Positions 1-64,000 are shown, counted from the first letter of the stretch. The stretch is DNA of 64,000 nt from Gammaproteobacteria bacterium (GCA_013041745.1 JABDRN010000061.1:2975-66974); one strand, 5' to 3'. Notes: generated from the letters alone by a model not told the origin. A program made the numbers and translations.

Positions 1-410
1 TCCAGTTCATCGATCAGGAAACGGCGCATGGCTTTGTAACCACCTTTTACCCTCGGGTAGATGGTTCCGGTCTGTTCATATATCCATTGCTGCGATATCT
101 TGGAGCGCATACCGCCACGAAAACAGTAGAGTACGCCCTGCGGATGATGCTCGAAGAAGTTCTGCCAGTGCTGTACACGCTGTGATTTGACTTCATCACG
201 TACCAGTTCATGACCTAGTTTTATGGCCTCATCCTGACCGAGGTTTTTGTAGCGGATGCCGATGGCTTCACGTTCCTCGTTATTGATCAGCGGATAATTT
301 TCCGCAGCGGGAAATGATCCCTGGTCAAACTCTACAGGTGCACGGACATCCAGTAATGGAGTATCGTTTAATAGAATAGAGTGGTAATCATCGATTTGCG
401 GTAGTTCCAT
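1..410 (-). CDS. selU: tRNA 2-selenouridine synthase, N-terminal rhodanese part (gene runs off the left window edge)
   Basis: My own translation of the minus strand from ATG at 410-408 gives MELPQIDDYHSILLNDTPLLDVRAPVEFDQGSFPAAENYPLINNEEREAIGIRYK...LYCFRGGMRSKISQQW...GGYKAMRRF. It is collinear with my recollection of the E. coli SelU/YbbB N-terminus, including the CxRGGxRS rhodanese loop. It is absent from the supplied ORF track because it is truncated. Confidence 0.8.
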   Translation of the reverse strand, partial: MELPQIDDYHSILLNDTPLLDVRAPVEFDQGSFPAAENYPLINNEEREAIGIRYKNLGQDEAIKLGHELVRDEVKSQRVQHWQNFFEHHPQGVLYCFRGGMRSKISQQWIYEQTGTIYPRVKGGYKAMRRFLIDEL

Positions 411-466
411 TCGGTTATTTTATAATAATTCAACGCGATTTTGATGATTTATGCTCGAACGAAAGG

Positions 467-2398
467 TCAGAAGTAATACTGGTAGTTGAGGTTTATATCT
501 GAAAAATCTATATCGTTTTCCTGCCACTGATGCTTTGCGAATAATTTGATGGAATGGTTTGTCGATAGTACAAAGTTTTGCGTGTACTGCACCCGCAGGC
601 GATATATGTCGTCCTCGAAATGTTCGCCGCTGAATTCCAGGTGAGTCGTAGTATGCCTGAAATGCGACAGAAAGCCTGTATTAAATCCGATAGCTGGTTC
701 GATCAGGTTTCTTAACTGTTTGTTGATCTCGAGTCGGCCGATCGCCAGCGCGTGAAACTGGTGATTTTTTACTATTTCCCATGTGCCTCCAGCACCACCA
801 CTGAGGTGGTAGACCAGCTGATCTTTATTCGATGTCAGCTGCCTTTCAAAACCGGTGTACACCTTCCATGACAGCGGATCGAAAAAGCTGTTCTTCGGTG
901 TCAATGAGAATATGTCGACGAAATCCAGTTGATATAGACGCAGTCCGACGTTATCTTCTGCGCGCACCTTGATACTGCCGATATTGATCTGTGCCCCCTG
1001 CAGGAAGCCGTCTTTACTATCTTCCAGGTCATGGAACGCCATCTTGAAGCCAAACTCTGCATAATTGTTGTTCAGACGCTGACCCAGGCCTATGCTCGTA
1101 CGTTTACTCTTATGACCTCTCTCCGGCGGCAGTGGTGTCGGTACGGTGTTGCTTATATCGATTTCTACAGGGTAACTATTCAGCTTTTGTAACAATTGAT
1201 GACTACGTTTGGCTGTCGCCGGGTCGCGTGAAGATTCTGTGTTCAGGTAACGCAGGTATTTGTAGGCGAGATCGACAGTCGACTTTTGCTGTTTCGGACT
1301 CAGTCGTACAAAAGCATCTGAGTCTAATGCGCTGATATCTTTAGACAGGTCAAGTACGACCTCGCGCTGCTGATCTGATATGCCCTCAAGTATATACTGT
1401 ATCTCGGTTGCCCTGGCCGGCCGGTAACTGACTGATTCGATGAGTTTTGCATCATCGATGGCCCTGACAGTATCGACCGGTATCGCAGTCACGATGAATT
1501 CATCAGTCAGTTCAACTTCCGGGCGTGCGACCTCTATCAGTTCGAGCAGGCGGTATGAGCAGTTTTCATCAAAAAAGTAATAGTCAAAATTTATCGTCTT
1601 TAGCTCCCATAGATGCTGGATCATTCTCTCGGTTTCTTCAGCAGTCAGGTTTAGTTCGTATTCCCATATATCGCGATGTTCGATGCGGTTGTATTCCTGA
1701 ATCTTTTTAAAGTAGGGTTCAGAAATAAATATTCCCGGATAACCGCCTGCAAGGCCACGATAGGCGTATAGCAAGGAGTTATCGCTGTTGTCTATGTCGG
1801 CACCGAAATTGACCGCGTATGAGAGCCAGTCCGTTTTGCTGTCTTGCGAGTTATCCAGCCGTAACAGGGTGTGCCCGAACATGGATGAGGGGCTGTTGAG
1901 ATGGTATGCCGGAAATACCATGGTGACACTATCGGCCTGTACCATTTGCCGCCATTCAAGATATTCATCACAATGTACAGCAGGGAGCACCATGTTATCG
2001 ATATCGAGTTGCTCAGAAAGCCATCTCGTCCTGGCGACAAACCTGCATTGTGTTTGCTGGTTATGGTCTTCTTTTTCAACAAACAGGTTTTCTATCGTTG
2101 CCAGCAGTTCAGATCTGGGGTTATGACTACCGTCTGATGCGTAAAAAAAACGGTCATCATCTACCTGGCTGACATAACCTGCATATTCCTTGTCGTAGTG
2201 TATCAGGTTCAGCCATTCGACCTTTTCCCACAAGGTATATTCTTCTGCCTTATCAAGAAGTGACTCTCTGGGATCGATAGCACTGCCTGCAAATGTAGTC
2301 ACAGGTAGTAACAAGATGACGCTAAACAGATACTTAAGTATTAGTCGGCAAGGTAGTCGAAAGAGATGAAACATAGAGGATGTTGCTTGAGGTGTCAC
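467..2398 (-). CDS. DUF4105 (Lnb N-terminal periplasmic domain) family protein, exported
   Basis: 643 aa with an N-terminal hydrophobic signal-like segment. The motifs GHTLLRL and YFFDENCSYRLLELIE are typical of DUF4105 as I recall it. Its function is unknown. Confidence 0.55.
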   Translation of the reverse strand: MTPQATSSMFHLFRLPCRLILKYLFSVILLLPVTTFAGSAIDPRESLLDKAEEYTLWEKVEWLNLIHYDKEYAGYVSQVDDDRFFYASDGSHNPRSELLATIENLFVEKEDHNQQTQCRFVARTRWLSEQLDIDNMVLPAVHCDEYLEWRQMVQADSVTMVFPAYHLNSPSSMFGHTLLRLDNSQDSKTDWLSYAVNFGADIDNSDNSLLYAYRGLAGGYPGIFISEPYFKKIQEYNRIEHRDIWEYELNLTAEETERMIQHLWELKTINFDYYFFDENCSYRLLELIEVARPEVELTDEFIVTAIPVDTVRAIDDAKLIESVSYRPARATEIQYILEGISDQQREVVLDLSKDISALDSDAFVRLSPKQQKSTVDLAYKYLRYLNTESSRDPATAKRSHQLLQKLNSYPVEIDISNTVPTPLPPERGHKSKRTSIGLGQRLNNNYAEFGFKMAFHDLEDSKDGFLQGAQINIGSIKVRAEDNVGLRLYQLDFVDIFSLTPKNSFFDPLSWKVYTGFERQLTSNKDQLVYHLSGGAGGTWEIVKNHQFHALAIGRLEINKQLRNLIEPAIGFNTGFLSHFRHTTTHLEFSGEHFEDDIYRLRVQYTQNFVLSTNHSIKLFAKHQWQENDIDFSDINLNYQYYF

Positions 2399-2400
2399 AT

Positions 2401-2450
2401 AAAAAAGCCCTGTACCCGGGATAAATATCCCGAATTGCAGGGCTTTTTTT
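2401..2450 (-). terminator. Rho-independent terminator downstream of the DUF3015 gene
   Basis: The stem gccctg...cagggc is followed by a T-run when read on the minus strand. It lies between the stop at 2465 and the next gene's start at 2398. Confidence 0.6.
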
Positions 2451-2464
2451 AAAGGAAGGACTTG

Positions 2465-2941
2465 TTAAGCGATGTATTTAGCCAGAGTCTCGTCAGCTTT
2501 CATCACTTCTTCAATTGAAGCAATCATCTCATCAGCTGTCACATCTTCATTTGGGAAGATGACTGCAAAGTTTTCATGCATAACTCTTGCGAATGTCGCA
2601 CGGTCCTGCTTTTCTACGCCATAGATCACAGCAACTGTATCCATCGCATCGCCTTCACCGGCAGCAACATCTTCAGAGAATTCGCCCATGATAGAGCTGA
2701 CCATTGATTTACCACCGTAAGTCAATGTACCGGATGTAGAACAGCCATTGGTACCGGTTGTCATACCAAAAGTGTTGTTACCGGATGTACCGTTTGTGAT
2801 CGATGCGATGAAGTGTGCACCAAGGCCAGACTGGCCTTCAAATAACATGTTTCCCCAGCCACAGTTCGGGCCGCCAGGTGCTTCAGCCATCGCCACTGAA
2901 GACGCGCTTAAAAGAGCTATACCTGCGATTATTTTTTTCAT
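2465..2941 (-). CDS. DUF3015 family secreted protein
   Basis: Signal peptide MKKIIAGIALLSASSVAMA followed by PGGPNCGWGNMLFEGQSG, which I recall as the DUF3015 signature. The track start at 2947 is a TTG; the ATG at 2941 has a GGAG about 9 nt upstream. Confidence 0.55.
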   Translation of the reverse strand: MKKIIAGIALLSASSVAMAEAPGGPNCGWGNMLFEGQSGLGAHFIASITNGTSGNNTFGMTTGTNGCSTSGTLTYGGKSMVSSIMGEFSEDVAAGEGDAMDTVAVIYGVEKQDRATFARVMHENFAVIFPNEDVTADEMIASIEEVMKADETLAKYIA

Positions 2942-3241
2942 TCTCAAAACTCCAATTTTATAGATTATCTTTATAAAGAGACAAGATAATAAGCGAAAAA
3001 CGAGGTAGCGTGCAAGAAGAAAAAAGTGGTTTTTTATTTGACTACTATATGCTTGATATTACATACCATTTTTTTTGCGTAGCGCTCAGCTGAAGACTAC
3101 TTATACCGTTTTCTTTACATCCGGAAATAAATATAAGTATATTAATATTTATTAAAATAGAGTTTATAAGGTTAATTGTCCACCATCACATATGATTTTA
3201 TGTTATTTTTCCACTAACATTATCTCAGCTAATTTTCAGCA

Positions 3242-4060
3242 ATGTCTCGATACTGGCTTTTATCTTGTCTGATCTTTTTGTCAGCATGCAGTAACTATCT
3301 TTTTTTACCAAAAAAATCATTCCCGGTAACACCTGATGCAGCACAATTACTATATGAAGACATCTATATAGATTCGACTGACGGACAACAGCTGCATGGC
3401 TGGAAAATATACTCAGAAAAGAAGAAAGCAGGAACGATCCTTTTCTTCCATGGCAATGGTGATAATGTCAGTACCCAGTTACCGAACACTTTCTGGTTGG
3501 CAAAAGAGGGGTATGACCTCTATGTCTTTGACTATCGTGGCTATGGCCTGTCACAGGGTGAAGCAGAACTGGATGCTGTTATCAGCGATATGGAACTGAT
3601 GGTCTCGCATGTCGCCAGTGAGATATCCGATGATGAAAAGTTGATAGTCATGGGGCACAGCCTGGGAGGTGCTATGGCAATCTATTCGGTCGCACACAGT
3701 GCTTACCGCCACAGGATCGAATCGCTGATCACCATAGCTGCGTTCAGTGATTATCACGATATCACCCAGGATGTCCTGGCAAAAAGCTGGCTGTTCTGGC
3801 TATTCCAGTGGCCGCTGTCATACACGGTCGATAATTCATACCGTCCGCTCGATGCTATAGGACTGATTTCACCTATACCTGTTTTGATCATTCATAGTAA
3901 GAACGATGAAATCATCGCAATGTATCATGCAGAGAGGCTGCTCGAAGCAGCGAAAGAACCGAAGTCATTTAAGTTGGTCAACAGTGGCCATAACAATGTA
4001 TTTACCGGTAAGGAAAATCGCCAGGTTTTGCTGGATTACCTTAAGACATTGGAAAATTGA
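3242..4060 (+). CDS. alpha/beta-hydrolase lipoprotein
   Basis: Lipobox LSAC after a signal peptide, an FFHGNGDN oxyanion region and the GHSLGG nucleophile elbow. Confidence 0.75.
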   Translation: MSRYWLLSCLIFLSACSNYLFLPKKSFPVTPDAAQLLYEDIYIDSTDGQQLHGWKIYSEKKKAGTILFFHGNGDNVSTQLPNTFWLAKEGYDLYVFDYRGYGLSQGEAELDAVISDMELMVSHVASEISDDEKLIVMGHSLGGAMAIYSVAHSAYRHRIESLITIAAFSDYHDITQDVLAKSWLFWLFQWPLSYTVDNSYRPLDAIGLISPIPVLIIHSKNDEIIAMYHAERLLEAAKEPKSFKLVNSGHNNVFTGKENRQVLLDYLKTLEN

Positions 4061-4073
4061 TATCTAGGAGCAG

Positions 4074-4541
4074 TTATTCAGTCGCTGCCCTGGTGAATTT
4101 GGCCAGTGCATTACTTACTTTCTGAACTGGTCCTTCACAGCCTTTAGTATTATGCCTCTGCGCCATGTAGGCGGGATCGTTATATGCCAGCCATACCTGT
4201 CCAGCCTCATCTTTATAGGCCAGTGCTTTCTGTGGCAGATCAAGTGCAGCAGTCTGTGAACAGAGCATCAGCGGCGTACCAACTTTTGGGTTGCCAAAGA
4301 TAAGCAGTTCAGTAGGGCGTAGCTGCAGGCCTGCTTTCTCTGCCCCTGCGGTATGGTTGACACGCTTAAAGATAGTCATGCCCTTTTCCTTAAGCACTGT
4401 TTCAAGCTTATCGATTGTCGTGCTAACGCCATGGTTGCTCTTGATACGTATTATCCCGTTCGAGTTATCTGCAAATACCTGGGTGCTCAACAGTATCGAG
4501 ATGACGACTGCCTGGACAGAAATATTCTTTGCTGTGTTCAT
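4074..4541 (-). CDS. DUF302 domain protein, secreted
   Basis: Signal peptide followed by the IFGNPKVGTPLM motif typical of DUF302. Confidence 0.6.
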   Translation of the reverse strand: MNTAKNISVQAVVISILLSTQVFADNSNGIIRIKSNHGVSTTIDKLETVLKEKGMTIFKRVNHTAGAEKAGLQLRPTELLIFGNPKVGTPLMLCSQTAALDLPQKALAYKDEAGQVWLAYNDPAYMAQRHNTKGCEGPVQKVSNALAKFTRAATE

Positions 4542-4574
4542 GGCTGGAATATACCTCGTTTTTATTTTAAGGTT

Positions 4575-4606
4575 AAAAAAGCAGGGCCCTTGCGGGCCCT
4601 TTGAGT
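4575..4606 (-). terminator. Rho-independent terminator after the porin gene
   Basis: Stem agggccc/gggccct at 4583-4600. The A-run on the plus strand (4575-4580) is a T-run downstream on the minus strand. Confidence 0.55.
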
Positions 4607-4661
4607 GTGCCCGGCTAATAATGCAAGGCTGGAGTCATTCTATTATTATTTTTTCATAGTA

Positions 4662-6011
4662 TTAAAAAACATGGGTGACCTGTATAGCAAAGCGGTCATT
4701 AATCCCCTTGACGTTGTTATCGATCGCCGTCGTGTCTGACTTCGCATCACGCATAGAATATTCAACATTCATCCGCGTTTTCTTGTTGAAGTGATATTGT
4801 GCGCCGACAGTAGTGGTATCGAATGTAGACTCGTCCCCAGGTGCTGAAGGAGTGGCTGGACTTGTTGGCGGCTGTTTAAAGTTTTCGTCACGGGTGTAGG
4901 AGTCATAGCGCAGATCAATCTCCCACTTCGTGTTCGGAATATACCAGCCACCTTCTACATAGTAACCCTTCGCTTCAAGGTCATTAAATAAATGCTGGGG
5001 TCGATGCTGGCCCTGGAATATCATGCCTTTACCCTGCATGTATTCTGCGGATGCCCTGAAAGGTCTCTGTAGATATTTAAAGCCGAGGCCTGAACGGGTA
5101 CGGTCCTGCTCCTGCGTCCTGTTCACAGCATTGGTACGTTTACCATCCTGGTGCCATGCGAACATCTTCAGGCCTTCACGACGACCGCCTTTGCCACCGA
5201 AAACATTTTCTGTCGACAGGTAAAGGTAAAGATCCTTGTTGCTATCGTTATCACCATAGTTCAGACCATTGCCGTTACCATACATGATGGCATAGCTGTT
5301 CTCCCATGTGCCAGCTTTAAAGGTATCAAATACCTGTATACCGACATCACGAAATGCACCGACTGAGCGTGAGAACTGGTTCATGTCAGCATCAGGTGTA
5401 GGGCTTGCGGCATTGTTCAAATCAGTTGTGGTTTGAACGCATGGGCCGGCTGATGGAGATGCACCATCACAAGTGCTATTGGGAAATCGTTCAAGCAGCA
5501 ACTGGTTGGTTACCGTGGTGAAATTAATGTAATCGAATACATGGATCGCCTGTAATCCTTCCTCTGCACCTGGTGTCTTAAATAAGCCTGCACGTATACG
5601 AGCACCAGGTATATGGTTGAGTGTAATGCTGGCATCGGTAAGATGTTTGCCATCATCGCCATAGGTGATGCCGTTATTACCGAATTCAGCCAGTATAAAA
5701 TAGTTTACTTTTGAATCCAGTGGAAATCCTGTACCGCGGACACCGATACGTGCACGGTTGACGTTAAATGCACTCTGATCATCCAGGTTGGGTCCGATCA
5801 GCTTGGGCGGATTGTAACCACCGCCAGCATTAGCGTCGCTGTTATCATGTTGATATTGTGCCTGTATGAAGCCCCATACTTTTGCACGGGCCGACTGGCC
5901 TGGTGCTTCAGTGCCCTGCAGCATAAGCCAGTTTGCGGCCTGTACAGTTGAAGCGCTACTCAATAGTGCTGCTCCAATTGCATTCATCAATAATTTATTC
6001 TTGTAATTCAT
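4662..6011 (-). CDS. outer-membrane porin (beta-barrel)
   Basis: Signal peptide ending TVQA, alternating amphipathic strands rich in G/Y/N, and a C-terminal ...IQVTHVF aromatic terminus. Confidence 0.6.
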   Translation of the reverse strand: MNYKNKLLMNAIGAALLSSASTVQAANWLMLQGTEAPGQSARAKVWGFIQAQYQHDNSDANAGGGYNPPKLIGPNLDDQSAFNVNRARIGVRGTGFPLDSKVNYFILAEFGNNGITYGDDGKHLTDASITLNHIPGARIRAGLFKTPGAEEGLQAIHVFDYINFTTVTNQLLLERFPNSTCDGASPSAGPCVQTTTDLNNAASPTPDADMNQFSRSVGAFRDVGIQVFDTFKAGTWENSYAIMYGNGNGLNYGDNDSNKDLYLYLSTENVFGGKGGRREGLKMFAWHQDGKRTNAVNRTQEQDRTRSGLGFKYLQRPFRASAEYMQGKGMIFQGQHRPQHLFNDLEAKGYYVEGGWYIPNTKWEIDLRYDSYTRDENFKQPPTSPATPSAPGDESTFDTTTVGAQYHFNKKTRMNVEYSMRDAKSDTTAIDNNVKGINDRFAIQVTHVF

Positions 6012-6070
6012 TCTTCATCCTCCCGAAAGGAAATTTAATTTTTGTAGGTACGATTTACCAAGGGTAATAT

Positions 6071-6511
6071 TTAAGGTTTTATTAGTTTGAAACCCTGGTT
6101 TTGTAATTCGATAATGCGTACCACTCCGGCAGAAACGGGAACTGCATTACTGTTTAACTCAGGGGCATGACCTAGTTTTTTAGACATGCCTTTAATCGTG
6201 TTCTCACATGCTGAGAACTTGACACCGCTGTCTGTTAAACCCTGGATGCGGCCACTGTTTACGTTTTCCTTGAACATCAGACGCAAGCCAGGGCCAAATG
6301 CCACGATCTCAACATCGACTTTGTCCTGCCCATAAGCTTTGATAAGGTTATTCGCGACGTTTAACACCAGTGTCTGTTTAAAAGGATTGGGGTCGCTAAT
6401 CTGTAGTACGATTCTTTCTTCTGCAAAAGGCTTATCTTCTTCAGCTGCTTGAATCTGATAGCTGGAAATTGCAGCTATCAATAGAAGAAGTACTGATAAT
6501 ATATTTTTCAT
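6071..6511 (-). CDS. periplasmic DsrE/DsrF-like (COG1416-type) protein
   Basis: Signal peptide; VDVEIVAFGPGLRLM...FSACENTIKG...VPVSAGVVRIIELQNQGFKLIKP. The ATG at 6511 has a GGAGA Shine-Dalgarno sequence. The track start at 6523 is also possible. Confidence 0.6.
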   Translation of the reverse strand: MKNILSVLLLLIAAISSYQIQAAEEDKPFAEERIVLQISDPNPFKQTLVLNVANNLIKAYGQDKVDVEIVAFGPGLRLMFKENVNSGRIQGLTDSGVKFSACENTIKGMSKKLGHAPELNSNAVPVSAGVVRIIELQNQGFKLIKP

Positions 6512-6665
6512 TGGTATCTCCAAATTAAAGGTTGTTTTATTTTTTATAAAAAAACATCATGTGTTTCGTTATAACTACTAGACGGCACATTAAGAGTATT
6601 ATTCACTTTGAGTTGTATTGGTGCTATGTATGTAATCTAAATGCGATCATCTATTTATTTGGTGA

Positions 6666-7175
6666 TTATGGTTTTACATATGCATAACCCATCTGCTGCA
6701 GCCTTGCGACCTCTGCGACACCACTTGGTACGATGTCTTTTTTATCGACGTTGTACAGATCAGAATCAACGTTTACTTTTCGGCCACGTACGGTGTTTTC
6801 GCATACATTGAATTCGATGCCCTGGCTTTTGAGACCGTCAATCTTTGCCGTCATGGTTTCATTTGCATTAGCGTTCTTGAATTTTTTTAACTTATCTAAT
6901 GAATCAGGCTCCAGTAATAGCGCAAGCCCATTGCCGTGCAGCACTACTTTCAAGTCCAGATTTTCCGCACCGACGGCATTGATGTGGTTCTGTATGTTTC
7001 GTAATGCGCCAGCCTGTTTCTTAGGGTTGTCATAGTTGATGTGATACACCACCTTTTGTTTACCATAGCGTTCGTTAGCATATGCTGTGGATATCATCAG
7101 CAGACAGATGCTCATCATAAAAGCGGTCAGTATCTTGGTTTTTAATGTGGTCATTTTTTCCTCTTCTGTTTTCAT
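6666..7175 (-). CDS. periplasmic DsrE/DsrF-like (COG1416-type) protein, paralogue of 6071-6511
   Basis: Signal peptide; VVYHINYDNPKK...LDLKVVLHGNGLALLL...FNVCENTVRG...VPSGVAEVARLQQMGYAYVKP. An alternative start lies at 7154. Confidence 0.6.
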   Translation of the reverse strand: MKTEEEKMTTLKTKILTAFMMSICLLMISTAYANERYGKQKVVYHINYDNPKKQAGALRNIQNHINAVGAENLDLKVVLHGNGLALLLEPDSLDKLKKFKNANANETMTAKIDGLKSQGIEFNVCENTVRGRKVNVDSDLYNVDKKDIVPSGVAEVARLQQMGYAYVKP

Positions 7176-7196
7176 GTGGTTTTCCCTTGGTATTGC

Positions 7197-7730
7197 TTAC
7201 TTGAGCTGCAGGGATTTCAGCTTCAACTGGTTGATAAAGGTTTCAAGAATATTTTTTGTGATCATGCCTACCTGGACACCAACGACTTCACCGCTGGGAT
7301 TAAAAAGATAGGTGGTTGGCAGGCCTTGTAATCGTCCAAGGCCTGCTCTCTCGGTTATCCTGGAGTCGCTTAGCAGCACCGGAAAATCGATGAGATATTC
7401 TTCAGCAAAGGCTATTACATCATCTTGATTGGCATAGCCATAACTGGGGAAATCTATGGCTACAGCGACGACGATGGCATCATCATTATTGTGTTCATCA
7501 TGAAAGCTGACAAGTTCGGGCATCTCTTCACGACAGGGCGGGCAGCGGGTGCCCCAGATATTCAGTACCACCCATTTTCCCTGGCCGATATATTCTGAAA
7601 GTTTGTGTTCACTATCATCTATGCTTTTAAGTGATAGATCGAATGATGCATGTACGTTACTACTGGTGACAGACAATAGTGCCGAAATAACTAGACATGA
7701 TCTAATGATGTTGTGAAAATTTAGTGTCAT
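7197..7730 (-). CDS. TlpA-family periplasmic thiol:disulfide oxidoreductase
   Basis: Signal peptide plus a thioredoxin-fold motif, WGTRCPPCREEMPEL. Confidence 0.8.
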   Translation of the reverse strand: MTLNFHNIIRSCLVISALLSVTSSNVHASFDLSLKSIDDSEHKLSEYIGQGKWVVLNIWGTRCPPCREEMPELVSFHDEHNNDDAIVVAVAIDFPSYGYANQDDVIAFAEEYLIDFPVLLSDSRITERAGLGRLQGLPTTYLFNPSGEVVGVQVGMITKNILETFINQLKLKSLQLK

Positions 7731-7763
7731 TTGCTCTCAATTTGATATATTGATAGCTAAAGA

Positions 7764-7789
7764 GACGCATGTACCTGCTGATTTATTCA
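7764..7789 (-). promoter_or_regulatory. candidate ECF-type promoter for the tlpA/DsrE-like operon
   Basis: Read on the minus strand it is TGAAT-N17-CGTC, ending about 35 nt upstream of the tlpA ATG. It mirrors the plus-strand motif at 7802-7826. Confidence 0.35.
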
Positions 7790-7801
7790 CATAAATAAAT
7801 C

Positions 7802-7826
7802 GGAATATTTTTATAAGTGTCGCGTC
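7802..7826 (+). promoter_or_regulatory. candidate autoregulatory ECF-type promoter for the sigma/anti-sigma operon
   Basis: GGAAT-N16-CGTC, ending 27 nt upstream of the ATG at 7853. Confidence 0.35.
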
Positions 7827-7852
7827 TATTAATTAGTTATTGGGAGCTTTGT

Positions 7853-8401
7853 ATGAAAGTTGTTAAAAATCTGGTAGCAGCGATCTCACTAAAATCCGAG
7901 TTTGCTGCACGGCGTAACAAGTTATATAGAATCGCGTATTCCTGGTGCCATGACCCGGCTCTGGCAGATGACCTGGTACAGGAAACGATATACAAGGCAA
8001 TCAAGAACGCTTCTAAGTTGCGCGACGTAAATACCTTAGATAGCTGGATATACCGTATCCTCTATAACAGCTGGCAGGATTATTTACGTGTCAAAGGAAG
8101 GAATGTGGAATTTGTCGAGATGCAGGATGAACATCAGTCGGGGCATTCGGACAACTACCAGCAGTCACAGATAGTCAAGCGGGTGAGGGCATCTGTCGAG
8201 CAGCTGCCATTGGCGTTACGTGAGGTTGTAACACTGGCAGATTTTGCCGGTTTTAGTTACGCACAGATCGCAGAGATTACCGAAGTGCCCATCGGAACCG
8301 TGATGAGCCGCCTCTTCAGGGCGCGCAAGAATCTAAAGCAACAGTTACTGGAGTTTGGTTCAGATGAGATATCTGAATTTAAATTACGGAGGGTAAAATA
8401 A
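7853..8401 (+). CDS. ECF (sigma-70 family) RNA polymerase sigma factor
   Basis: Region 2 is DLVQETIYKAIKN and region 4 is FSYAQIAEITEVPIGTVMSRLFRARKNL. The ATG at 7853 follows GGGAG. The track start at 7817 is a GTG. Confidence 0.85.
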   Translation: MKVVKNLVAAISLKSEFAARRNKLYRIAYSWCHDPALADDLVQETIYKAIKNASKLRDVNTLDSWIYRILYNSWQDYLRVKGRNVEFVEMQDEHQSGHSDNYQQSQIVKRVRASVEQLPLALREVVTLADFAGFSYAQIAEITEVPIGTVMSRLFRARKNLKQQLLEFGSDEISEFKLRRVK

Positions 8402-9135
8402 TGACGATCAAAGATCTCTCTGATGATCACTTGAACCTGTTCATCGACGAAGAACTCGATACAGATGAATTGAATGAGATTCGCCATGCTGTCATGGAAG
8501 ACAAGGAGCTGCGTGAGCGTGTCTGCCAGTTAAAAGCCGTACGTGAGCTGGTCGGCTATGCATACAGTGATGTGCCTGGACCTGATTATGATAGCCCAGA
8601 GGCAAATAAATCTAATTCTTTTTTCGGCAGGGCGATAGCCGCATCAGTGACGCTTGTCATCGGTGTTTTCCTCGGTTGGGAGACATATCATTACAGTCCA
8701 CAATCAACCGACGATATATCGGCTGAAAATACTTTTCAGTATGTAGCGAACCATGTCGCTGTGGATCATACTAATCGTAAGATCATCCTGCACATCGACT
8801 CAGGTGATCTGCAGGTTGTCAATGCAGCGTTGAATGAAGCAGACCACTTGCTTGCAACCTATAAAAAAGCCAACGTACCAATGAAGCTGGATGTGGTCAC
8901 TAATAAAGGCGGCATCAATATGTTGAGACCGGGTGTTTCACCCTATGTCGAACGCATTCAGAAAATGATCCAGGATGAAGATGTCTCCTTCTTTGCCTGC
9001 GAGCGGTCGGTGGCAAAAGCGCATAAGCGGGAAGGGGTCGAAATCAAACTGATACCTGGTGTCGATTCTGATAAATCGGCAAGAGACCTGATACCAGATC
9101 GCCTGGAGAAAGGCTGGGTATATATCAAAGCTTAA
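8401..9135 (+). CDS. single-pass anti-sigma factor with a C-terminal periplasmic DsrE-like domain
   Basis: The start overlaps the sigma stop (TAATG). The N-terminal anti-sigma helix region is DDHLNLFIDEELDTDELNEIRHAVMED and the TM segment is AIAASVTLVIGVFLGW. The C-terminal domain, ILHIDSGD...KLDVVTNKGGINML...FFACERSVAK...GWVYIKA, aligns by eye with the two stand-alone DsrE-like proteins. Confidence 0.6.
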   Translation: MTIKDLSDDHLNLFIDEELDTDELNEIRHAVMEDKELRERVCQLKAVRELVGYAYSDVPGPDYDSPEANKSNSFFGRAIAASVTLVIGVFLGWETYHYSPQSTDDISAENTFQYVANHVAVDHTNRKIILHIDSGDLQVVNAALNEADHLLATYKKANVPMKLDVVTNKGGINMLRPGVSPYVERIQKMIQDEDVSFFACERSVAKAHKREGVEIKLIPGVDSDKSARDLIPDRLEKGWVYIKA

Positions 9136-9142
9136 GTACGCA

Positions 9143-9173
9143 CCGTAGCAGCGGATTATAATCCGCTGCTACG
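9143..9173. terminator. hairpin between convergent genes (bidirectional terminator candidate)
   Basis: 12-bp stem ccgtagcagcgg/ccgctgctacgg with a 7-nt loop. There is no clear T-run. Confidence 0.45.
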
Positions 9174-9187
9174 GCTGAGATATGTGC

Positions 9188-9709
9188 TTATATGCTATCT
9201 GCAAATAAAACAGTATCGATGGTCCATTCGTCTGCACCGGCGTGCAGTACCAGGCATGATGGCCCACCATGGGTACGCACCTTTCCTGACGCTCCAGGAT
9301 TGACTACCCACGGCTTTTCATCCTGATCGATGACTCTGTGATGGGTGTGGCCATAGACGATTATACGGGCTGATGTATGGCTCTCACGGAGTTGTTCATG
9401 AGCAGGATGATTGCCAAAACGGTGGCCGTGCTCGACAACCAGTAGGCCGCCGGGAAGTTCGAGTTCATCGTTCTCTGGCAGAGCGTTTACAACGGCAGAC
9501 TCTTCTGCTTTCCAGAAATCAGAGAAGTCATTGTTGCCGGCGACAGCGACCAGGCTGTCTTTGGGCTTTAGTTGAGATAAGACATGGGCATTGAAGATAT
9601 CACCGGCATGCACGATATGGTCACACTGGTTTACTGTCTCGGCGATCCTGGGGTCGAGAAAGCCATGCGAATCGGAGAGGATGCCTACTTTGACCGAGTT
9701 TTTGCTCAT
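9188..9709 (-). CDS. YfcE/MJ0936-type metallophosphoesterase
   Basis: Motifs ILSDSHG, HAGD, GNND, GH and GHTH occur in the canonical order. Confidence 0.8.
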   Translation of the reverse strand: MSKNSVKVGILSDSHGFLDPRIAETVNQCDHIVHAGDIFNAHVLSQLKPKDSLVAVAGNNDFSDFWKAEESAVVNALPENDELELPGGLLVVEHGHRFGNHPAHEQLRESHTSARIIVYGHTHHRVIDQDEKPWVVNPGASGKVRTHGGPSCLVLHAGADEWTIDTVLFADSI

Positions 9710-9790
9710 GGTTTATGTTCGTTGAAGTAAGGTGCTGGAAGCTATTTCATTGACCGCAGAGGGAACAGATATAAAAGGTATTATATTGCT

Positions 9791-9870
9791 GTCATTGCGC
9801 GCGAAGCGTGGCAATCTCTGGTAACAACGCAGTCGTCTGCACAAGATTGCCACGCTTCGCGCGCAATGAC
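9791..9870. repeat. palindromic intergenic element, copy A (27-nt perfect arms, 26-nt loop)
   Basis: gtcattgcgcgcgaagcgtggcaatct (9791-9817) is the exact reverse complement of agattgccacgcttcgcgcgcaatgac (9844-9870). The left flank tattatattgctgtcattgc recurs at 14839-14857. Confidence 0.85.
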
Positions 9871-9925
9871 GGGAAAAATATTTTTTCTGTGACCTCTGTG
9901 CCTCAGCGTTTATTGCTTTTAAAGT

Positions 9926-10876
9926 CTAGTCGTCTTTGCCTGAGTCCAGGGCAGCCTTGCGGGCTTCTTCCTGTTTTTTCTCGTGTGCTGCGATCTCTGC
10001 CTGTTTTCGGAATTCAAGAACCTCACGGCGTTCTTCGACGCGTTTCTCCCAGGCGCCTTCACGTTCCTTGATGGTCATCTCGCCGAAAAACACCTGTTTC
10101 ATCAGTTTGAAACCAAACTTCATCAGGGCAATGTCATCCTTTTCCAGTGCTGCATACTCATCATCGGTCAGATCGTACATCTTGATAAAGGAATCACTCA
10201 TGACGAAGCGGCGGAAACGGTCGATATCGTAACTCGCCATGAAGAACATCTGTAAACTCATCTCAGAAGGTTTACCGATGGTAGGACCAGTCGATTTCTT
10301 CTTCAGGATGATCTGGTACCATTCGTGGTTCAGGTCGTCATAGATTTCAACGCCCTGTTCTTTACGATATTCACCGATGGTCTGGATGTGGTCTTCATCA
10401 TGGCCTTTACAGTGATCTTCTTTGATGAGCAGGAAGTGACGCTCATCACTTGATTCACTGATCGATTTCATCGACAGCAGGCCAGACGGGTAATAACGGC
10501 AGGCGGTAGGCCGGTCTTCATAAACAGAGCAGCCTTCTTCTTTGACGAACAGGCAGGCACCATCATCATCGGTACGTAACTTCAGGCCTGGTACATTATG
10601 TGAGTCCAGTTCAAATGGTACGGTATGCTCTTTCAGGAACTCGCTGGAGTCCATGCCAAGTGCATTTTTCAAGCGAATGATGTCGTAGGGTGCAAGGGTG
10701 ACGTCTGCGCGTGCGCAGCATCTGTTCCAGCAGGATACACCGCGGTGACAACGGAATTTTAACTCATCATCCAGTTCTAGCCGGGTTGGCATCACAGGGC
10801 TTGAGTGTGGCAGTTCAAACTTAAAAGTGTCATCTTGGCTCATGGTATTACCTGTTTGTTGAATGTGTTCTGTCAT
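9926..10876 (-). CDS. YkgJ-family (CxxCxxCC-type) Cys-cluster protein with a K/E-rich C-terminal tail
   Basis: FRCHRGVSCWNRCC plus CSVYEDRPTACRYYP, typical of the putative Zn/Fe-chelating YkgJ family. An alternative start lies at 10843. Confidence 0.6.
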   Translation of the reverse strand: MTEHIQQTGNTMSQDDTFKFELPHSSPVMPTRLELDDELKFRCHRGVSCWNRCCARADVTLAPYDIIRLKNALGMDSSEFLKEHTVPFELDSHNVPGLKLRTDDDGACLFVKEEGCSVYEDRPTACRYYPSGLLSMKSISESSDERHFLLIKEDHCKGHDEDHIQTIGEYRKEQGVEIYDDLNHEWYQIILKKKSTGPTIGKPSEMSLQMFFMASYDIDRFRRFVMSDSFIKMYDLTDDEYAALEKDDIALMKFGFKLMKQVFFGEMTIKEREGAWEKRVEERREVLEFRKQAEIAAHEKKQEEARKAALDSGKDD

Positions 10877-10937
10877 CTCGAACGTAAGCAGAGATCTTGA
10901 GTGCGGTGAGACAAAGATCCTGCACTATCGTTCAGGA

Positions 10938-10995
10938 TGACATAGTTATTTGTTATAAATTACCGATTAATAACCTATAACAAATAACTATGTCA
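10938..10995. promoter_or_regulatory. 20-nt perfect inverted repeat upstream of the YkgJ-like gene
   Basis: tgacatagttatttgttata (10938-10957) and tataacaaataactatgtca (10976-10995) are exact reverse complements with an 18-nt spacer. Confidence 0.45.
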
Positions 10996-11010
10996 GTTAT
11001 AAATGAAAAA

Positions 11011-11038
11011 AATCCGGGCATCATCAGATGCCCGGATT
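11011..11038 (-). terminator. Rho-independent terminator of aprBA
   Basis: Stem aatccgggcatc/gatgcccggatt. On the minus strand it is followed by a T-run, about 50 nt after the aprA stop. Confidence 0.7.
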
Positions 11039-11089
11039 CCTGTAACTCAACTGTTGAGTAAGTCTTTCCAGGTTGCCCCGGGCTGGGAC

Positions 11090-13075
11090 TTACTTGAACA
11101 GTTTAGACTTGTCAACTAGATCAACGTGTGCACGCTTGAAGCATGTCCACTTCTTAGTTTCTTTGTCATAGATTGAGTTAACGAAGCAGTGCCAGTTTTC
11201 TTCATCGACGAAGTTCTTATCCGTACGATAGTAGAAACCAGGGTAACGAGATTCTTCACGGAACTCGATATGCTTCATGTGAGCTTCAGCTGTCAGGATG
11301 CGGTGGTAGTTTTCCCATGCACGAAGTAATTCGTGAAGGTCTTTCGCACGCATCTTCTCAGCGTCTTCTTTCAGCATGTCCAGCTTCTCACCAGCCACTT
11401 TCATCATTTCTGCGTTAGTGTTGTAGTAAGTAGCTACACCCGCAACGTACTCATCCATGATCTTCTGCAGACGGAACTGCAGCATCTTAGGAGTGATGTA
11501 GTTAGGGTTAACGTCGATCGCTGTAGTGTAGTCTTTGTGCTCGAGGTATGTACGAACAGGACGGTAGATCTCAGCAACCAGATCTTCAACAGAAGTATCA
11601 AGTTCAGGCTGGTAATCAGCGTTGTCCAGAACATACTTAACCATAGATTTAGCAGCAAGACGACCTTCGGCATGTGAACCAGAAGAGAACTTGTGGCCAG
11701 AAGCGCCAACACCGTCACCAGCTGTGAACAGGCCGTTTACAGTGGTCATACCACGGTAGCCCCAGTTCCAGCCTTGTGGCAGGTGATCAGGTACGCCAGC
11801 TTCAGTTTCAGTTGTAGGCGCGCCTACATCATCAGGACCTGAAGTCCAGATGCCGCAACAACCAGAGTGAGAACCCAGCAGGTATGGTTCGGTAGGCATC
11901 AGCTCAGAGTTTTTCTTCTCTGGCTCAACGTTCTCACCAACCCAGATACCACATTGGCCAACACACATGTCAAGGAAATCTTCCCATGCTTCAGCTTCTA
12001 AGTGCTTAACTTCGCGAGGAGACAGAGTTTCGCGCAGGTTGCCCAGTGCAGTTACTGTGTCCATCCAGATAGGTCCGCGACCTTCTTTCATCTCTTTAAG
12101 CATCAGGTGGTTACGCAGACAGGAAGCAGGAACGGCAGCCTGACCATAAGGAGGGTAGTCGTCCAGCATTTCTTTGTTGCGAGTCATGTAAGTTTCGCCG
12201 TATGCGTTAGTAGCCTGTGCTTTAAACAGCAGGAACCATGCGCCAACAGGACCGTAACCGTCTTTGAAACGAGTCGGTACGAAACGATTTTCCATCAGTG
12301 TCAGCTCAGCGCCCGCTTCAGCAGCCATTGAGTAGGTAGAACCTGCGTTCCACACTGGATACCATGCACGACCAGTACCTTCACCAACAGAACGTGGACG
12401 GAAGATGTTCACACAACCACCAGCAGCAAGCAGGATAGCTTTTGCTTTGTAGATTACGATCTTGTCATCACGAGTTGAGAAACCAACGGCACCAGCAATC
12501 TTGCTAGGGTCGTTCTTGTCATTGATAAGTTTAACGATGAAGATACGCTCATCGATACGGTCAACGCCTAAAGCTTTCTTGGCAGCTTCAGCGACGATCC
12601 ATTTGTAAGACTCACCATTGATCATGATCTGCCATTTACCAGAGCGTACAGGCTTACCACCATCTTTCAGTGATGTCATGCCTTTAGAACCGTCGAAACG
12701 CTCGCCGTTCTCGTCTGTTTTCCAGATTGGGAGACCCCATTCTTCGAACAGGTGGACAGACTCATCTACGTGGCGACCAAGGTCGTACGCGAGGTCATCA
12801 CGAGTGATACCCATAAGGTCGTTAGAGACCATACGTGCGTAGTCAGCAGGATCCTGCTCAGGACCAATGTAAGTGTTGATAGCTGAAAGACCTTGAGCAA
12901 CAGCACCAGAACGGTCCATTGCAGCTTTATCAACTAATTTAACAGAAATGTCTTTGCCTGAAGCTTCGATCCAGCGTGGAATTTCGAACGCTGTACCACA
13001 ACAGGCCATACCGCCACCGATAAGAAGAATATCAACTTCTTCTTCGACAACATCAGGATTACCAAATTCGGCCAT
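11090..13075 (-). CDS. aprA: adenylylsulfate (APS) reductase alpha subunit
   Basis: 661 aa with an FAD fold, DILLIGGGMACCGTAFE. Overall length and sequence are characteristic of AprA, and it lies immediately downstream of aprB. Confidence 0.95.
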   Translation of the reverse strand: MAEFGNPDVVEEEVDILLIGGGMACCGTAFEIPRWIEASGKDISVKLVDKAAMDRSGAVAQGLSAINTYIGPEQDPADYARMVSNDLMGITRDDLAYDLGRHVDESVHLFEEWGLPIWKTDENGERFDGSKGMTSLKDGGKPVRSGKWQIMINGESYKWIVAEAAKKALGVDRIDERIFIVKLINDKNDPSKIAGAVGFSTRDDKIVIYKAKAILLAAGGCVNIFRPRSVGEGTGRAWYPVWNAGSTYSMAAEAGAELTLMENRFVPTRFKDGYGPVGAWFLLFKAQATNAYGETYMTRNKEMLDDYPPYGQAAVPASCLRNHLMLKEMKEGRGPIWMDTVTALGNLRETLSPREVKHLEAEAWEDFLDMCVGQCGIWVGENVEPEKKNSELMPTEPYLLGSHSGCCGIWTSGPDDVGAPTTETEAGVPDHLPQGWNWGYRGMTTVNGLFTAGDGVGASGHKFSSGSHAEGRLAAKSMVKYVLDNADYQPELDTSVEDLVAEIYRPVRTYLEHKDYTTAIDVNPNYITPKMLQFRLQKIMDEYVAGVATYYNTNAEMMKVAGEKLDMLKEDAEKMRAKDLHELLRAWENYHRILTAEAHMKHIEFREESRYPGFYYRTDKNFVDEENWHCFVNSIYDKETKKWTCFKRAHVDLVDKSKLFK

Positions 13076-13128
13076 CTTTTTTTCCTCTATTTAAAATCTA
13101 AAATTGTTTAATGATCTTGTTGCAAATA

Positions 13129-13602
13129 TTACTTGCAGATCAGTTCGCTTGGATCACCAGCACGGTAGCCATTCTGTTCCATGTGGTTGAAGAAACCTGG
13201 ATCAGTAATCTTAGCCATATCAGCAGCAGGCTTACCAGCATAAGGATCGATAGAACCTTCAGCAGTAGTACGAATAGGGAATTTGAAACGCTTCATGTTT
13301 CCGTTACGGAACTTGATAGTCCACATGATTGAGTCTGTACCACGCAGAGGCTGTACAGAACCGCCCAAAGGTACAACGTCAGCATAGTGACGAGCTTCAA
13401 TAGCATTTTGAGGACAGATTTTAACGCAAGAATAACATTCCCAGCATTGCTCTGGTTCCTGGTTGTATGACTTCATGGCGTGTCCAGTTTCAGAACCGTC
13501 TTTGTCAAGTTTCATTAGATCGTGTGGGCAGATGTACATGCAAGCTGTACGGTCTTGGCCTTTACATCCATCACACTTTTCAGTACGTACAAAAGTAGGC
13601 AT
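13129..13602 (-). CDS. aprB: adenylylsulfate (APS) reductase beta subunit
   Basis: MPTFVRTEKCDGCKG...CMYICPHDLM...CWECYSCVKICPQNAI. It has two ferredoxin-type clusters plus the AprB C-terminal tail. Confidence 0.95.
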   Translation of the reverse strand: MPTFVRTEKCDGCKGQDRTACMYICPHDLMKLDKDGSETGHAMKSYNQEPEQCWECYSCVKICPQNAIEARHYADVVPLGGSVQPLRGTDSIMWTIKFRNGNMKRFKFPIRTTAEGSIDPYAGKPAADMAKITDPGFFNHMEQNGYRAGDPSELICK

Positions 13603-14162
13603 TATTATTAACTCCTAGAGTTTTAAAGTTTATGCAATTGCAATTGCGATAGTTTTATCGAGAAAGGGGTAAGTGTTACTTCTCTCTCTACTACCTTTTT
13701 TCATCTTTCTGGCTACCATTCGGTAGTCTGTTAGAATCAAAATTTTGTTTCAGCAGCACTAAAAAGCAGCTGCTGAGGTAAATGTCTGGTAAGCACCCAT
13801 TGATAAGATTAATCGTTATCATCAGCCCAAGGCGCTAAACTCGGGCACATATTGTATGCCCAAAGCACCTGTAAAGGCAATTATCCACAACTGAATAGGG
13901 CGCTTAACCGGCGTGCAGGTTAGACCCTTAGGCCTGAAACGCCAAACAATAATACTGAGGTCACGATAAGTTTTTTTTATGATGGATTCGCTTTATTTAT
14001 GTCTAATTGTTTCAATGACTTGGAGTAAGCAGGTGAATATTTTAACTGAGAATCATTATCCTTACGGGAAATGATCTTGTAGCAGCCAAAATAAAGGTAG
14101 AATAAGCATTAATTTAAATACCCCGAATGACCACTCAAACAGAGTAGAAGCAGTTTAATTGT

Positions 14163-14810
14163 ATGTCAGAAACTAACGCCGAGCAGGAAAATGCTCATAT
14201 CAGCCCAACCGAAATCAATCTTCACCAAAAATCACGGTTGCTGGAAATCGCCTTCTCAGATGGCTTTCGATTCAACTTTCCATGTGAATACCTACGCGTG
14301 TTTTCAACAGCCGCTGAGGTCAAAGTCATGGATAAACCGGTTCATGGTAAGCAGATGGTGAATATATCGATGCTTGATCCGCAGGGGTCCTATGCACTGA
14401 AAATCACCTTCGATGACGGCCACGATACGGGTATCTATTCCTGGGGCACCCTGCATGAATTAGGCAAAAACTATGAGAGCAACTGGCAGGGTTACCTGGA
14501 GAACCTGGAAAAGCATGGTCTCAGCCGTGGTGATGCGCGAGTCACAGATAACGAAGGCAAGGTCGTCATCAAACTGCTCTATTTTATCGACCTGGCGAAA
14601 GTTTCCGGCAGGGATGAAGAAGAGGTGGTAGTCCCTGAATCTGTTACCAATGTTGAAACCCTGCTCAACTGGATGAGAAAGCGCGGCGAGCGATGGCAGG
14701 AGCCGTTTTCAGATAATCGTCTGCAGGTCACCGTCAATAAACAGTTTTCTGAACCATATACGCTGATAGAGCATGGTGATGAAGTGGCGTTTGTGCCCAG
14801 GCCAAAATAA
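14163..14810 (+). CDS. DUF971 domain fused to a MoaD/ThiS-like beta-grasp domain (no C-terminal GG)
   Basis: The N-terminal half, LLEIAFSDGFRFNFPCEYLRV...ITFDDGHDTGIYSWGTLHELG, is DUF971. The C-terminal half, IKLLYFIDLAKVSGRDEEEVVVPE...NVETLLNWM...VNKQF...GDEVAFVPRPK, is MoaD-like but ends in PRPK. Confidence 0.6.
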   Translation: MSETNAEQENAHISPTEINLHQKSRLLEIAFSDGFRFNFPCEYLRVFSTAAEVKVMDKPVHGKQMVNISMLDPQGSYALKITFDDGHDTGIYSWGTLHELGKNYESNWQGYLENLEKHGLSRGDARVTDNEGKVVIKLLYFIDLAKVSGRDEEEVVVPESVTNVETLLNWMRKRGERWQEPFSDNRLQVTVNKQFSEPYTLIEHGDEVAFVPRPK

Positions 14811-14849
14811 AAAAGATTGAAACACAGAGAAAATAAGTATTATATTTCT

Positions 14850-14877
14850 GTCATTGCCGCGCTGCGCTCGCAATGAC
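14850..14877. repeat. palindromic intergenic element, copy B (short version of copy A)
   Basis: gtcattgc...gcaatgac arms with a 12-nt loop. The left flank gtattatatttctgtcattgc closely matches copy A. Confidence 0.55.
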
Positions 14878-14955
14878 GATGGATAAAATGCTTGCCTCTG
14901 AGCCATCTGTGTCTCAGTGGTTAGTAATACTTTGTAGTTTTCTTGTATCCTGAAT

Positions 14956-15837
14956 ATGCGTGAAACAGAACTAAAAAAAGAAAATGATTTCTGGAAGGGG
15001 ACATTCAGGGCGATGGCTTGCCCGTGTGATGTCCTCATGGATGTCAACGACAGGTTACAGGCAGAAAAGATAATTCGTGATGTCGCTAATGAAGCCTGGC
15101 GTATCGAAGATAAATTCAGTCGTTATAAGAAAGACAATATTATCTACAGGATAAATAATTCGAATGGTAAATCTGTTGCTATTGATGAAGAAACTGGACG
15201 TTTACTGGAGTTTGCAAATGAGCTGTTCGAAATAAGTGAAGGCCTGTTTGATGTTACCTCTGGTGTGTTGCGGCAGATATGGACGTTTGATGGCAGTGAT
15301 AACCTGCCTGACAAAAAAGATGTAAAAAAAATATTAAAAAAGATCGGTTGGCGAAAGGTCATACTTGATAAGGCTAGCGTTACTTTACCTGAAGGTATGG
15401 AGATCGATCTCGGCGGTATCGGCAAAGAATATGCTGTCGACCGCTGCGTTCAGGTGGCAAGGCAGACAACAGATGAAAGTGTACTGATTAACTTCGGTGG
15501 TGACCTATCTGTAACTACGCCACGTAAAGATAATAAGTTCTGGTCGGTCGGCCGCCTTATCACGGGTTGCGACGAAGCTTATGGTCTGTTCCAGTTATAT
15601 AGCGGTGCTATTGCCACCAGTGGTGATGCACATCGCTACCTATTAAAAGATGGTATTCGTTACAGCCATATTTTAAATCCGGTAACCGGCTGGCCTGTTG
15701 CCGATGCACCGCACACCATAAGCGTAGCCGCACCGACCTGCGTAGAAGCCGGTATGATGTCGACACTTGCCATGTTGCAGGGTGGCAGGGCGGAAGAGTT
15801 CTTGAAGTTGCAGGAAGTTGATTACTGGATTGACTGA
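14956..15837 (+). CDS. apbE: FAD:protein FMN transferase (ApbE family), no signal peptide
   Basis: GGIGKEYAVD, ATSGDAHRY and HILNPVTGWP motifs. The N-terminus MRETELKKENDFWKGTFRAMACPCDV has no hydrophobic signal or lipobox. Confidence 0.85.
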   Translation: MRETELKKENDFWKGTFRAMACPCDVLMDVNDRLQAEKIIRDVANEAWRIEDKFSRYKKDNIIYRINNSNGKSVAIDEETGRLLEFANELFEISEGLFDVTSGVLRQIWTFDGSDNLPDKKDVKKILKKIGWRKVILDKASVTLPEGMEIDLGGIGKEYAVDRCVQVARQTTDESVLINFGGDLSVTTPRKDNKFWSVGRLITGCDEAYGLFQLYSGAIATSGDAHRYLLKDGIRYSHILNPVTGWPVADAPHTISVAAPTCVEAGMMSTLAMLQGGRAEEFLKLQEVDYWID

Positions 15838-15908
15838 AGGCTTGCTGAATCCCGAATACAACGACACCAATTTTCCTTGTTTTACCACCAGTTCACAGGC
15901 ATAAAAAA

Positions 15909-15942
15909 ACGGCGCCACCCATATTGTATCGGGTGGCGCCGT
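15909..15942. terminator. bidirectional Rho-independent terminator between apbE and sat
   Basis: 12-bp GC-rich stem acggcgccaccc/gggtggcgccgt, flanked by A-runs on both sides. Confidence 0.7.
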
Positions 15943-15970
15943 CTCTCATAAAAAAATCAAAAAATGATTT

Positions 15971-17161
15971 TTATTTCAGGCTTGAGTAGTAATCCATCAG
16001 GATCTGCGCGACCTCAGGACGTGAAAACTCCTTAGGTGGGGCGATACCGTTACCTAACATCTCACGAACCTTGGTGCCTGAGAGAAGAACGAAATCTTCT
16101 TTTTCATGATCGGGTGCTTCACACATCATAACAACCTTGTCCAGTTTCTTAGAGTAGGCAGTGTGGTCGGCTCTGAAGATCTCGATGTCGAGGGCATCGG
16201 CTGGCACCTGGTCATCAAATATCGTCTGTGCATCAAACGCACCGTAGTGATCACCGACGCCGGCATGGTCACGACCGATGATGAAGTGAGTTGCGCCCAT
16301 ATTCTGGCGGAAAACGGCGTGTAACACACCTTCACGTGGGCCAGCGTAGAGCATATCGAAACCGTAACCGGTAACCATCGCGCTGTTAGCAGGGAAGTAT
16401 AGCTCAACCATCTTACGGATTGCTGCATCACGAACGGGTGCAGGGATATCGCCTGGTTTAAGCTTGCCTAGCAGCATGTGGATGACAAGGCCGTCACAAC
16501 CTAAGCGCTCCATCGCCATATGACAGAGTTCTTCGTGTGCCAGGTGCATCGGGTTACGAGTCTGGAATGCAACAACTTTTTTCCAGCCGCGCTCTGCGAT
16601 CTCGTTACGGATCTCAACAGCCGTACGGAAGGTATCCGGGAACTCGGTCTGGAAGTAAGAGAAGTTCAGTACCTGGATCGGACCTGACAGACAGACTTTG
16701 CCCTGCTCAACGAAAGCATCAACGCCTGGGTGGTCTTCACCCGCTGCCGGTGCGTAAACTTTTTCGGTGATCAACTTGATATCGTCGTCAGAAAATTCTT
16801 CGACTGCTTCGACATCCATCACTGCGATAACAGGGTGTCCTTCCACATTTGGGTCTTTCAGCGCGATACGGTCACCGGCTTTGATGTTACCGGCATCTTT
16901 TACCAGGTTAAGTACTGGAGTCGGCCAGAACAGGCCTGAAGTGGTTTTCAAATCTGTTGCAACGGACAGTGCATCAGCTTTGTTCATGTAACCAGTCAAC
17001 GGGTTGAAGTAGCCAGCACCCATCATGACCGCGTTTGCAGCTGTAGCCGAACTTACAAGTATAGAAGCCAGGCCTTCAGCTTCTTTTTGTAATGCTTCGT
17101 TTGCAGCAGGATCGTATACGAACAATGGATTTAGTTCGTCTGAACCATGAGGTTTAATCAT
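15971..17161 (-). CDS. sat: sulfate adenylyltransferase (ATP sulfurylase)
   Basis: QTRNPMHLAHEEL and GRDHAGVG motifs in a 396-aa homo-oligomeric-type Sat. Confidence 0.95.
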   Translation of the reverse strand: MIKPHGSDELNPLFVYDPAANEALQKEAEGLASILVSSATAANAVMMGAGYFNPLTGYMNKADALSVATDLKTTSGLFWPTPVLNLVKDAGNIKAGDRIALKDPNVEGHPVIAVMDVEAVEEFSDDDIKLITEKVYAPAAGEDHPGVDAFVEQGKVCLSGPIQVLNFSYFQTEFPDTFRTAVEIRNEIAERGWKKVVAFQTRNPMHLAHEELCHMAMERLGCDGLVIHMLLGKLKPGDIPAPVRDAAIRKMVELYFPANSAMVTGYGFDMLYAGPREGVLHAVFRQNMGATHFIIGRDHAGVGDHYGAFDAQTIFDDQVPADALDIEIFRADHTAYSKKLDKVVMMCEAPDHEKEDFVLLSGTKVREMLGNGIAPPKEFSRPEVAQILMDYYSSLK

Positions 17162-17428
17162 GTATTTTCTCCAGTAGTTATTATCATGCTGACCTCAAGT
17201 AAGCCGTGGTCAGCGCTGTATTAAAAAATCTGTTATTTAGTGGCGTTTCTCGTTAAAAAACTTGAAGAGGATTGTCGCGTTTATGACAACGAATATCAGC
17301 AACCACCAAAATGCGCGCGTATTCTACCTTAAAGTGCAAGGTTTTCGTAGTCGGTCGATAGGGGTAGTTCGCTGGCCGTGATACAGCTCTAGACAGGGTC
17401 TGGCGTATCGTTCGTTGTTTATTATTTG

Positions 17429-17442
17429 TTGATTTATATCAA
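17429..17442. promoter_or_regulatory. perfect FNR/CRP-family box TTGAT-N4-ATCAA
   Basis: ttgatttatatcaa lies in the divergent sat / secreted-repeat-protein intergenic region. It is about 125 nt upstream of the ATG at 17566 and about 270 nt upstream of sat. Confidence 0.4.
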
Positions 17443-17565
17443 TGTGTTAGTAGTGTAATTTTGTAATATTAAGTGTGAGGTCTGTAATATACCGAGAATT
17501 CGCAGTAATATTACCTTGTGGTGAAAACTGCGCTAAATGTGAAGAAATATCCTAAAGGAGGGATA

Positions 17566-17991
17566 ATGATGAAACTTTTGCTTACAGCAGCAACTGCTGC
17601 ACTATTAGTCGTATCAGCATCAGCGAGTGCCTGGGATGACAACAACTGGAATAACGACTGGCGTAACGACTGGCGCAACGACTGGCGTAATGACGCTTAT
17701 GGTTCTGGTTATGGCGACGGTTATGGCGACGCCGAAGGTGATGTCGACGGTAGCTTTAATTTTGGCATGAGCGGTAATGCACGCGGTAGTGGCCGTGGTG
17801 ACGCTCGTAACCGTTATTATGGTAGTGGTAATAACTACTGGGACAATCGCTGGGATAATCGCTGGGACAATCGCTATGATAGCTATAATGGTTACTATCG
17901 CCGTCCATATTATGGTCCTGGCCCTGGTTACTATGCTCCACCAGCTGCACCTGCACCAGCTCCAGCAGCACCCGCAGCTCCAGCCCAGTAA
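17566..17991 (+). CDS. secreted low-complexity W/N/D/R/G/Y-rich protein (candidate sulfur-globule protein)
   Basis: AAAGGAGGG Shine-Dalgarno sequence before the ATG at 17566. Signal peptide MMKLLLTAATAALLVVSASASA, then (DWRN)x3, GYGDGYGD, DGSFNFGMSGNARGSGRGD, (WDNR)x3 and a PAAPAPAPAAPAAPAQ tail. Confidence 0.5.
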   Translation: MMKLLLTAATAALLVVSASASAWDDNNWNNDWRNDWRNDWRNDAYGSGYGDGYGDAEGDVDGSFNFGMSGNARGSGRGDARNRYYGSGNNYWDNRWDNRWDNRYDSYNGYYRRPYYGPGPGYYAPPAAPAPAPAAPAAPAQ

Positions 17992-18020
17992 TTTATTTTA
18001 CTTAACGATAGAGCAAAAAA

Positions 18021-18046
18021 AGCCGGGAAGTCCCGGCTTTTTTTTA
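18021..18046. terminator. bidirectional Rho-independent terminator
   Basis: Stem agccggga/tcccggct, flanked by an A-run and a T-run. It lies between convergent genes. Confidence 0.75.
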
Positions 18047-18062
18047 TGGGTGTATCAGGTGT

Positions 18063-19052
18063 TTAGATCTGATTTAAATATTTCTCGACCACGTTAGCTG
18101 GCAGGGGAATATAACCATCCTTAATAACCACTTCCTGACCCTGTTTTGAAAGAATCAACTTGATGAACTCTTTGTCCAGCGGGGCCAGTTCAGCATTGGG
18201 TTTCTTGTTGACATAGACATAGAGGAAACGAGATAGTGGGTATGAGCCTGAAACTGCATTATCAGCAGTTGCATCGATATACTCACCACCCGGTTTTTTT
18301 GTCAGTGGTACTGCGCGCACGCCCGATGTCTTGTAGCCGATACCAGAATAGCCGATACCATTGATAGAGGTTGAGACGGACTGAACCACTGAGGCAGAGC
18401 CCGGCTGCTCGTTGACGTTGTTCTTGTAGTCACCTTTACACAGGGCTTTCTTTTTGAAGTAACCATAGGTGCCTGATACTGAGTTACGGCCATAGATCTG
18501 GATATCGCGGTTCTTCCAGTTACCTGTTAATCCCAGGTCGCCCCATTTCGTGATGTCTTTATCGCCGCCACACTTCCTGGTGGAAGAGAATACAGCGTCT
18601 ACGTCGGGGATAGTCATGCCTTTGACAGGATTATCTTTGTTTACATAAACAGCTAGAGCGTCTATCGCGACTGGAATAGCTGTTGGTTTGTAGCCATAGC
18701 GATCTTCAAATGCTGCGATCTCTTTCGACTTCATCTTACGGCTCATCGGCCCGAAGTTTGAAGTGGCTTCAGTCAGTGCAGGCGGCGCAGTCGATGAACC
18801 GGCAGCCTGTATCTGAATGTTTACATTAGGGTATGAGCGCTTGAACGCCTCTGCCCATAAAGTCATCAGATTAGCCAGTGTGTCAGAACCGACACTGGAA
18901 AGATTTCCTGATATGCCGCTAACCGCTTTATATTCAGGCACGCCTTCCTCGACAGATACGGCAGATGCAGTGCCTGACGCTAACAGGCCGATGTTTAGAA
19001 TTGCACCAGTCAGGGCTGCATTCATAACGGTTTTGATTTGTTTATGTTTCAT
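18063..19052 (-). CDS. pstS: phosphate ABC transporter substrate-binding protein
   Basis: Signal peptide; [18 protein letters not shown]...[13 protein letters not shown], typical of the PstS family. It is adjacent to phoR and the pst genes. Confidence 0.9.
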
Positions 19053-19108
19053 TATGCTAACTCCAGTTAAAAAGTGAGAATATTTTGCGTAAGAATTGTG
19101 AAGCTCAG

Positions 19109-19137
19109 GTGACAGAGTTGTTACAATATTGTTACAG
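19109..19137 (-). promoter_or_regulatory. Pho box upstream of pstS
   Basis: On the minus strand it reads CTGTAACAATA TTGTAACAACT CTGTCAC. These are three CTGTCAT-like direct repeats in 11-bp phase, about 57-85 nt upstream of the pstS ATG. Confidence 0.65.
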
Positions 19138-19204
19138 GAAAATCACTATTGATTAGCTTTAATATAAATGTGGTCTCCATGTATGAAGCAGAGGCGGGAA
19201 GGCT

Positions 19205-20509
19205 TCAATATTCTTCGTAATTCAGTGGGAACTCGCAACAGAAAGTGCTGCCTTTGCCTGGTTCACTCAATATGTGCAGGCTTGCGTTATGCCGGTCGAG
19301 GACATGTTTGACGATGGCAAGGCCAAGCCCGGTACCTCCCTGTTCTCTGGAGCGCCCTTCATCGACACGATAAAAACGTTCAGTCAGTCTCGGTATGTGC
19401 TCGTAGCCGATGCCGACGCCTTCGTCCTTTACGCCGATGGTAGTTCCGGTATCATGTGAGGTTGCGAATAATGTAATCGTTTCAGCGTCTGGGGTATAGC
19501 GTATCGCATTGGTGAGCAGGTTTGAAAATGCCATACGCAGTTCTTCATAGCTGCCATTCAGATGCGAAGCCAGCTCTTTTCCGGGTACTTCATTCTCTAT
19601 CACCAGTTCGATATGGTGCTGCTCCTGATCGAGAGCGATCGCTTCGTTATAGACATCGTTCAACAAAGTGTGGATATCGATCACATTGCTAAAATCGACC
19701 GCAGCCGCTGACTCCAGTTTTGCCAGGTCTATGAGCTCGGTAATGATCTTGTTCATGCGCACTGTTTGCTGCTGGATCATGTCCAGCGGCACTTTCAGTT
19801 GCTCATCGGCATTGTGCTGCAGAAACTCTATGTATCCTGTCATGACGGTAAGTGGAGTTCGCAACTCGTGTGATGCATTGGAGATAAAGTCGCGTCGCAT
19901 ATCATCAAGCTGGCTAAGTGAAGTGATGTCGCGTGCACTGATCAAATACTGACCATCACCATATGGCGTCATGTTCAGAATAAGCTGTCTCTGGTTCACC
20001 TGAAACTTTAACGGCTTTTGAAAATCTTTTTTCAGAAGATAGTTTACAAACTTTGGCTGCCGGATGAGGTTATCTATGCGCTGACCGACATCCATCCCGG
20101 AATTAAAGTTGAACATCAGGCGTGCAGCAGGATTGAACCACTCGATCTCATTTGATTTGTTTAATACGATGGTAGCATAAGGCAGCGCCCGCGTAGATTT
20201 CTGGAATCGATTGAGGATGGATGTCAATCGTCGGCGTGCTTTGCGCTGGCGCTTGAATAGCTGGTAAAGCTGATAATAGACATCGTCCCAGATGCCGAAT
20301 ACTTCGGGTGTTTTCTTGGATGGATTGACCAGCCATTTGTGCAGCCTGTTGAGGTTGAACAGATGCCATGCCAGATAAACAGCCAGAGCGATGAACAGGA
20401 GCAAAAATACAGATTCAGTGATCATGCCGATCAATAACATGAAAGCGATCCATGTTATTAATAAGACGAGCTCTCGCCTGAGGCTTGGCGTTATCGAGAT
20501 CTTTGCCAT
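19205..20509 (-). CDS. phoR: phosphate regulon sensor histidine kinase
   Basis: Two N-terminal TM segments, a PAS-like segment, the H-box SHELRTPLT and N/G boxes. It lies directly downstream of phoB. Confidence 0.9.
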   Translation of the reverse strand: MAKISITPSLRRELVLLITWIAFMLLIGMITESVFLLLFIALAVYLAWHLFNLNRLHKWLVNPSKKTPEVFGIWDDVYYQLYQLFKRQRKARRRLTSILNRFQKSTRALPYATIVLNKSNEIEWFNPAARLMFNFNSGMDVGQRIDNLIRQPKFVNYLLKKDFQKPLKFQVNQRQLILNMTPYGDGQYLISARDITSLSQLDDMRRDFISNASHELRTPLTVMTGYIEFLQHNADEQLKVPLDMIQQQTVRMNKIITELIDLAKLESAAAVDFSNVIDIHTLLNDVYNEAIALDQEQHHIELVIENEVPGKELASHLNGSYEELRMAFSNLLTNAIRYTPDAETITLFATSHDTGTTIGVKDEGVGIGYEHIPRLTERFYRVDEGRSREQGGTGLGLAIVKHVLDRHNASLHILSEPGKGSTFCCEFPLNYEEY

Positions 20510-20519
20510 CTATTCGTAT

Positions 20520-21206
20520 TCAGTTATGCCGTGAAAAACGATAGCCGCTGCCGTGCACCGTCTGTAACAGTGAGTCCAGCTCAAAGGGAGCAAGCTGTTT
20601 TCGTAAGCGCCTGATATGAACATCGACCGTGCGCTCTTCGACATAGACCTGTGAACCCCAGACCTGGTCGAGCAGTTGCGCGCGTGTGAAGACGCGATCC
20701 GTGTGAGACATGAAATAATGTAACAGGCGAAACTCCGTAGGTGACAGGTCTAACGCTGTGTCAGTGACCCTGACCCGGTGGCTGGCAGGATCGAGATAGA
20801 GCTCACCGATCTGTAACGGTTGTTCGTCTGGCATGGCTCGGCGCAACAATGCCTGGATCCTGGCGTTTAATTCACGTACAGAAAACGGTTTGCTCACATA
20901 GTCGTCGGCACCAACGTCCAGTCCGAGGATCCTGTCTTCTTCTTCTGTTTTTGCTGTCACCATGATCACTGGCAGCATGGAGTGATACTTTCGAATACGA
21001 TGCAGTAGGTCGATGCCGCTATTGTCGGGCAGCATCCAGTCGAGCAGGACCAGATCGATGGCCTTGTGCTCGATTATCTCCCAGCCTTCTTTAACGGTAT
21101 AGGCATGAAACAGGGTGTAACCTTCAGCCGACAATGAGTATTTGAGCATATCCTGTATGCCAGCATCATCTTCGACTACAAGTATATTCGCGTGTTTCAT
21201 AGTCAA
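20520..21206 (-). CDS. phoB: phosphate regulon response regulator
   Basis: Receiver domain (DLVLLDWMLPD) plus an OmpR-type winged helix (RTVDVHIRRLRKQL...VHGSGYRF). Confidence 0.92.
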   Translation of the reverse strand: MTMKHANILVVEDDAGIQDMLKYSLSAEGYTLFHAYTVKEGWEIIEHKAIDLVLLDWMLPDNSGIDLLHRIRKYHSMLPVIMVTAKTEEEDRILGLDVGADDYVSKPFSVRELNARIQALLRRAMPDEQPLQIGELYLDPASHRVRVTDTALDLSPTEFRLLHYFMSHTDRVFTRAQLLDQVWGSQVYVEERTVDVHIRRLRKQLAPFELDSLLQTVHGSGYRFSRHN

Positions 21207-21224
21207 TGCCTATAATGGAAAGGC

Positions 21225-21944
21225 CTAATCTGAGAGTATGTCTTTCTCAACTTCTTCGATATCCAGGTGGCGAATATCTTTACCTTTTACCAGGTAGATA
21301 ATATATTCACTGATATTCTTCGCATGATCACCGATCCGTTCGAGTGAACGTGCTGCCCAGATAACATCAAGAACTTCCGATATCTTCCTTGGGTCCTCCA
21401 TCATGTAAGTGATCAGGGTGCGCATCAATTCCTGGTAGTCATTATCGACGACATCATCGTCACGAACCACCTGTATCGCAGCATCGATATCAAGCCGGGC
21501 ATATGCATCGAGGACATCATGGACCATGCGTTTTACGCCATCGCCAAGGTGACGGAAACCTGCATAGCGGCTATGAAAATTGGTATCGTTCTCGGCCAGG
21601 TTTAAAGCCATCTTGGCAATTTTTTCTGCTTCATCACCGATCCTCTCGAGATCTGTGATGGTCTTGATGACAGTGATTACCATCCTCAGATCACTGGCGG
21701 CAGGCTGACGTCGTGCCAGTATCTGCGTGCAGGCTTCATCGATCTTGACCTCGAGCGTATTTACTTTATGGTCTTTCAGAATAATCTTTTCTGCACCGGG
21801 TGCATTGGTATTGTGTAACGCTTTGATAGCACCATTGATCTGTTGCTCGACCAGGCCACCCATCTTTAACACCTTATTGCGAAGGGATTCCATCTCCTCA
21901 TCGAATTGCTGGGATATATGCTGGCTAGTGCTGTTGTTGTCCAT
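21225..21944 (-). CDS. phoU: phosphate signalling complex protein PhoU
   Basis: Two PhoU repeats with DLERIGDEAEKIA and SLERIGDHAKNI. Confidence 0.92.
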   Translation of the reverse strand: MDNNSTSQHISQQFDEEMESLRNKVLKMGGLVEQQINGAIKALHNTNAPGAEKIILKDHKVNTLEVKIDEACTQILARRQPAASDLRMVITVIKTITDLERIGDEAEKIAKMALNLAENDTNFHSRYAGFRHLGDGVKRMVHDVLDAYARLDIDAAIQVVRDDDVVDNDYQELMRTLITYMMEDPRKISEVLDVIWAARSLERIGDHAKNISEYIIYLVKGKDIRHLDIEEVEKDILSD

Positions 21945-21987
21945 AAAAAAACCTCTTTGCTTAGTTTAGAGTTACTGGTCGGCTCAT

Positions 21988-22818
21988 CTAACCGTAACGC
22001 CCAGTAATATAATCTTCAGTTTGTTTTTTCTCGGGATTAGTGAAGATTTTATTGGTTTCACCAAACTCTATCATTTCACCAAGATACATGAATGCTGTTT
22101 CATCAGAGACACGTGCAGCCTGTTGCATATTATGAGTTACGATGAGGATGGTGTATTGCGATTTTAATTCGTATATCAGTTCTTCGATCTTTAAAGTAGA
22201 TATCGGATCAAGCGCCGAAGCCGGCTCATCCAGTAACAGGATCTCGGGCTCGATGGCTATGGCACGTGCTATCACCAGTCGCTGTTGCTGACCACCGGAC
22301 AGGCCCAGCGCACTTTCATCGAGGCGGTCTTTCACTTCATCCCATAGTGCTGCGCCCTTGAGTGCCCACTCTATTTTTTCTTCCAGGTGGCGGCGTTTGT
22401 TTATGCCCTGTAGGCGTAACCCGTAGGCGACATTCTCGAATATACTCATCGGGAAGGGGTTTGGTTTCTGAAACACCATGCCGACGCGTTGACGCAATGA
22501 TGTTACATCTACATCTGGGGCATAGATGTTGCTGTCATCGAGGATTATTTCACCTTCCACGCGAACACTGTCGACCAGGTCGTTCATGCGGTTAAAACAG
22601 CGTAACAGCGTAGATTTCCCGCAGCCACTCGGACCAATAAATGCCGTGACACGATTTTTCTTCATCTCAAAACTGATATCAGTCAATGCCTGTGCGTCAC
22701 CATAGAACAGGTTCAGTTTGTTAACCTGCATACATATTTCATCTGTGCCGGCAGCTGCAGAAGCAGAAGAACCTTTGAGTACAGATTCATCGATTGTTGT
22801 CGTAATAGTGTCAGTCAT
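21988..22818 (-). CDS. pstB: phosphate ABC transporter ATP-binding protein
   Basis: Walker [10 protein letters not shown], signature LSGGQQQRL, Walker B LLLDEP, and a PstB-type C-terminus ...DYITGRYG. Confidence 0.95.
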
Positions 22819-22846
22819 GATCGTATCTATTTGTTAGTTATCTGTA

Positions 22847-24526
22847 TTAATTATCGAGCGCACGGTATTTCTCACGCAGCCTGTTCCTCAGGTTTATCGC
22901 GGTCAGGTTGAGAGTAACGATAACGACTACCAGCAGGAAAGAGGTTGCATAGACCAGTGGCCGAGCAGCTTCGACATTTGGGCTCTGGAAGCCGACATCA
23001 TAGATGTGGAACCCGAGGTGCATGAATTTACGGTCAAGGTGCAGGAAAGGGAAGTTGCCGTCGAGTGGCAGGCTTGGAGCCAGCTTGACAACACCGACCA
23101 GCATCAATGGCGCGACTTCTCCAGCGGCCCTGGCAACTGCCAGGATTAACCCGGTCATGATGGCTGGGCTGGCCATCGGCAGCACGACCCGCCAGAGAGT
23201 CTCAACCTTGGTCGCGCCAAGGCCGAGGCTGCCTTCGCGTAAACTTCTCGGGATGCGTGACAGACCCTCTTCAGTGGCGACGATGACGACTGGTAATGTC
23301 AGCAGCGCCAGGGTTAACGATGACCACATCAGACCCGGCGTGCCAAATGTTGGCGCCGGCTGTGCTTCAGGGTAAAACAATGCATCGATATTGCCACCGA
23401 GGAAGTATACAAAGAAGCCCAGGCCAAAAACCCCGTATACGATCGAGGGTACACCCGCGAGGTTGTTAACCGCGATACGTATGATGCGTATCAATACGCC
23501 TTGTCTGGCATATTCTCGAAGGTAGACAGCTGCGATAACGCCAAACGGTGTCACCAGGATGGCCATCAGTATTACCATCAGCACGGTACCGAATATCGCC
23601 GGGAAGATACCGCCTTCGGTGTTGGCTTCACGAGGATCCTCTGAAACAAAGCTCCATAATGTGTAAGCATAAAACCCCAGCTTGTTCGGTATCGACATCT
23701 TGTTCGGTTGCCAGGCTTTGACGATCTTTTCCAGCGGAACGGTCACTTCACTGCCATCCATCACCGTGGCACGTATCGAGTCACGGTTGATATCCTGGTA
23801 GAGAACTCTTGTCTCTTTGAGCAGGGCATCGTATTCCAGTTTTAGTTCTTCACGCTTTTCTGCTAACTCCCCGGCGGCTTCATCGCTTAACTCATCATCG
23901 AGCTGCAGACGCTTCTCCCTCAGGCGCAGACGCTCCAGCTTGTAGTTAATCGCACCGATTTCGACCTGCTCCAGGTGCAATATCCTCTCTCTTATATCGA
24001 TGGTCCGGCGCAGCCGCTCACTAAACTCTTGCCATGCCTCCGCACCACTGGCGACCAGCGTGTCGCCTTCGTAGACCGAATTGAGGTAACCGTAAAAGTT
24101 TCCCCATTCGATACGTTCCAGGACCATGATCTCTTCGGGCTGTTCACGTTTTACCAGGTCGATATCATATAACCATCTGAAGTCACTGCCGAGGATGTCG
24201 CGGTTACCGGTCTTCACCAGGTAGCGTTCGATATTACCTTCAGCATCGCCTCCAGTATTGGCTATACCGTGAAGTGATTCAGCGGGTACGATTTCTGATT
24301 CTACGATCTCAGCGATGACGGTTAACGAGTTACTGTCGTTCTCATAATAGAATGCCTCTACATTCGCTGGCCAGAAATGACTCATGCCGCGAAACAGGAT
24401 CAATAACAATAGACCAAATACGGCGACCAGGGCGATAGCGATGGCACCGGCATTCATCCAGATCCAGGGTGTTCCGCTCTTGAACCATGCGGTTGCTTTT
24501 TTGCTGATCCCGGGTTGCTGAATCAT
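22847..24526 (-). CDS. pstA: phosphate ABC transporter permease PstA (long form)
   Basis: 559 aa with an N-terminal TM, a large periplasmic insert and the permease core (EGSLGLGATKVETLWRVVLP). Confidence 0.9.
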   Translation of the reverse strand: MIQQPGISKKATAWFKSGTPWIWMNAGAIAIALVAVFGLLLLILFRGMSHFWPANVEAFYYENDSNSLTVIAEIVESEIVPAESLHGIANTGGDAEGNIERYLVKTGNRDILGSDFRWLYDIDLVKREQPEEIMVLERIEWGNFYGYLNSVYEGDTLVASGAEAWQEFSERLRRTIDIRERILHLEQVEIGAINYKLERLRLREKRLQLDDELSDEAAGELAEKREELKLEYDALLKETRVLYQDINRDSIRATVMDGSEVTVPLEKIVKAWQPNKMSIPNKLGFYAYTLWSFVSEDPREANTEGGIFPAIFGTVLMVILMAILVTPFGVIAAVYLREYARQGVLIRIIRIAVNNLAGVPSIVYGVFGLGFFVYFLGGNIDALFYPEAQPAPTFGTPGLMWSSLTLALLTLPVVIVATEEGLSRIPRSLREGSLGLGATKVETLWRVVLPMASPAIMTGLILAVARAAGEVAPLMLVGVVKLAPSLPLDGNFPFLHLDRKFMHLGFHIYDVGFQSPNVEAARPLVYATSFLLVVVIVTLNLTAINLRNRLREKYRALDN

Positions 24527-26721
24527 AGTCCGCTGTACCTCTGACGTAATCGTTGACGAATTATTTCTGCAAGTGTATTAAATACGAAGGTGAACAGGAA
24601 CAGGATTAACGCAGCCAGGAACAGGACTCGATAGTGGGTACTGAACACTTCTGCTTCCGGAACCTCTACCGCGAGGTTCGCTGCCAGTGTGCGCATGCCC
24701 TGGAATATGCTCATGTCCATCAATGGCGTGTTACCTGTTGCCATCAATACGATCATGGTCTCACCGACGGCGCGGCCAAAGCCCATCATGACCGCTGAGA
24801 ATATGCCGGGACTGGCAGCAGGCAGTACTACGCTTGTCATCGTCTGCCAGCGTGTTGCGCCCAGGGCAAGTGAGCCACGAACCAGGTGCTGTGGCACACT
24901 GAATAAAGCATCTTCTGCGATCGAAAATATGGTCGGGATGACAGCAAAACCCATGATCAGGCCGACAACGAGGGCATTTCTCTGGTCATAGTTCAGGCCC
25001 CATTCGTTACTCATGTAAGTACGCAGGTCACCTTCGAAAAAGATTGACTCTATCGGTGCGCTTAAGGACATGGAAATCCAGATCAAAAGCATCACCACGG
25101 GAATCAACAATGCTGCTTCCCAGCCCTCGAAGATAGATTTATTTGGCATGAATCCCCATAGCCAAGCGCACAGTATAAATCCGACCGGCAACACTAATAA
25201 TAGTGTGAATATACCAGCAAGGTGTGTTTCTACATATGGAGCCAGCCATAATCCAGCAAGGAAACCGAGGATCACAGTCGGCAGGGCTTCCATGATTTCG
25301 ATCGACGGTTTTACTGTCTGGCGCATGCGCGGCGCCATGAACTGTGCGGTAAACATCGCACCTAGAATCGCGATAGGAACAGCGAATAGCATGGCATAGA
25401 ATGCAGCCTTGATGGTGCCGAAAGAAAGAGGCATCAAGCTGTACTTCGGTTCAAACTCATTGGTTGAAGCAGATGATTGCCAGATATAATCAGGCTCGTC
25501 ATATCCCTCGTACCAGATCTTGCCCCATAACACGTCCCAGGAAACCTCAGGATACTCATTATGTACCTCATAAAGCCGTATCTGGTTGTTGCTGTCAGAG
25601 ACTATAAGGTTTTGTGCACGGGCAGACCATGCCATCTGATCGACTAGTGTGTCAGCAGTATTGATGCTTGCCAGGGTTCTTTGAGAGGTTGAATAATATA
25701 TCGTGATATCGCCTTGCGTGTCGGCAACGGCAAAACCTTTTCTCTGCTGCTCGGTGGCGATGCTGGTGACCGCTTCAGAATTCTTATGAAAATTTCGAAT
25801 GTAGGTTAATTCTCTACCGCCATCTTTTCGAACCGACATCCACTGCTGTACCTCGCCGTTGGCCATGCCGACCATCAATGAAGAGCCACCGAGCAGGAGC
25901 TTCAAGCGGGTGATCTCATGCTCGAAGTGATATTCAGTCCTGTTGTTTTCGAAGCCTTCATCATCCAGTGAAAAGTCTTCCAGTTTGCCGCCAGCAATAG
26001 CGGCATACAGATGGTCCAGTCCGGGTGTCAGTACGATCGAAGATATCTCATGCTCGAAAGCCTGTTCAGACCTCGATTCAAGTTCGATAGTGATGTCTTC
26101 GCTGATAAAAGACTGCTCACGAAGGTAACGGGTAAAGACCAGTCGGTTATCACTTGTTGTGGCGGCAATGCCTACGATGTCATCGCTGAGCTGGATAGCG
26201 ATATTTGTAAGCGCTTCCCCGGACTCATCGAGTGTCAGCAGGTCTTTGCCCAGTGGGTATTCCAGTCTCGGTGTCAGGGTGCGGATATCGTCAGGATAGC
26301 TTAGATCGAACTTATAGCGTATCGCCATTACAGAACCGTCGGTGAGACCGAGTACCACGAGGTCCAGGTTGGCGGCAACACTGCTTATCGGCGCAGGCAG
26401 ATCGAAATCTTCATCGAGAATAATACTCGCTGTAGCCGTATCGAAAAAGATCGCATGACCTTTGTCGGTGAAGCGGACGCCGATAGTTCCCTGTTCTTCC
26501 AGGCCGAGATGCAGTGTTTTGCCTTCAGCAGGGGCGCTGTATGTCGTACTCTCATGTATCTCGGCCGAGCCGAACATCGGTACTACAACATACAATAAGT
26601 AGAAGAAAATCAGAAGGATGGCAACGATTACACTGATTCCACCCGAGGCTACAAAGTACCTTGCCAGGCGATCTTTCAGGGCTCGCTGGTTGTACCGTTT
26701 CTGTAATGACTGATCTTTCAT
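24523..26721 (-). CDS. pstC: phosphate ABC transporter permease PstC (long form)
   Basis: 732 aa with a large periplasmic N-terminal region followed by the permease core (RGSLALGATRWQTMTSVVLP). There is a 4-nt overlap with pstA. Confidence 0.9.
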   Translation of the reverse strand: MKDQSLQKRYNQRALKDRLARYFVASGGISVIVAILLIFFYLLYVVVPMFGSAEIHESTTYSAPAEGKTLHLGLEEQGTIGVRFTDKGHAIFFDTATASIILDEDFDLPAPISSVAANLDLVVLGLTDGSVMAIRYKFDLSYPDDIRTLTPRLEYPLGKDLLTLDESGEALTNIAIQLSDDIVGIAATTSDNRLVFTRYLREQSFISEDITIELESRSEQAFEHEISSIVLTPGLDHLYAAIAGGKLEDFSLDDEGFENNRTEYHFEHEITRLKLLLGGSSLMVGMANGEVQQWMSVRKDGGRELTYIRNFHKNSEAVTSIATEQQRKGFAVADTQGDITIYYSTSQRTLASINTADTLVDQMAWSARAQNLIVSDSNNQIRLYEVHNEYPEVSWDVLWGKIWYEGYDEPDYIWQSSASTNEFEPKYSLMPLSFGTIKAAFYAMLFAVPIAILGAMFTAQFMAPRMRQTVKPSIEIMEALPTVILGFLAGLWLAPYVETHLAGIFTLLLVLPVGFILCAWLWGFMPNKSIFEGWEAALLIPVVMLLIWISMSLSAPIESIFFEGDLRTYMSNEWGLNYDQRNALVVGLIMGFAVIPTIFSIAEDALFSVPQHLVRGSLALGATRWQTMTSVVLPAASPGIFSAVMMGFGRAVGETMIVLMATGNTPLMDMSIFQGMRTLAANLAVEVPEAEVFSTHYRVLFLAALILFLFTFVFNTLAEIIRQRLRQRYSGL

Positions 26722-26743
26722 CCGCGAAGTTTAGCGCTGAATT

Positions 26744-26771
26744 GTTACAGAGATATTACAGGATATGACAA
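26744..26771 (-). promoter_or_regulatory. Pho box upstream of pstC
   Basis: On the minus strand it reads TTGTCATATC CTGTAATATCT CTGTAAC, three phased half-sites. It is very close (23-50 nt) to the annotated pstC ATG. Confidence 0.5.
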
Positions 26772-27026
26772 TTTGATGAACATTACTGAATATTCAGGCT
26801 GCTTGTCTGGCTTGGTCATCAGTCATGAAATCAGGTCGATCTGCATTATCCGCGGTTTACAGGTGATGCAGAAGTGCTCTGTCATAAGATTTGCAAGTTG
26901 ACCCAGGTCAAAGGCGTGAATTATGACAGCTGTTATCTTGAAGTGTCTGGTTCTTATAAGTAGAAGCTTATGATATCAAAAATGGACGAGTGGCCGGATT
27001 ATCAACTAGTTAGGGAGGGGGTAGTT

Positions 27027-27275
27027 ATGTCTGTAGATGACCAGTTTAAATTGAAGGATAAATCTAACGTTGAGTTACATGACTGGATAGCCATGCAGGA
27101 GCCGGGAACCGCTGAATATAGTGCCGGTATCGAGGAATCGATGAGGAGAGTGGCTGCCATGGAAGAAGTGATGGAAAAAAATGAAGCGCCAATCTGGAGA
27201 CGTGAGTCGATTGCTATGGCCCTGTCACTACTGGCGATAGCCTTGACTATCATCATTATCGTGGTTATGTATTGA
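27027..27275 (+). CDS. small tail-anchored membrane protein, function unknown
   Basis: The ATG at 27027 follows GGGAGGGGG. The protein is 82 aa with a single C-terminal TM segment (IAMALSLLAIALTIIIIVVMY). Confidence 0.4.
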   Translation: MSVDDQFKLKDKSNVELHDWIAMQEPGTAEYSAGIEESMRRVAAMEEVMEKNEAPIWRRESIAMALSLLAIALTIIIIVVMY

Positions 27276-27466
27276 TAAGCCTATCGAGGTATGTTTTTGA
27301 AAACCAGAAATTTATTTCATACTAAAAATATTGATAGGCTCAAATATAATACTGCTCCACTTTAATGTGCGCTGATTGTTACAATAAACGATGTAATGCT
27401 CAACCAGAACTGGCTGTATACTCTTGCTCAGCTGAAGCAGCCTGATAATAACAATAATTAATAGAA

Positions 27467-28627
27467 GTGAAATACATGCCGGGTGAGATCGAAGTCAGTA
27501 CAGTTATCGGTGATATCTATGAAGCATCATATCAGCCAACATTCTGGCCAAATGCGCTTGAAAGTATCGCGAGGTTTACACACTCTTCTTCAGCTGCATT
27601 AATGTATCAGGATAATGAACTGGATAGTGCTGGTGATGCATACACCTATAATATCAGTGCTGAAATCTCTGCTAAACACAAAGCCTATGGTGCAGATCCC
27701 AATTTCCAGATCATGTCAAACAGCGTACCTCTGGGCAAAGCTGCAGCGATCGACCACATCATTAGAGACAGAAAGGAACTAGAGTCACTCTATGGTGTGG
27801 AATTTAATCAGCTTCTCGCAGAAGCGGATATGTATTACCTGGGCGGGGCACTACTGTTTATGGATGATGTTCATGTCGCAGCGATCGGCTTGCAGCGCAA
27901 AAAATCGATGGGAGGCTGGACAGCTCCGCAGATCGAAAAACTGGATGTTCTGATACCGCACCTGCAGCGAGCGATAAATATACAGAAGGAATTCACGCGA
28001 TTATATATCAGTGAGAAGGCGTTTCATAAAGGACTCGATAAGTTAATAACGGGGATGGTCCTGTTCGATAAGGCATTGAAGCCAATCTATATCAATCCTG
28101 TCGCCAGATCTATTCTTGATTACCATCCGGCGATAAGCATGACAAACGATATGATATGTACTAACTCGAAACAGCAGACGATGAAAATTCATGATGCTCT
28201 GCTAATGGCTGTTTCACCTGAGCAGTCTTTGCGTGATTCTGTACAGCCAAATTTCTCTATCGGATTGAAACATCCTGACTACCAATCCCCTTTACCTGTG
28301 CTCATTTCACATACTCAGGGTATATTAGATGGCTTTGTGTCAGATGGTCATCATGCGCATGCGGTAATGTGTTTTAGTGACCCTGAGAAAACACTGCCGA
28401 TCGTTGCAGAAGAACTGGCGGGTGTGTATAGGCTTACCCCTGCTGAAGCACAGGTGGCTGTATCGATTGCCCACGGGATTTCACCCAGTGATATAGCAAG
28501 CTGTAATGAGGTCGCCGTAAGTACGGTTCGCAGTCAGCTCAAGGCTGTGTTTTCGAAGGTCGGTGTTAAATCACAGTCAGAGCTTACAAAAGTGATATTG
28601 TCTGGTCCGTTCGTGAAAGATATATGA
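27467..28627 (+). CDS. LuxR-family transcriptional regulator with an N-terminal sensor region
   Basis: C-terminal HTH LTPAEAQVAVSIAHGISPSDIASCNEVAVSTVRSQLKAVFSKVGVKSQSEL. The start is uncertain (GTG at 27467 or ATG at 27476). Confidence 0.75.
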   Translation: MKYMPGEIEVSTVIGDIYEASYQPTFWPNALESIARFTHSSSAALMYQDNELDSAGDAYTYNISAEISAKHKAYGADPNFQIMSNSVPLGKAAAIDHIIRDRKELESLYGVEFNQLLAEADMYYLGGALLFMDDVHVAAIGLQRKKSMGGWTAPQIEKLDVLIPHLQRAINIQKEFTRLYISEKAFHKGLDKLITGMVLFDKALKPIYINPVARSILDYHPAISMTNDMICTNSKQQTMKIHDALLMAVSPEQSLRDSVQPNFSIGLKHPDYQSPLPVLISHTQGILDGFVSDGHHAHAVMCFSDPEKTLPIVAEELAGVYRLTPAEAQVAVSIAHGISPSDIASCNEVAVSTVRSQLKAVFSKVGVKSQSELTKVILSGPFVKDI

Positions 28628-28724
28628 TGGCTGGTATGCTGATGATAAATATCTGCCAGCCGTTACATCTATCTGCTTGGATTTGTTGATTGTGTTGCAC
28701 CATGATAGGTCTATTCTAGAGATA

Positions 28725-28952
28725 TTAGTTTTCTTCATACCCAGGTACAGATGATTCAGCCTGTTTTCGATTGTTTCTCTGTTCTTCCATCGATGTCATT
28801 ATTGATGCTTCGACTAAGGCAAAACTAAGTTCCAGTATAGCGATCACTTCAGGTGTTTTATAATTTCTATCCTGATCCTGTTGCTGTAACCCTTCGAGGA
28901 CTTTTGCTTTATCCTGCTGTACGGTTTCAAGTAGCTCATTCAAAATGTTCAT
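28725..28952 (-). CDS. small hypothetical protein
   Basis: The only support is a 75-aa ORF in an otherwise empty gap, predicted to be helical. I recognise no family. Confidence 0.25.
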   Translation of the reverse strand: MNILNELLETVQQDKAKVLEGLQQQDQDRNYKTPEVIAILELSFALVEASIMTSMEEQRNNRKQAESSVPGYEEN

Positions 28953-29075
28953 AATTACGACTCGCTAAGCAATCTATAGCAATAACATTGATGTAATAAC
29001 TGTAATGTTGCAACCTCTAAATAGAGTATAAGCTGTAGAGTGAAAACTCCTGGCCGGAAAGGCATCGTTCTGTGA

Positions 29076-29108
29076 TTGTAACAATAACGTCTTAACTCTG
29101 TAGTAATA
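29076..29108 (+). promoter_or_regulatory. possible Pho box upstream of the porin gene
   Basis: TTGTAACAATA and CTGTAGTAATA lie 22 bp apart (two helical turns), 58-90 nt upstream of the ATG at 29166. They share the TGTAACAA core with the pstS box. Confidence 0.3.
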
Positions 29109-29165
29109 CGTTAACAATCCATAACTAAGCTCCCTTGCGTTAATTTTTCAAACGGGAGTTTATAA

Positions 29166-30308
29166 ATGCAATTAACCATAAACAAGATTGTTAAAGCTGC
29201 TGTAATCACAGCATTGGCCTCACCTTTATCAGCAGTTGCAGGTGGGATCACTTATAAAGATGGTGATGATTATTTAAAAGTCGGCGGTCGTATCCAGCTT
29301 CAGTACAACCAGGTTAAACCTGATGGAGGCGACACGACTGATGAGATATTCTTCAGGAGATTAAGGCCATACATCGAGGGCAGCACACATAAAGACTGGA
29401 AAGCCAAGATCCAGTGGGACATGGGCAAAGCTGAAGGGGAAAATGAGATCGCGGTCAAAGATGCCTATTTTCAGTACAAAGGAATGTCGAACGCAAAGCT
29501 GACTATCGGTAATGCTAACTTCCCTTTTTCACGTGAGTTTTTAACCTCGTCTAAATATCAGCAATTAGTCGAGCGTACATTTGTCGGTGACCATAATTAC
29601 GGAACTCCAGACCGTAATGTGGGTATCCATATGACTGGTAATACAGAGAGTAAAAAAGTCACCTGGGGTGCCTCAGGCACGGTCGCTTCGATAGATCCCG
29701 ATAACAAGAAGCTGGATTTTGATACACCGGTCAACAGAAATGATGATTTTAATGATGGTTTCATGGTCGGTGGCCGTGTTGATTTTCACCCCTTTGGTAA
29801 ATTGAAGTTTTCCCAGGGCGACTTCTCAGGCAAGACCAGGGCCACTATCGGTGTTGCTGCGTTCAGTTGGGGTAACGACGGCGACAACAATACCTATGCG
29901 CCTGGAGACAGTAAGGCGGATGTCGATTCTGTAACAGGCGTCGAAGTCAGTGGTGCGTTCCGCTCTTCTGGATTCTCGGTTGACGCCCAATATAATACCT
30001 TCGATGCAGACACTGTACTGGCAGGCATCACAGACGGTATCTACAAGAATGGTACGACGACACTGACCAATGCAGCAATCGAAGGTGGTTATATGATCAA
30101 TAATACCATCGAGGTCGTTGCTGGTTACCAGACCCAGGATGCCGATGGCTACACGACAGCCTGGAACCGCACATCAGTCGGCGCCAACTGGTTTATCAAC
30201 AAGCATGACACCAAGGTACAGCTGACCTACAGGATGGGTGAAAATCTAAATGGAGTCGAAAATGCTGATGAGGATGAAGTCTTCCTGCAGACACAGTTCG
30301 TCTTCTAA
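29166..30308 (+). CDS. phosphate-selective porin O/P-like outer-membrane protein
   Basis: Signal peptide; YLKVGGRIQLQYNQ resembles the OprO/OprP N-terminal strand. Beta-barrel periodicity and a C-terminal ...LQTQFVF. Confidence 0.6.
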   Translation: MQLTINKIVKAAVITALASPLSAVAGGITYKDGDDYLKVGGRIQLQYNQVKPDGGDTTDEIFFRRLRPYIEGSTHKDWKAKIQWDMGKAEGENEIAVKDAYFQYKGMSNAKLTIGNANFPFSREFLTSSKYQQLVERTFVGDHNYGTPDRNVGIHMTGNTESKKVTWGASGTVASIDPDNKKLDFDTPVNRNDDFNDGFMVGGRVDFHPFGKLKFSQGDFSGKTRATIGVAAFSWGNDGDNNTYAPGDSKADVDSVTGVEVSGAFRSSGFSVDAQYNTFDADTVLAGITDGIYKNGTTTLTNAAIEGGYMINNTIEVVAGYQTQDADGYTTAWNRTSVGANWFINKHDTKVQLTYRMGENLNGVENADEDEVFLQTQFVF

Positions 30309-30369
30309 GACATGTCATAGCTGACAGAAAGGACTCCTGCTTGCCATGGAAGGCTTTTTTAATAATGGG

Positions 30370-30402
30370 GTCATCGCTAGAAAAGGCGATGATCTCTTTT
30401 TT
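30370..30402 (+). terminator. Rho-independent terminator after the porin gene
   Basis: Stem tcatcgc/gcgatga followed by ctcttttttg. Confidence 0.55.
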
Positions 30403-30490
30403 GTTTTCTGATATTCATTGTGTTTGATAGAGGGTTTTTATATAGTGGTCTGAAGGTATATCAATCGATGTATCGATAATGAGGTGCACT

Positions 30491-30877
30491 ATGAAATATC
30501 TGCCTGGTTTTTTAACGATGATGTTGCTAATGGTTTCGGCTTCGGCGAATGCCTGGTGGGATGCTGACTACAGCAGAAATAGCGGCAATAATAACTGGCA
30601 GAACAATCGTCATTATGATGGCCGCCATGATGGCTCTGTAGACACCTCGCGTGATGGTTCACTTCAGGGGAATGTCGAATTCACTATGGAACTGCGTGGT
30701 GATGCTGATGGCTATGTCCAGGGCAACCTGCGTAACGATTCAGAAAGTATCTATTTCGACCGCTATTACAACAATTATGACGGATCAAGTTATGGTGGTG
30801 TGTACCGTGACCGACGCCGGCCAAACAATGCGCCCTACAACAGGCCTGGTTATGGTCGCCCATATACAGGCTGGTAA
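30491..30877 (+). CDS. second secreted low-complexity N/D/R/Y/G/W-rich protein (candidate sulfur-globule protein paralogue)
   Basis: GAGGTG Shine-Dalgarno sequence before the ATG at 30491. Signal peptide MKYLPGFLTMMLLMVSASANA, then WWDADYSRNSGNNNWQNNRHYDGRHDG, DGSLQGNVEFTMELRGDADG and a Y/G/R/P-rich tail ...RPGYGRPYTGW. Confidence 0.45.
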   Translation: MKYLPGFLTMMLLMVSASANAWWDADYSRNSGNNNWQNNRHYDGRHDGSVDTSRDGSLQGNVEFTMELRGDADGYVQGNLRNDSESIYFDRYYNNYDGSSYGGVYRDRRRPNNAPYNRPGYGRPYTGW

Positions 30878-30933
30878 AGCTAATATATCAATCCTGGCAG
30901 ATCGCATTACAGCCTGATGTTAGCTGAAACTGT

Positions 30934-31551
30934 CTATTGATTATCGCTGCCCCATATCTCCTGCAAACGTTGATCACGTCCGCATGCGAAGCGGTAATAT
31001 TGATAGCGTAAGGGATTCTTCTGATAATAATCCTGATGGTAATCTTCTGCTGGATAAAAAGTACTGGCTGGTAGAATTTCAGTGGCGATCTCGTCCTTGA
31101 ACGGTTTGTTACTGTTTAGCTCCTGCAGTGATCTTTCGATCTCAGCCTGCTGCTTCTCATCGAGATAATAGATGCCCGAGCGGTACTGGGAACCGGCATC
31201 ACAGAACTGGCGGTCGACAGCAACCGGGTCGATATTTTTCCAGAAGACATCCAGCAGTTCCGAATAGGTGATTTTCCCCGGGTCATATATGATCTCTATG
31301 GCTTCGGTATGGCCGGTGCTGCCAGCGGAAACTTCTTTATAAGTCGGGTTTTTTTTATGTCCCGCAGTATAGCCTGAGGTCGTTGAGATAACGCCGTCAA
31401 GTTTGTCGAACGGTGGCTCCATGCACCAGAAACAACCACCTGCAAAAATTGCGCTCTCAGTTTTTTGTGGCTTAGACGTTATTGCTCCCTGTTCAGATGC
31501 GAAAACGTGCGTTGTGAACAGGCTAAGTAAAAACAGTGTGACTAGTTTCAT
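30934..31551 (-). CDS. msrA: peptide-methionine (S)-S-oxide reductase, exported form
   Basis: Signal peptide followed by the GGCFWCME active-site motif. Confidence 0.9.
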   Translation of the reverse strand: MKLVTLFLLSLFTTHVFASEQGAITSKPQKTESAIFAGGCFWCMEPPFDKLDGVISTTSGYTAGHKKNPTYKEVSAGSTGHTEAIEIIYDPGKITYSELLDVFWKNIDPVAVDRQFCDAGSQYRSGIYYLDEKQQAEIERSLQELNSNKPFKDEIATEILPASTFYPAEDYHQDYYQKNPLRYQYYRFACGRDQRLQEIWGSDNQ

Positions 31552-31683
31552 CGTCGCTCCAACAGAGAAAGTTGAAACTATGACTATAAAATCTGCCGTA
31601 AGTTTCTACCGTACTTAAAAACATAGGATCTTCTGGCAGAGGCCCTTTGTCATGGATGCTGAGAAGGATTAATGTTCCTCGTA

Positions 31684-32361
31684 TTAGAACATGAAACCGA
31701 AGGTGAAACGGTAGGTAGTGAAGTCCGGGGTATTGCTGTTACCGAAATCGATATAGTTTTTACCGACGTCACCTTTCATGTAGAGCTTGCGGTTGAAATC
31801 GTAACGTAATCCAAGGGCGGCGCCATAGTTGATCTCGGTCGAGGTGTATGTCTGTGCGACGGGCCCGCAGACATAGCCCCAGTAAGGATACCACCAGCAG
31901 CCTGTACCGACGTTACCGGTAAAGATCCCCGAGTCGATATAGGTGGAGCCTACAGTGGCGGTGATGAAAGGGGTAAAGGGTGTGCTCAGCAGGTTATACG
32001 TGAAACCGAGGTTGAGTGAGCTGGTGTATAGCGACTGAGTGCTCTTCACTGGTGATTCAGCCGGGTCTTCAGGGATGACCGTACTGGTATAGTTTGCGCT
32101 GCTCGAGGCAAATTCCATACTGAGCTCGATATGAGCATTTATATTGTAACCAAAACCAAAAGCCAGACTTGAACGTTTGTTGATATCGGCTTCGGCACCG
32201 TTATCAAACTGCAGCACTTTGGAGTTGGTTAATTTTGGCGCCAGGTAGAATTCCCACTTTTCAACACGGGAGTCATTGAACGCAGCCTGTGCATTGATAC
32301 TGACTAAAGATAACAGGAGAAAGATTAATCTAACAGGTTTAGTGCTTGCATTATTTTGCAT
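31684..32361 (-). CDS. small outer-membrane beta-barrel protein
   Basis: Signal peptide, alternating strands and a C-terminal ...YRFTFGFMF. Confidence 0.6.
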   Translation of the reverse strand: MQNNASTKPVRLIFLLLSLVSINAQAAFNDSRVEKWEFYLAPKLTNSKVLQFDNGAEADINKRSSLAFGFGYNINAHIELSMEFASSSANYTSTVIPEDPAESPVKSTQSLYTSSLNLGFTYNLLSTPFTPFITATVGSTYIDSGIFTGNVGTGCWWYPYWGYVCGPVAQTYTSTEINYGAALGLRYDFNRKLYMKGDVGKNYIDFGNSNTPDFTTYRFTFGFMF

Positions 32362-32450
32362 GATATAGCGTGCTGCCTGGTTCCGGCTGATTTATGGTTT
32401 AGCTGATTCTATCAGTTAACAGTCGATACATGAAGTATGTATGCACACAT

Positions 32451-32480
32451 AAAAAAACCGCCGAAAGCGGTTTTTTTTAA
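32451..32480. terminator. bidirectional Rho-independent terminator
   Basis: aaaaaaaccgccgaaagcggtttttttt, downstream of the dksA-like gene. Confidence 0.7.
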
Positions 32481-32504
32481 ATCGTTATGTGGCGGCTGAA
32501 ACGG

Positions 32505-32831
32505 TCACTCAGCACAGTTTACACAGGTGGTGACATAAGGCAGCGCTGCCAGCCTTTTTTCCGGAATCTTTTCTCCGCATTTTGTACATATGCCGTAGTC
32601 GCCATTCTTGATACGGACGAGGGCGGCATCGATCAACTGCACGGTATGTTGAGCTTCGTTATCGATCGCTGATAATACATCGTCATTTTCACGTTGTGTT
32701 ACCTGTTCGGCGAAGTCTTTTTCGACAGGTTCACTTTTGTGATGGACATCCTTTTCTATAGCATCGATCCTTTGAGTCAGCTCTTCGCGGAGCGTTTCGA
32801 GTTGCTGGGCTATTGCTTGGTATGATGTCAT
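32505..32831 (-). CDS. DksA/TraR-family C4 zinc-finger protein
   Basis: The C-terminal CTKCGEKIPEKRLAALPYVTTCVNCAE motif follows a coiled-coil region. Confidence 0.75.
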   Translation of the reverse strand: MTSYQAIAQQLETLREELTQRIDAIEKDVHHKSEPVEKDFAEQVTQRENDDVLSAIDNEAQHTVQLIDAALVRIKNGDYGICTKCGEKIPEKRLAALPYVTTCVNCAE

Positions 32832-32834
32832 GTT

Positions 32835-33071
32835 CTATTTCCTCAACATGCTGTAGATAAGGTCTTTGAGGTGCAGGCGTTCTTTTTTTATGCTATCGAG
32901 GTAATCATCATTGACGACTTCGATACCTTGCTCGGCGCGAAAGATTGACTTGTCGATACCTTCATATTCATTGGCAAGGCGACGAAAATGTGAATTATTC
33001 ATCTTGAGATCATGGATAGCGTCTTTGTATTCGGCAAACTCTTCTATCAGCGGGTGATGTGAAATCGGCAT
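32835..33071 (-). CDS. DUF465 (YdcH-like) protein
   Basis: 78 aa; HPLIEEFAEYKDAIHDLKMNNSHFRRLANEYEGIDKSIFRAE matches my recollection of the DUF465 pattern. Confidence 0.65.
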   Translation of the reverse strand: MPISHHPLIEEFAEYKDAIHDLKMNNSHFRRLANEYEGIDKSIFRAEQGIEVVNDDYLDSIKKERLHLKDLIYSMLRK

Positions 33072-33175
33072 ATGAGACTCTCTCTGTTTAACATCGTATC
33101 AGTTAACATCAGTTAGCAGGATACTGCCTTGATCAGCATCAAATTATGTTTCGACTTGCTTCTATGGTTGCTTTA

Positions 33176-34837
<1,662 letters not shown>

Positions 34838-34910
34838 TTAAGGCTATATTAGCTGATTAGATATGTTTGAACTGTTGTAGATGTTGGTATTTAAGGCAAA
34901 CTATTTCACT

Positions 34911-34978
34911 GTCATCTCGAGCAAAGGGACAGATTTTATATGCTGGAGGGGAGGCCCTCTGCTTCTGCTCGAGATGAC
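34911..34978. repeat. palindromic intergenic element, copy C
   Basis: 13-nt perfect arms gtcatctcgagca / tgctcgagatgac. It lies just downstream of the last gene of the Mrp/complex-I-like operon. Confidence 0.6.
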
Positions 34979-35027
34979 AAGCAGTTTTTACAATTAGTTA
35001 TTCACTATTAACTACTCTCACTGCTAC

Positions 35028-35474
35028 TCAGTTGTCCATCAGCACACGCTCATCATATTCTGTTTCGAAGAATAGCTTGTGTTTTGCTTCCTCTTTGGCA
35101 AGGCCTTCTAACACTTCTTTGAGGTGGCTTTCCGGTACTTTAGCGGCCATGTCAGAGTAGAGCTTATGGGCAGCACGTTCTTTTTTCATGGCGATGATCA
35201 GTGCGTCCTGGTAGGTGATGTTATCGCTTGCCTCGACTTCCACCAGATAGTCCGAGATCTTCAGGTCCAGTACTTCCTGCTCGGGTGAGAGTTCGTGCTC
35301 GCCGGCCTTGACGTCGATCAGGATTTTCTTATGGCGTTTTTCTTCTTTAGAAAAATCCAGCAGTATCTTTTTCATGCCGGCTGTCTCGGCGCGTTGTGCA
35401 ACGTCTTCGTAAAAATCAGCTGCCTGTTGTTCCTGATCTATCGCGTAGTCCAGTATTTCATCAACGGTATTCAT
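35028..35474 (-). CDS. rubrerythrin/ferritin-like diiron four-helix-bundle protein
   Basis: Two ExxH motifs (EEKRH, EEAKH) with paired upstream Glu residues. There is no rubredoxin domain. It lies 31 nt downstream of the preceding gene. Confidence 0.6.
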   Translation of the reverse strand: MNTVDEILDYAIDQEQQAADFYEDVAQRAETAGMKKILLDFSKEEKRHKKILIDVKAGEHELSPEQEVLDLKISDYLVEVEASDNITYQDALIIAMKKERAAHKLYSDMAAKVPESHLKEVLEGLAKEEAKHKLFFETEYDERVLMDN

Positions 35475-35505
35475 AGTACTTCACCTGTGCTCAATCAATC
35501 TGTTG

Positions 35506-37299
35506 CTATTTCTCTTCATATGCCGCGGGATTCAGATAACGGTCGATACCGCGTGCCGCATGGTGGCCATCTTCGATGGCGCTGATCGCATCAGCCGTGC
35601 TGTTGGCAAAATCACCGCCGACAAACACCTTTTCCAGCGTCGTGTGCTGGTATTCGCCCGGGGTAAATTTCCCCCATTCGATGGCAAATTCCTCATGCAT
35701 CTCTTTTGAGATGTAATCGAGATTACTGCCCTGACCGATCGCTGATATTATGCTGTCATATGTATCCGTGTGCATACGATCTTCCTGCAGCACCGGCCGC
35801 GGTCTGCCGCCTTTGGGGTCATCGACCATCTCGGCTTCTCCCCAGCGGATAGCGACCTGTTGCTCGCTGTCCGCACTCACTATCTCGACCGGTATCGCCT
35901 GCTGTACGATGCGGCAGCCTTCTTCCTGTGATTCATGGATCTCTTCTTCATCGGCCGGCATCTCACTGATGCGGCGGCGATACAGTATAGTGACTTCTGC
36001 ATCGAAACGACGTGATACACGTGCGGCATCCATGGCGACGTTACCACCGCCGATGACGGCTACTTTTTTACCTATGCCCGGGTCACGGCCATTAGCGACA
36101 TCAGCGAGTACCTGCAGACCGGATAAGACGCGTGGATGGTCTTCACCGTGAATGCGCATACTCGATGGCACCGATAGACCAGTAGACATGAATACCGCAT
36201 CATAGTTCTCCAGCAGCTGTTCAAATTTTATATCCTTGCCGATAGCGGTATTGTATTTGATTTCGACACCAAGTGAGACGATATAGTCGATATCCTTGTC
36301 CAGGTCGTTATCGGGCAGGCGATAACTCGGTACGCCATAGCGCAACATGCCGCCGGCAGATTCCTGTGCTTCGAATACGGTGACAGCATAACCTTTCTTA
36401 CGCAGGTAGTAGGCGGCACTCATGCCGCCGGGACCGGCACCGATGACAGCGATCTTTTTACCGTTTTCCGTTATCGTGTCAGCGAGGATACGCTGGTAGT
36501 CACTGGCGTCCACCTGGTCGACGATGAGACGTTTCAGCCAGCGAATGGCGACCGGCTCACCGAGTATGCCGACCGGGCATACCGATTCGCAGCGGCGAGT
36601 ACAGATCCGCCCGCAGGTCGCCGGGAAGGGGTTGGTGCGGTACATCAGCTGCAGGCCTTTTTCGTAGTTGCCGTCACGGATGCTGTGAATATAATCCGGT
36701 ACATCCATATGTGCCGGACAGGTAGCGACACAGATGCCGCATTCGACACAGCGGTCGGCTTCCTTTTTGGCCTGTTCTTCGCTGTAGCCTTTGACGACTT
36801 CTTCGAATGAGCTCACGCTTTCATTAGCAGGCAGCATCTCCATCTCGATGCGTTTGGGCGGATACAGGTGATAACCTTCAGCACGGCGATAACCATTTTC
36901 ATTGTCCTGCCAGGGTTTATCATCAACGCCGGCGGTGAAATGAAATACGGTCGGGTCTTCACTGATCCAGGCGTATTCGTTGCTCATGCGCAGTGAGGCA
37001 GCGGTACAGATGTCGACACATAATCCACACCAGCAGCAGCGGCCATAATCAAAACGCGGGCGCAGTCCGCTGTCGCCTTCACGACCCAGGTATTCTTCGA
37101 CCGCCACCATGTCGATGGCGTGGTTCTGGCAGATCTCGTGACAGCTGCCGCAGCCGACGCAGGTATCGGCGATGTTGATATGAAAACCGCGGTAAGCCGG
37201 TGCGCCAGGACGATCGATCGTTGGCCTTATCGAGGTGTATGGTTTTTCGAAGGCACGCTGCCAGACGAAGAAAGGTGAGAGCAGGTCTTTCAGGTTCAT
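35506..37299 (-). CDS. fusion of a NuoI/MbxN-like 2x[4Fe-4S] ferredoxin domain and a GltD/SudA-type NAD(P)H-dependent FAD oxidoreductase
   Basis: Residues about 40-115 carry CVGCGSCHEIC and CCWCGLCVDIC (NuoI-type). They are followed by RCVECGICVATCP...CGRICTRRCESVCP, IAVIGAGPGGMSAA (FAD) and VAVIGGGNVAMDAA (NADPH), as in glutamate synthase small-subunit-like proteins. Confidence 0.8.
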   Translation of the reverse strand: MNLKDLLSPFFVWQRAFEKPYTSIRPTIDRPGAPAYRGFHINIADTCVGCGSCHEICQNHAIDMVAVEEYLGREGDSGLRPRFDYGRCCWCGLCVDICTAASLRMSNEYAWISEDPTVFHFTAGVDDKPWQDNENGYRRAEGYHLYPPKRIEMEMLPANESVSSFEEVVKGYSEEQAKKEADRCVECGICVATCPAHMDVPDYIHSIRDGNYEKGLQLMYRTNPFPATCGRICTRRCESVCPVGILGEPVAIRWLKRLIVDQVDASDYQRILADTITENGKKIAVIGAGPGGMSAAYYLRKKGYAVTVFEAQESAGGMLRYGVPSYRLPDNDLDKDIDYIVSLGVEIKYNTAIGKDIKFEQLLENYDAVFMSTGLSVPSSMRIHGEDHPRVLSGLQVLADVANGRDPGIGKKVAVIGGGNVAMDAARVSRRFDAEVTILYRRRISEMPADEEEIHESQEEGCRIVQQAIPVEIVSADSEQQVAIRWGEAEMVDDPKGGRPRPVLQEDRMHTDTYDSIISAIGQGSNLDYISKEMHEEFAIEWGKFTPGEYQHTTLEKVFVGGDFANSTADAISAIEDGHHAARGIDRYLNPAAYEEK

Positions 37300-37313
37300 G
37301 ATATTTTCTCCGT

Positions 37314-38513
37314 CTACCTCTCGATCTCTGGCGGGTAAGTATGCAGCGATACCATCATGCCTGCGATATCAGCGATATTGTTGCCGACTGCGAGGCGCTC
37401 CATCACGGCGATGGCATGCGTATAACTCGGTCCGCGTACATGCACACGACGTACGAGTTCCGAACCATCGGTGACCATATAGTAACCATATTCACCACGG
37501 GTACACTCGGCTTTGACATAAGTTTCACCGGCAGGTACTTTCCAGTGTAATACATTGGGCATATCGGCCTGGAAGGCGCCATCCATCGGCATACGGTCTA
37601 GGCACTGGCGAATCAGGCTGATGCATTGCCTTGTTTCCTGTAGACGCAGGTAGGCACGTTCATAAGCATCTGAATCTGTACCGGTGACGATATCGAAGTC
37701 CAGTTGATCGTAGGCCAGATAAGGTTCATCTTTACGCAGGTCGCGTTTGACGCCACAGGCGCGTGCGTTAGGGCCGACGATACCGTAGGGATCGATCATT
37801 TCAGGCGGGATAATGGCGAGGCCTTTCGAGCGTGCTTTGAAAACGGTATTGTTAAACATCACACGTTCGATCTGATCGAGCAGTTTCTCAGCACCGTCCA
37901 TGATCTCTCGGGCACGACCCTCGAAACCATCGGGCAGGCCGGCACGTACGCCGCCGGGTACTATGTACATGTGGTAGATGCGGGCACCGGTCATTTCTTC
38001 GAACAGGTCGAGTACGTAGTCGCGATAGGCCAGTGTCCAGTTAGCGACGGTGTACTGGCCGAAGGCGCCGCCCTGGCCGCCGATCCACATCAGGAAACTG
38101 GCGAGGCGCATCATCTCGAGGTTCATGGTGCGCAGCCAGGTGGCACGCTCTGGTATCTCGATACCGCTGATTTCTTCTACCGCATGCGAGTACAGATATT
38201 CGTTGAATGTCGGTTCGGGTACCGCGATACGGCACACCACGGTAAAGTTCTGGATGAAGCTGCGGCGTTCCATCAGTTTTTCGAAACCGCGGTGCAGGTA
38301 GCCGACATGGGTCTTGCAGTCGATGATGGTGTCGCCGTCGAGCGTCAGCTCCAGTGACATGTTGCCGGTGATGCCCGGGTGCTGCGGTCCCTGCCACAGT
38401 TTGACGTATTTTCCTGAAGCCAGGTCGACAGGTTCGGGCTGGGCAAAATCCAGCGAGGCGGAGTGACCTGTTGAAATGGGGCTGCTGGTGGTACGGCCAA
38501 ATGGCAGTTTCAT
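37314..38513 (-). CDS. NuoD / group-4 hydrogenase large-subunit homologue lacking NiFe ligands
   Basis: GPQHPG..., HVGYLHRGFEKL, RIYHMYIVPGGVR and VHVRGPSY are NuoD/MbhL-like blocks. The N-terminal site reads VVCRIAVPE and the C-terminus reads HTYPPEIER instead of the Cys motifs. Confidence 0.8.
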   Translation of the reverse strand: MKLPFGRTTSSPISTGHSASLDFAQPEPVDLASGKYVKLWQGPQHPGITGNMSLELTLDGDTIIDCKTHVGYLHRGFEKLMERRSFIQNFTVVCRIAVPEPTFNEYLYSHAVEEISGIEIPERATWLRTMNLEMMRLASFLMWIGGQGGAFGQYTVANWTLAYRDYVLDLFEEMTGARIYHMYIVPGGVRAGLPDGFEGRAREIMDGAEKLLDQIERVMFNNTVFKARSKGLAIIPPEMIDPYGIVGPNARACGVKRDLRKDEPYLAYDQLDFDIVTGTDSDAYERAYLRLQETRQCISLIRQCLDRMPMDGAFQADMPNVLHWKVPAGETYVKAECTRGEYGYYMVTDGSELVRRVHVRGPSYTHAIAVMERLAVGNNIADIAGMMVSLHTYPPEIER

Positions 38514-39052
38514 TTCTCGTCCCCCCCGCGGTTTGGATACAGCTCTACTTTCATGTGGTCACGCGGCTCTTCGCTGTGCCGGCCTTCACGGTGGCCGAAA
38601 CGTTGCTCGCTGAATTCCTTGGTATCGAACTCGCGGCGCATCGGCGGTATATCGTCCCAGCCTTCCAGGCAGAAGTCTTCCTCGAGACGCGGACTGCCGG
38701 GGAAATTGATGCCGTACATCTCACGCAGTTCACGCTGGTAGGTCCATGCCTGTGCCCACAGCGTATGGATGGAGACCATGTCTTCATTCTCGCGGCTGAT
38801 ATCGACATGTACGCCCAGCGAGAGTTTTTTATCGTAGTTGTGCAGCATGTAGACCAGGGTGAAGATGCCGTCTTCGATATAGTCGATGCAGGTCATGAAA
38901 TTGAGGTGCGTGTAACCTTCACGGTCGCGCAGTTCACGGATCAGTGTCTCGGCGCTGTCTTTTTTGACCCTGAACGTCGTCAGCGCAGGTTTGCGCACGG
39001 TGATGTCATCGACACCAAAGTCACGCTGCAGTCTTTCCATCAAATCATTCAT
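38510..39052 (-). CDS. NuoC (30 kDa subunit)-like protein
   Basis: 180 aa; ...TCIDYIEDG...VYMLHN...IHTLWAQAWTYQRELREMYGINFPGSP is typical of the NuoC/MbhK family. There is a 4-nt overlap with the NuoD-like gene. Confidence 0.8.
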   Translation of the reverse strand: MNDLMERLQRDFGVDDITVRKPALTTFRVKKDSAETLIRELRDREGYTHLNFMTCIDYIEDGIFTLVYMLHNYDKKLSLGVHVDISRENEDMVSIHTLWAQAWTYQRELREMYGINFPGSPRLEEDFCLEGWDDIPPMRREFDTKEFSEQRFGHREGRHSEEPRDHMKVELYPNRGGDEK

Positions 39053-39098
39053 AGTTTCACTTATCGATTACCTGTTGCCCATTAGCAGCCAAATTCTG

Positions 39099-39731
39099 TT
39101 ACCAGTTATAGTCGGGCATATCCCAGTTCTTGATGACCTTCTTCTGGTTGGCCTTGTACCAGTCAAAGTTTTCTACATAACGGTTGGCGCCATCACATTC
39201 ACCCGCCTTGATCTTCTTCTGCAATGCCATGATGCTTGCAACCAGTGCTTCCGGGCGAGGCATACAACCAGTTGCGTAAAGATCGACCGGGATATACTGG
39301 TCGAACTGGTTGATGGTGTTGTAGCTGTCGAAATACATGCCGCCATTGATCGGGCAGATGCCGAGGCAGATGACGAACTTGGGTCCCTGCATCTGTTCAT
39401 AGCTACGGATGATGCGCTTCAGGGTTTTTACCGAGGCATAGCCGCCGATAATGAATACCGATGACTGTCTCGGGGTCGGCCGTCCGGCAACGCCGAAACG
39501 GTTGGCATCGAAGCGGGCCGTCATCAGTGGTCGCAGTTCGATGGCGCCGCAGCCGGTACCGAAGGCAAGGATCCATAAGGAATTGGCTCTTGCCCAGTTC
39601 GCAAAATCTTCTACCGCTTTAATAGGGTAAGGTTCATAGGCTCTTGGGCGAGCATTACTGAACAGCAACTGTTCCTCTTCCGTTAGACCAGAATTTTCCA
39701 GTGTGTCATCAGTGTTGAGACTATTTTTCAT
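39099..39731 (-). CDS. NuoB / hydrogenase small-subunit-like [4Fe-4S] protein
   Basis: SLWILAFGTGCGAIE, PRQSSVFIIGG, FVICLGICPINGGMY and VDLYATGCMPRPEAL are NuoB-family blocks. Confidence 0.85.
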   Translation of the reverse strand: MKNSLNTDDTLENSGLTEEEQLLFSNARPRAYEPYPIKAVEDFANWARANSLWILAFGTGCGAIELRPLMTARFDANRFGVAGRPTPRQSSVFIIGGYASVKTLKRIIRSYEQMQGPKFVICLGICPINGGMYFDSYNTINQFDQYIPVDLYATGCMPRPEALVASIMALQKKIKAGECDGANRYVENFDWYKANQKKVIKNWDMPDYNW

Positions 39732-39743
39732 ATTCAGTCCTCG

Positions 39744-40682
39744 TTAAGCAGTCAGCAGCATCTGTGCGTATATTATCGACATCACCCCGATAAGGGTCGG
39801 GATTTTAAAGAAGAAGCGAATCGCCTGATCGACCCTGAAGCGCGGGAAGGCAACACCGACGATGATCGCGACCATATAGATCAGGAAGGTTTTTATCATC
39901 AGTTCGCCCCAGCCGGTGGCTCCGCCGAAGAACAAGTTCATAAACAGTATCAGCTTGGTAGCACCGAACAGCGCACGGTTGGTCTGCAGTAGTGATAGAT
40001 AGGCGCTGTGGAATTCTGTCGGTGGACCGATAGGGATCTCCTGCGGCGCCAGGAAAATATCAAACGGTGAATAGCCAGTCATGCCGAGTAATGCCAGCAT
40101 CGCGGCCAGCGTGGCCACCCAGTTGGTGATCACTGTCCAGTTCTGCCAGCCACCTTGCTGGGCAGCGACGATCTCGGTGAGCGACAGAGTGTCGTACTGG
40201 ATGACGATGGAGATTACCGCCAGTGCAAACGGTACTTCATAGGCGGTCATCTGCGACAGGCCGCGGGCGATACCGATGGCGCTATAGGGGTGTCCGCTTT
40301 CACCGGCGCCCAGCGCCATACCCAGCTGGCCGAAAAACATGAAATAGATCACCAGGAACAGGTCACCGGCGGTGCTGAAATTGGAGAACATCTCATTGCC
40401 GTAGATAACCGGTATGAAAGCCAGTGTACCTATGCCGCCGGCGATACGAAAAACCGGGCCGAGGTAGAACATGATGCCGTGGCTGATAGCGGTACGTTTG
40501 AAGAAGTTCTTCAGAATATTAATGAACGGCTGTGAGTAGGGGATGCCGATACGGCCCTGGACCTTGGCGATGATACGCTCGATCAATGCCCCGACGAAAA
40601 GCCCGTAGATGGTTACTATCAATAAAGTAAGAGAAAAATAGCCGGCTTTGGACAGCCATTCGTTCATGCTATCGAAGATCAC
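39744..40682 (-). CDS. NuoH / MbhM-like membrane subunit
   Basis: 312 aa, polytopic; ERIIAKVQGRIGIPY and SPFDIFLAPQEI correspond to conserved NuoH loops. Confidence 0.8.
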   Translation of the reverse strand: MIFDSMNEWLSKAGYFSLTLLIVTIYGLFVGALIERIIAKVQGRIGIPYSQPFINILKNFFKRTAISHGIMFYLGPVFRIAGGIGTLAFIPVIYGNEMFSNFSTAGDLFLVIYFMFFGQLGMALGAGESGHPYSAIGIARGLSQMTAYEVPFALAVISIVIQYDTLSLTEIVAAQQGGWQNWTVITNWVATLAAMLALLGMTGYSPFDIFLAPQEIPIGPPTEFHSAYLSLLQTNRALFGATKLILFMNLFFGGATGWGELMIKTFLIYMVAIIVGVAFPRFRVDQAIRFFFKIPTLIGVMSIIYAQMLLTA

Positions 40683-43600
40683 AGCGCGAGTCCTCCATTT
40701 AACAGGAACATGGCAACAAAATACATGACAACGAATAGTGCATAGGTTTGACCGTTACCGTTATAGAAAATGCGCAGTGAAGAAGCCGTCGTGTGGCTCC
40801 ATTCGACTATAGTGTTCCAGAATGCGGTCGCCCTCGGTCTGACCAGGAAGCCGATAGCGCGGTCGTAATGCGCAAAAAAGTTATAGGCATAATGCGTTTC
40901 TTCAGGACGGCGTGGACGTTCAGCCGCGAACACGATATTGAACTGTTCGACTTTCTGGATCTTCAAGGTCAGTGAGATCAGCAGCAGCAGTATCAGCGGC
41001 ACCATCCAGACACCGCCGACCACGCCCATGATCATCGGTGCATTCCAGTAGCCGAAGTTTGTCACCATGGCGGTACCTTCCCACACCAGGGTATTAGCGA
41101 TCCACGGATCGATGGCGGCTGACAGCGGATCAAGCAGCAGTTTCGGATAGGCCGAGACCACCATGATGCAGGCGATCATCACACCCTGCGGGATTAGCAG
41201 GATGGCCGGGGCCTCGCGTAACTCGTGATGTTCGAGTTTGCGCTGACCGAGGAATACCGTCTGCAACAGGCGGAACATATAGAGGAATGCGATCGCGCTG
41301 GAGAAGAACGCCAGTGCCGCGATCCAGTACCAGCCCTTGTCCATCAGCGCGTTGAACATCATCCACTTACCGCCATAACCGGTCAGTGGTGGTACCCCGG
41401 ACATGGCGATGATCGCGATCATGGTAAAGGTGAAAGTGAAAGGCATGTTCTTGATCAGGCCGCCCATCTTATACATCAGGCGCTGGTTGGTGCGCAGGAT
41501 GATGCCAGCGGCCGATAGCAGCAAGATACCTTTGAACAGGAAGTGGTTGACCGTCATATACATCGCAGAGACCCAGCCGAGGTGGCTCATCAGTGCGACG
41601 CCGGTGACGATATAACCCAGCTGTCCCATGCTGGAGTAGGCGAGCAGGCGTTTCAGATCTTCCTGGAACACGGCCATCAGTGCACCGAAGGTGGCGGTGA
41701 GGATGCCTATCCAGCCGAGCACATAGGCCGGATCGAGGCCGATATCAGAACGTACACCGAGCTGGGCGGCGATGATGACCAGGCCGAAGACGCCAGCCTT
41801 GCTGACCACTGAAGAAAGCAGCGCGGTAAAGTCATCATCCGCTTCAGCATAGGCATCGGGCAACCAGATGTGAAAACCGAAGCCGCCCATCTTGATGATG
41901 AAACCAGCGGCCAGCAGGCTGAATATCATGGTCATCGACTCACCGCTATTACCAAGGCTGGATAGCAGCAGGCTGCCGGTCGCACCGTATGCGACGGCAA
42001 AGCCTGCGAAGATGAGATAGGCTGAACCGAGTGAGAACAGCAGGTAGCTCAGTGCTGGTTTCGCACCATCACGCCCGAGTGTAATCAGTAGATAAGAGCT
42101 CAGTGTCATCAGTTCCCAGCTGAAGAAAAATTCCAGCGAAGATTGCGCACGCAGCAGGGTCGCCAGTGACAGTAGCAGTACGGCGAGCAGCGGGTAGAAA
42201 CCTTTACGGTCATCTTTGCGGTACAGCGCCGCGATACTGACCAGCAGTCCGCCGCCGATCAGAAGGTAACTGAACAGACTGTTGATGCCGTCGAGGTCTT
42301 TTGTCAGCAGATAGCCGCCGATTGCTACCGCAACCAGCATCGGCAGGTTCTTGTAGCGACCGTGCACACCATCGATCAGCCAGAGTGCAAAGCCGGCGAC
42401 CAGCGGCAGATATAATTCGGGACTGGCGACCTGCATGACTGCTGCCATGACGTAACTGGTGGCAAACAATAAAAGTACTGCGATGGCGACCGGTAGCGGC
42501 TGCCAGAAACTAACGGGTATCTCGGCCTGCTCATCATCAGCTACTGATTGCTGTGCATAGCTGAACCAGCGGAACAGGTAAGCTGCCTCCAGTAATGAAC
42601 CGAGCAGGATAAGGCTGATCCAGCCAAACATATCGTTGCTGGCAAGCAGCATTACCAGCTCCCATTTCGCCCAGAAACCGGGAAATGGCGGCAAGCCGAC
42701 AAGTGCTGTCATCATGATGCCGAGCAGCAATAACATGCCACGGCGCTTGCTGATAACCGACCAGCCACGGATACTGCTGCTTTTGACCAGTCCTGCCAGC
42801 CAGAACAGCCCGGCCTTGGCGAACAGGTGATTAACAAAAAGGCCACCGACGATGAGATACATCTGGGACTGTATGTCTACTTGTGAATCGAGTTGTGCCA
42901 GTAATGCCATCGCCAGTGTCAGCAGCCCAATCTGGCCAATGGATGAATAACCCAGCAGGCGCTTTGTATTGTCCTGTTTCAGACCGATGATGTTGGAAAA
43001 CAGGAAAGTGAGGCCGCCGATGAACGCGATGCTATGCAGGAAATCACCCGCCAGAGGTAACAGTTTATAGACGGCAAAGAACATGCCTGCCGAAACGCCG
43101 ACCGAGATCAGCGAGGCGATACCCGTAGACGCCGTTTCGTAGACATCAAGCCCCCAGCCATTGGCAGGGTAAGGTTTAAGCTCGATGAGCAGGCCGGTGA
43201 GCACGAAAAGTGTTGCGATAAAGCCGATCGGACCGCTGATCAGTTCCTGGTTGGCGATGATGTCATCGATGTTTAATGTACCTGTCTGGTAGTAGATGAA
43301 TATGGTGCCGAGCAGGAAGAATGCGGATGCGATCGAGGTCGCGACGATGTATTTGAAACCTGCGGCCAGTACACTGCCGGAACGCTCCATGCCGATCAGC
43401 GCATAGGTTGCTATCGAAGTGATCTCGATAAAGATAAACAGGTTGAACAGGTCGCGGGTCATCACCATGCCATTGATGCCCATCACCAGTATCAGGTAGA
43501 GCAGCAGGGCAGAAGCGTGTTCTTTTAATCGAGGCAGGTAATGCCATGCACCCAGCAGAGCTGCGGTATTGACCGCGAGTACGATACCGCCTTCGAGCAG

Positions 43601-43855
43601 GCCGAAGCGCAAGTTGATAGAAAACGGCGGCTTGATGCCCGCGGTCTCGATATCGATAGCAGTTGCACCATTGATGATTCCAAACAGGTTGAAGCCGGCG
43701 ATCCCTACCATACAGGCCAGGGCCAGCAGGAACACCAGGATTGCAGAACCGCGATGTGCCCGGTCGAATAATGGGATCAGGAAGCCTGCACCCAGTGCCA
43801 GTACATAGATGCCTAAAGGATGCAGCAGTAGGTCTGTTATGGTCGCTGTTACCAT
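40679..43855 (-). CDS. fused tandem MrpD/NuoL-N-like antiporter subunits
   Basis: About 1058 aa with two successive proton-antiporter modules, roughly residues 1-480 and 490-1000. The ATG at 43855 overlaps the MrpC stop (ATGGTAA). The track start at 43870 is a GTG. Confidence 0.8.
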   Translation of the reverse strand: MVTATITDLLLHPLGIYVLALGAGFLIPLFDRAHRGSAILVFLLALACMVGIAGFNLFGIINGATAIDIETAGIKPPFSINLRFGLLEGGIVLAVNTAALLGAWHYLPRLKEHASALLLYLILVMGINGMVMTRDLFNLFIFIEITSIATYALIGMERSGSVLAAGFKYIVATSIASAFFLLGTIFIYYQTGTLNIDDIIANQELISGPIGFIATLFVLTGLLIELKPYPANGWGLDVYETASTGIASLISVGVSAGMFFAVYKLLPLAGDFLHSIAFIGGLTFLFSNIIGLKQDNTKRLLGYSSIGQIGLLTLAMALLAQLDSQVDIQSQMYLIVGGLFVNHLFAKAGLFWLAGLVKSSSIRGWSVISKRRGMLLLLGIMMTALVGLPPFPGFWAKWELVMLLASNDMFGWISLILLGSLLEAAYLFRWFSYAQQSVADDEQAEIPVSFWQPLPVAIAVLLLFATSYVMAAVMQVASPELYLPLVAGFALWLIDGVHGRYKNLPMLVAVAIGGYLLTKDLDGINSLFSYLLIGGGLLVSIAALYRKDDRKGFYPLLAVLLLSLATLLRAQSSLEFFFSWELMTLSSYLLITLGRDGAKPALSYLLFSLGSAYLIFAGFAVAYGATGSLLLSSLGNSGESMTMIFSLLAAGFIIKMGGFGFHIWLPDAYAEADDDFTALLSSVVSKAGVFGLVIIAAQLGVRSDIGLDPAYVLGWIGILTATFGALMAVFQEDLKRLLAYSSMGQLGYIVTGVALMSHLGWVSAMYMTVNHFLFKGILLLSAAGIILRTNQRLMYKMGGLIKNMPFTFTFTMIAIIAMSGVPPLTGYGGKWMMFNALMDKGWYWIAALAFFSSAIAFLYMFRLLQTVFLGQRKLEHHELREAPAILLIPQGVMIACIMVVSAYPKLLLDPLSAAIDPWIANTLVWEGTAMVTNFGYWNAPMIMGVVGGVWMVPLILLLLISLTLKIQKVEQFNIVFAAERPRRPEETHYAYNFFAHYDRAIGFLVRPRATAFWNTIVEWSHTTASSLRIFYNGNGQTYALFVVMYFVAMFLLNGGLAL

Positions 43856-44229
43856 TTCGACTCCGTGCACTCATCGATATTCAGCGTGTTACGTGCTTTA
43901 AATATACGCACCGCAAACGCTAGCATGACTGCGGTTACACCGAGACCGATGACGATTGCGGTGAGTACCAGCGCGGAAGGCACCGGGTCGACAACCCTGT
44001 TAACGGCATCGGCGATCGGCACCGCATCATTGATGATCGGAGCTGTACCGCCGGTGACATAGCCGATAGAGACCATGACCATGTGGATGCCGGTATCCAT
44101 CAATGAAAAACCGATGATCATACGGATTATGTTGCGCTGCGTCAGCATGCCCCACATGCCGATCAAAATCAGGCCAAGGCCGCTGCACAGCACGATGAGT
44201 GATATCGGGATGTCAGTGAGCATGTTCAT
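43849..44229 (-). CDS. MrpC/MnhC (NuoK-like) subunit
   Basis: 126 aa with three TM segments; GMLTQRNIIRMIIGFSLMDTG is typical of MnhC. Confidence 0.8.
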   Translation of the reverse strand: MNMLTDIPISLIVLCSGLGLILIGMWGMLTQRNIIRMIIGFSLMDTGIHMVMVSIGYVTGGTAPIINDAVPIADAVNRVVDPVPSALVLTAIVIGLGVTAVMLAFAVRIFKARNTLNIDECTESKW

Positions 44230-44969
44230 ACCGGGCCGGTGTCCTCCTTGCGGAAACGGTCGAGTACCGCACTGAGTTCAAATCCTACCTTGAGGCCGAC
44301 GAAGAGGTAGATCAATGGTATCGCTCCGGCACTGAACAGGCTGCCGTAAGTGCCGAGGTCCATGATACGGTTGTCGAGGAAACCGCCCGCGAGAAAGACA
44401 CCGAGTACGCCGACGACGACATAGCTGAAACCGGACATGGATTCGGTGATGGCGATCATCAGGCGACTGATATGTGATTCAGGCAGTGCGAGCAGCAGGA
44501 ACATGGTGCCGGAAGCGATGATCGCACCGCCCTGAAAACCACCGCCGGGTGACAGGTGGCCGTTCATGAATACGTATACACCGAACAGGACTACCATCGG
44601 CAGCAGCAGTTCGGTCGCTGTTTCGACGATCTCGCTGGCGGGTTTGTGTACGCCCGCTGTCTCTTCTGCACGGTCTCCCTGTTCCAGGCCTTTGTCATCA
44701 TCCTGGTTGCGTCGGGTGCGGCGTAGCAGCAAGCCGACACCGGCAGCTGAGATGAATAGTACGGTCACCTCACCCAGTGTATCCAGACCACGGTAGGTGA
44801 CGACGACCGCGGTGACCAGGTTGGGCGCACCCAGTTCCTGCGGACCTTTGTCAGCATAGTAGTGGCCGAGCTTGGACAGCGTCGTGTTCTCGGTATAGTT
44901 GGCGACGAGGTTGAAAAAGATCATCGCCATAAGAGCCAGCATTGCAAAAATGAAGATCCGTTTGATCAT
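44226..44969 (-). CDS. MrpB/MnhB-domain membrane subunit
   Basis: NLVTAVVVTYRGLDTLGEVTVLF is the MnhB motif. It is followed by a charged loop and extra TM segments. Confidence 0.7.
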   Translation of the reverse strand: MIKRIFIFAMLALMAMIFFNLVANYTENTTLSKLGHYYADKGPQELGAPNLVTAVVVTYRGLDTLGEVTVLFISAAGVGLLLRRTRRNQDDDKGLEQGDRAEETAGVHKPASEIVETATELLLPMVVLFGVYVFMNGHLSPGGGFQGGAIIASGTMFLLLALPESHISRLMIAITESMSGFSYVVVGVLGVFLAGGFLDNRIMDLGTYGSLFSAGAIPLIYLFVGLKVGFELSAVLDRFRKEDTGPV

Positions 44970-45349
44970 TTTGCCGGTACCCCGTTGCTTTCTTCTGCCG
45001 TATCCTTATCGGTTTCATTCTCCTCGGCTCTGCCAAGCTGATCGATGACCGTAGTTTCGGTTTCAAAAATGCCGATAGAGTGTGCTGCGCGTGCCAGTGC
45101 ATGTGAGGACACCGGATTGGTCAGCATGACGAAGAATATCAGGATGATCAGTTTCAAGGTCCAGGCCGGGTGTAGAAAAGCCAGTCCGATAAGGACCATG
45201 ATAGTTCCCAGCGTCGTCGCTTTGGTACCGGTCTGGATTCGGTTATAGGTATCTGGCATACGCAATACACCGAGCCCGGCCGAGAACAGGAACAGAGAGC
45301 CGATGATGAGAAAAAGGTTGCCGATGATTTCGCTGAGAAGATGGGTCAT
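44966..45349 (-). CDS. MrpG/MnhG subunit
   Basis: IGSLFLFSAGLGVLRMPDTYNRIQTGTKATTLG is the MnhG signature. Confidence 0.8.
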   Translation of the reverse strand: MTHLLSEIIGNLFLIIGSLFLFSAGLGVLRMPDTYNRIQTGTKATTLGTIMVLIGLAFLHPAWTLKLIILIFFVMLTNPVSSHALARAAHSIGIFETETTVIDQLGRAEENETDKDTAEESNGVPAK

Positions 45350-45612
45350 TCGTCATCCTCGCTTTCAAGCTTTTGCGTCTTGCGGATGGCGTAGAGAAAA
45401 ATCATGGTGGTGAGACCAGAACCGATAGACGCCTCGGTCATCGCCACATCAGGTGCCGCCAGCACGACATAGACCACGGATGCGAACAGGCTGGCGAGAC
45501 CGGCACTGACCACTGCGCTGACCATATTATTCAGCATCACGGCGAGCAGTCCACTGATGAGGATGCCTGCGCAAAGCACGACAGTAAGTAATGTGATGAC
45601 GAGTGATGACAT
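45346..45612 (-). CDS. MbhD-like (DUF4040) small membrane subunit
   Basis: 88 aa counted from the ATG at 45612. The track's longer start at 45696 would overlap mrpF by 77 nt. It has three TM segments with APDVAMTEASIGSGLTT. Confidence 0.55.
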   Translation of the reverse strand: MSSLVITLLTVVLCAGILISGLLAVMLNNMVSAVVSAGLASLFASVVYVVLAAPDVAMTEASIGSGLTTMIFLYAIRKTQKLESEDDE

Positions 45613-45619
45613 GAGCAGA

Positions 45620-45895
45620 TCAGATTCCTTTTTCCAGGTAACGGGCGACAGCGAGTACTCCGAGAAAACTGAGCAAACCGTAAACCAGCGCGACATCGAG
45701 GTAGATGAAGCGCTCAGCCTGGTGTGCCAGCAGTGCTATCAACGCGATCGTAACGATGGTCAACAGGTCGATCGCAACCACCCGGTCAACGGTATCGGGG
45801 CCGATCACCAGGCGAACGATACCGAACACGATGCTGAAAAATATCAGCACGGAAGAGATGATTATGGTTATTTCTGTCATTCCAAAATCAGTCAT
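45620..45895 (-). CDS. MrpF/MnhF subunit
   Basis: 91 aa; RLVIGPDTVDRVVAIDLL...YLDVALVYGLLSFLGVLAVARYLE. Confidence 0.75.
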   Translation of the reverse strand: MTDFGMTEITIIISSVLIFFSIVFGIVRLVIGPDTVDRVVAIDLLTIVTIALIALLAHQAERFIYLDVALVYGLLSFLGVLAVARYLEKGI

Positions 45896-45912
45896 CGCTG
45901 CTCATTCCCAGG

Positions 45913-46422
45913 TTATCCATATATCACCTTGAGGATTTTTTCGAAACGAGCGGAGATGGCCTCGGTTGCGGCAACCGGGTCAGTCGCAGCTATGTTTATC
46001 CAGTGGATGAACAGCGAGTCATCTTTGATATCAACGACCAGCGTGCCCGGTGTCAAGGTAATACTGTTGGCCAGAGCCAAGCGGCCCATAGGTGATTTAA
46101 GCTCGGTCTTGATCTCGACGATTCCCGGCCTGATATCGATGCGTGGTGAGAACACCAGACGCATGACGTTAAGATTAGCCTTTATCAGTTCGATGAAGAA
46201 TACAGCGAGGTACACCAGGTAATGATAGATAACGGTCGGTGACCAGCGGATCACACGGTACACCCTGGCGAAGGTGGAAAATGCCAGCGCGATAACAGCG
46301 CTGACTACGACACCTGTTATCACGGTATCTGAAGCTAGCGAGCCATTGGCTATCAGCCAGATGAGCAGCAGCGTCAACCAGAGGTTGATGAACTGTAATG
46401 GAATGTTCTTGGTACCCGGCAT
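45913..46422 (-). CDS. MrpE/MnhE subunit
   Basis: 169 aa; ELIKANLNVMRLVFSPRIDIRPGIV...LANSITLTPGTLVVD is typical of MnhE. Confidence 0.75.
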   Translation of the reverse strand: MPGTKNIPLQFINLWLTLLLIWLIANGSLASDTVITGVVVSAVIALAFSTFARVYRVIRWSPTVIYHYLVYLAVFFIELIKANLNVMRLVFSPRIDIRPGIVEIKTELKSPMGRLALANSITLTPGTLVVDIKDDSLFIHWINIAATDPVAATEAISARFEKILKVIYG

Positions 46423-46519
46423 TATTAGCTCGTCTATCCCCGATAATATAAGAAGTCCGTATTAAGCGAATTTTTGTACTGTTTGCAGCTAAATCTTATA
46501 GATGATTGCAAAGATGTTA

Positions 46520-46533
46520 TTGACCTGAATCAA
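46520..46533. promoter_or_regulatory. near-consensus FNR-type box (TTGAC-N4-ATCAA) upstream of the Mrp/complex-I-like operon
   Basis: ttgacctgaatcaa has one mismatch to TTGAT-N4-ATCAA. A TATAAG -10-like hexamer on the minus strand (46500-46495) would place the site centre near -40. Confidence 0.3.
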
Positions 46534-46823
46534 TTCACCCGTTGCCGCTGCGGTCAATTTCATAACAGACTGTATTAAATAGTACAGAAAATGCACCACG
46601 ATCAGTCACAGTGACCCTGTTTAGTGCGAAAATCATTCATTCTTCAGGCATTAAATGTACTTTGTTTAAACAGTTCAATTGTCGTGCCAGCTTTGCATCA
46701 TAACAGCTTCTGCTGCTTTCGCTGTTAAAAAATATAGCTAATTAACATGTGGCTTAATCTTTGCTTGAATGTAATATACAGAGGAAAAGATTCCTGAAAA
46801 CCATCACCAAGAGAAACTGAACT

Positions 46824-48275
46824 ATGGAAAAGGCAGATATCGGGCTTATCGGACTTGCAGTAATGGGGCAAAACCTTGTGCTGAATATGGCAGACCACGG
46901 CTATCGCGTGGCTGTATTCAACCGCACCACCAGCAAGGTCGACGAATTCATCGAGGGCCCGGCAAAAGGTACAAGCATTATTGGTACGCACAGCATGGAA
47001 GAACTTGTGGCATCACTGGCTACACCACGTAAAGTCATGCTGATGGTAAAGGCGGGTGAGGTCGTCGACCGTTTCATCGATATGCTGCTGCCATTACTGG
47101 AGCCGGGCGATGTTATTATCGATGGCGGCAATTCTCATTATCCTGATTCGACGCGACGTACCACCTACCTGAGGGAGAAAGGCCTGCGTTTTATCGGAAC
47201 CGGGGTTTCCGGTGGTGAAGAAGGTGCGCGTCATGGGCCATCCATCATGCCCGGCGGTGATGCTGATGCCTGGCCGCTGGTAAAAGATATCTTCCAGGCG
47301 GTATCAGCAAAAGTTGATGGCGAACCGTGCTGCCAGTGGGTAGGGCAGGATGGTGCCGGGCATTTCGTGAAGATGGTGCATAACGGTATCGAATATGGCG
47401 ATATGCAGCTCATCTGCGAAGCCTATTCATTGATGGAGAATGCGCTCGGCATGAGCTGTGATGAGATGCATGAAGTATTCAAAGAGTGGAATAGCGGCGT
47501 CCTCGACTCATACCTGATCGATATCACCAAAGATATCCTCGCCATGAAAGATGAAGACGGCGAACCGCTGGTCGATAAGATACTCGATACAGCCGGCCAG
47601 AAAGGTACCGGCAAATGGACCGGTATCAGCGCGCTCGATCTCGGTGTACCGCTGACGCTGATCGGCGAATCGGTGTTTGCACGAGTGCTGTCATCACTAA
47701 AAGATGAGCGTGTTCGTGCTTCTGCAATACTTGGCCCACGACCTGATATCTCTTTCAGCGGCAGCCGTGATGAGATCATAGAGGCGCTTCGTGATGCGCT
47801 GTATGCATCCAAGATCATCTCCTATGCACAGGGCTTTATGCTGATGCGAGAAGCTGCTAAGGAGATGGCCTGGGATCTGAATTACGGTGAGATCGCACTG
47901 ATGTGGCGCGGTGGCTGTATCATACGCAGCACCTTCCTCGGCAATATAAAAGATGCCTATGAGAAGGACCCTGGGCTGGAAAACCTGGCGCTGGACTCCT
48001 TCTTCAGCGAAGCGCTTAAATCTGCAGAAGCGGGCTGGCGAAAAGCCGTGGTGCTGGCGGTAGAGAACGGTATTCCGGCACCGGCATTTTCATCGGCATT
48101 ATCCTATTTCGATGGCTACCGCAGTGAGCGCCTGCCGGCGAACCTGTTACAGGCACAGCGCGACTACTTCGGTGCGCATACATACGAGCGTCTGGATGCA
48201 GCGCGAGGCGAGTTCTTCCACACAGACTGGACCGGCCATGGCGGCAAAGTTGCTTCGACGACTTATGAGGTGTAA
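46824..48275 (+). CDS. gnd: 6-phosphogluconate dehydrogenase (decarboxylating)
   Basis: [22 protein letters not shown], the full-length 483 aa and many conserved Gnd blocks (e.g. [14 protein letters not shown]). Confidence 0.95.
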
Positions 48276-48365
48276 TCAGGTTAAGGCGCGCTATCAGCAA
48301 AGGCAGGAAATCTACCTACCGAAAGTCAGCATACAGACTGCTGCTTTTATATGGCAGGAGAATAA

Positions 48366-48391
48366 AAGGCTCACATTTCGCTGTGAGCCTT
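48366..48391. terminator. hairpin terminator between gnd and the DsrC/TusE-like gene
   Basis: 10-bp stem aaggctcaca/tgtgagcctt with a 6-nt loop. Confidence 0.55.
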
Positions 48392-48404
48392 CTATAAAGT
48401 TGGT

Positions 48405-48734
48405 TTACGCACCTCTACAGTGGCAGTTCGGTAACCCGGCTATCTTACACGCCAGTTTGCATCCACCTTTACCAAACAGGCCTTCCAGGTGTTGTCTAGT
48501 GCATGGTGCCGTAGGATTGATTTCTTTGCTAAGCTTTTTAATGATGACTCTTGGGTCAGGGGCCATATCATATTCGGCCTGATAGTCTCTTAAAAAGTCA
48601 ATAACGAGCCAATGACAATCCGTTAACTCCAGTCCATGCTCTGCTGCCATATCTATAGCAAATTCTTTGCTCCAAGCATCAAAATTAGCCAGGTAACCAT
48701 CGTTGTTATACTCTAAATTCACATTTTGTAACAT
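48405..48734 (-). CDS. DsrC/TusE-family protein with an atypical Cys-rich C-terminus
   Basis: LELTDCHWLVIDFLRDYQAEY...LFGKGGCKLACKIAGLP follows the DsrC/TusE fold pattern, but the end reads NCHCRGA. The ATG at 48734 has a GGAG 5 nt upstream. The track start at 48749 is also possible. Confidence 0.7.
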   Translation of the reverse strand: MLQNVNLEYNNDGYLANFDAWSKEFAIDMAAEHGLELTDCHWLVIDFLRDYQAEYDMAPDPRVIIKKLSKEINPTAPCTRQHLEGLFGKGGCKLACKIAGLPNCHCRGA

Positions 48735-48807
48735 TTCTCCAGCCTCCATAATTTAATTTATTACTTCACCCGCAATACTATACTAATTAATAGATATTAA
48801 ATATTAC

Positions 48808-48821
48808 TTGATAATTATCAA
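48808..48821. promoter_or_regulatory. perfect FNR/CRP-family box TTGAT-N4-ATCAA upstream of the DsrC/TusE-like gene
   Basis: ttgataattatcaa. A TATAGT -10-like hexamer on the minus strand (48782-48777) places the box centre roughly 42-45 nt upstream of a plausible start site. Confidence 0.4.
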
Positions 48822-49095
48822 CAAAGGCTAAGAAACATCATAAAAACTTTAAATATGAAAGATGATTTCATAAGTTAAATTAATGACTTGTATATAATCA
48901 ATTAGAAAAATATAAGAAAATATTAATATACTGTTAAAGTGCATTAATATTTAAATATTAATAACATATAACTGATATCTGAGTGTTTGCTAGAGGTGAA
49001 AAAACCATTATCCTGCATAATTGACAGCATCTTCTGATACTTTGGCAGCTATCCTGACACACCCTGTGTTGCTGTCTTCGGGTTAATAACAGGAT

Positions 49096-51237
49096 TTAGA
49101 TATTTACTCTGGCGAGGTGGAAATGACCATCAGCTCTTCGTCTCTGCTCATAGAGTTTAAGTAGCTCAGCGAGAGGCATCGGCTTAGCATAATAATAGCC
49201 CTGAAAAACATCGCAATCGTGTTCGCACAGGAAATCAATCTGGTCAGCGTGCTCGACTCCCTCAGCGACGACCCCGATGTTCATGCCATGTGCCATGGCA
49301 ATAATCGCCCGGGTGATCGATGTATCTTCACTGCTCTGTGGTAATCCTGAGATAAAGCTTCTGTCGATTTTAAGCTTATTGATTGGGAAACTTTTCAGGT
49401 AGCTCATCGAGGAGAAGCCGGTGCCGAAATCATCGATAGCAACAAGTATGCCCATAGCTCTAAGCTTATTGACCTTGTCTATAACCAGGGAGCTGTCATC
49501 CATGAGTATGCTTTCTGTTAGTTCAAATTCGAGCAGCCCAGCCTGTGTCTTGAAAGTGTCTAAGGCATTGCGAACGGTATCGATGAAGGCATTATCTCGA
49601 ATCTGGATGCCCGAGATATTGATAGCGATACTGACGTCTGTTATGCCGGCTTTTACCAGCCGGTTACAATCTTCACAGGCAGTATTGATCAGCCATTGAC
49701 CTAAAGACGGGATCAGCCCCGTCTCCTCCGCGATCGGTATGAACTCGCCTGGTGAGATCATACCTTTTTCAGGGTGGTGCCAGCGCATCAGGGCTTCGAT
49801 GCCGCACAGTGTTTCGTCATGAGAGTCGACCTGTGGCTGGTAATACAGCTCCAACTGCCCTTTATCTATGGCATGGCGCAGATCGCTCTCTAACTGAAAC
49901 TTTCGGCTGTGCTCGTCATTCATCTTTTTGTTGAAATACTGGTAGTTATTCTTGCCGCGCAGTTTTGCTTCATACATCGCCATATCAGCGTTGACCAGGA
50001 GGTCATTTGATACGGTCGCGTCTTCCGGGCAGATACTTATACCGATGCTTACGCCGATGAAAAAATTATTGCCTTCGAAAACAAAAGGGTTTGATAGTGC
50101 ATCGATACACTTCTCTGAGACGATGGAGATATCATCTACATGGTTTATATTCTCTACGATGATGGCGAACTCATCGCCACCAATACGGCAGATATAGTCA
50201 TTCTTGCGGAGTACATTGGACAGCCTCGATGAAGCCTGTTTTAACAGCATGTCACCGGTTTTATGCCCGAGTGTGTCGTTGACGATCTTGAAGTTGTCCA
50301 GGTCGAGGAATAGCAGCGCCATCACCTGTTTCGTGGTAATCGCATGCTCGACGGTGCGTTCCAGGTGCTCATGAAAAAAATGGCGATTGGGTAAGTCAGT
50401 GATGACATCGTAGTAGGCCAGTTTATCCAGGTGCTCTTCAGCCCGGTATCGTTCTGAGAGTTCATGGGCAAGCTTCTCGTCATTCACCTGGATGTGTGAC
50501 AGCATCTCATTGAAGCCGCGTGAGAGGATGCCGATCTCATCATCTGTGGTGTGCTCGACTCGGACGCTATAATCATTTTTCTGGATGACGGTGTCCATCA
50601 GGCCTGACAGGTTCTGCAGCGGAGCGGTGATGCTCTTTCGCAGTTTCAGCAGCAGCAGTGAAGCCAGGCTAAGGCCGATCAATGCTACGATAGTGGTATA
50701 GATAAGATAATTGATGATATTGCTGTACATGCCTGAGATGTCTGCTTCGATGAACAGGTTGCCAATGATGTCACCTTCGAAGCTGATCTCCTGGTTGATA
50801 TGTATCTTGTTGCTGAGCAAGCTGTCGTCTTTGTGTTGATGTATCTCTGTCTCTATATCATCATGATCATTCTCTGACATATGCAGGTCACTGATGTTAT
50901 TTTTGATGCCTTGCCTGATGTAACTTGCAAGTACACCTCCCTGGGCGTCATAGATAGCTGCTATATGCACCTGTGGAGAGGAGATGAAAGCTTGCAGGAT
51001 ATCTTCAGCGCCTTTCTCGTCTTTAAACACCAGGGCTGCGGTAGTATTGCTGGCCACCATCTTCGCCTGGACGTTGAGTGATTCCATGATGAAGTCGCGT
51101 TTTGTGAGGTACTCGCCGAACACGGCCATGATCACGGCGAATGACAATGCCGTGGTGGTGACCGCCAGGTTGATGACAAGGAACTTGTTCTGTATAGACA
51201 GGTTACTGAGGAATTTTCTTATCGCCACAACAGGCAT
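49096..51237 (-). CDS. membrane sensor diguanylate cyclase/phosphodiesterase (periplasmic domain-HAMP-GGDEF-EAL)
   Basis: Two TM segments flank a periplasmic region of about 150 aa. HAMP domain, then RIGGDEFAI (GGDEF), and EALMRW plus DDFGTGFSS (EAL). Confidence 0.9.
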   Translation of the reverse strand: MPVVAIRKFLSNLSIQNKFLVINLAVTTTALSFAVIMAVFGEYLTKRDFIMESLNVQAKMVASNTTAALVFKDEKGAEDILQAFISSPQVHIAAIYDAQGGVLASYIRQGIKNNISDLHMSENDHDDIETEIHQHKDDSLLSNKIHINQEISFEGDIIGNLFIEADISGMYSNIINYLIYTTIVALIGLSLASLLLLKLRKSITAPLQNLSGLMDTVIQKNDYSVRVEHTTDDEIGILSRGFNEMLSHIQVNDEKLAHELSERYRAEEHLDKLAYYDVITDLPNRHFFHEHLERTVEHAITTKQVMALLFLDLDNFKIVNDTLGHKTGDMLLKQASSRLSNVLRKNDYICRIGGDEFAIIVENINHVDDISIVSEKCIDALSNPFVFEGNNFFIGVSIGISICPEDATVSNDLLVNADMAMYEAKLRGKNNYQYFNKKMNDEHSRKFQLESDLRHAIDKGQLELYYQPQVDSHDETLCGIEALMRWHHPEKGMISPGEFIPIAEETGLIPSLGQWLINTACEDCNRLVKAGITDVSIAINISGIQIRDNAFIDTVRNALDTFKTQAGLLEFELTESILMDDSSLVIDKVNKLRAMGILVAIDDFGTGFSSMSYLKSFPINKLKIDRSFISGLPQSSEDTSITRAIIAMAHGMNIGVVAEGVEHADQIDFLCEHDCDVFQGYYYAKPMPLAELLKLYEQRRRADGHFHLARVNI

Positions 51238-51240
51238 GAG

Positions 51241-51771
51241 CTAATTTACCTCTCTGGCGAGCCGGAGTAGTTTTGCGCTTATCTCAAGATCTGAAGCCAG
51301 CGCCATGGTATGGTTTACGTCGAAAGCGATCTTGTCATCATTGATGCTCAGACCGATCATGACGCCGAACTCGGTCACATTCCTGGCATCAGAAACCGTC
51401 AGTACATGTGTACCATCTATCTTTTTAAGGGCGCGCTCGAAAAGATATCGCTCAGGCGGGATGATGTTCAAAAAAGCGATATGACAGCTCCTCACCTCAT
51501 CTATTTTCTGGGTGCGTATCACTCTGATGGTTCGGCCGTTGCTTATCTTGCCATCGATCTTATCGATATTTTTCCCAAATGGATCTTTACCGAATATACA
51601 GATCTTAAGCTCATCTGACTTATCGGGCCATTGAGTGAACTTGGCAAAATTATAGATAAAACCGGCCTTGATGGTGTATTCGGAAACGTTATCAGCGACC
51701 GCGACAACAGGCATCTGTGCCACCAGAATGGCATAGAGCAGTAGCAGGTTTTTGATCGTTTTCATATGCAA
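51241..51771 (-). CDS. YfiR-like (DUF4154) periplasmic protein
   Basis: Signal peptide followed by YTIKAGFIYNFAKFTQWPD, the DUF4154 signature as I recall it. Confidence 0.7.
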   Translation of the reverse strand: MHMKTIKNLLLLYAILVAQMPVVAVADNVSEYTIKAGFIYNFAKFTQWPDKSDELKICIFGKDPFGKNIDKIDGKISNGRTIRVIRTQKIDEVRSCHIAFLNIIPPERYLFERALKKIDGTHVLTVSDARNVTEFGVMIGLSINDDKIAFDVNHTMALASDLEISAKLLRLAREVN

Positions 51772-51795
51772 GACGGTATTACCTTGAGCGGCGCT

Positions 51796-53826
51796 CTAAA
51801 ACGTGTAGCTAGCTTTGATTCTAAAATTTCGACCATCCTGAACGATGCTGCTCTGAACATGTTCGACAGATACAGGGTCGGCATACTGTTTATCGAACAG
51901 GTTGTATATGCTCGCAGACAGCTCCAGTCGCTCATATATCTTCTGGCTGGACAGGGTCAGGTTGGTTATGCTGTAACCGCCGGTGCTGCCACCGTTAGGC
52001 GTCGTACGCGAGCTCATGTACTGAAACTCGATACCGGCATCGGCGTTCTGCCTGAATACAGGAGCGCTCATGTTGAACTTGAACATGTGTTCTGGCGAAT
52101 TGGTCAGACGCACACCGGTCGATTTGTCTTCGGTATCGACGAAACTGTAACTGCTGCGTAATTGCAGGCCGTTGTCATCGATATACTCGGCTTCCAGGTC
52201 TGTACCCTGTGCTGTTACGTCGTCAAGGTTGTTAAAAAACAGATCGCCCGTGCCAGGGTCCTCGAACAGGCCGATAAGGTTTGTCGTCTTATTCGAATAA
52301 AATGAGGCAGCTAACCTGAAATTATTATTCAGGTAGTGTTCGATACCTATTTCGAACGTCTCAACTTCTTCAGGCTCCAGTTCGGTATTCGGCAGATAGC
52401 CCAGGGTCTCCGGGTAGAACAGCTCATAAGCATTTGGGTTGCGGTAGGAAGTACCATAGATGAATTTTAGTGTGGTTTCAGGCTGCATGGCATATATCAG
52501 GGCGAGCCGAGGACTGGCGATACTCTTTTTTATATTAGATGTATTAGTGCCATAGATGTTTCTGTCATATCGGATGCCTGCATTCAGGATGAGCTGTTGC
52601 GACAGTTTTATCTCATCCTGCAGGTACAGACCATACCTCTCGCCAGAGCGCATGTCATCGAGATAGCTGGCGAACGGGTCAACATCATAGTTTGCCTGCT
52701 GCTGTGTTCCGTTATTCTGCAGCTCTGTGCCAAGTATGATGCGATGGTTGTCGAAATGGGTGCTCTGGTAGCGGAGCTCGGCATTCCACCATTCGCCGAG
52801 GGATTCATCTCTGTTCACGGTGAGCGGCGGATAGTCATAGATATAGTCCCCTATGTATTCGAATCTGCCTAACGAAATGCTGCCAAATACCTGCGATCTA
52901 CTATCGATAGCGCTATCATAAGTCAATGTCGCCATACCGAGAGTGTCTGTCGTCTCACTGGGTGGCATGTTGAATTCCTGTTCATAAGAGGCGGTAGGTA
53001 TGCCTTTCGTGCGATTGTTGTAGGCGGCTTCAAACCCCCAGCTTTCATATTTCAGTTTGAGGAAGAGGTTCTGGGATTCATGGTAATCACGCCCGACCGC
53101 AACGCCGTTATTCGTTGCGGGGTCGTCAAACTCGGGGAAGTAGAGGTCAGCGCCATCGCTCTTGTAAGCTGAGGCTGAGAAAAGCGCATCGATACCACTG
53201 TCGAAGCTGCTGCCGGCACTCACCCGGGCCCTGCGGCTATTCTCGCTGGCATAATCAGCCGAGACCTGGACGCCATCGATCGCATCGCCACTCTTGGTGA
53301 TGACGTTGATGACGCCAAACACCGCGTTGGCGCCATAGATGGCAGAGCCGGGACCAGCGGAAAACTCGACACGTTCGATAAGGTCGACATTGATGATGCT
53401 GTCGTAATCGATGCCGAAGCTGTCGTAGATGTTGTCATTGACCCGCTGGCCATCGAGCAGCATCAATATTCGAGTACTGTAATCACCCGGCAGGCCAAAT
53501 CCGCGTACGCCGAGATAGCTGTAATTGCGGTCATAGGTGGTATATAGACCTGGAATACTGTTAAGGATATCCTTCACAGTCCTGTAGCCGAACTGCCTGA
53601 TTGCATCCGAGGTGATGACAGTCACTCTGGAAGGCGCTTCACTGGTCTTCTGGTTAAATTTAGAGGCTGTAAAAACCTCGGTGTTGAGTAATTGCTCTAA
53701 TGAAATTTCTGTTATGTCACCGGCTTCTATGTTCACCTGGCCAGCGTTATACTCATGTGCGAAAATCTTACTGGCACAAGTCATTGCCAGGACTGTTAAA
53801 AATATACTGCGTGAGAAAACTGTCAT
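51796..53826 (-). CDS. TonB-dependent outer-membrane receptor
   Basis: Signal peptide, plug domain (VTVITSDAIRQFGYRTVKDILNSIPGL), a long barrel and a C-terminal ...NFRIKASYTF. Confidence 0.85.
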   Translation of the reverse strand: MTVFSRSIFLTVLAMTCASKIFAHEYNAGQVNIEAGDITEISLEQLLNTEVFTASKFNQKTSEAPSRVTVITSDAIRQFGYRTVKDILNSIPGLYTTYDRNYSYLGVRGFGLPGDYSTRILMLLDGQRVNDNIYDSFGIDYDSIINVDLIERVEFSAGPGSAIYGANAVFGVINVITKSGDAIDGVQVSADYASENSRRARVSAGSSFDSGIDALFSASAYKSDGADLYFPEFDDPATNNGVAVGRDYHESQNLFLKLKYESWGFEAAYNNRTKGIPTASYEQEFNMPPSETTDTLGMATLTYDSAIDSRSQVFGSISLGRFEYIGDYIYDYPPLTVNRDESLGEWWNAELRYQSTHFDNHRIILGTELQNNGTQQQANYDVDPFASYLDDMRSGERYGLYLQDEIKLSQQLILNAGIRYDRNIYGTNTSNIKKSIASPRLALIYAMQPETTLKFIYGTSYRNPNAYELFYPETLGYLPNTELEPEEVETFEIGIEHYLNNNFRLAASFYSNKTTNLIGLFEDPGTGDLFFNNLDDVTAQGTDLEAEYIDDNGLQLRSSYSFVDTEDKSTGVRLTNSPEHMFKFNMSAPVFRQNADAGIEFQYMSSRTTPNGGSTGGYSITNLTLSSQKIYERLELSASIYNLFDKQYADPVSVEHVQSSIVQDGRNFRIKASYTF

Positions 53827-54190
53827 ATCAATTATTGCCTGGCAGCATCGTTACCGCCCCTTTGTATGTGCAACTTATAAATAACCCGATTCATGAAATA
53901 GAGATTTAAAAACTGAAGGTTCGCTTCAGTATTTATAGACCATGATCATGCATAAAGCAGGCATTAGAAGACTAAAGGTAATTATTACTATATCAATGAC
54001 TTATTTGTCAGTAAGTCGACAGTTCATGTCGCAGATACAACTTAGGAAGAGGTTTACAGTGTAGAGATTATTTCACTATTTATGCGACCAGTTTATATTT
54101 ATCATTGATCGATTATCCGGCTGTGGCTTGTCGGCAACTGAAAGGCAGCAGGTACGAGGTCAGGAATAACGCGTTGAAGTTATTAAGCGA

Positions 54191-54221
54191 TAAAAAAGGC
54201 CGCTGAATTCAGCGGCCTTTT
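54191..54221. terminator. Rho-independent terminator downstream of the GS-III gene
   Basis: aaaaaaggccgctgaattcagcggccttttt is a perfect 10-bp stem with flanking A and T runs. Confidence 0.7.
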
Positions 54222-54240
54222 TAGCTGTTTACATACTGAT

Positions 54241-54339
54241 GTGTCATCTCGACAGGGCAGAGTCCGTCGACTAGATGGACAAGAGCTCTGCTTATCCGCT
54301 CCCTGCGTTATCCTGCCACCGCATCCTGCCTGAGATGAC
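54241..54339. repeat. palindromic intergenic element, copy D
   Basis: tgtcatctc (54241-54249) and gagatgaca (54331-54339) are reverse complements. The left end tgtcatctcgacagggcagag resembles the left end of copy C, tgtcatctcgagcaaagggacag. Confidence 0.5.
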
Positions 54340-54346
54340 AGGGGTT

Positions 54347-56533
54347 TTATTTAATAAACAGCATCTCCTGGTATTTAGGAAGAGGCCATAGCTCATCTGA
54401 TACTTCTGCTTCCAGGGTATCGGCATGGGCGCGTACTTCATCCATCAGGCCACGGATATCGTTTGCACAGAACTGCATATGTTCCTCAGTCGATGCAAAG
54501 TCTTCTTTTTCCAGGGCTTCACAGAGTTTATCGACTGCCGACATCATCGCATTGACCTCAGCAGCAACTGTTTCTGCGGTTGAGTTATCAAGATCGATCT
54601 TGAGCTTGGCCATACGTTTGCCGGTCTTTGCCAGACCTGAGAGGTAGCTCATCGCTGCCGGGTATATAGAAGTCTTAGCCATGTCGATAACGAGCTTGGC
54701 TTCGACTTCTATCGACAGTACATATTGCTCGGCATAAACTTCGAAACGGCTCTCCAGTTCGACTGGTGACAGCACGCCGGTATCAGCGAACAGTTTCTTT
54801 ACAGATTCTTCGCGCAGCGCCGGCAGGGCGTCAGCCGTGGTCGGGATGTTCTTCAGGCCACGTTCTTTAACCGCCATCTCGTGCCAGTCGGTAGAATAAC
54901 CGTCACCACCGAAAACGGCATTACCATGCTCGCTCATCAGTTCTTTGAGTACGGTAACCACAGCAGCGGCTTTATCAGCACCACCGTTTAATTCAGACTC
55001 CAGTTTGCCGGCGATCCAGTTCAGTGAATCCGCCAGCATAGTGTTCATGGCAACGAGAGGCCCTGAGACAGACTGTGCTGAACCGACTGCACGGAACTCG
55101 AAGCGGTTGCCGGTGAAGGCGAACGGTGAAGTCCTGTTACGGTCACCCGGATCACGCTCGAATTTGAGGATCTGGTCAAGTCCAAGATCCATCTCGCCAC
55201 CATGTTCATGTGTCGTCACTTTGCCATCTTTGATATCCTGGAAAACCTTTTCCAGCTGGTCGCCAAGATAAACGGAGAGGATAGCCGGAGGTGCTTCGTT
55301 TGCGCCCAGGCGGTGGTCGTTTCCGGCAGAGGCGATGACCGCACGCAGTAAGGGGCCATATTTATGAACACCGCGGATAACCGCGCCGCAGAACAGCAGG
55401 AAGTTCAGGTTCTCATGCGGTGTGCTGCCCGGATCCAGCAGGTTACCCTGGGTGGCATTACCGACAGACCAGTTGACGTGTTTACCTGAGCCATTGATGC
55501 CGGCAAATGGTTTTTCATGCAGCAGACAGACGAAGCCGTGTTTCTTCGCGGTGCTCTTCAGCAGCGTCATCATCAGCTGCTGATGGTCGGCAGCAACGTT
55601 GGCAGCCTCGAAGTAAGGTGCGATCTCGAACTGGCCGGGAGCAACCTCATTGTGATGTGTCTTGGCAGGGATGCCCAGGCGATAGAGTTTGTCCTCAAAG
55701 TCCTGCATGAAGACCTGAACGCGAGCCGGGATAGCACCGAAGTAGTGATCATCGAACTCCTGGCCTTTGGCTGAGGGCGCACCGAACAGGGTACGGCCAG
55801 CTAACAGCAGGTCAGGCCGTGTATTGGCGAAGGCGGCATCGACCAGGAAGTATTCCTGCTCAGCACCACAGCTTGAGTTCAGCGGTGCAATCTCGGTCTC
55901 GCCCATCAGCGAGAGTACTTTCTGTGCCGCTTTGTTCATCGCGTCGTTAGAGCGTAACAGCGGAATCTTTTTATCCAGTGCTTCACCGGTCCAGGACATG
56001 AATACACAAGGGATCATCAGGGTAGCGCCATTATCTGTCTCCATGACATAGGCCGGGCTGGTCGGGTCCCATGCGGTATAACCGCGCGCTGCGTTGGTCA
56101 TACGGATACTGCCGTTAGGAAAAGAAGAACCATCAGGTTCGCCCTTGATCAACAGGCTGCCGGTAAATTCGGTGATCGCATTGCCATCAGAGGTGGTAAT
56201 AATGAAACCATCATGTTTCTCTGCGGTGACATTGGTCATCGGATAGAAGATATGAGAGAAGAATTTGCAGCCTTTGGAAACAGCCCATTCTTTCATTGCC
56301 GCAGCAACGACGTCAGCGGTAGCAGCATCCAGCGGTTCGCCGGTCTGTACTGTTTTCTTGACCGCCTTGAATGCATTTTTTGACAGCGCCCATTCCATGC
56401 GCGCGAGATTGAAAACGTCGTCCGCCCAGATCTTTCCTAACCTGTCGGTCATCGTCACTTTCATCGGCTCACGGGTTGTTATTTGAGATATCGCTTGTAA
56501 GCGAGATGTGTTACTCATTTTCTTCTTCCTCAA
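54347..56533 (-). CDS. glnN: type III glutamine synthetase
   Basis: 728 aa, the GS-III size class. NGSGKHVNWS and the surrounding catalytic blocks are present. Confidence 0.88.
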   Translation of the reverse strand: MRKKKMSNTSRLQAISQITTREPMKVTMTDRLGKIWADDVFNLARMEWALSKNAFKAVKKTVQTGEPLDAATADVVAAAMKEWAVSKGCKFFSHIFYPMTNVTAEKHDGFIITTSDGNAITEFTGSLLIKGEPDGSSFPNGSIRMTNAARGYTAWDPTSPAYVMETDNGATLMIPCVFMSWTGEALDKKIPLLRSNDAMNKAAQKVLSLMGETEIAPLNSSCGAEQEYFLVDAAFANTRPDLLLAGRTLFGAPSAKGQEFDDHYFGAIPARVQVFMQDFEDKLYRLGIPAKTHHNEVAPGQFEIAPYFEAANVAADHQQLMMTLLKSTAKKHGFVCLLHEKPFAGINGSGKHVNWSVGNATQGNLLDPGSTPHENLNFLLFCGAVIRGVHKYGPLLRAVIASAGNDHRLGANEAPPAILSVYLGDQLEKVFQDIKDGKVTTHEHGGEMDLGLDQILKFERDPGDRNRTSPFAFTGNRFEFRAVGSAQSVSGPLVAMNTMLADSLNWIAGKLESELNGGADKAAAVVTVLKELMSEHGNAVFGGDGYSTDWHEMAVKERGLKNIPTTADALPALREESVKKLFADTGVLSPVELESRFEVYAEQYVLSIEVEAKLVIDMAKTSIYPAAMSYLSGLAKTGKRMAKLKIDLDNSTAETVAAEVNAMMSAVDKLCEALEKEDFASTEEHMQFCANDIRGLMDEVRAHADTLEAEVSDELWPLPKYQEMLFIK

Positions 56534-56966
56534 CTAAGGTTTGTTAAATTAATTTCTCGAAATGTGATCATTAAGCTACTGCCATTTTTCTCTATCGACA
56601 GGTGGTTTTAAGGAATCACTTTCCTGGCTGACATAACATCGTCTTTAAACTGGATGACGTATTGAAGGTGTTTAAGCAACTATCATACCAACATGCAAAA
56701 TGCATGAAGATTGTCGTGAAATCGGTTAAAAACACTATCATATGGCGACCAATTTTTACTGGCTTCAAGAGTGTGGATGTGTATTGGTGTAATAATATTG
56801 TATTTGTGAGCCATTATGGTGCGCAGCGGTCGATACTGGTGCGTTATTCGTAGAGAGTGATGTGAGTCAACAGTATATTTAAAAACTTTTTTCCTTAGCA
56901 ATTCTTTTCTGATATAAGTAAGTGGCATCAAGAAATGTTGATACTTCTTTCACGCTGGGCCTTTCG

Positions 56967-58397
56967 ATGGACAAAAACACACTGGATACATATCAAAAGG
57001 CGCAGGCCTTCAACATGGACAAGGCGCCATACGGAACGATTGCAGAGATCGGCGCTGGTCAGGAGACCTCACGGTGGTTCTTCAAGGTAGGCGGTGCGGC
57101 TGCCTCCATAGCCAAGACCATGTCGGCTTACGATATGAAGTTCAGCGACTCGATCTATGGGCCCTGCAAGCGATATGTCAGTCGTGAACGTCTACAGGCT
57201 ATGCTGGATAAGGAATACAAGCTGGTCATCGATCGGCTCGATTCAGTGCGTGGCTCAGAATGCACTTTCTTCGCCTTTGCCAATACGGTCTCGACATACA
57301 GCTACACACAGAATAGAGCCGGTAATGGCTGGTTAGGCATCCGCTTTCAGACGCATCCGCAGGAGCCAGCGTCACAGATCGATCTGCACGTGGTGTTGAA
57401 AGGCAGCTCGAATACGCAGGACCAGGATGCCCTCGGTATCCTCGGGGTTAACCTGATCTATGGTGCGCATTACTTTTACGATGATCCGATCACCCTGCTT
57501 ACGTCGCTGATGGATGACCTCAGTTGCGAGTCGCTGGAGATCGATATGATCGACTTCGAAGGTCCTGCCTTTGCCTCGGTCGACAATCGCCTAATGGCGC
57601 TGTACCTTGTCAAATACGGTCTGACGCATGCTGCGATGTTCAATGCCAGCGGTAAACTGGTGCAGCCTTCTGATGCTCTATACAAGCAGTCGGTATTGAT
57701 AGAGCGCAGCGTGTTCCGTCCACCGACGAAACTGACCATGAATATAATGGATAGTGCCTACCAGGCCTTCATCGAGGAACCGGATGTCGATCCCGATTCG
57801 GTGGTGGCACTGAGTGAGATGACGCTGCATAACCTGCGAGATCGCGATGGTGACTGCCTCGATTCAGATGTCGATATAGAGGACTTCCTGCAGCGTGCGG
57901 AGATACTGTGCGCCCTGGGCAAGAACGTTATGATCTCGAATTACGGAGAGTTCTACAAACTGGCGCAGTATCTGTACAGCCAGACAAACAAGCCGATCGC
58001 CATCGCGCTGGGTATACCGAACCTGCTCAATATCTTTACTGAACGTTATTATGACAACCTGGATGGAGGCATTCTCGAGGCCTTCGGCCGCTTGTTCAGA
58101 AATGATATGCGACTGTTCGTCTGTCCGCAGATCGATCCAGTTAGTGGAGAACTTGTTACAGTAAAGAATGTACAGATCGAAAACCATCTGCGCCACCTGT
58201 ACCGTCACCTTATGGAAAATGATTACATGCGGCCGCTGGATACCATCGAACATGATCACCTGTTGATAAAACCACGGGATGTCCTGAGCAAGATTCGAGA
58301 CAATGATCCGTCATGGACAGCGATGGTGCCAGACCAGGTGGCAGCTATAATCAGCGAACGAGGCCTGTTTAAAAAATCAGCATGTTTGTCAGAGTAA
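56967..58397 (+). CDS. conserved hypothetical protein (about 476 aa)
   Basis: Long ORF with clean coding periodicity and no TM segment or signal peptide. The start is uncertain (GTG at 56922 or ATG at 56967). The last ~35 aa (LSKIRDNDPSWTAMVPDQVAAIISERGLF) resemble the C-terminal helix of NadD-type nucleotidyltransferases, from memory only. Confidence 0.45.
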   Translation: MDKNTLDTYQKAQAFNMDKAPYGTIAEIGAGQETSRWFFKVGGAAASIAKTMSAYDMKFSDSIYGPCKRYVSRERLQAMLDKEYKLVIDRLDSVRGSECTFFAFANTVSTYSYTQNRAGNGWLGIRFQTHPQEPASQIDLHVVLKGSSNTQDQDALGILGVNLIYGAHYFYDDPITLLTSLMDDLSCESLEIDMIDFEGPAFASVDNRLMALYLVKYGLTHAAMFNASGKLVQPSDALYKQSVLIERSVFRPPTKLTMNIMDSAYQAFIEEPDVDPDSVVALSEMTLHNLRDRDGDCLDSDVDIEDFLQRAEILCALGKNVMISNYGEFYKLAQYLYSQTNKPIAIALGIPNLLNIFTERYYDNLDGGILEAFGRLFRNDMRLFVCPQIDPVSGELVTVKNVQIENHLRHLYRHLMENDYMRPLDTIEHDHLLIKPRDVLSKIRDNDPSWTAMVPDQVAAIISERGLFKKSACLSE

Positions 58398-58561
58398 AGT
58401 TTGAACTAATGAGCTAGTCCAGGTGTACCTCATTGTCAGGCCGCTTATGCATGATCAGGAGTAAGAAACGACCTTAGTATTCTTTCAGTGAGTCCTGAAG
58501 CGACCTATGTTATTTGCTCGATTAAGCCTCCATCCTGATTATATGGTGTCATCGGACAGTT

Positions 58562-59089
58562 TTAAAACTCACTCTCATCTTGCAAGCGACGAGCATCTGC
58601 ATAGTTTAGCGGTACTGTGATACCAACGTCTTCATCGGCCAGCACCATAAAGAAACTGATCCAGTTCTCATCATTGAAGGTTTGGATTATCTTTTCTCGA
58701 CATGATAGCTTGTGTTCGATAACTTCGCGTTGCAGCCTGAATATCTCATTCTGCATCTGTATCAGTCGAGACGAAGAAACCGTCGGTGACAGCGCGGCCT
58801 GTTTCATCTCGATACGCTTCTCAGCGATCCTATGCATCGCGCTAAGCATCGGCGCTCTGTTTGTCTTGCGCCACTGCTCAAGGTCATCGACCTGTTCTTG
58901 TCTGAGGCCGATAAAATCCCTGTTATCGATGATGATAGGTAGCAGGTTAGGCAGAAAATTAATTTTATCCAGCTTTTTTATAGCGTGATCCAGATCATGG
59001 CGTTTCTGTTCCACGGTCGGTTCAGCATTTACTGGCTGTGTTATAAATAAGACACTGATAGTAAGTAGTATTAGTATGCGCACACTCAT
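58562..59089 (-). CDS. exported helical protein, function unknown
   Basis: Signal peptide MSVRILILLTISVLFITQPVNA, followed by charged helical sequence. Confidence 0.4.
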   Translation of the reverse strand: MSVRILILLTISVLFITQPVNAEPTVEQKRHDLDHAIKKLDKINFLPNLLPIIIDNRDFIGLRQEQVDDLEQWRKTNRAPMLSAMHRIAEKRIEMKQAALSPTVSSSRLIQMQNEIFRLQREVIEHKLSCREKIIQTFNDENWISFFMVLADEDVGITVPLNYADARRLQDESEF

Positions 59090-59529
59090 GTCGTTACCTC
59101 TATATGACTTTTAGTTATTTTTGTAATAGATATTTTTGTAACATTTAGAAATACACTGATGTATTAGGTGTAGCTGAGCTATATGAAGCATTTTTCATGC
59201 CAATTATATTAGAGTATTATAACATGCTGATATAACAGGTTAATGAATTTTTATGCCGTTAGCCTAACTAGAACTGAACTACTTTTTTGCACCAACCTGG
59301 TACCAAAAGTTCAGGTTTTGCTATGCATCAGTGCGTGAATCCATGGCCTCTGAATTGTTCAACAACCAATAAAAACGGCTAAGCCGCAGGTTGGAAGTAT
59401 TCTTGCAGAGATGAATAGTGAATTGATGATTGCCTCACATTTTCATACTTTGAAGCCGATGAATGCAGCCGCTGATCTGTTTTTACTCAGCTGGATTAAT
59501 CACAGGCTGTGGGTGATATTGTGTTTTGA

Positions 59530-60354
59530 TTATTCGCTGTCTTTCAGGCAGTTTTCTTCGCTTGGATCGTTGCTGCTCAATTCAACGCGAACTTCCATAT
59601 CAGTCAAAATATCTCCGGCGCCGAACTGGTGAAATATTGAGACATCAGATGCGTCTCGACCATAGGCAATAGCGACGCGTCTGCCTTGAACTTCATCCTG
59701 CGTAGGGTCAAAGGTATACCAGCGGCCACCGACATAAGCTTCGAACCATGCATGAAGATCCATTGGTTGCAGGCCGTAGAGATAGCCGACGACCAGCCTG
59801 GCCGGGATGCTGATGCTTCTGCATAGCGCTATTCCCAGGTGGGCCAGATCACGGCAGACACCTTCGCCTCGAGCATGTACTTCTTCGGCAGTTATAGGAT
59901 AATTGCTCGAACCTGGTGCATAACGTATCGATTTATTGATCCATCGGTCGATACGTTCGACCTGGTCATAGCCGAGCAGGCTGTCTGATACGATGTCGGC
60001 TGCCAGGAAACCCAGCCTGTCTGACTCGCAATATCGGCTTGGTAGCAGAAACACCAGTACTGATTCAGGAAGGTTCTGCACTTCGACGAAGTAAGCCCCG
60101 CGGTCTACATCGACCTGTTCCGAGGTCATCACCTCGGCCGATGTCTGTATGGAGAAATTCCCGACCGGTGCTACCAGGCGCTGACAGAGGTTGCCATAGA
60201 TATCCGTGTACTCCACGACAGGAACGTAGGGAGTCAGGGTGTAAGACTCCTTGGCAACCCATTGCTGGGCACCGCTACGCGGTCGGAGCATCAGCACCAG
60301 CGGGGTCAGTGCCTGCATTTGAAATTCGAGCTTACAGGTCGCTTTTATCCACAT
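59530..60354 (-). CDS. transglutaminase-like cysteine protease family protein
   Basis: An N-terminal Bact_transglu_N-like region followed by a catalytic core, [11 protein letters not shown]...[20 protein letters not shown]. Confidence 0.8.
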
Positions 60355-60646
60355 ATGAAATCAATCATATCCTTTGTATCTGTACTGTTGCAATACTTGC
60401 TTCAATAAAAGCCGGGTTATGTTTCTTTTTAGGTCAGTGCATTAAGTATTTGCATTATGTTGGTGCATACATGTTTTATAAAGTGCATATTGCGGCTTCG
60501 TTTAATACTGTTAGTGTAATGAGAATAAGGCTTTTGATAAAAATTTAGTTATGGAATAGAACTGGAACGTTTATTGCAGTGATATCGATGAACTGTTAGT
60601 GAGTCAGATAAATGGCGATTCAGATAAATGTTTTTCGGGGCAATCC

Positions 60647-63600
60647 ATGGCTATTCGTGTAGCAATAAATCATAAAACAGAATACCACTACGACAGGTTA
60701 GTCAACCTGTCTCCACATATCGTTCGTTTACGTCCGGCAGTGCATACCCGTACACCTATCCATAGTTACTCGTTGAAGGTTGAACCAAAAGAACATTTCA
60801 TCAATTGGCAGCAGGATCCGTACGGTAACTTTTTAGCGCGTCTGGCATTCCCGGAAAAGACCAGGAAGCTCTCGGTCGAAGTCGACCTTGTAGCCGAGAT
60901 GGTGGTGATCAATCCTTTTGACTTCTTTCTCGATGAGAGTGCTGATCATTATCCATTCGTCTATGATAAACAGCTCATGGGCCAGCTGGCACCATACCGG
61001 GTGATCAATGCCAATGGGCCGCTACTGCAAAAATGGGTCGCTGGCGTTGATCGTTCACGCAAGATGACCAATGACTTCCTGGTCGAGCTGAACCAGAAGC
61101 TGCAACAGGATATCGCCTATAACATCCGTATGGAACCGGGTGTACAAAAATGCGATGAGACGTTAACTCTAAAGCGTGGTTCGTGCCGTGACACGGCCTG
61201 GCTGCTGGTTCAGATCCTGCGCCATCTCGGTCTTGCATCACGCTTCGTGTCCGGTTACCTGATACAACTCAAAGCCGATGAAAAATCACTGGATGGTCCA
61301 TCGGGTACTGAAAAAGATTTCACCGATCTGCACGCCTGGACTGAAGTCTACCTGCCGGGTGCCGGCTGGGTCGGCCTTGATCCGACCTCGGGATTGTTCG
61401 CCGGCGAAGGCCATATACCGCTGGCATGTACACCGAATCCTATAACTGCCGCGCCCATAACCGGCGCCAGTGACAAGGCAGAGGTCAAGTTTTATTTCCA
61501 TAACGAAGTCAGCCGTATCCATGAAGATCCGAGGGTCACGCTGCCATACACCGAGCAGCAGTGGGGTGAGATAAACGCACTCGGTGAAAGGGTCGATGAA
61601 GAACTGGTAAAAAACGATGTTCGCCTGACCATGGGTGGTGAACCGACATTCGTCTCTATCGATGATATGGAGAGTGTGGAATGGAATACCGGCGCTCTCG
61701 GTGATCATAAACGTCAGCTTGCGGGTGACTTGCTGTTACGACTGAAGCAGCGTTTTGCACCAGGGGCGGCGCTGCATTTTGGCCAGGGTAAATGGTATCC
61801 GGGTGAAGTCTTGCCGCGCTGGGCGCTGGGTTGTTTCTGGCGGGCCGACAATGAGCCGGTATGGCACGATCCGAAGCTGATAGCGGATGATTCTGATATC
61901 AGTGGACCCGATGATAAGTTCAATGCAGCAGACGCCAGGCAGTTCATGCAGGGCCTGTGCCGTTATCTGAATATCGATGATGAGATCGTCCAGACCGCTT
62001 TCGAGGATGTCTATTATTATCTGTGGAAAGAAGGTACATTGCCTAACAATGTCGATGTCTTCGATAATAAACTGGAAGAAGAGGTCGAACGTGCCCGCGT
62101 ACGCCGCCTGTTTGAGAAAGGTATCGATGAGATTGCAGGTTTTGCATTGCCGCTTAAGTGGGACAGTATTGCTGAGCGGCCTGGCTGGACATCCAGTAAA
62201 TGGGCGTTCAGACGCGGCAAGATGTTCCTGCTGCCGGGCGACTCACCCATGGGCTATCGCTTACCGCTGGATTCTCTGCCGTGGGTAGAGAAGAAAAAAC
62301 GCTCAGACGATCCTGCACGCTGTACCTTTGAACCGCGACCGGAGCTGGGCGATATCTATGGTGAGGTTGCGCGTCGATATGCGCGGGCAGAAAAAAAGCC
62401 GGTACACCCGGAAGGATTCAATGAGCAGCATCTCGATGAGGATGATGAGGGATATACAGAACTGATACATACCGCGATATGTGTCGAGCCGCGTGATGGT
62501 CATCTGTACGTATTCCTGCCCCCGCTAACGCACCTGGAGCATTATCTCGACCTGGTACACTCGATCGAAAAGACCGCGGCTGACCTAAACATGCCAGTAC
62601 GCATGGAAGGTTATGAACCGCCGCATGACCATCGCCTGAAACGTTTTGCGGTTACCCCGGACCCCGGTGTTATTGAGGTGAATATTCATCCCGCGCACAG
62701 TTGGAATGAGCTGTTGACGAATACCCGGGCAGTTTATGAAGAAGCCCGGCTGGCCCGGCTGGCAACTGAAAAATTTATGCTTGATGGACGCCACACCGGT
62801 ACCGGCGGCGGTAACCATGTCACTATCGGCGGTGCTACACCCGCGGACAGTCCCATGCTGCGTCGTCCGGACGTGTTGCAGAGCCTGGTGACTTACTGGC
62901 AGCACCATCCAGGTCTGTCATATCTTTTTTCAGGGTTGTTTATCGGCCCTACCAGCCAGGCGCCACGCGTTGATGAAGCGCGTGATGACAGCCTGTATGA
63001 ACTGGAGATCGCCTTCCAGCAGATGCCGCAAGGCGAGACGCCATCACCGTGGATCGTGGATCGCCTGCTGCGCAACCTGCTGGTCGATGTCAGCGGTAAT
63101 ACTCACCGTTCGGAATTTTGTATCGATAAACTATACTCGCCGGACAGTGTCAGCGGCCGTCTTGGCCTGGTTGAATTTCGCGCCTTCGAGATGCCGCCGC
63201 ATGTGCAGATGAGCATGGTGCAGATGCTGTTGTTGCGCTCGCTTATCGCGAAATTCTGGAAACAGCCCTACCGTAAAAAACCGGTGCACTGGGGCACCGA
63301 ACTGCATGACCGCTTCATGCTGCCGCATTACGTGTGGCAGGATATCCGTGATGTCGTGTGTGATCTTCAGTCCTCAGGTATCCCGCTGAAACTTGAGTGG
63401 CTGGCGCCGTTTCAGGAATTTCGTTTTCCTCACATCGGGGATATCACGCATGACGATATCCACCTAGAGATACGTACCGCTGTCGAACCCTGGCATGTGC
63501 TAGGTGAGGAAGTGACGGCGCAGGGCACCTCCCGTTTTGTCGACTCGGCAGTCGAACGCCTGCAGGTGAAGGTCAGTGGTGTTACCGATGAACGTCATGT

Positions 63601-63973
63601 CGTGGTATGTAATGGCCGACGAGTACCATTACGTCCTACCGGTCGTCGAGGAGAGTTTGTCGCTGCCGTGCGTTTCAAAGCCTGGCAACCGCCATCAGGC
63701 CTGCATCCTATGATGGCTGTGCATACGCCACTGGTTTTCGATATCCTCGATACCTGGAACCATCGTTCCATTGGCGGTTGTACCTATTATGCCGGGCATC
63801 CCGGTGGTCGTCATGAAGAAACGTTTCCGGTGAATGCCAACGAAGCCGAATCTCGCCGCATCGCACGCTTTAAAGATATCGGGCATACGGCGGGCAAGTT
63901 TGAAGTACCGCGAGAAGAAACCAGTCGTGACTATCCGTATACGCTTGACCTGCGAAAGCAGTCACCCTGTTAG
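60647..63973 (+). CDS. large transglutaminase-family protein with a DUF2126-type C-terminal region
   Basis: MAIRVAINHKTEYHYDRLV..., core GSCRDTAWLL...DLHAWTEVYLPGAGWVGLDPTSG, then about 800 aa of the conserved DUF2126-like region. The ATG at 60647 is preferred over the GTG at 60599. Confidence 0.85.
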   Translation: MAIRVAINHKTEYHYDRLVNLSPHIVRLRPAVHTRTPIHSYSLKVEPKEHFINWQQDPYGNFLARLAFPEKTRKLSVEVDLVAEMVVINPFDFFLDESADHYPFVYDKQLMGQLAPYRVINANGPLLQKWVAGVDRSRKMTNDFLVELNQKLQQDIAYNIRMEPGVQKCDETLTLKRGSCRDTAWLLVQILRHLGLASRFVSGYLIQLKADEKSLDGPSGTEKDFTDLHAWTEVYLPGAGWVGLDPTSGLFAGEGHIPLACTPNPITAAPITGASDKAEVKFYFHNEVSRIHEDPRVTLPYTEQQWGEINALGERVDEELVKNDVRLTMGGEPTFVSIDDMESVEWNTGALGDHKRQLAGDLLLRLKQRFAPGAALHFGQGKWYPGEVLPRWALGCFWRADNEPVWHDPKLIADDSDISGPDDKFNAADARQFMQGLCRYLNIDDEIVQTAFEDVYYYLWKEGTLPNNVDVFDNKLEEEVERARVRRLFEKGIDEIAGFALPLKWDSIAERPGWTSSKWAFRRGKMFLLPGDSPMGYRLPLDSLPWVEKKKRSDDPARCTFEPRPELGDIYGEVARRYARAEKKPVHPEGFNEQHLDEDDEGYTELIHTAICVEPRDGHLYVFLPPLTHLEHYLDLVHSIEKTAADLNMPVRMEGYEPPHDHRLKRFAVTPDPGVIEVNIHPAHSWNELLTNTRAVYEEARLARLATEKFMLDGRHTGTGGGNHVTIGGATPADSPMLRRPDVLQSLVTYWQHHPGLSYLFSGLFIGPTSQAPRVDEARDDSLYELEIAFQQMPQGETPSPWIVDRLLRNLLVDVSGNTHRSEFCIDKLYSPDSVSGRLGLVEFRAFEMPPHVQMSMVQMLLLRSLIAKFWKQPYRKKPVHWGTELHDRFMLPHYVWQDIRDVVCDLQSSGIPLKLEWLAPFQEFRFPHIGDITHDDIHLEIRTAVEPWHVLGEEVTAQGTSRFVDSAVERLQVKVSGVTDERHVVVCNGRRVPLRPTGRRGEFVAAVRFKAWQPPSGLHPMMAVHTPLVFDILDTWNHRSIGGCTYYAGHPGGRHEETFPVNANEAESRRIARFKDIGHTAGKFEVPREETSRDYPYTLDLRKQSPC

Positions 63974-64000
63974 TTTAATACTTGCCTGTCTGGCAGAGCA

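Follow-up and report, generated by a model that had tools for sequence, protein, structure and literature searches.

A bacterial MBS/Mbx-type operon with a predicted three-cysteine proximal cluster and a GltD-type flavoprotein fused to MbsN

A window of 64,000 nucleotides from a gammaproteobacterium (GCA_013041745.1 JABDRN010000061.1:2975-66974) encodes, on the minus strand at 37314–39731, a NuoD-like and a NuoB-like subunit whose cysteine motifs fit neither a [NiFe] hydrogenase nor respiratory complex I, which raises the question of what enzyme is encoded here and what chemistry its catalytic core may perform. A preliminary description attributed these motifs to a re-ligated proximal cluster beside an altered pocket, as expected for a new substrate chemistry. 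The motifs quoted there were all found in the translated ORFs of this interval, codon by codon, and the pattern is conserved across 74–80 genomes, so that chance can be set aside. Judged by sequence comparison, the core MbsJ-MbsK-MbsL belongs to a bacterial branch of MBS/Mbx, the membrane-bound sulfur reductases within the Mrp-antiporter-linked, complex-I-like membrane oxidoreductases, and its unusual cysteine motifs are a signature already known for that family rather than a mark of new chemistry. The feature is real and largely explained by known work, with function assigned by homology.

Both core genes belong to a 13-gene co-directional operon (46422–35028, minus strand), which is syntenic with the mbsA-N operon of Pyrococcus furiosus; the gene order is that of an archaeal locus (L081), save for a swap of D and C and a fusion of H and H′. 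The operon's Mrp-type module is complete (MrpE, F, G, MbhD, MbhE/MnhB, and NuoK-like) and is accompanied by two antiporter-like pumps and the M-J-K-L-N genes. The module begins with MbsA, an MrpE-like membrane subunit found at the same position in related loci (45913–46422; Pfam MNHE, E 5e-39), and continues with the 91-residue MrpF-like MbsB (45620–45895; MrpF_PhaF, E 3e-18), the MbhD-like MbsD (45346–45612; MbhD, E 3e-18, residues 44–108 of a 116-residue ORF), the MrpG-like MbsC (44966–45349; PhaG_MnhG_YufB, E 9e-26), MbsE with its MbhE and MnhB domains (44226–44969; MnhB, E 4e-22; MbhE, E 2e-10), and MbsG, a NuoK/MrpC-like subunit (43849–44229; Oxidored_q2, E 3e-24). The MbsD ORF is listed to 45696, although translation probably starts at Met29 (45610–45612), a codon that was confirmed; homologues align only from residue ~28–42 on. 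MbsH and MbsH′ form one double antiporter-like protein of 1063 residues (40679–43870; two Proton_antipo_M stretches, E 7e-88), and the same fusion occurs in the 80 related genomes, whereas archaeal and other bacterial MBS loci encode the two as separate genes (496 and 621 residues). The NuoH-like membrane anchor MbsM (39744–40682; NADHdh, E 5e-48) precedes MbsJ, the NuoB-like subunit of the proximal [4Fe-4S] cluster (39099–39731), the NuoC-like MbsK (38510–39052; Complex1_30kDa, E 6e-24), and MbsL, a NuoD-like homologue of hydrogenase large subunits without a NiFe site (37314–38513). The operon is completed by a fusion of an MbsN/NuoI-like and a GltD/NfnB-like part (35506–37299; Pfam and PDB matches) and by a rubrerythrin-like diiron protein as the last gene (35028–35474; Rubrerythrin, E 5e-13), all on the minus strand. 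Two context genes adjoin it: gnd, which is transcribed divergently and encodes an NADP+-dependent 6-phosphogluconate dehydrogenase (46824–48275, plus strand; NCBIfam TIGR00873, E 4e-233), and pgm for phosphoglucomutase, directly downstream (33176–34813, minus strand; Pfam PGM domains).

Both core subunits were aligned with Escherichia coli HycE/HycG and NuoCD/NuoB, Thermus thermophilus Nqo4, and MBS, and conservation was counted in species-level genomes (74–80 per position). Among PDB chains, MbsL matches 6u8y_L best (318 bits, E 8e-94), followed by Nqo4 (228 bits, 1e-66), MbhL (148 bits, 3e-42), and HycE (98 bits, 3e-27), and the ranking for MbsJ is equivalent, with 6u8y_J (213 bits, E 5e-62) ahead of NdhK (133 bits, 1e-37), MbhJ (87 bits, 1e-23), and HycG (60 bits). 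MbsJ aligns with 6u8y_J without gaps over residues 40–200, and its AF2 model has that chain as top fold match (TM 0.80, 55% identity); the AF2 model of MbsL has a mean pLDDT of 82. Compared with P. furiosus MBS (PMC7684303), the window has the same subunit families in essentially the same order (A, B, C/D, E, G, H, H′, M, J, K, L, N), and MbsL and MbsJ are roughly 50–56% identical to their counterparts; it differs in the single MbsH-H′ protein, the added rubrerythrin-like gene, and a mesophilic bacterial host. Carriers include Thiotrichales, Thiogranum, Chromatiaceae, and Ectothiorhodospiraceae, and fermentative Spirochaetes and Cloacimonadota have members of the family as well. The window further fits the operational definition of Ehr complexes, kin of group 4 hydrogenases with Mrp-like subunits and without Ni/Fe-binding residues, of which Mbx is counted as one type (PMC6349859); Ehr is a loose umbrella, however, and the window lies on its MBS/Mbx branch, with what is probably an NADPH input module of its own and not a formate dehydrogenase partner.

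In MbsL, the former L1 motif VVCRIAVPEPTF (38205–38240) contains a single cysteine, C94 (38232–38234), followed by the conserved R95 and by A97 (38223–38225), V98 (38220–38222), and E100 (38214–38216), and the former L2 motif at the C-terminus, HTYPPEIER (37317–37343), contains Y393 (37335–37337) and E396 (37326–37328). In the alignment with HycE, Cys ligands 1–4 correspond to A97, E100, Y393, and E396, and C94, one residue before the Arg, lies off the ligand positions. All positions of RxCGxCxxxH and DPCxxCxxR that bind NiFe are thus non-Cys, and a [NiFe] hydrogenase is ruled out, as had already been proposed. The group 4 enzymes (MBH, 6CFW; Hyd-3/FHL, 7Z0S) share a homologous peripheral arm and anchor and, for MBH, the Mrp module, but the window differs from them in its lack of the four NiFe cysteines, a Gly for the first Cys of the small-subunit CxxC, a shorter ligand loop, and much weaker matches to MBH (E 3e-42 and 1e-23). 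The window does not fit respiratory complex I (NDH-1) either, with GTGCG in place of the GLSCC of NuoB and with T49 (38367–38369; Thr in all 80 genomes) and V98 aligned to the quinone-site His38 and Tyr87 of Nqo4. The Q-module of complex I (Nqo4/Nqo6, NuoCD/NuoB) has the same fold, the same NuoB ligand-loop length, Gly at the first hydrogenase Cys, loss of the four NiFe cysteines, and a conserved Arg before the former L1 motif, whereas the window has three predicted cluster ligands instead of four, no NuoEFG, and an Mrp-type membrane arm. The tandem Cys and the canonical quinone His/Tyr of complex I are both absent, and on this point the preliminary description is borne out.

Acidic residues at NiFe positions 2 and 4 and the lack of the quinone His/Tyr are shared with archaeal MBS; A97, Y393, and E396 align to C85, C385, and D388 of P. 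furiosus MbsL. T49, C94, R95, V98, E100, and E396 are invariant in 80 genomes; Y393 is found in 77 of 79, with Cys in two Cloacimonadota, and position 97 is Ala in 56 and Cys in 24 of 80, so that the relatives present every intermediate of NiFe cysteine loss. [quoted passage not shown] Because the MBS mutants C25A (MbsJ) and C85A/C385A (MbsL) keep wild-type activity, this cysteine pair can be regarded as a variable trait without functional requirement; G58 of the window MbsJ, together with A97 and Y393, sits at exactly these three dispensable positions, replaced by Gly, Ala, and Tyr. C94 is invariant in the bacterial clade but corresponds to Leu (residue 82) in P. furiosus MbsL, so that the window and MBS differ in their pockets.

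The proximal cluster site on MbsJ comprises three motifs. The first, AFGTGCGAIE (39537–39566), contains G58 (39558–39560), C61 (39549–39551), and G62 (39546–39548), with G58 three residues upstream of C61; the second, FVICLGICPINGG (39339–39377), contains within ICLGICPINGG the non-conserved C122 (39366–39368) and C126 (39354–39356); the third, GCMPRPE (39249–39269), contains C156 (39264–39266) and the family-specific M157. In a gapless alignment, C61, C126, and C156 correspond to MbsJ C28, C93, and C123, which in the P. furiosus MBS structure (6U8Y) are the only cluster ligands, C25 being too distant. G58 occupies this non-ligand position, which is that of the first Cys in the hydrogenase CxxC; C61 corresponds to the second CxxC Cys and, in complex I, to the leading Cys of the tandem, whose second Cys is at the position of G62. 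G58, C61, C126, C156, and M157 are invariant in 74–77 genomes, GCMPRP occurs in 77 of 77 genomes and in every MBS-type representative as against GCPPRP in complex I, and no conserved fourth Cys was found in the MbsJ motifs among the 74–77 genomes. As the alignment with the solved MbsJ chain has no gap, the ligand loop is as short as in MBS, whereas HycG has a two-residue insertion. The proximal cluster is accordingly predicted, from sequence, to be a three-Cys, site-differentiated cluster as in P. furiosus MBS, and with only three Cys ligands kept, one iron is expected to be without a cysteine ligand. Position 62 is Gly in 64 of 74 genomes and Cys in the other ten, in which the resulting complex-I-like tandem, GTGCC, would permit four-Cys ligation.

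The main difference from archaeal MBS is a real one and lies in the next subunit, a more distinctive feature that the preliminary description had missed. The fusion protein of 597 residues begins with an MbsN/NuoI-like part with two [4Fe-4S] clusters (residues ~6–110; residues 6–110 match 6u8y_N, E 1.5e-16), and the remainder is GltD/NfnB-like, with a Fer4_20 domain for two further [4Fe-4S] clusters, an FAD-type Rossmann motif (GAGPGG at 287), an NAD(P)H-type Rossmann motif (GGGNVA at 417), and YRRR at 440, the latter present in 69 of 69 readable loci. Residues ~160–590 match StnC (8oh5_C, E 2e-87), NfnB (4ylf_B, 4e-82), NfnI (5jca_L, 1e-81), and GltD (6s6s_G, 4e-53), and the module is 40–50% alignable with the GltD-like, NADPH-binding portions of StnC, NfnB, and NfnI. 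It has Fer4_20, the two Rossmann motifs, and YRR in common with the NfnB, NfnI-L, StnC, and GltD modules; the window module differs by its covalent fusion to the ferredoxin-like MbsN, a fusion kept in every related locus extending far enough. In the ferredoxin-dependent P. furiosus MBS, MbsN stands alone. The operon encodes no equivalent of the NfnA partner, which would give electron bifurcation its second branch.

With this fusion, the electron donor is probably NADPH rather than ferredoxin, and the pentose-phosphate genes (gnd, zwf, tal, and pgm) that recur beside the operon also point to NADPH: at least one of them is its neighbour in 19 loci of Gammaproteobacteria, the arrangement taking at least four forms, with gnd nearby in 11 related loci and pgm downstream in 9. 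The YRRR motif, together with these neighbours, points to NADPH over NADH. The layout itself was already described in 2015 for mbx-like operons of Thermotoga and Proteobacteria, which combine an Mrp module, NuoH/B/C/D homologues, and a gltD-related flavoprotein at the NuoI position and often end in rubrerythrin (Degli Esposti, PMC4758237), and by gene content the window is of this bacterial mbx-like subtype. Such operons are likewise known from sulfur-oxidising Gammaproteobacteria (PMC4758237, PMC9431562, PMC11636981). Vestigial NiFe cysteines are described there for the NuoD homologues, and the gammaproteobacterial clade of the window has lost both.

The best explanation, which we give about an even chance, is an NADPH-fed sulfane/polysulfide reductase of the MBS/Mbx type with ion pumping. 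NADPH would hand a hydride to FAD in the GltD/NfnB-like module. A chain of four [4Fe-4S] clusters, two of Fer4_20 and two of the MbsN region, would carry the electrons on to the proximal cluster with its three cysteines, and the open iron there would reductively cleave the S–S bond of polysulfide or an organic sulfane in the hydrophobic chamber of MbsL, MbsJ, and MbsM. Both the proton pumps of the MbsH-H′ fusion and the Na+/H+ module of Mrp would be driven by this redox step. For gammaproteobacterial carriers that oxidise sulfur, the oxidative pentose-phosphate pathway encoded beside the operon would be the probable source of NADPH. That the acceptor is a sulfur compound is suggested by homology and by expression data of relatives: the GltD-type mbx of Thermotoga maritima is induced 4.4-fold by S0 (PMC9431562), and in the sulfur-oxidising symbiont of Riftia, a putative Mrp-Mbx shows co-expression with sulfur-globule proteins (PMC11636981); the occurrence of the family in fermentative Spirochaetes and Cloacimonadota points the same way. 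Sulfane sulfur reacting at the cluster, as proposed earlier, is the most reasonable guess from the sequence, but the protein is an MBS orthologue, and the supposed new substrate chemistry in effect re-derives the MBS mechanism. Electron transfer from ferredoxin to polysulfide in MBS provides 41 kJ per 2e- with two pumps; transfer from NADPH would yield far less, yet both pump modules are kept, which argues for an acceptor of higher potential or for reverse operation. The C94 difference from P. furiosus MbsL and the GTGCC tandem in ten relatives also count against the sulfane reductase.

A wider role can be suggested more tentatively and with considerable doubt: in sulfur-storing, sulfur-oxidising Gammaproteobacteria, the complex may be a dedicated, ion-pumping respiratory entry for NADPH. 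Under anoxia, phosphoglucomutase and the oxidative pentose-phosphate pathway would break down stored glycogen and so supply NADPH, which the fused GltD module would oxidise; stored S0 or polysulfide would take up the electrons at the three-Cys cluster, and this reduction would conserve energy. If true, the way such bacteria reduce S0 anaerobically would have a molecular explanation, Cys94 of MbsL, invariant in the bacterial clade, could handle persulfide, and the GTGCC relatives could be living intermediates toward the tandem-Cys N2 cluster of complex I.

The small forward driving force from NADPH, set against the retention of two pump modules and Mrp, is equally the starting point for reverse operation, in which the ion gradient would push electrons from sulfide/polysulfide (about -270 mV) to NADP+ (-320 mV) in sulfur-oxidising autotrophs and so deliver NADPH for carbon fixation, bypassing quinone and complex I. 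The presence of Thiotrichales, Thiogranum, Chromatiaceae, and Ectothiorhodospiraceae among the carriers is in keeping with this, and for the Endoriftia MBX the in vivo direction is stated as unknown (PMC11636981). We nevertheless consider it unlikely, as the flanking zwf and gnd make NADPH and fit its consumption better than its production, the architecture is also found in fermentative anaerobes with no need for reverse electron flow, and T. maritima mbx is induced during S0 reduction.

An ion-pumping NADPH:quinone oxidoreductase with a non-canonical quinone site, feeding NADPH into the respiratory chain, would have sufficient driving force for two pumps. The wide hydrophobic chamber is common to MBS and complex I, the loop length and Gly58 of MbsJ are complex-I-like with a full GxxCC tandem in 10 relatives, and gammaproteobacterial carriers likely possess quinones. 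This reading is distinctly unlikely in view of the Thr and Val that replace His38 and Tyr87 in all 80 genomes and of a similarity of MbsL and MbsJ to MBS far above that to any Nuo or Ndh subunit; moreover, Sphaerochaeta-type spirochaetes and Cloacimonadota, which are fermentative, have conserved the family too.

Very unlikely is the older view of Mbx as a ferredoxin:NAD(P)+ oxidoreductase, proposed for mbx-like operons with a gltD-related subunit (PMC4758237), with the GltD module as the exit at which NADP+ is reduced and an MbsL/MbsJ pocket that binds no third substrate. Both substrates would then sit at the distal end of the chain, and electrons would bypass the proximal cluster and coupling site, both strictly conserved; for the archaeal prototype, in addition, later work showed sulfane reductase activity in place of the supposed ferredoxin:NADP+ oxidoreductase function.

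The rubrerythrin-like protein, which lacks a rubredoxin domain, is encoded after the fusion at the end of the operon in Gammaproteobacteria, in a part of the spirochaete loci, and in one further locus (L083), and the rubrerythrin link is also reported for mbx-like operons (PMC4758237); with msrA nearby in the window, this could suggest a sink for oxidants, in which electrons from NADPH would reach this protein, or leak from the open cluster, and reduce H2O2 or O2. Such a role is hardly probable, since most Cloacimonadota and many spirochaete loci keep the whole complex without rubrerythrin and peroxide reduction needs no 13-subunit ion-pumping machine; because MBS loses activity on oxidation, rubrerythrin is more simply understood as protection of an oxidation-labile three-Cys cluster.

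Scarcely credible is the re-ligated four-Cys cluster of the preliminary description, with C122 of ICLGIC as substitute for the missing first-motif Cys and a new cluster environment as the result: the three motifs of the window protein do hold four Cys in total, but position 122 is Ala in 52, Gly in 15, and Ser in 2 relatives and Cys in only 6, i.e., non-Cys in 69 of 75 close relatives that are otherwise unchanged, is Ser in E. coli NuoB and HycG and Ala in MbsJ, and lies, in the AF2 model, in the middle of β-strand 119–126, four residues before C126, so that C122 cannot be counted as a ligand and the site corresponds to the three-Cys cluster solved in P. furiosus MBS.

The interval at 37314-39731 holds three genes, all on the minus strand, namely NuoB-like (39099-39731, 210 aa), NuoC-like (38510-39052, 180 aa), and NuoD-like (37314-38513, 399 aa) genes, which form the middle of a co-directional, tightly packed operon running from 46422 to 35028. 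The operon begins with MrpE-, MrpF-, MbhD-, MrpG-, MbhE/MnhB-, and NuoK-like subunits, continues through a 1063-aa double antiporter-like fusion to the NuoH-, NuoB-, NuoC-, and NuoD-like subunits, and ends with a 597-aa fusion of a NuoI-like 2x[4Fe-4S] protein and a GltD-like flavoprotein, followed by a 148-aa rubrerythrin-like protein. The mechanical ORF list was corrected at one point: MrpF is a 91-aa ORF at 45620-45895, and MbhD is an overlapping 116-aa ORF at 45346-45696, the true start of which is probably Met29, later than the listed one. The order MbhD-MrpG is found in Gammaproteobacteria and the order MrpG-MbhD in archaea, Spirochaetes, and Cloacimonadota. The G+C content of the operon (36000-46000) is 0.54-0.55 versus 0.43-0.49 in the flanks, which may reflect horizontal acquisition or the codon bias of membrane proteins.

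Membership of the MBS/Mbx family is near certain. [quoted passage not shown] The NuoB-like subunit aligns with MbsJ without gaps over residues 40-200, and 6u8y_J is the top fold match of the small-subunit model (TM 0.80, 55% identity); AF2 models of both subunits were used for secondary structure and fold match only. Furthermore, an exhaustive search with 50%-identity representatives delineated the MbsJ-type proteins as a compact, GCMPRP-marked group with a sharp drop to ordinary NuoB carrying GCPPRP.

Residues were aligned with P. furiosus MBS chains (from PDB alignments), Thermus thermophilus Nqo4, and Escherichia coli NuoB/NuoCD and HycG/HycE, and the hydrogenase mapping rests on HycG/HycE of the E. 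coli K-12 genome in place of MbhJ/MbhL. The motif strings quoted in the preliminary description were all found in the translated ORFs, and their codon coordinates were confirmed. In the L1 region, R-V-C-G-I-C of HycE corresponds to R95-I-A97-V-P-E100 of the window MbsL, and in the L2 region D-P-C-Y-S-C-T-D-R corresponds to H-T-Y393-P-P-E396-I-E-R; A97, E100, Y393, and E396 thus occupy the HycE Cys positions, so that no Cys remains at any of the four NiFe ligand positions. C94, the sole Cys of the L1 region, is found just before the conserved Arg, off the ligand positions. Identity as a [NiFe] hydrogenase, already denied in the preliminary description, is rejected because both Cys pairs are missing. 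Canonical complex I is likewise rejected because its defining residues are absent: the quinone residues His38 and Tyr87 of Nqo4 are replaced by Thr49 and Val98 in MbsL, and the tandem Cys is lacking in MbsJ, where C61 corresponds to the first tandem Cys and G62 to the second. C61 is also the second Cys of the hydrogenase CxxC, of which the first aligns with G58, and C126 and C156 are the remaining two canonical cluster ligands.

This pattern is that of MBS itself. The proximal [4Fe-4S] cluster of P. furiosus MBS is held by three cysteines only (MbsJ C28, C93, and C123); MBS has a shorter ligand loop than MBH, which leaves MbsJ C25 too far from the cluster, and MbsL keeps two vestigial NiFe cysteines, C85 and C385, approximately 12 A from the cluster (PMC7684303). 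The C25A and C85A/C385A enzymes retain wild-type activity, and MBS activity is lost reversibly on removal of the non-cysteinyl iron (PMC7684303). Window C61, C126, and C156 are equivalent to MBS C28, C93, and C123, whereas G58, A97, and Y393 stand at the three dispensable positions C25, C85, and C385. The exact mapping indicates that the pattern described as non-canonical is, as aligned, the MBS pattern cut to its functional minimum. Nature has in effect repeated the MBS mutagenesis: exactly the three dispensable cysteines are lost and the three cluster-holding ones are kept, which strengthens the model of the iron-sulfur cluster as catalyst.

The preliminary description had further proposed a re-ligated proximal cluster on account of a second Cys (C122) in the second MbsJ motif. 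Conservation was assessed in a relatives scan with one genome per species, in which 217 were found and 80 loci kept. Their gammaproteobacterial part is uncultured and includes Thiotrichales, Thiogranum, Ectothiorhodospiraceae, Chromatiaceae, Arenicellales, and Methylococcales, and the rest belong to Spirochaetes, Cloacimonadota, and one Zixibacteriota genome. In every locus long enough to show it, the operon is kept entire, with both the H-H' and the MbsN-GltD fusion. In MbsJ, G58, T59, G60, and C61 (74/74), C126 (75/75), and C156 and M157 (77/77) are invariant, position 62 is Gly in 64 and Cys in 10, and position 122 is Ala in 52, Gly in 15, Cys in six, and Ser in two. In MbsL, T49, C94, R95, V98, and E100 (80/80) and E396 (79/79) are invariant, position 97 is Ala in 56 and Cys in 24, and position 393 is Tyr in 77 and Cys in two. 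The same picture was obtained from 120 + 120 database homologues. Since position 122 varies, the second Cys is a lineage-specific substitution; the small-subunit AF2 model (mean pLDDT 78) places it halfway along β-strand 119-126 and four residues ahead of C126, and the equivalent residue is Ser in E. coli NuoB and HycG and Ala in P. furiosus MbsJ. C122 is no cluster ligand, and four-Cys re-ligation through it is rejected because the residue is not conserved. The ligand-pattern observation itself is real and was correctly read, but known work accounts for most of it: the window encodes a member of the MBS/Mbx family that is bacterial and linked to NADPH, with a cluster that is not re-ligated and a chemistry that, contrary to the earlier suggestion, is not new. 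Modest value remains in four points: the MBS mutagenesis finds confirmation in nature, Cys94 is new and invariant, some relatives carry a complex-I-like tandem Cys, and the operon is linked to pentose-phosphate genes.

Two signatures near the cluster were observed besides: the Met following the third Cys ligand (39261-39263), giving GCMPRP versus GCPPRP of complex I, and acidic E100 (38214-38216) and E396 (37326-37328) at NiFe Cys ligand positions 2 and 4, where P. furiosus MbsL has E88 and D388. The GCMPRP Met, E100, and E396 are invariant among the 80 genomes.

Loss of the dispensable cysteines is graded among relatives. Archaeal-type and some bacterial MbsJ carry CTGC, one lineage carries VTGC, and the window clade carries GTGC; the MbsL C85 equivalent is kept in Spirochaetes, Cloacimonadota, and Zixibacteria, and that of C385 in two Cloacimonadota. 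Ten relatives (L008, L012-L018, L020, and L037; MbsJ genes near 8780-9450 of each locus) carry FGTGCCSIE at the site equivalent to 39546-39551 of the window, i.e., the complex-I-type Gly-x-x-Cys-Cys, whereas the rest of the subunit, including GCMPRP, is of the MBS type. This tandem could permit four-Cys, N2-like ligation, and these relatives possibly shed light on the origin of the tandem-Cys N2 site of complex I.

The window differs from archaeal MBS in four respects. First, MbsH and MbsH', the antiporter-like pumps, are a single 1063-aa protein (40679-43870) in its bacterial family, whereas archaeal MBS and other bacterial mbx-like loci encode the two separately (archaeal locus L081; L083 and L085). 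Second, archaeal MBS has an MbsN homologue without the GltD/NfnB-like fusion. In the window, residues 6-110 of the fusion protein match MBS chain 6u8y_N, and residues ~160-590 match StnC (8oh5_C, E 2e-87), Thermotoga maritima NfnB (4ylf_B, 4e-82), P. furiosus NfnI-L (5jca_L, 1e-81), and GltD (4e-53). The protein contains three CxxCxxCxxxC motifs and two Rossmann motifs, the first for FAD and the second for NAD(P)H; the second is followed by YRRR, which is present in 69 of 69 readable loci. The YRR arginines of GltD/NfnB bind the 2'-phosphate of NADPH. Because of this module and the conserved YRRR, the electron input is most likely NADPH, not ferredoxin; electron bifurcation is unlikely, since the operon has neither a second branch nor an NfnA-like partner. 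The fusion preceded loss of the CxxC Cys, because the bacterial locus L083 combines CTGC with the fusion and rubrerythrin. Third, MbsL C94 (38232-38234) is invariant in the 80 bacterial genomes and also present in the bacterial lineages L085 and L087, but P. furiosus MbsL has Leu at this position, Nqo4 has Pro, and HycE has Asp; C94 lies in a short loop between helices 86-93 and 99-116 in the AF2 model. The Arg adjoining this position neighbors the cluster in complex I. Fourth, the operon ends with a rubrerythrin-like diiron protein (35028-35474, minus strand), a few kb downstream of which lies msrA (30934-31551, minus strand), and the two may point to oxidative stress as a theme around a cluster that is prone to oxidation. 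Thermotoga and Proteobacteria have mbx-like operons in which a gltD-related flavoprotein takes the place of NuoI and rubrerythrin is often the last gene (Degli Esposti, 2015, PMC4758237); our literature search yielded neither a biochemical nor a structural study of any GltD-fused member. This NADPH-linked bacterial subtype has a wide distribution that covers sulfur-cycling Gammaproteobacteria, Spirochaetes, Cloacimonadota, and Zixibacteria.

The neighborhood suggests NADPH from the oxidative pentose-phosphate pathway as the donor. A divergent gnd, encoding NADP-dependent 6-phosphogluconate dehydrogenase, lies upstream of the operon (46824-48275, plus strand) and pgm directly downstream (33176-34813, minus strand), and oxidative pentose-phosphate/glycogen-exit genes (gnd, zwf, tal, and pgm) adjoin it in 19 gammaproteobacterial loci (among them the window, L001, L002, L008, L009, L011, L018, L019, L029-L031, L033, L034, L036, L037, and L040). 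At least four arrangements occur: gnd upstream with pgm downstream, zwf immediately upstream, tal-zwf-gnd downstream or the same without tal (L036), and gnd upstream with zwf downstream. The same pathway in different arrangements argues for a functional link to NADPH supply and provides a concrete hypothesis on donor and physiological role, of which no prior report was found in the literature. No such flanks were found in spirochaete and Cloacimonadota loci; their neighborhoods and that of Zixibacteria contain regulators, a peptidase, a glycosylase, and similar genes, with no informative partner.

The three-Cys site, the absence of NiFe and quinone ligands, and the fused NADPH-type module are established at the sequence level. 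Electrons would pass from NADPH through FAD and four [4Fe-4S] clusters to the three-Cys proximal cluster, where the S-S bond of polysulfide or sulfane would be cleaved, with cleavage coupled to the pumps. Energetics is the main weakness of this reading: ferredoxin to polysulfide yields about 41 kJ per 2e- for two pumps, and NADPH far less. The shortfall would be met either by cellular ratios, by a higher-potential acceptor such as quinone, or by reverse running in autotrophs. In a sulfur-oxidizing Riftia symbiont, a "putative Mrp-Mbx complex" is expressed together with rTCA genes, hydrogenases, and sulfur-globule proteins, its direction in vivo being stated as unknown (PMC11636981); T. maritima mbxA is upregulated 4.4-fold with S0 (PMC9431562). 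Forward sulfane reduction is favored because of the pentose-phosphate linkage and the occurrence in fermenters, and we give it an even chance.

Farther from the operon, a 1124-aa ORF (60599-63973, plus strand) had no NCBIfam match at E 1e-10, and a 728-aa protein (54347-56533, minus strand) had a weak, partial match to glutamine synthetase (type I/type III, E about 1e-15). The stretches 22847-26721 (minus strand) and 29166-30308 (plus strand) account for two unusually long phosphate ABC permeases, one PstC-like (732 aa) and one PstA-like (559 aa), together with a nearby gene of the phosphate-selective porin O/P family.
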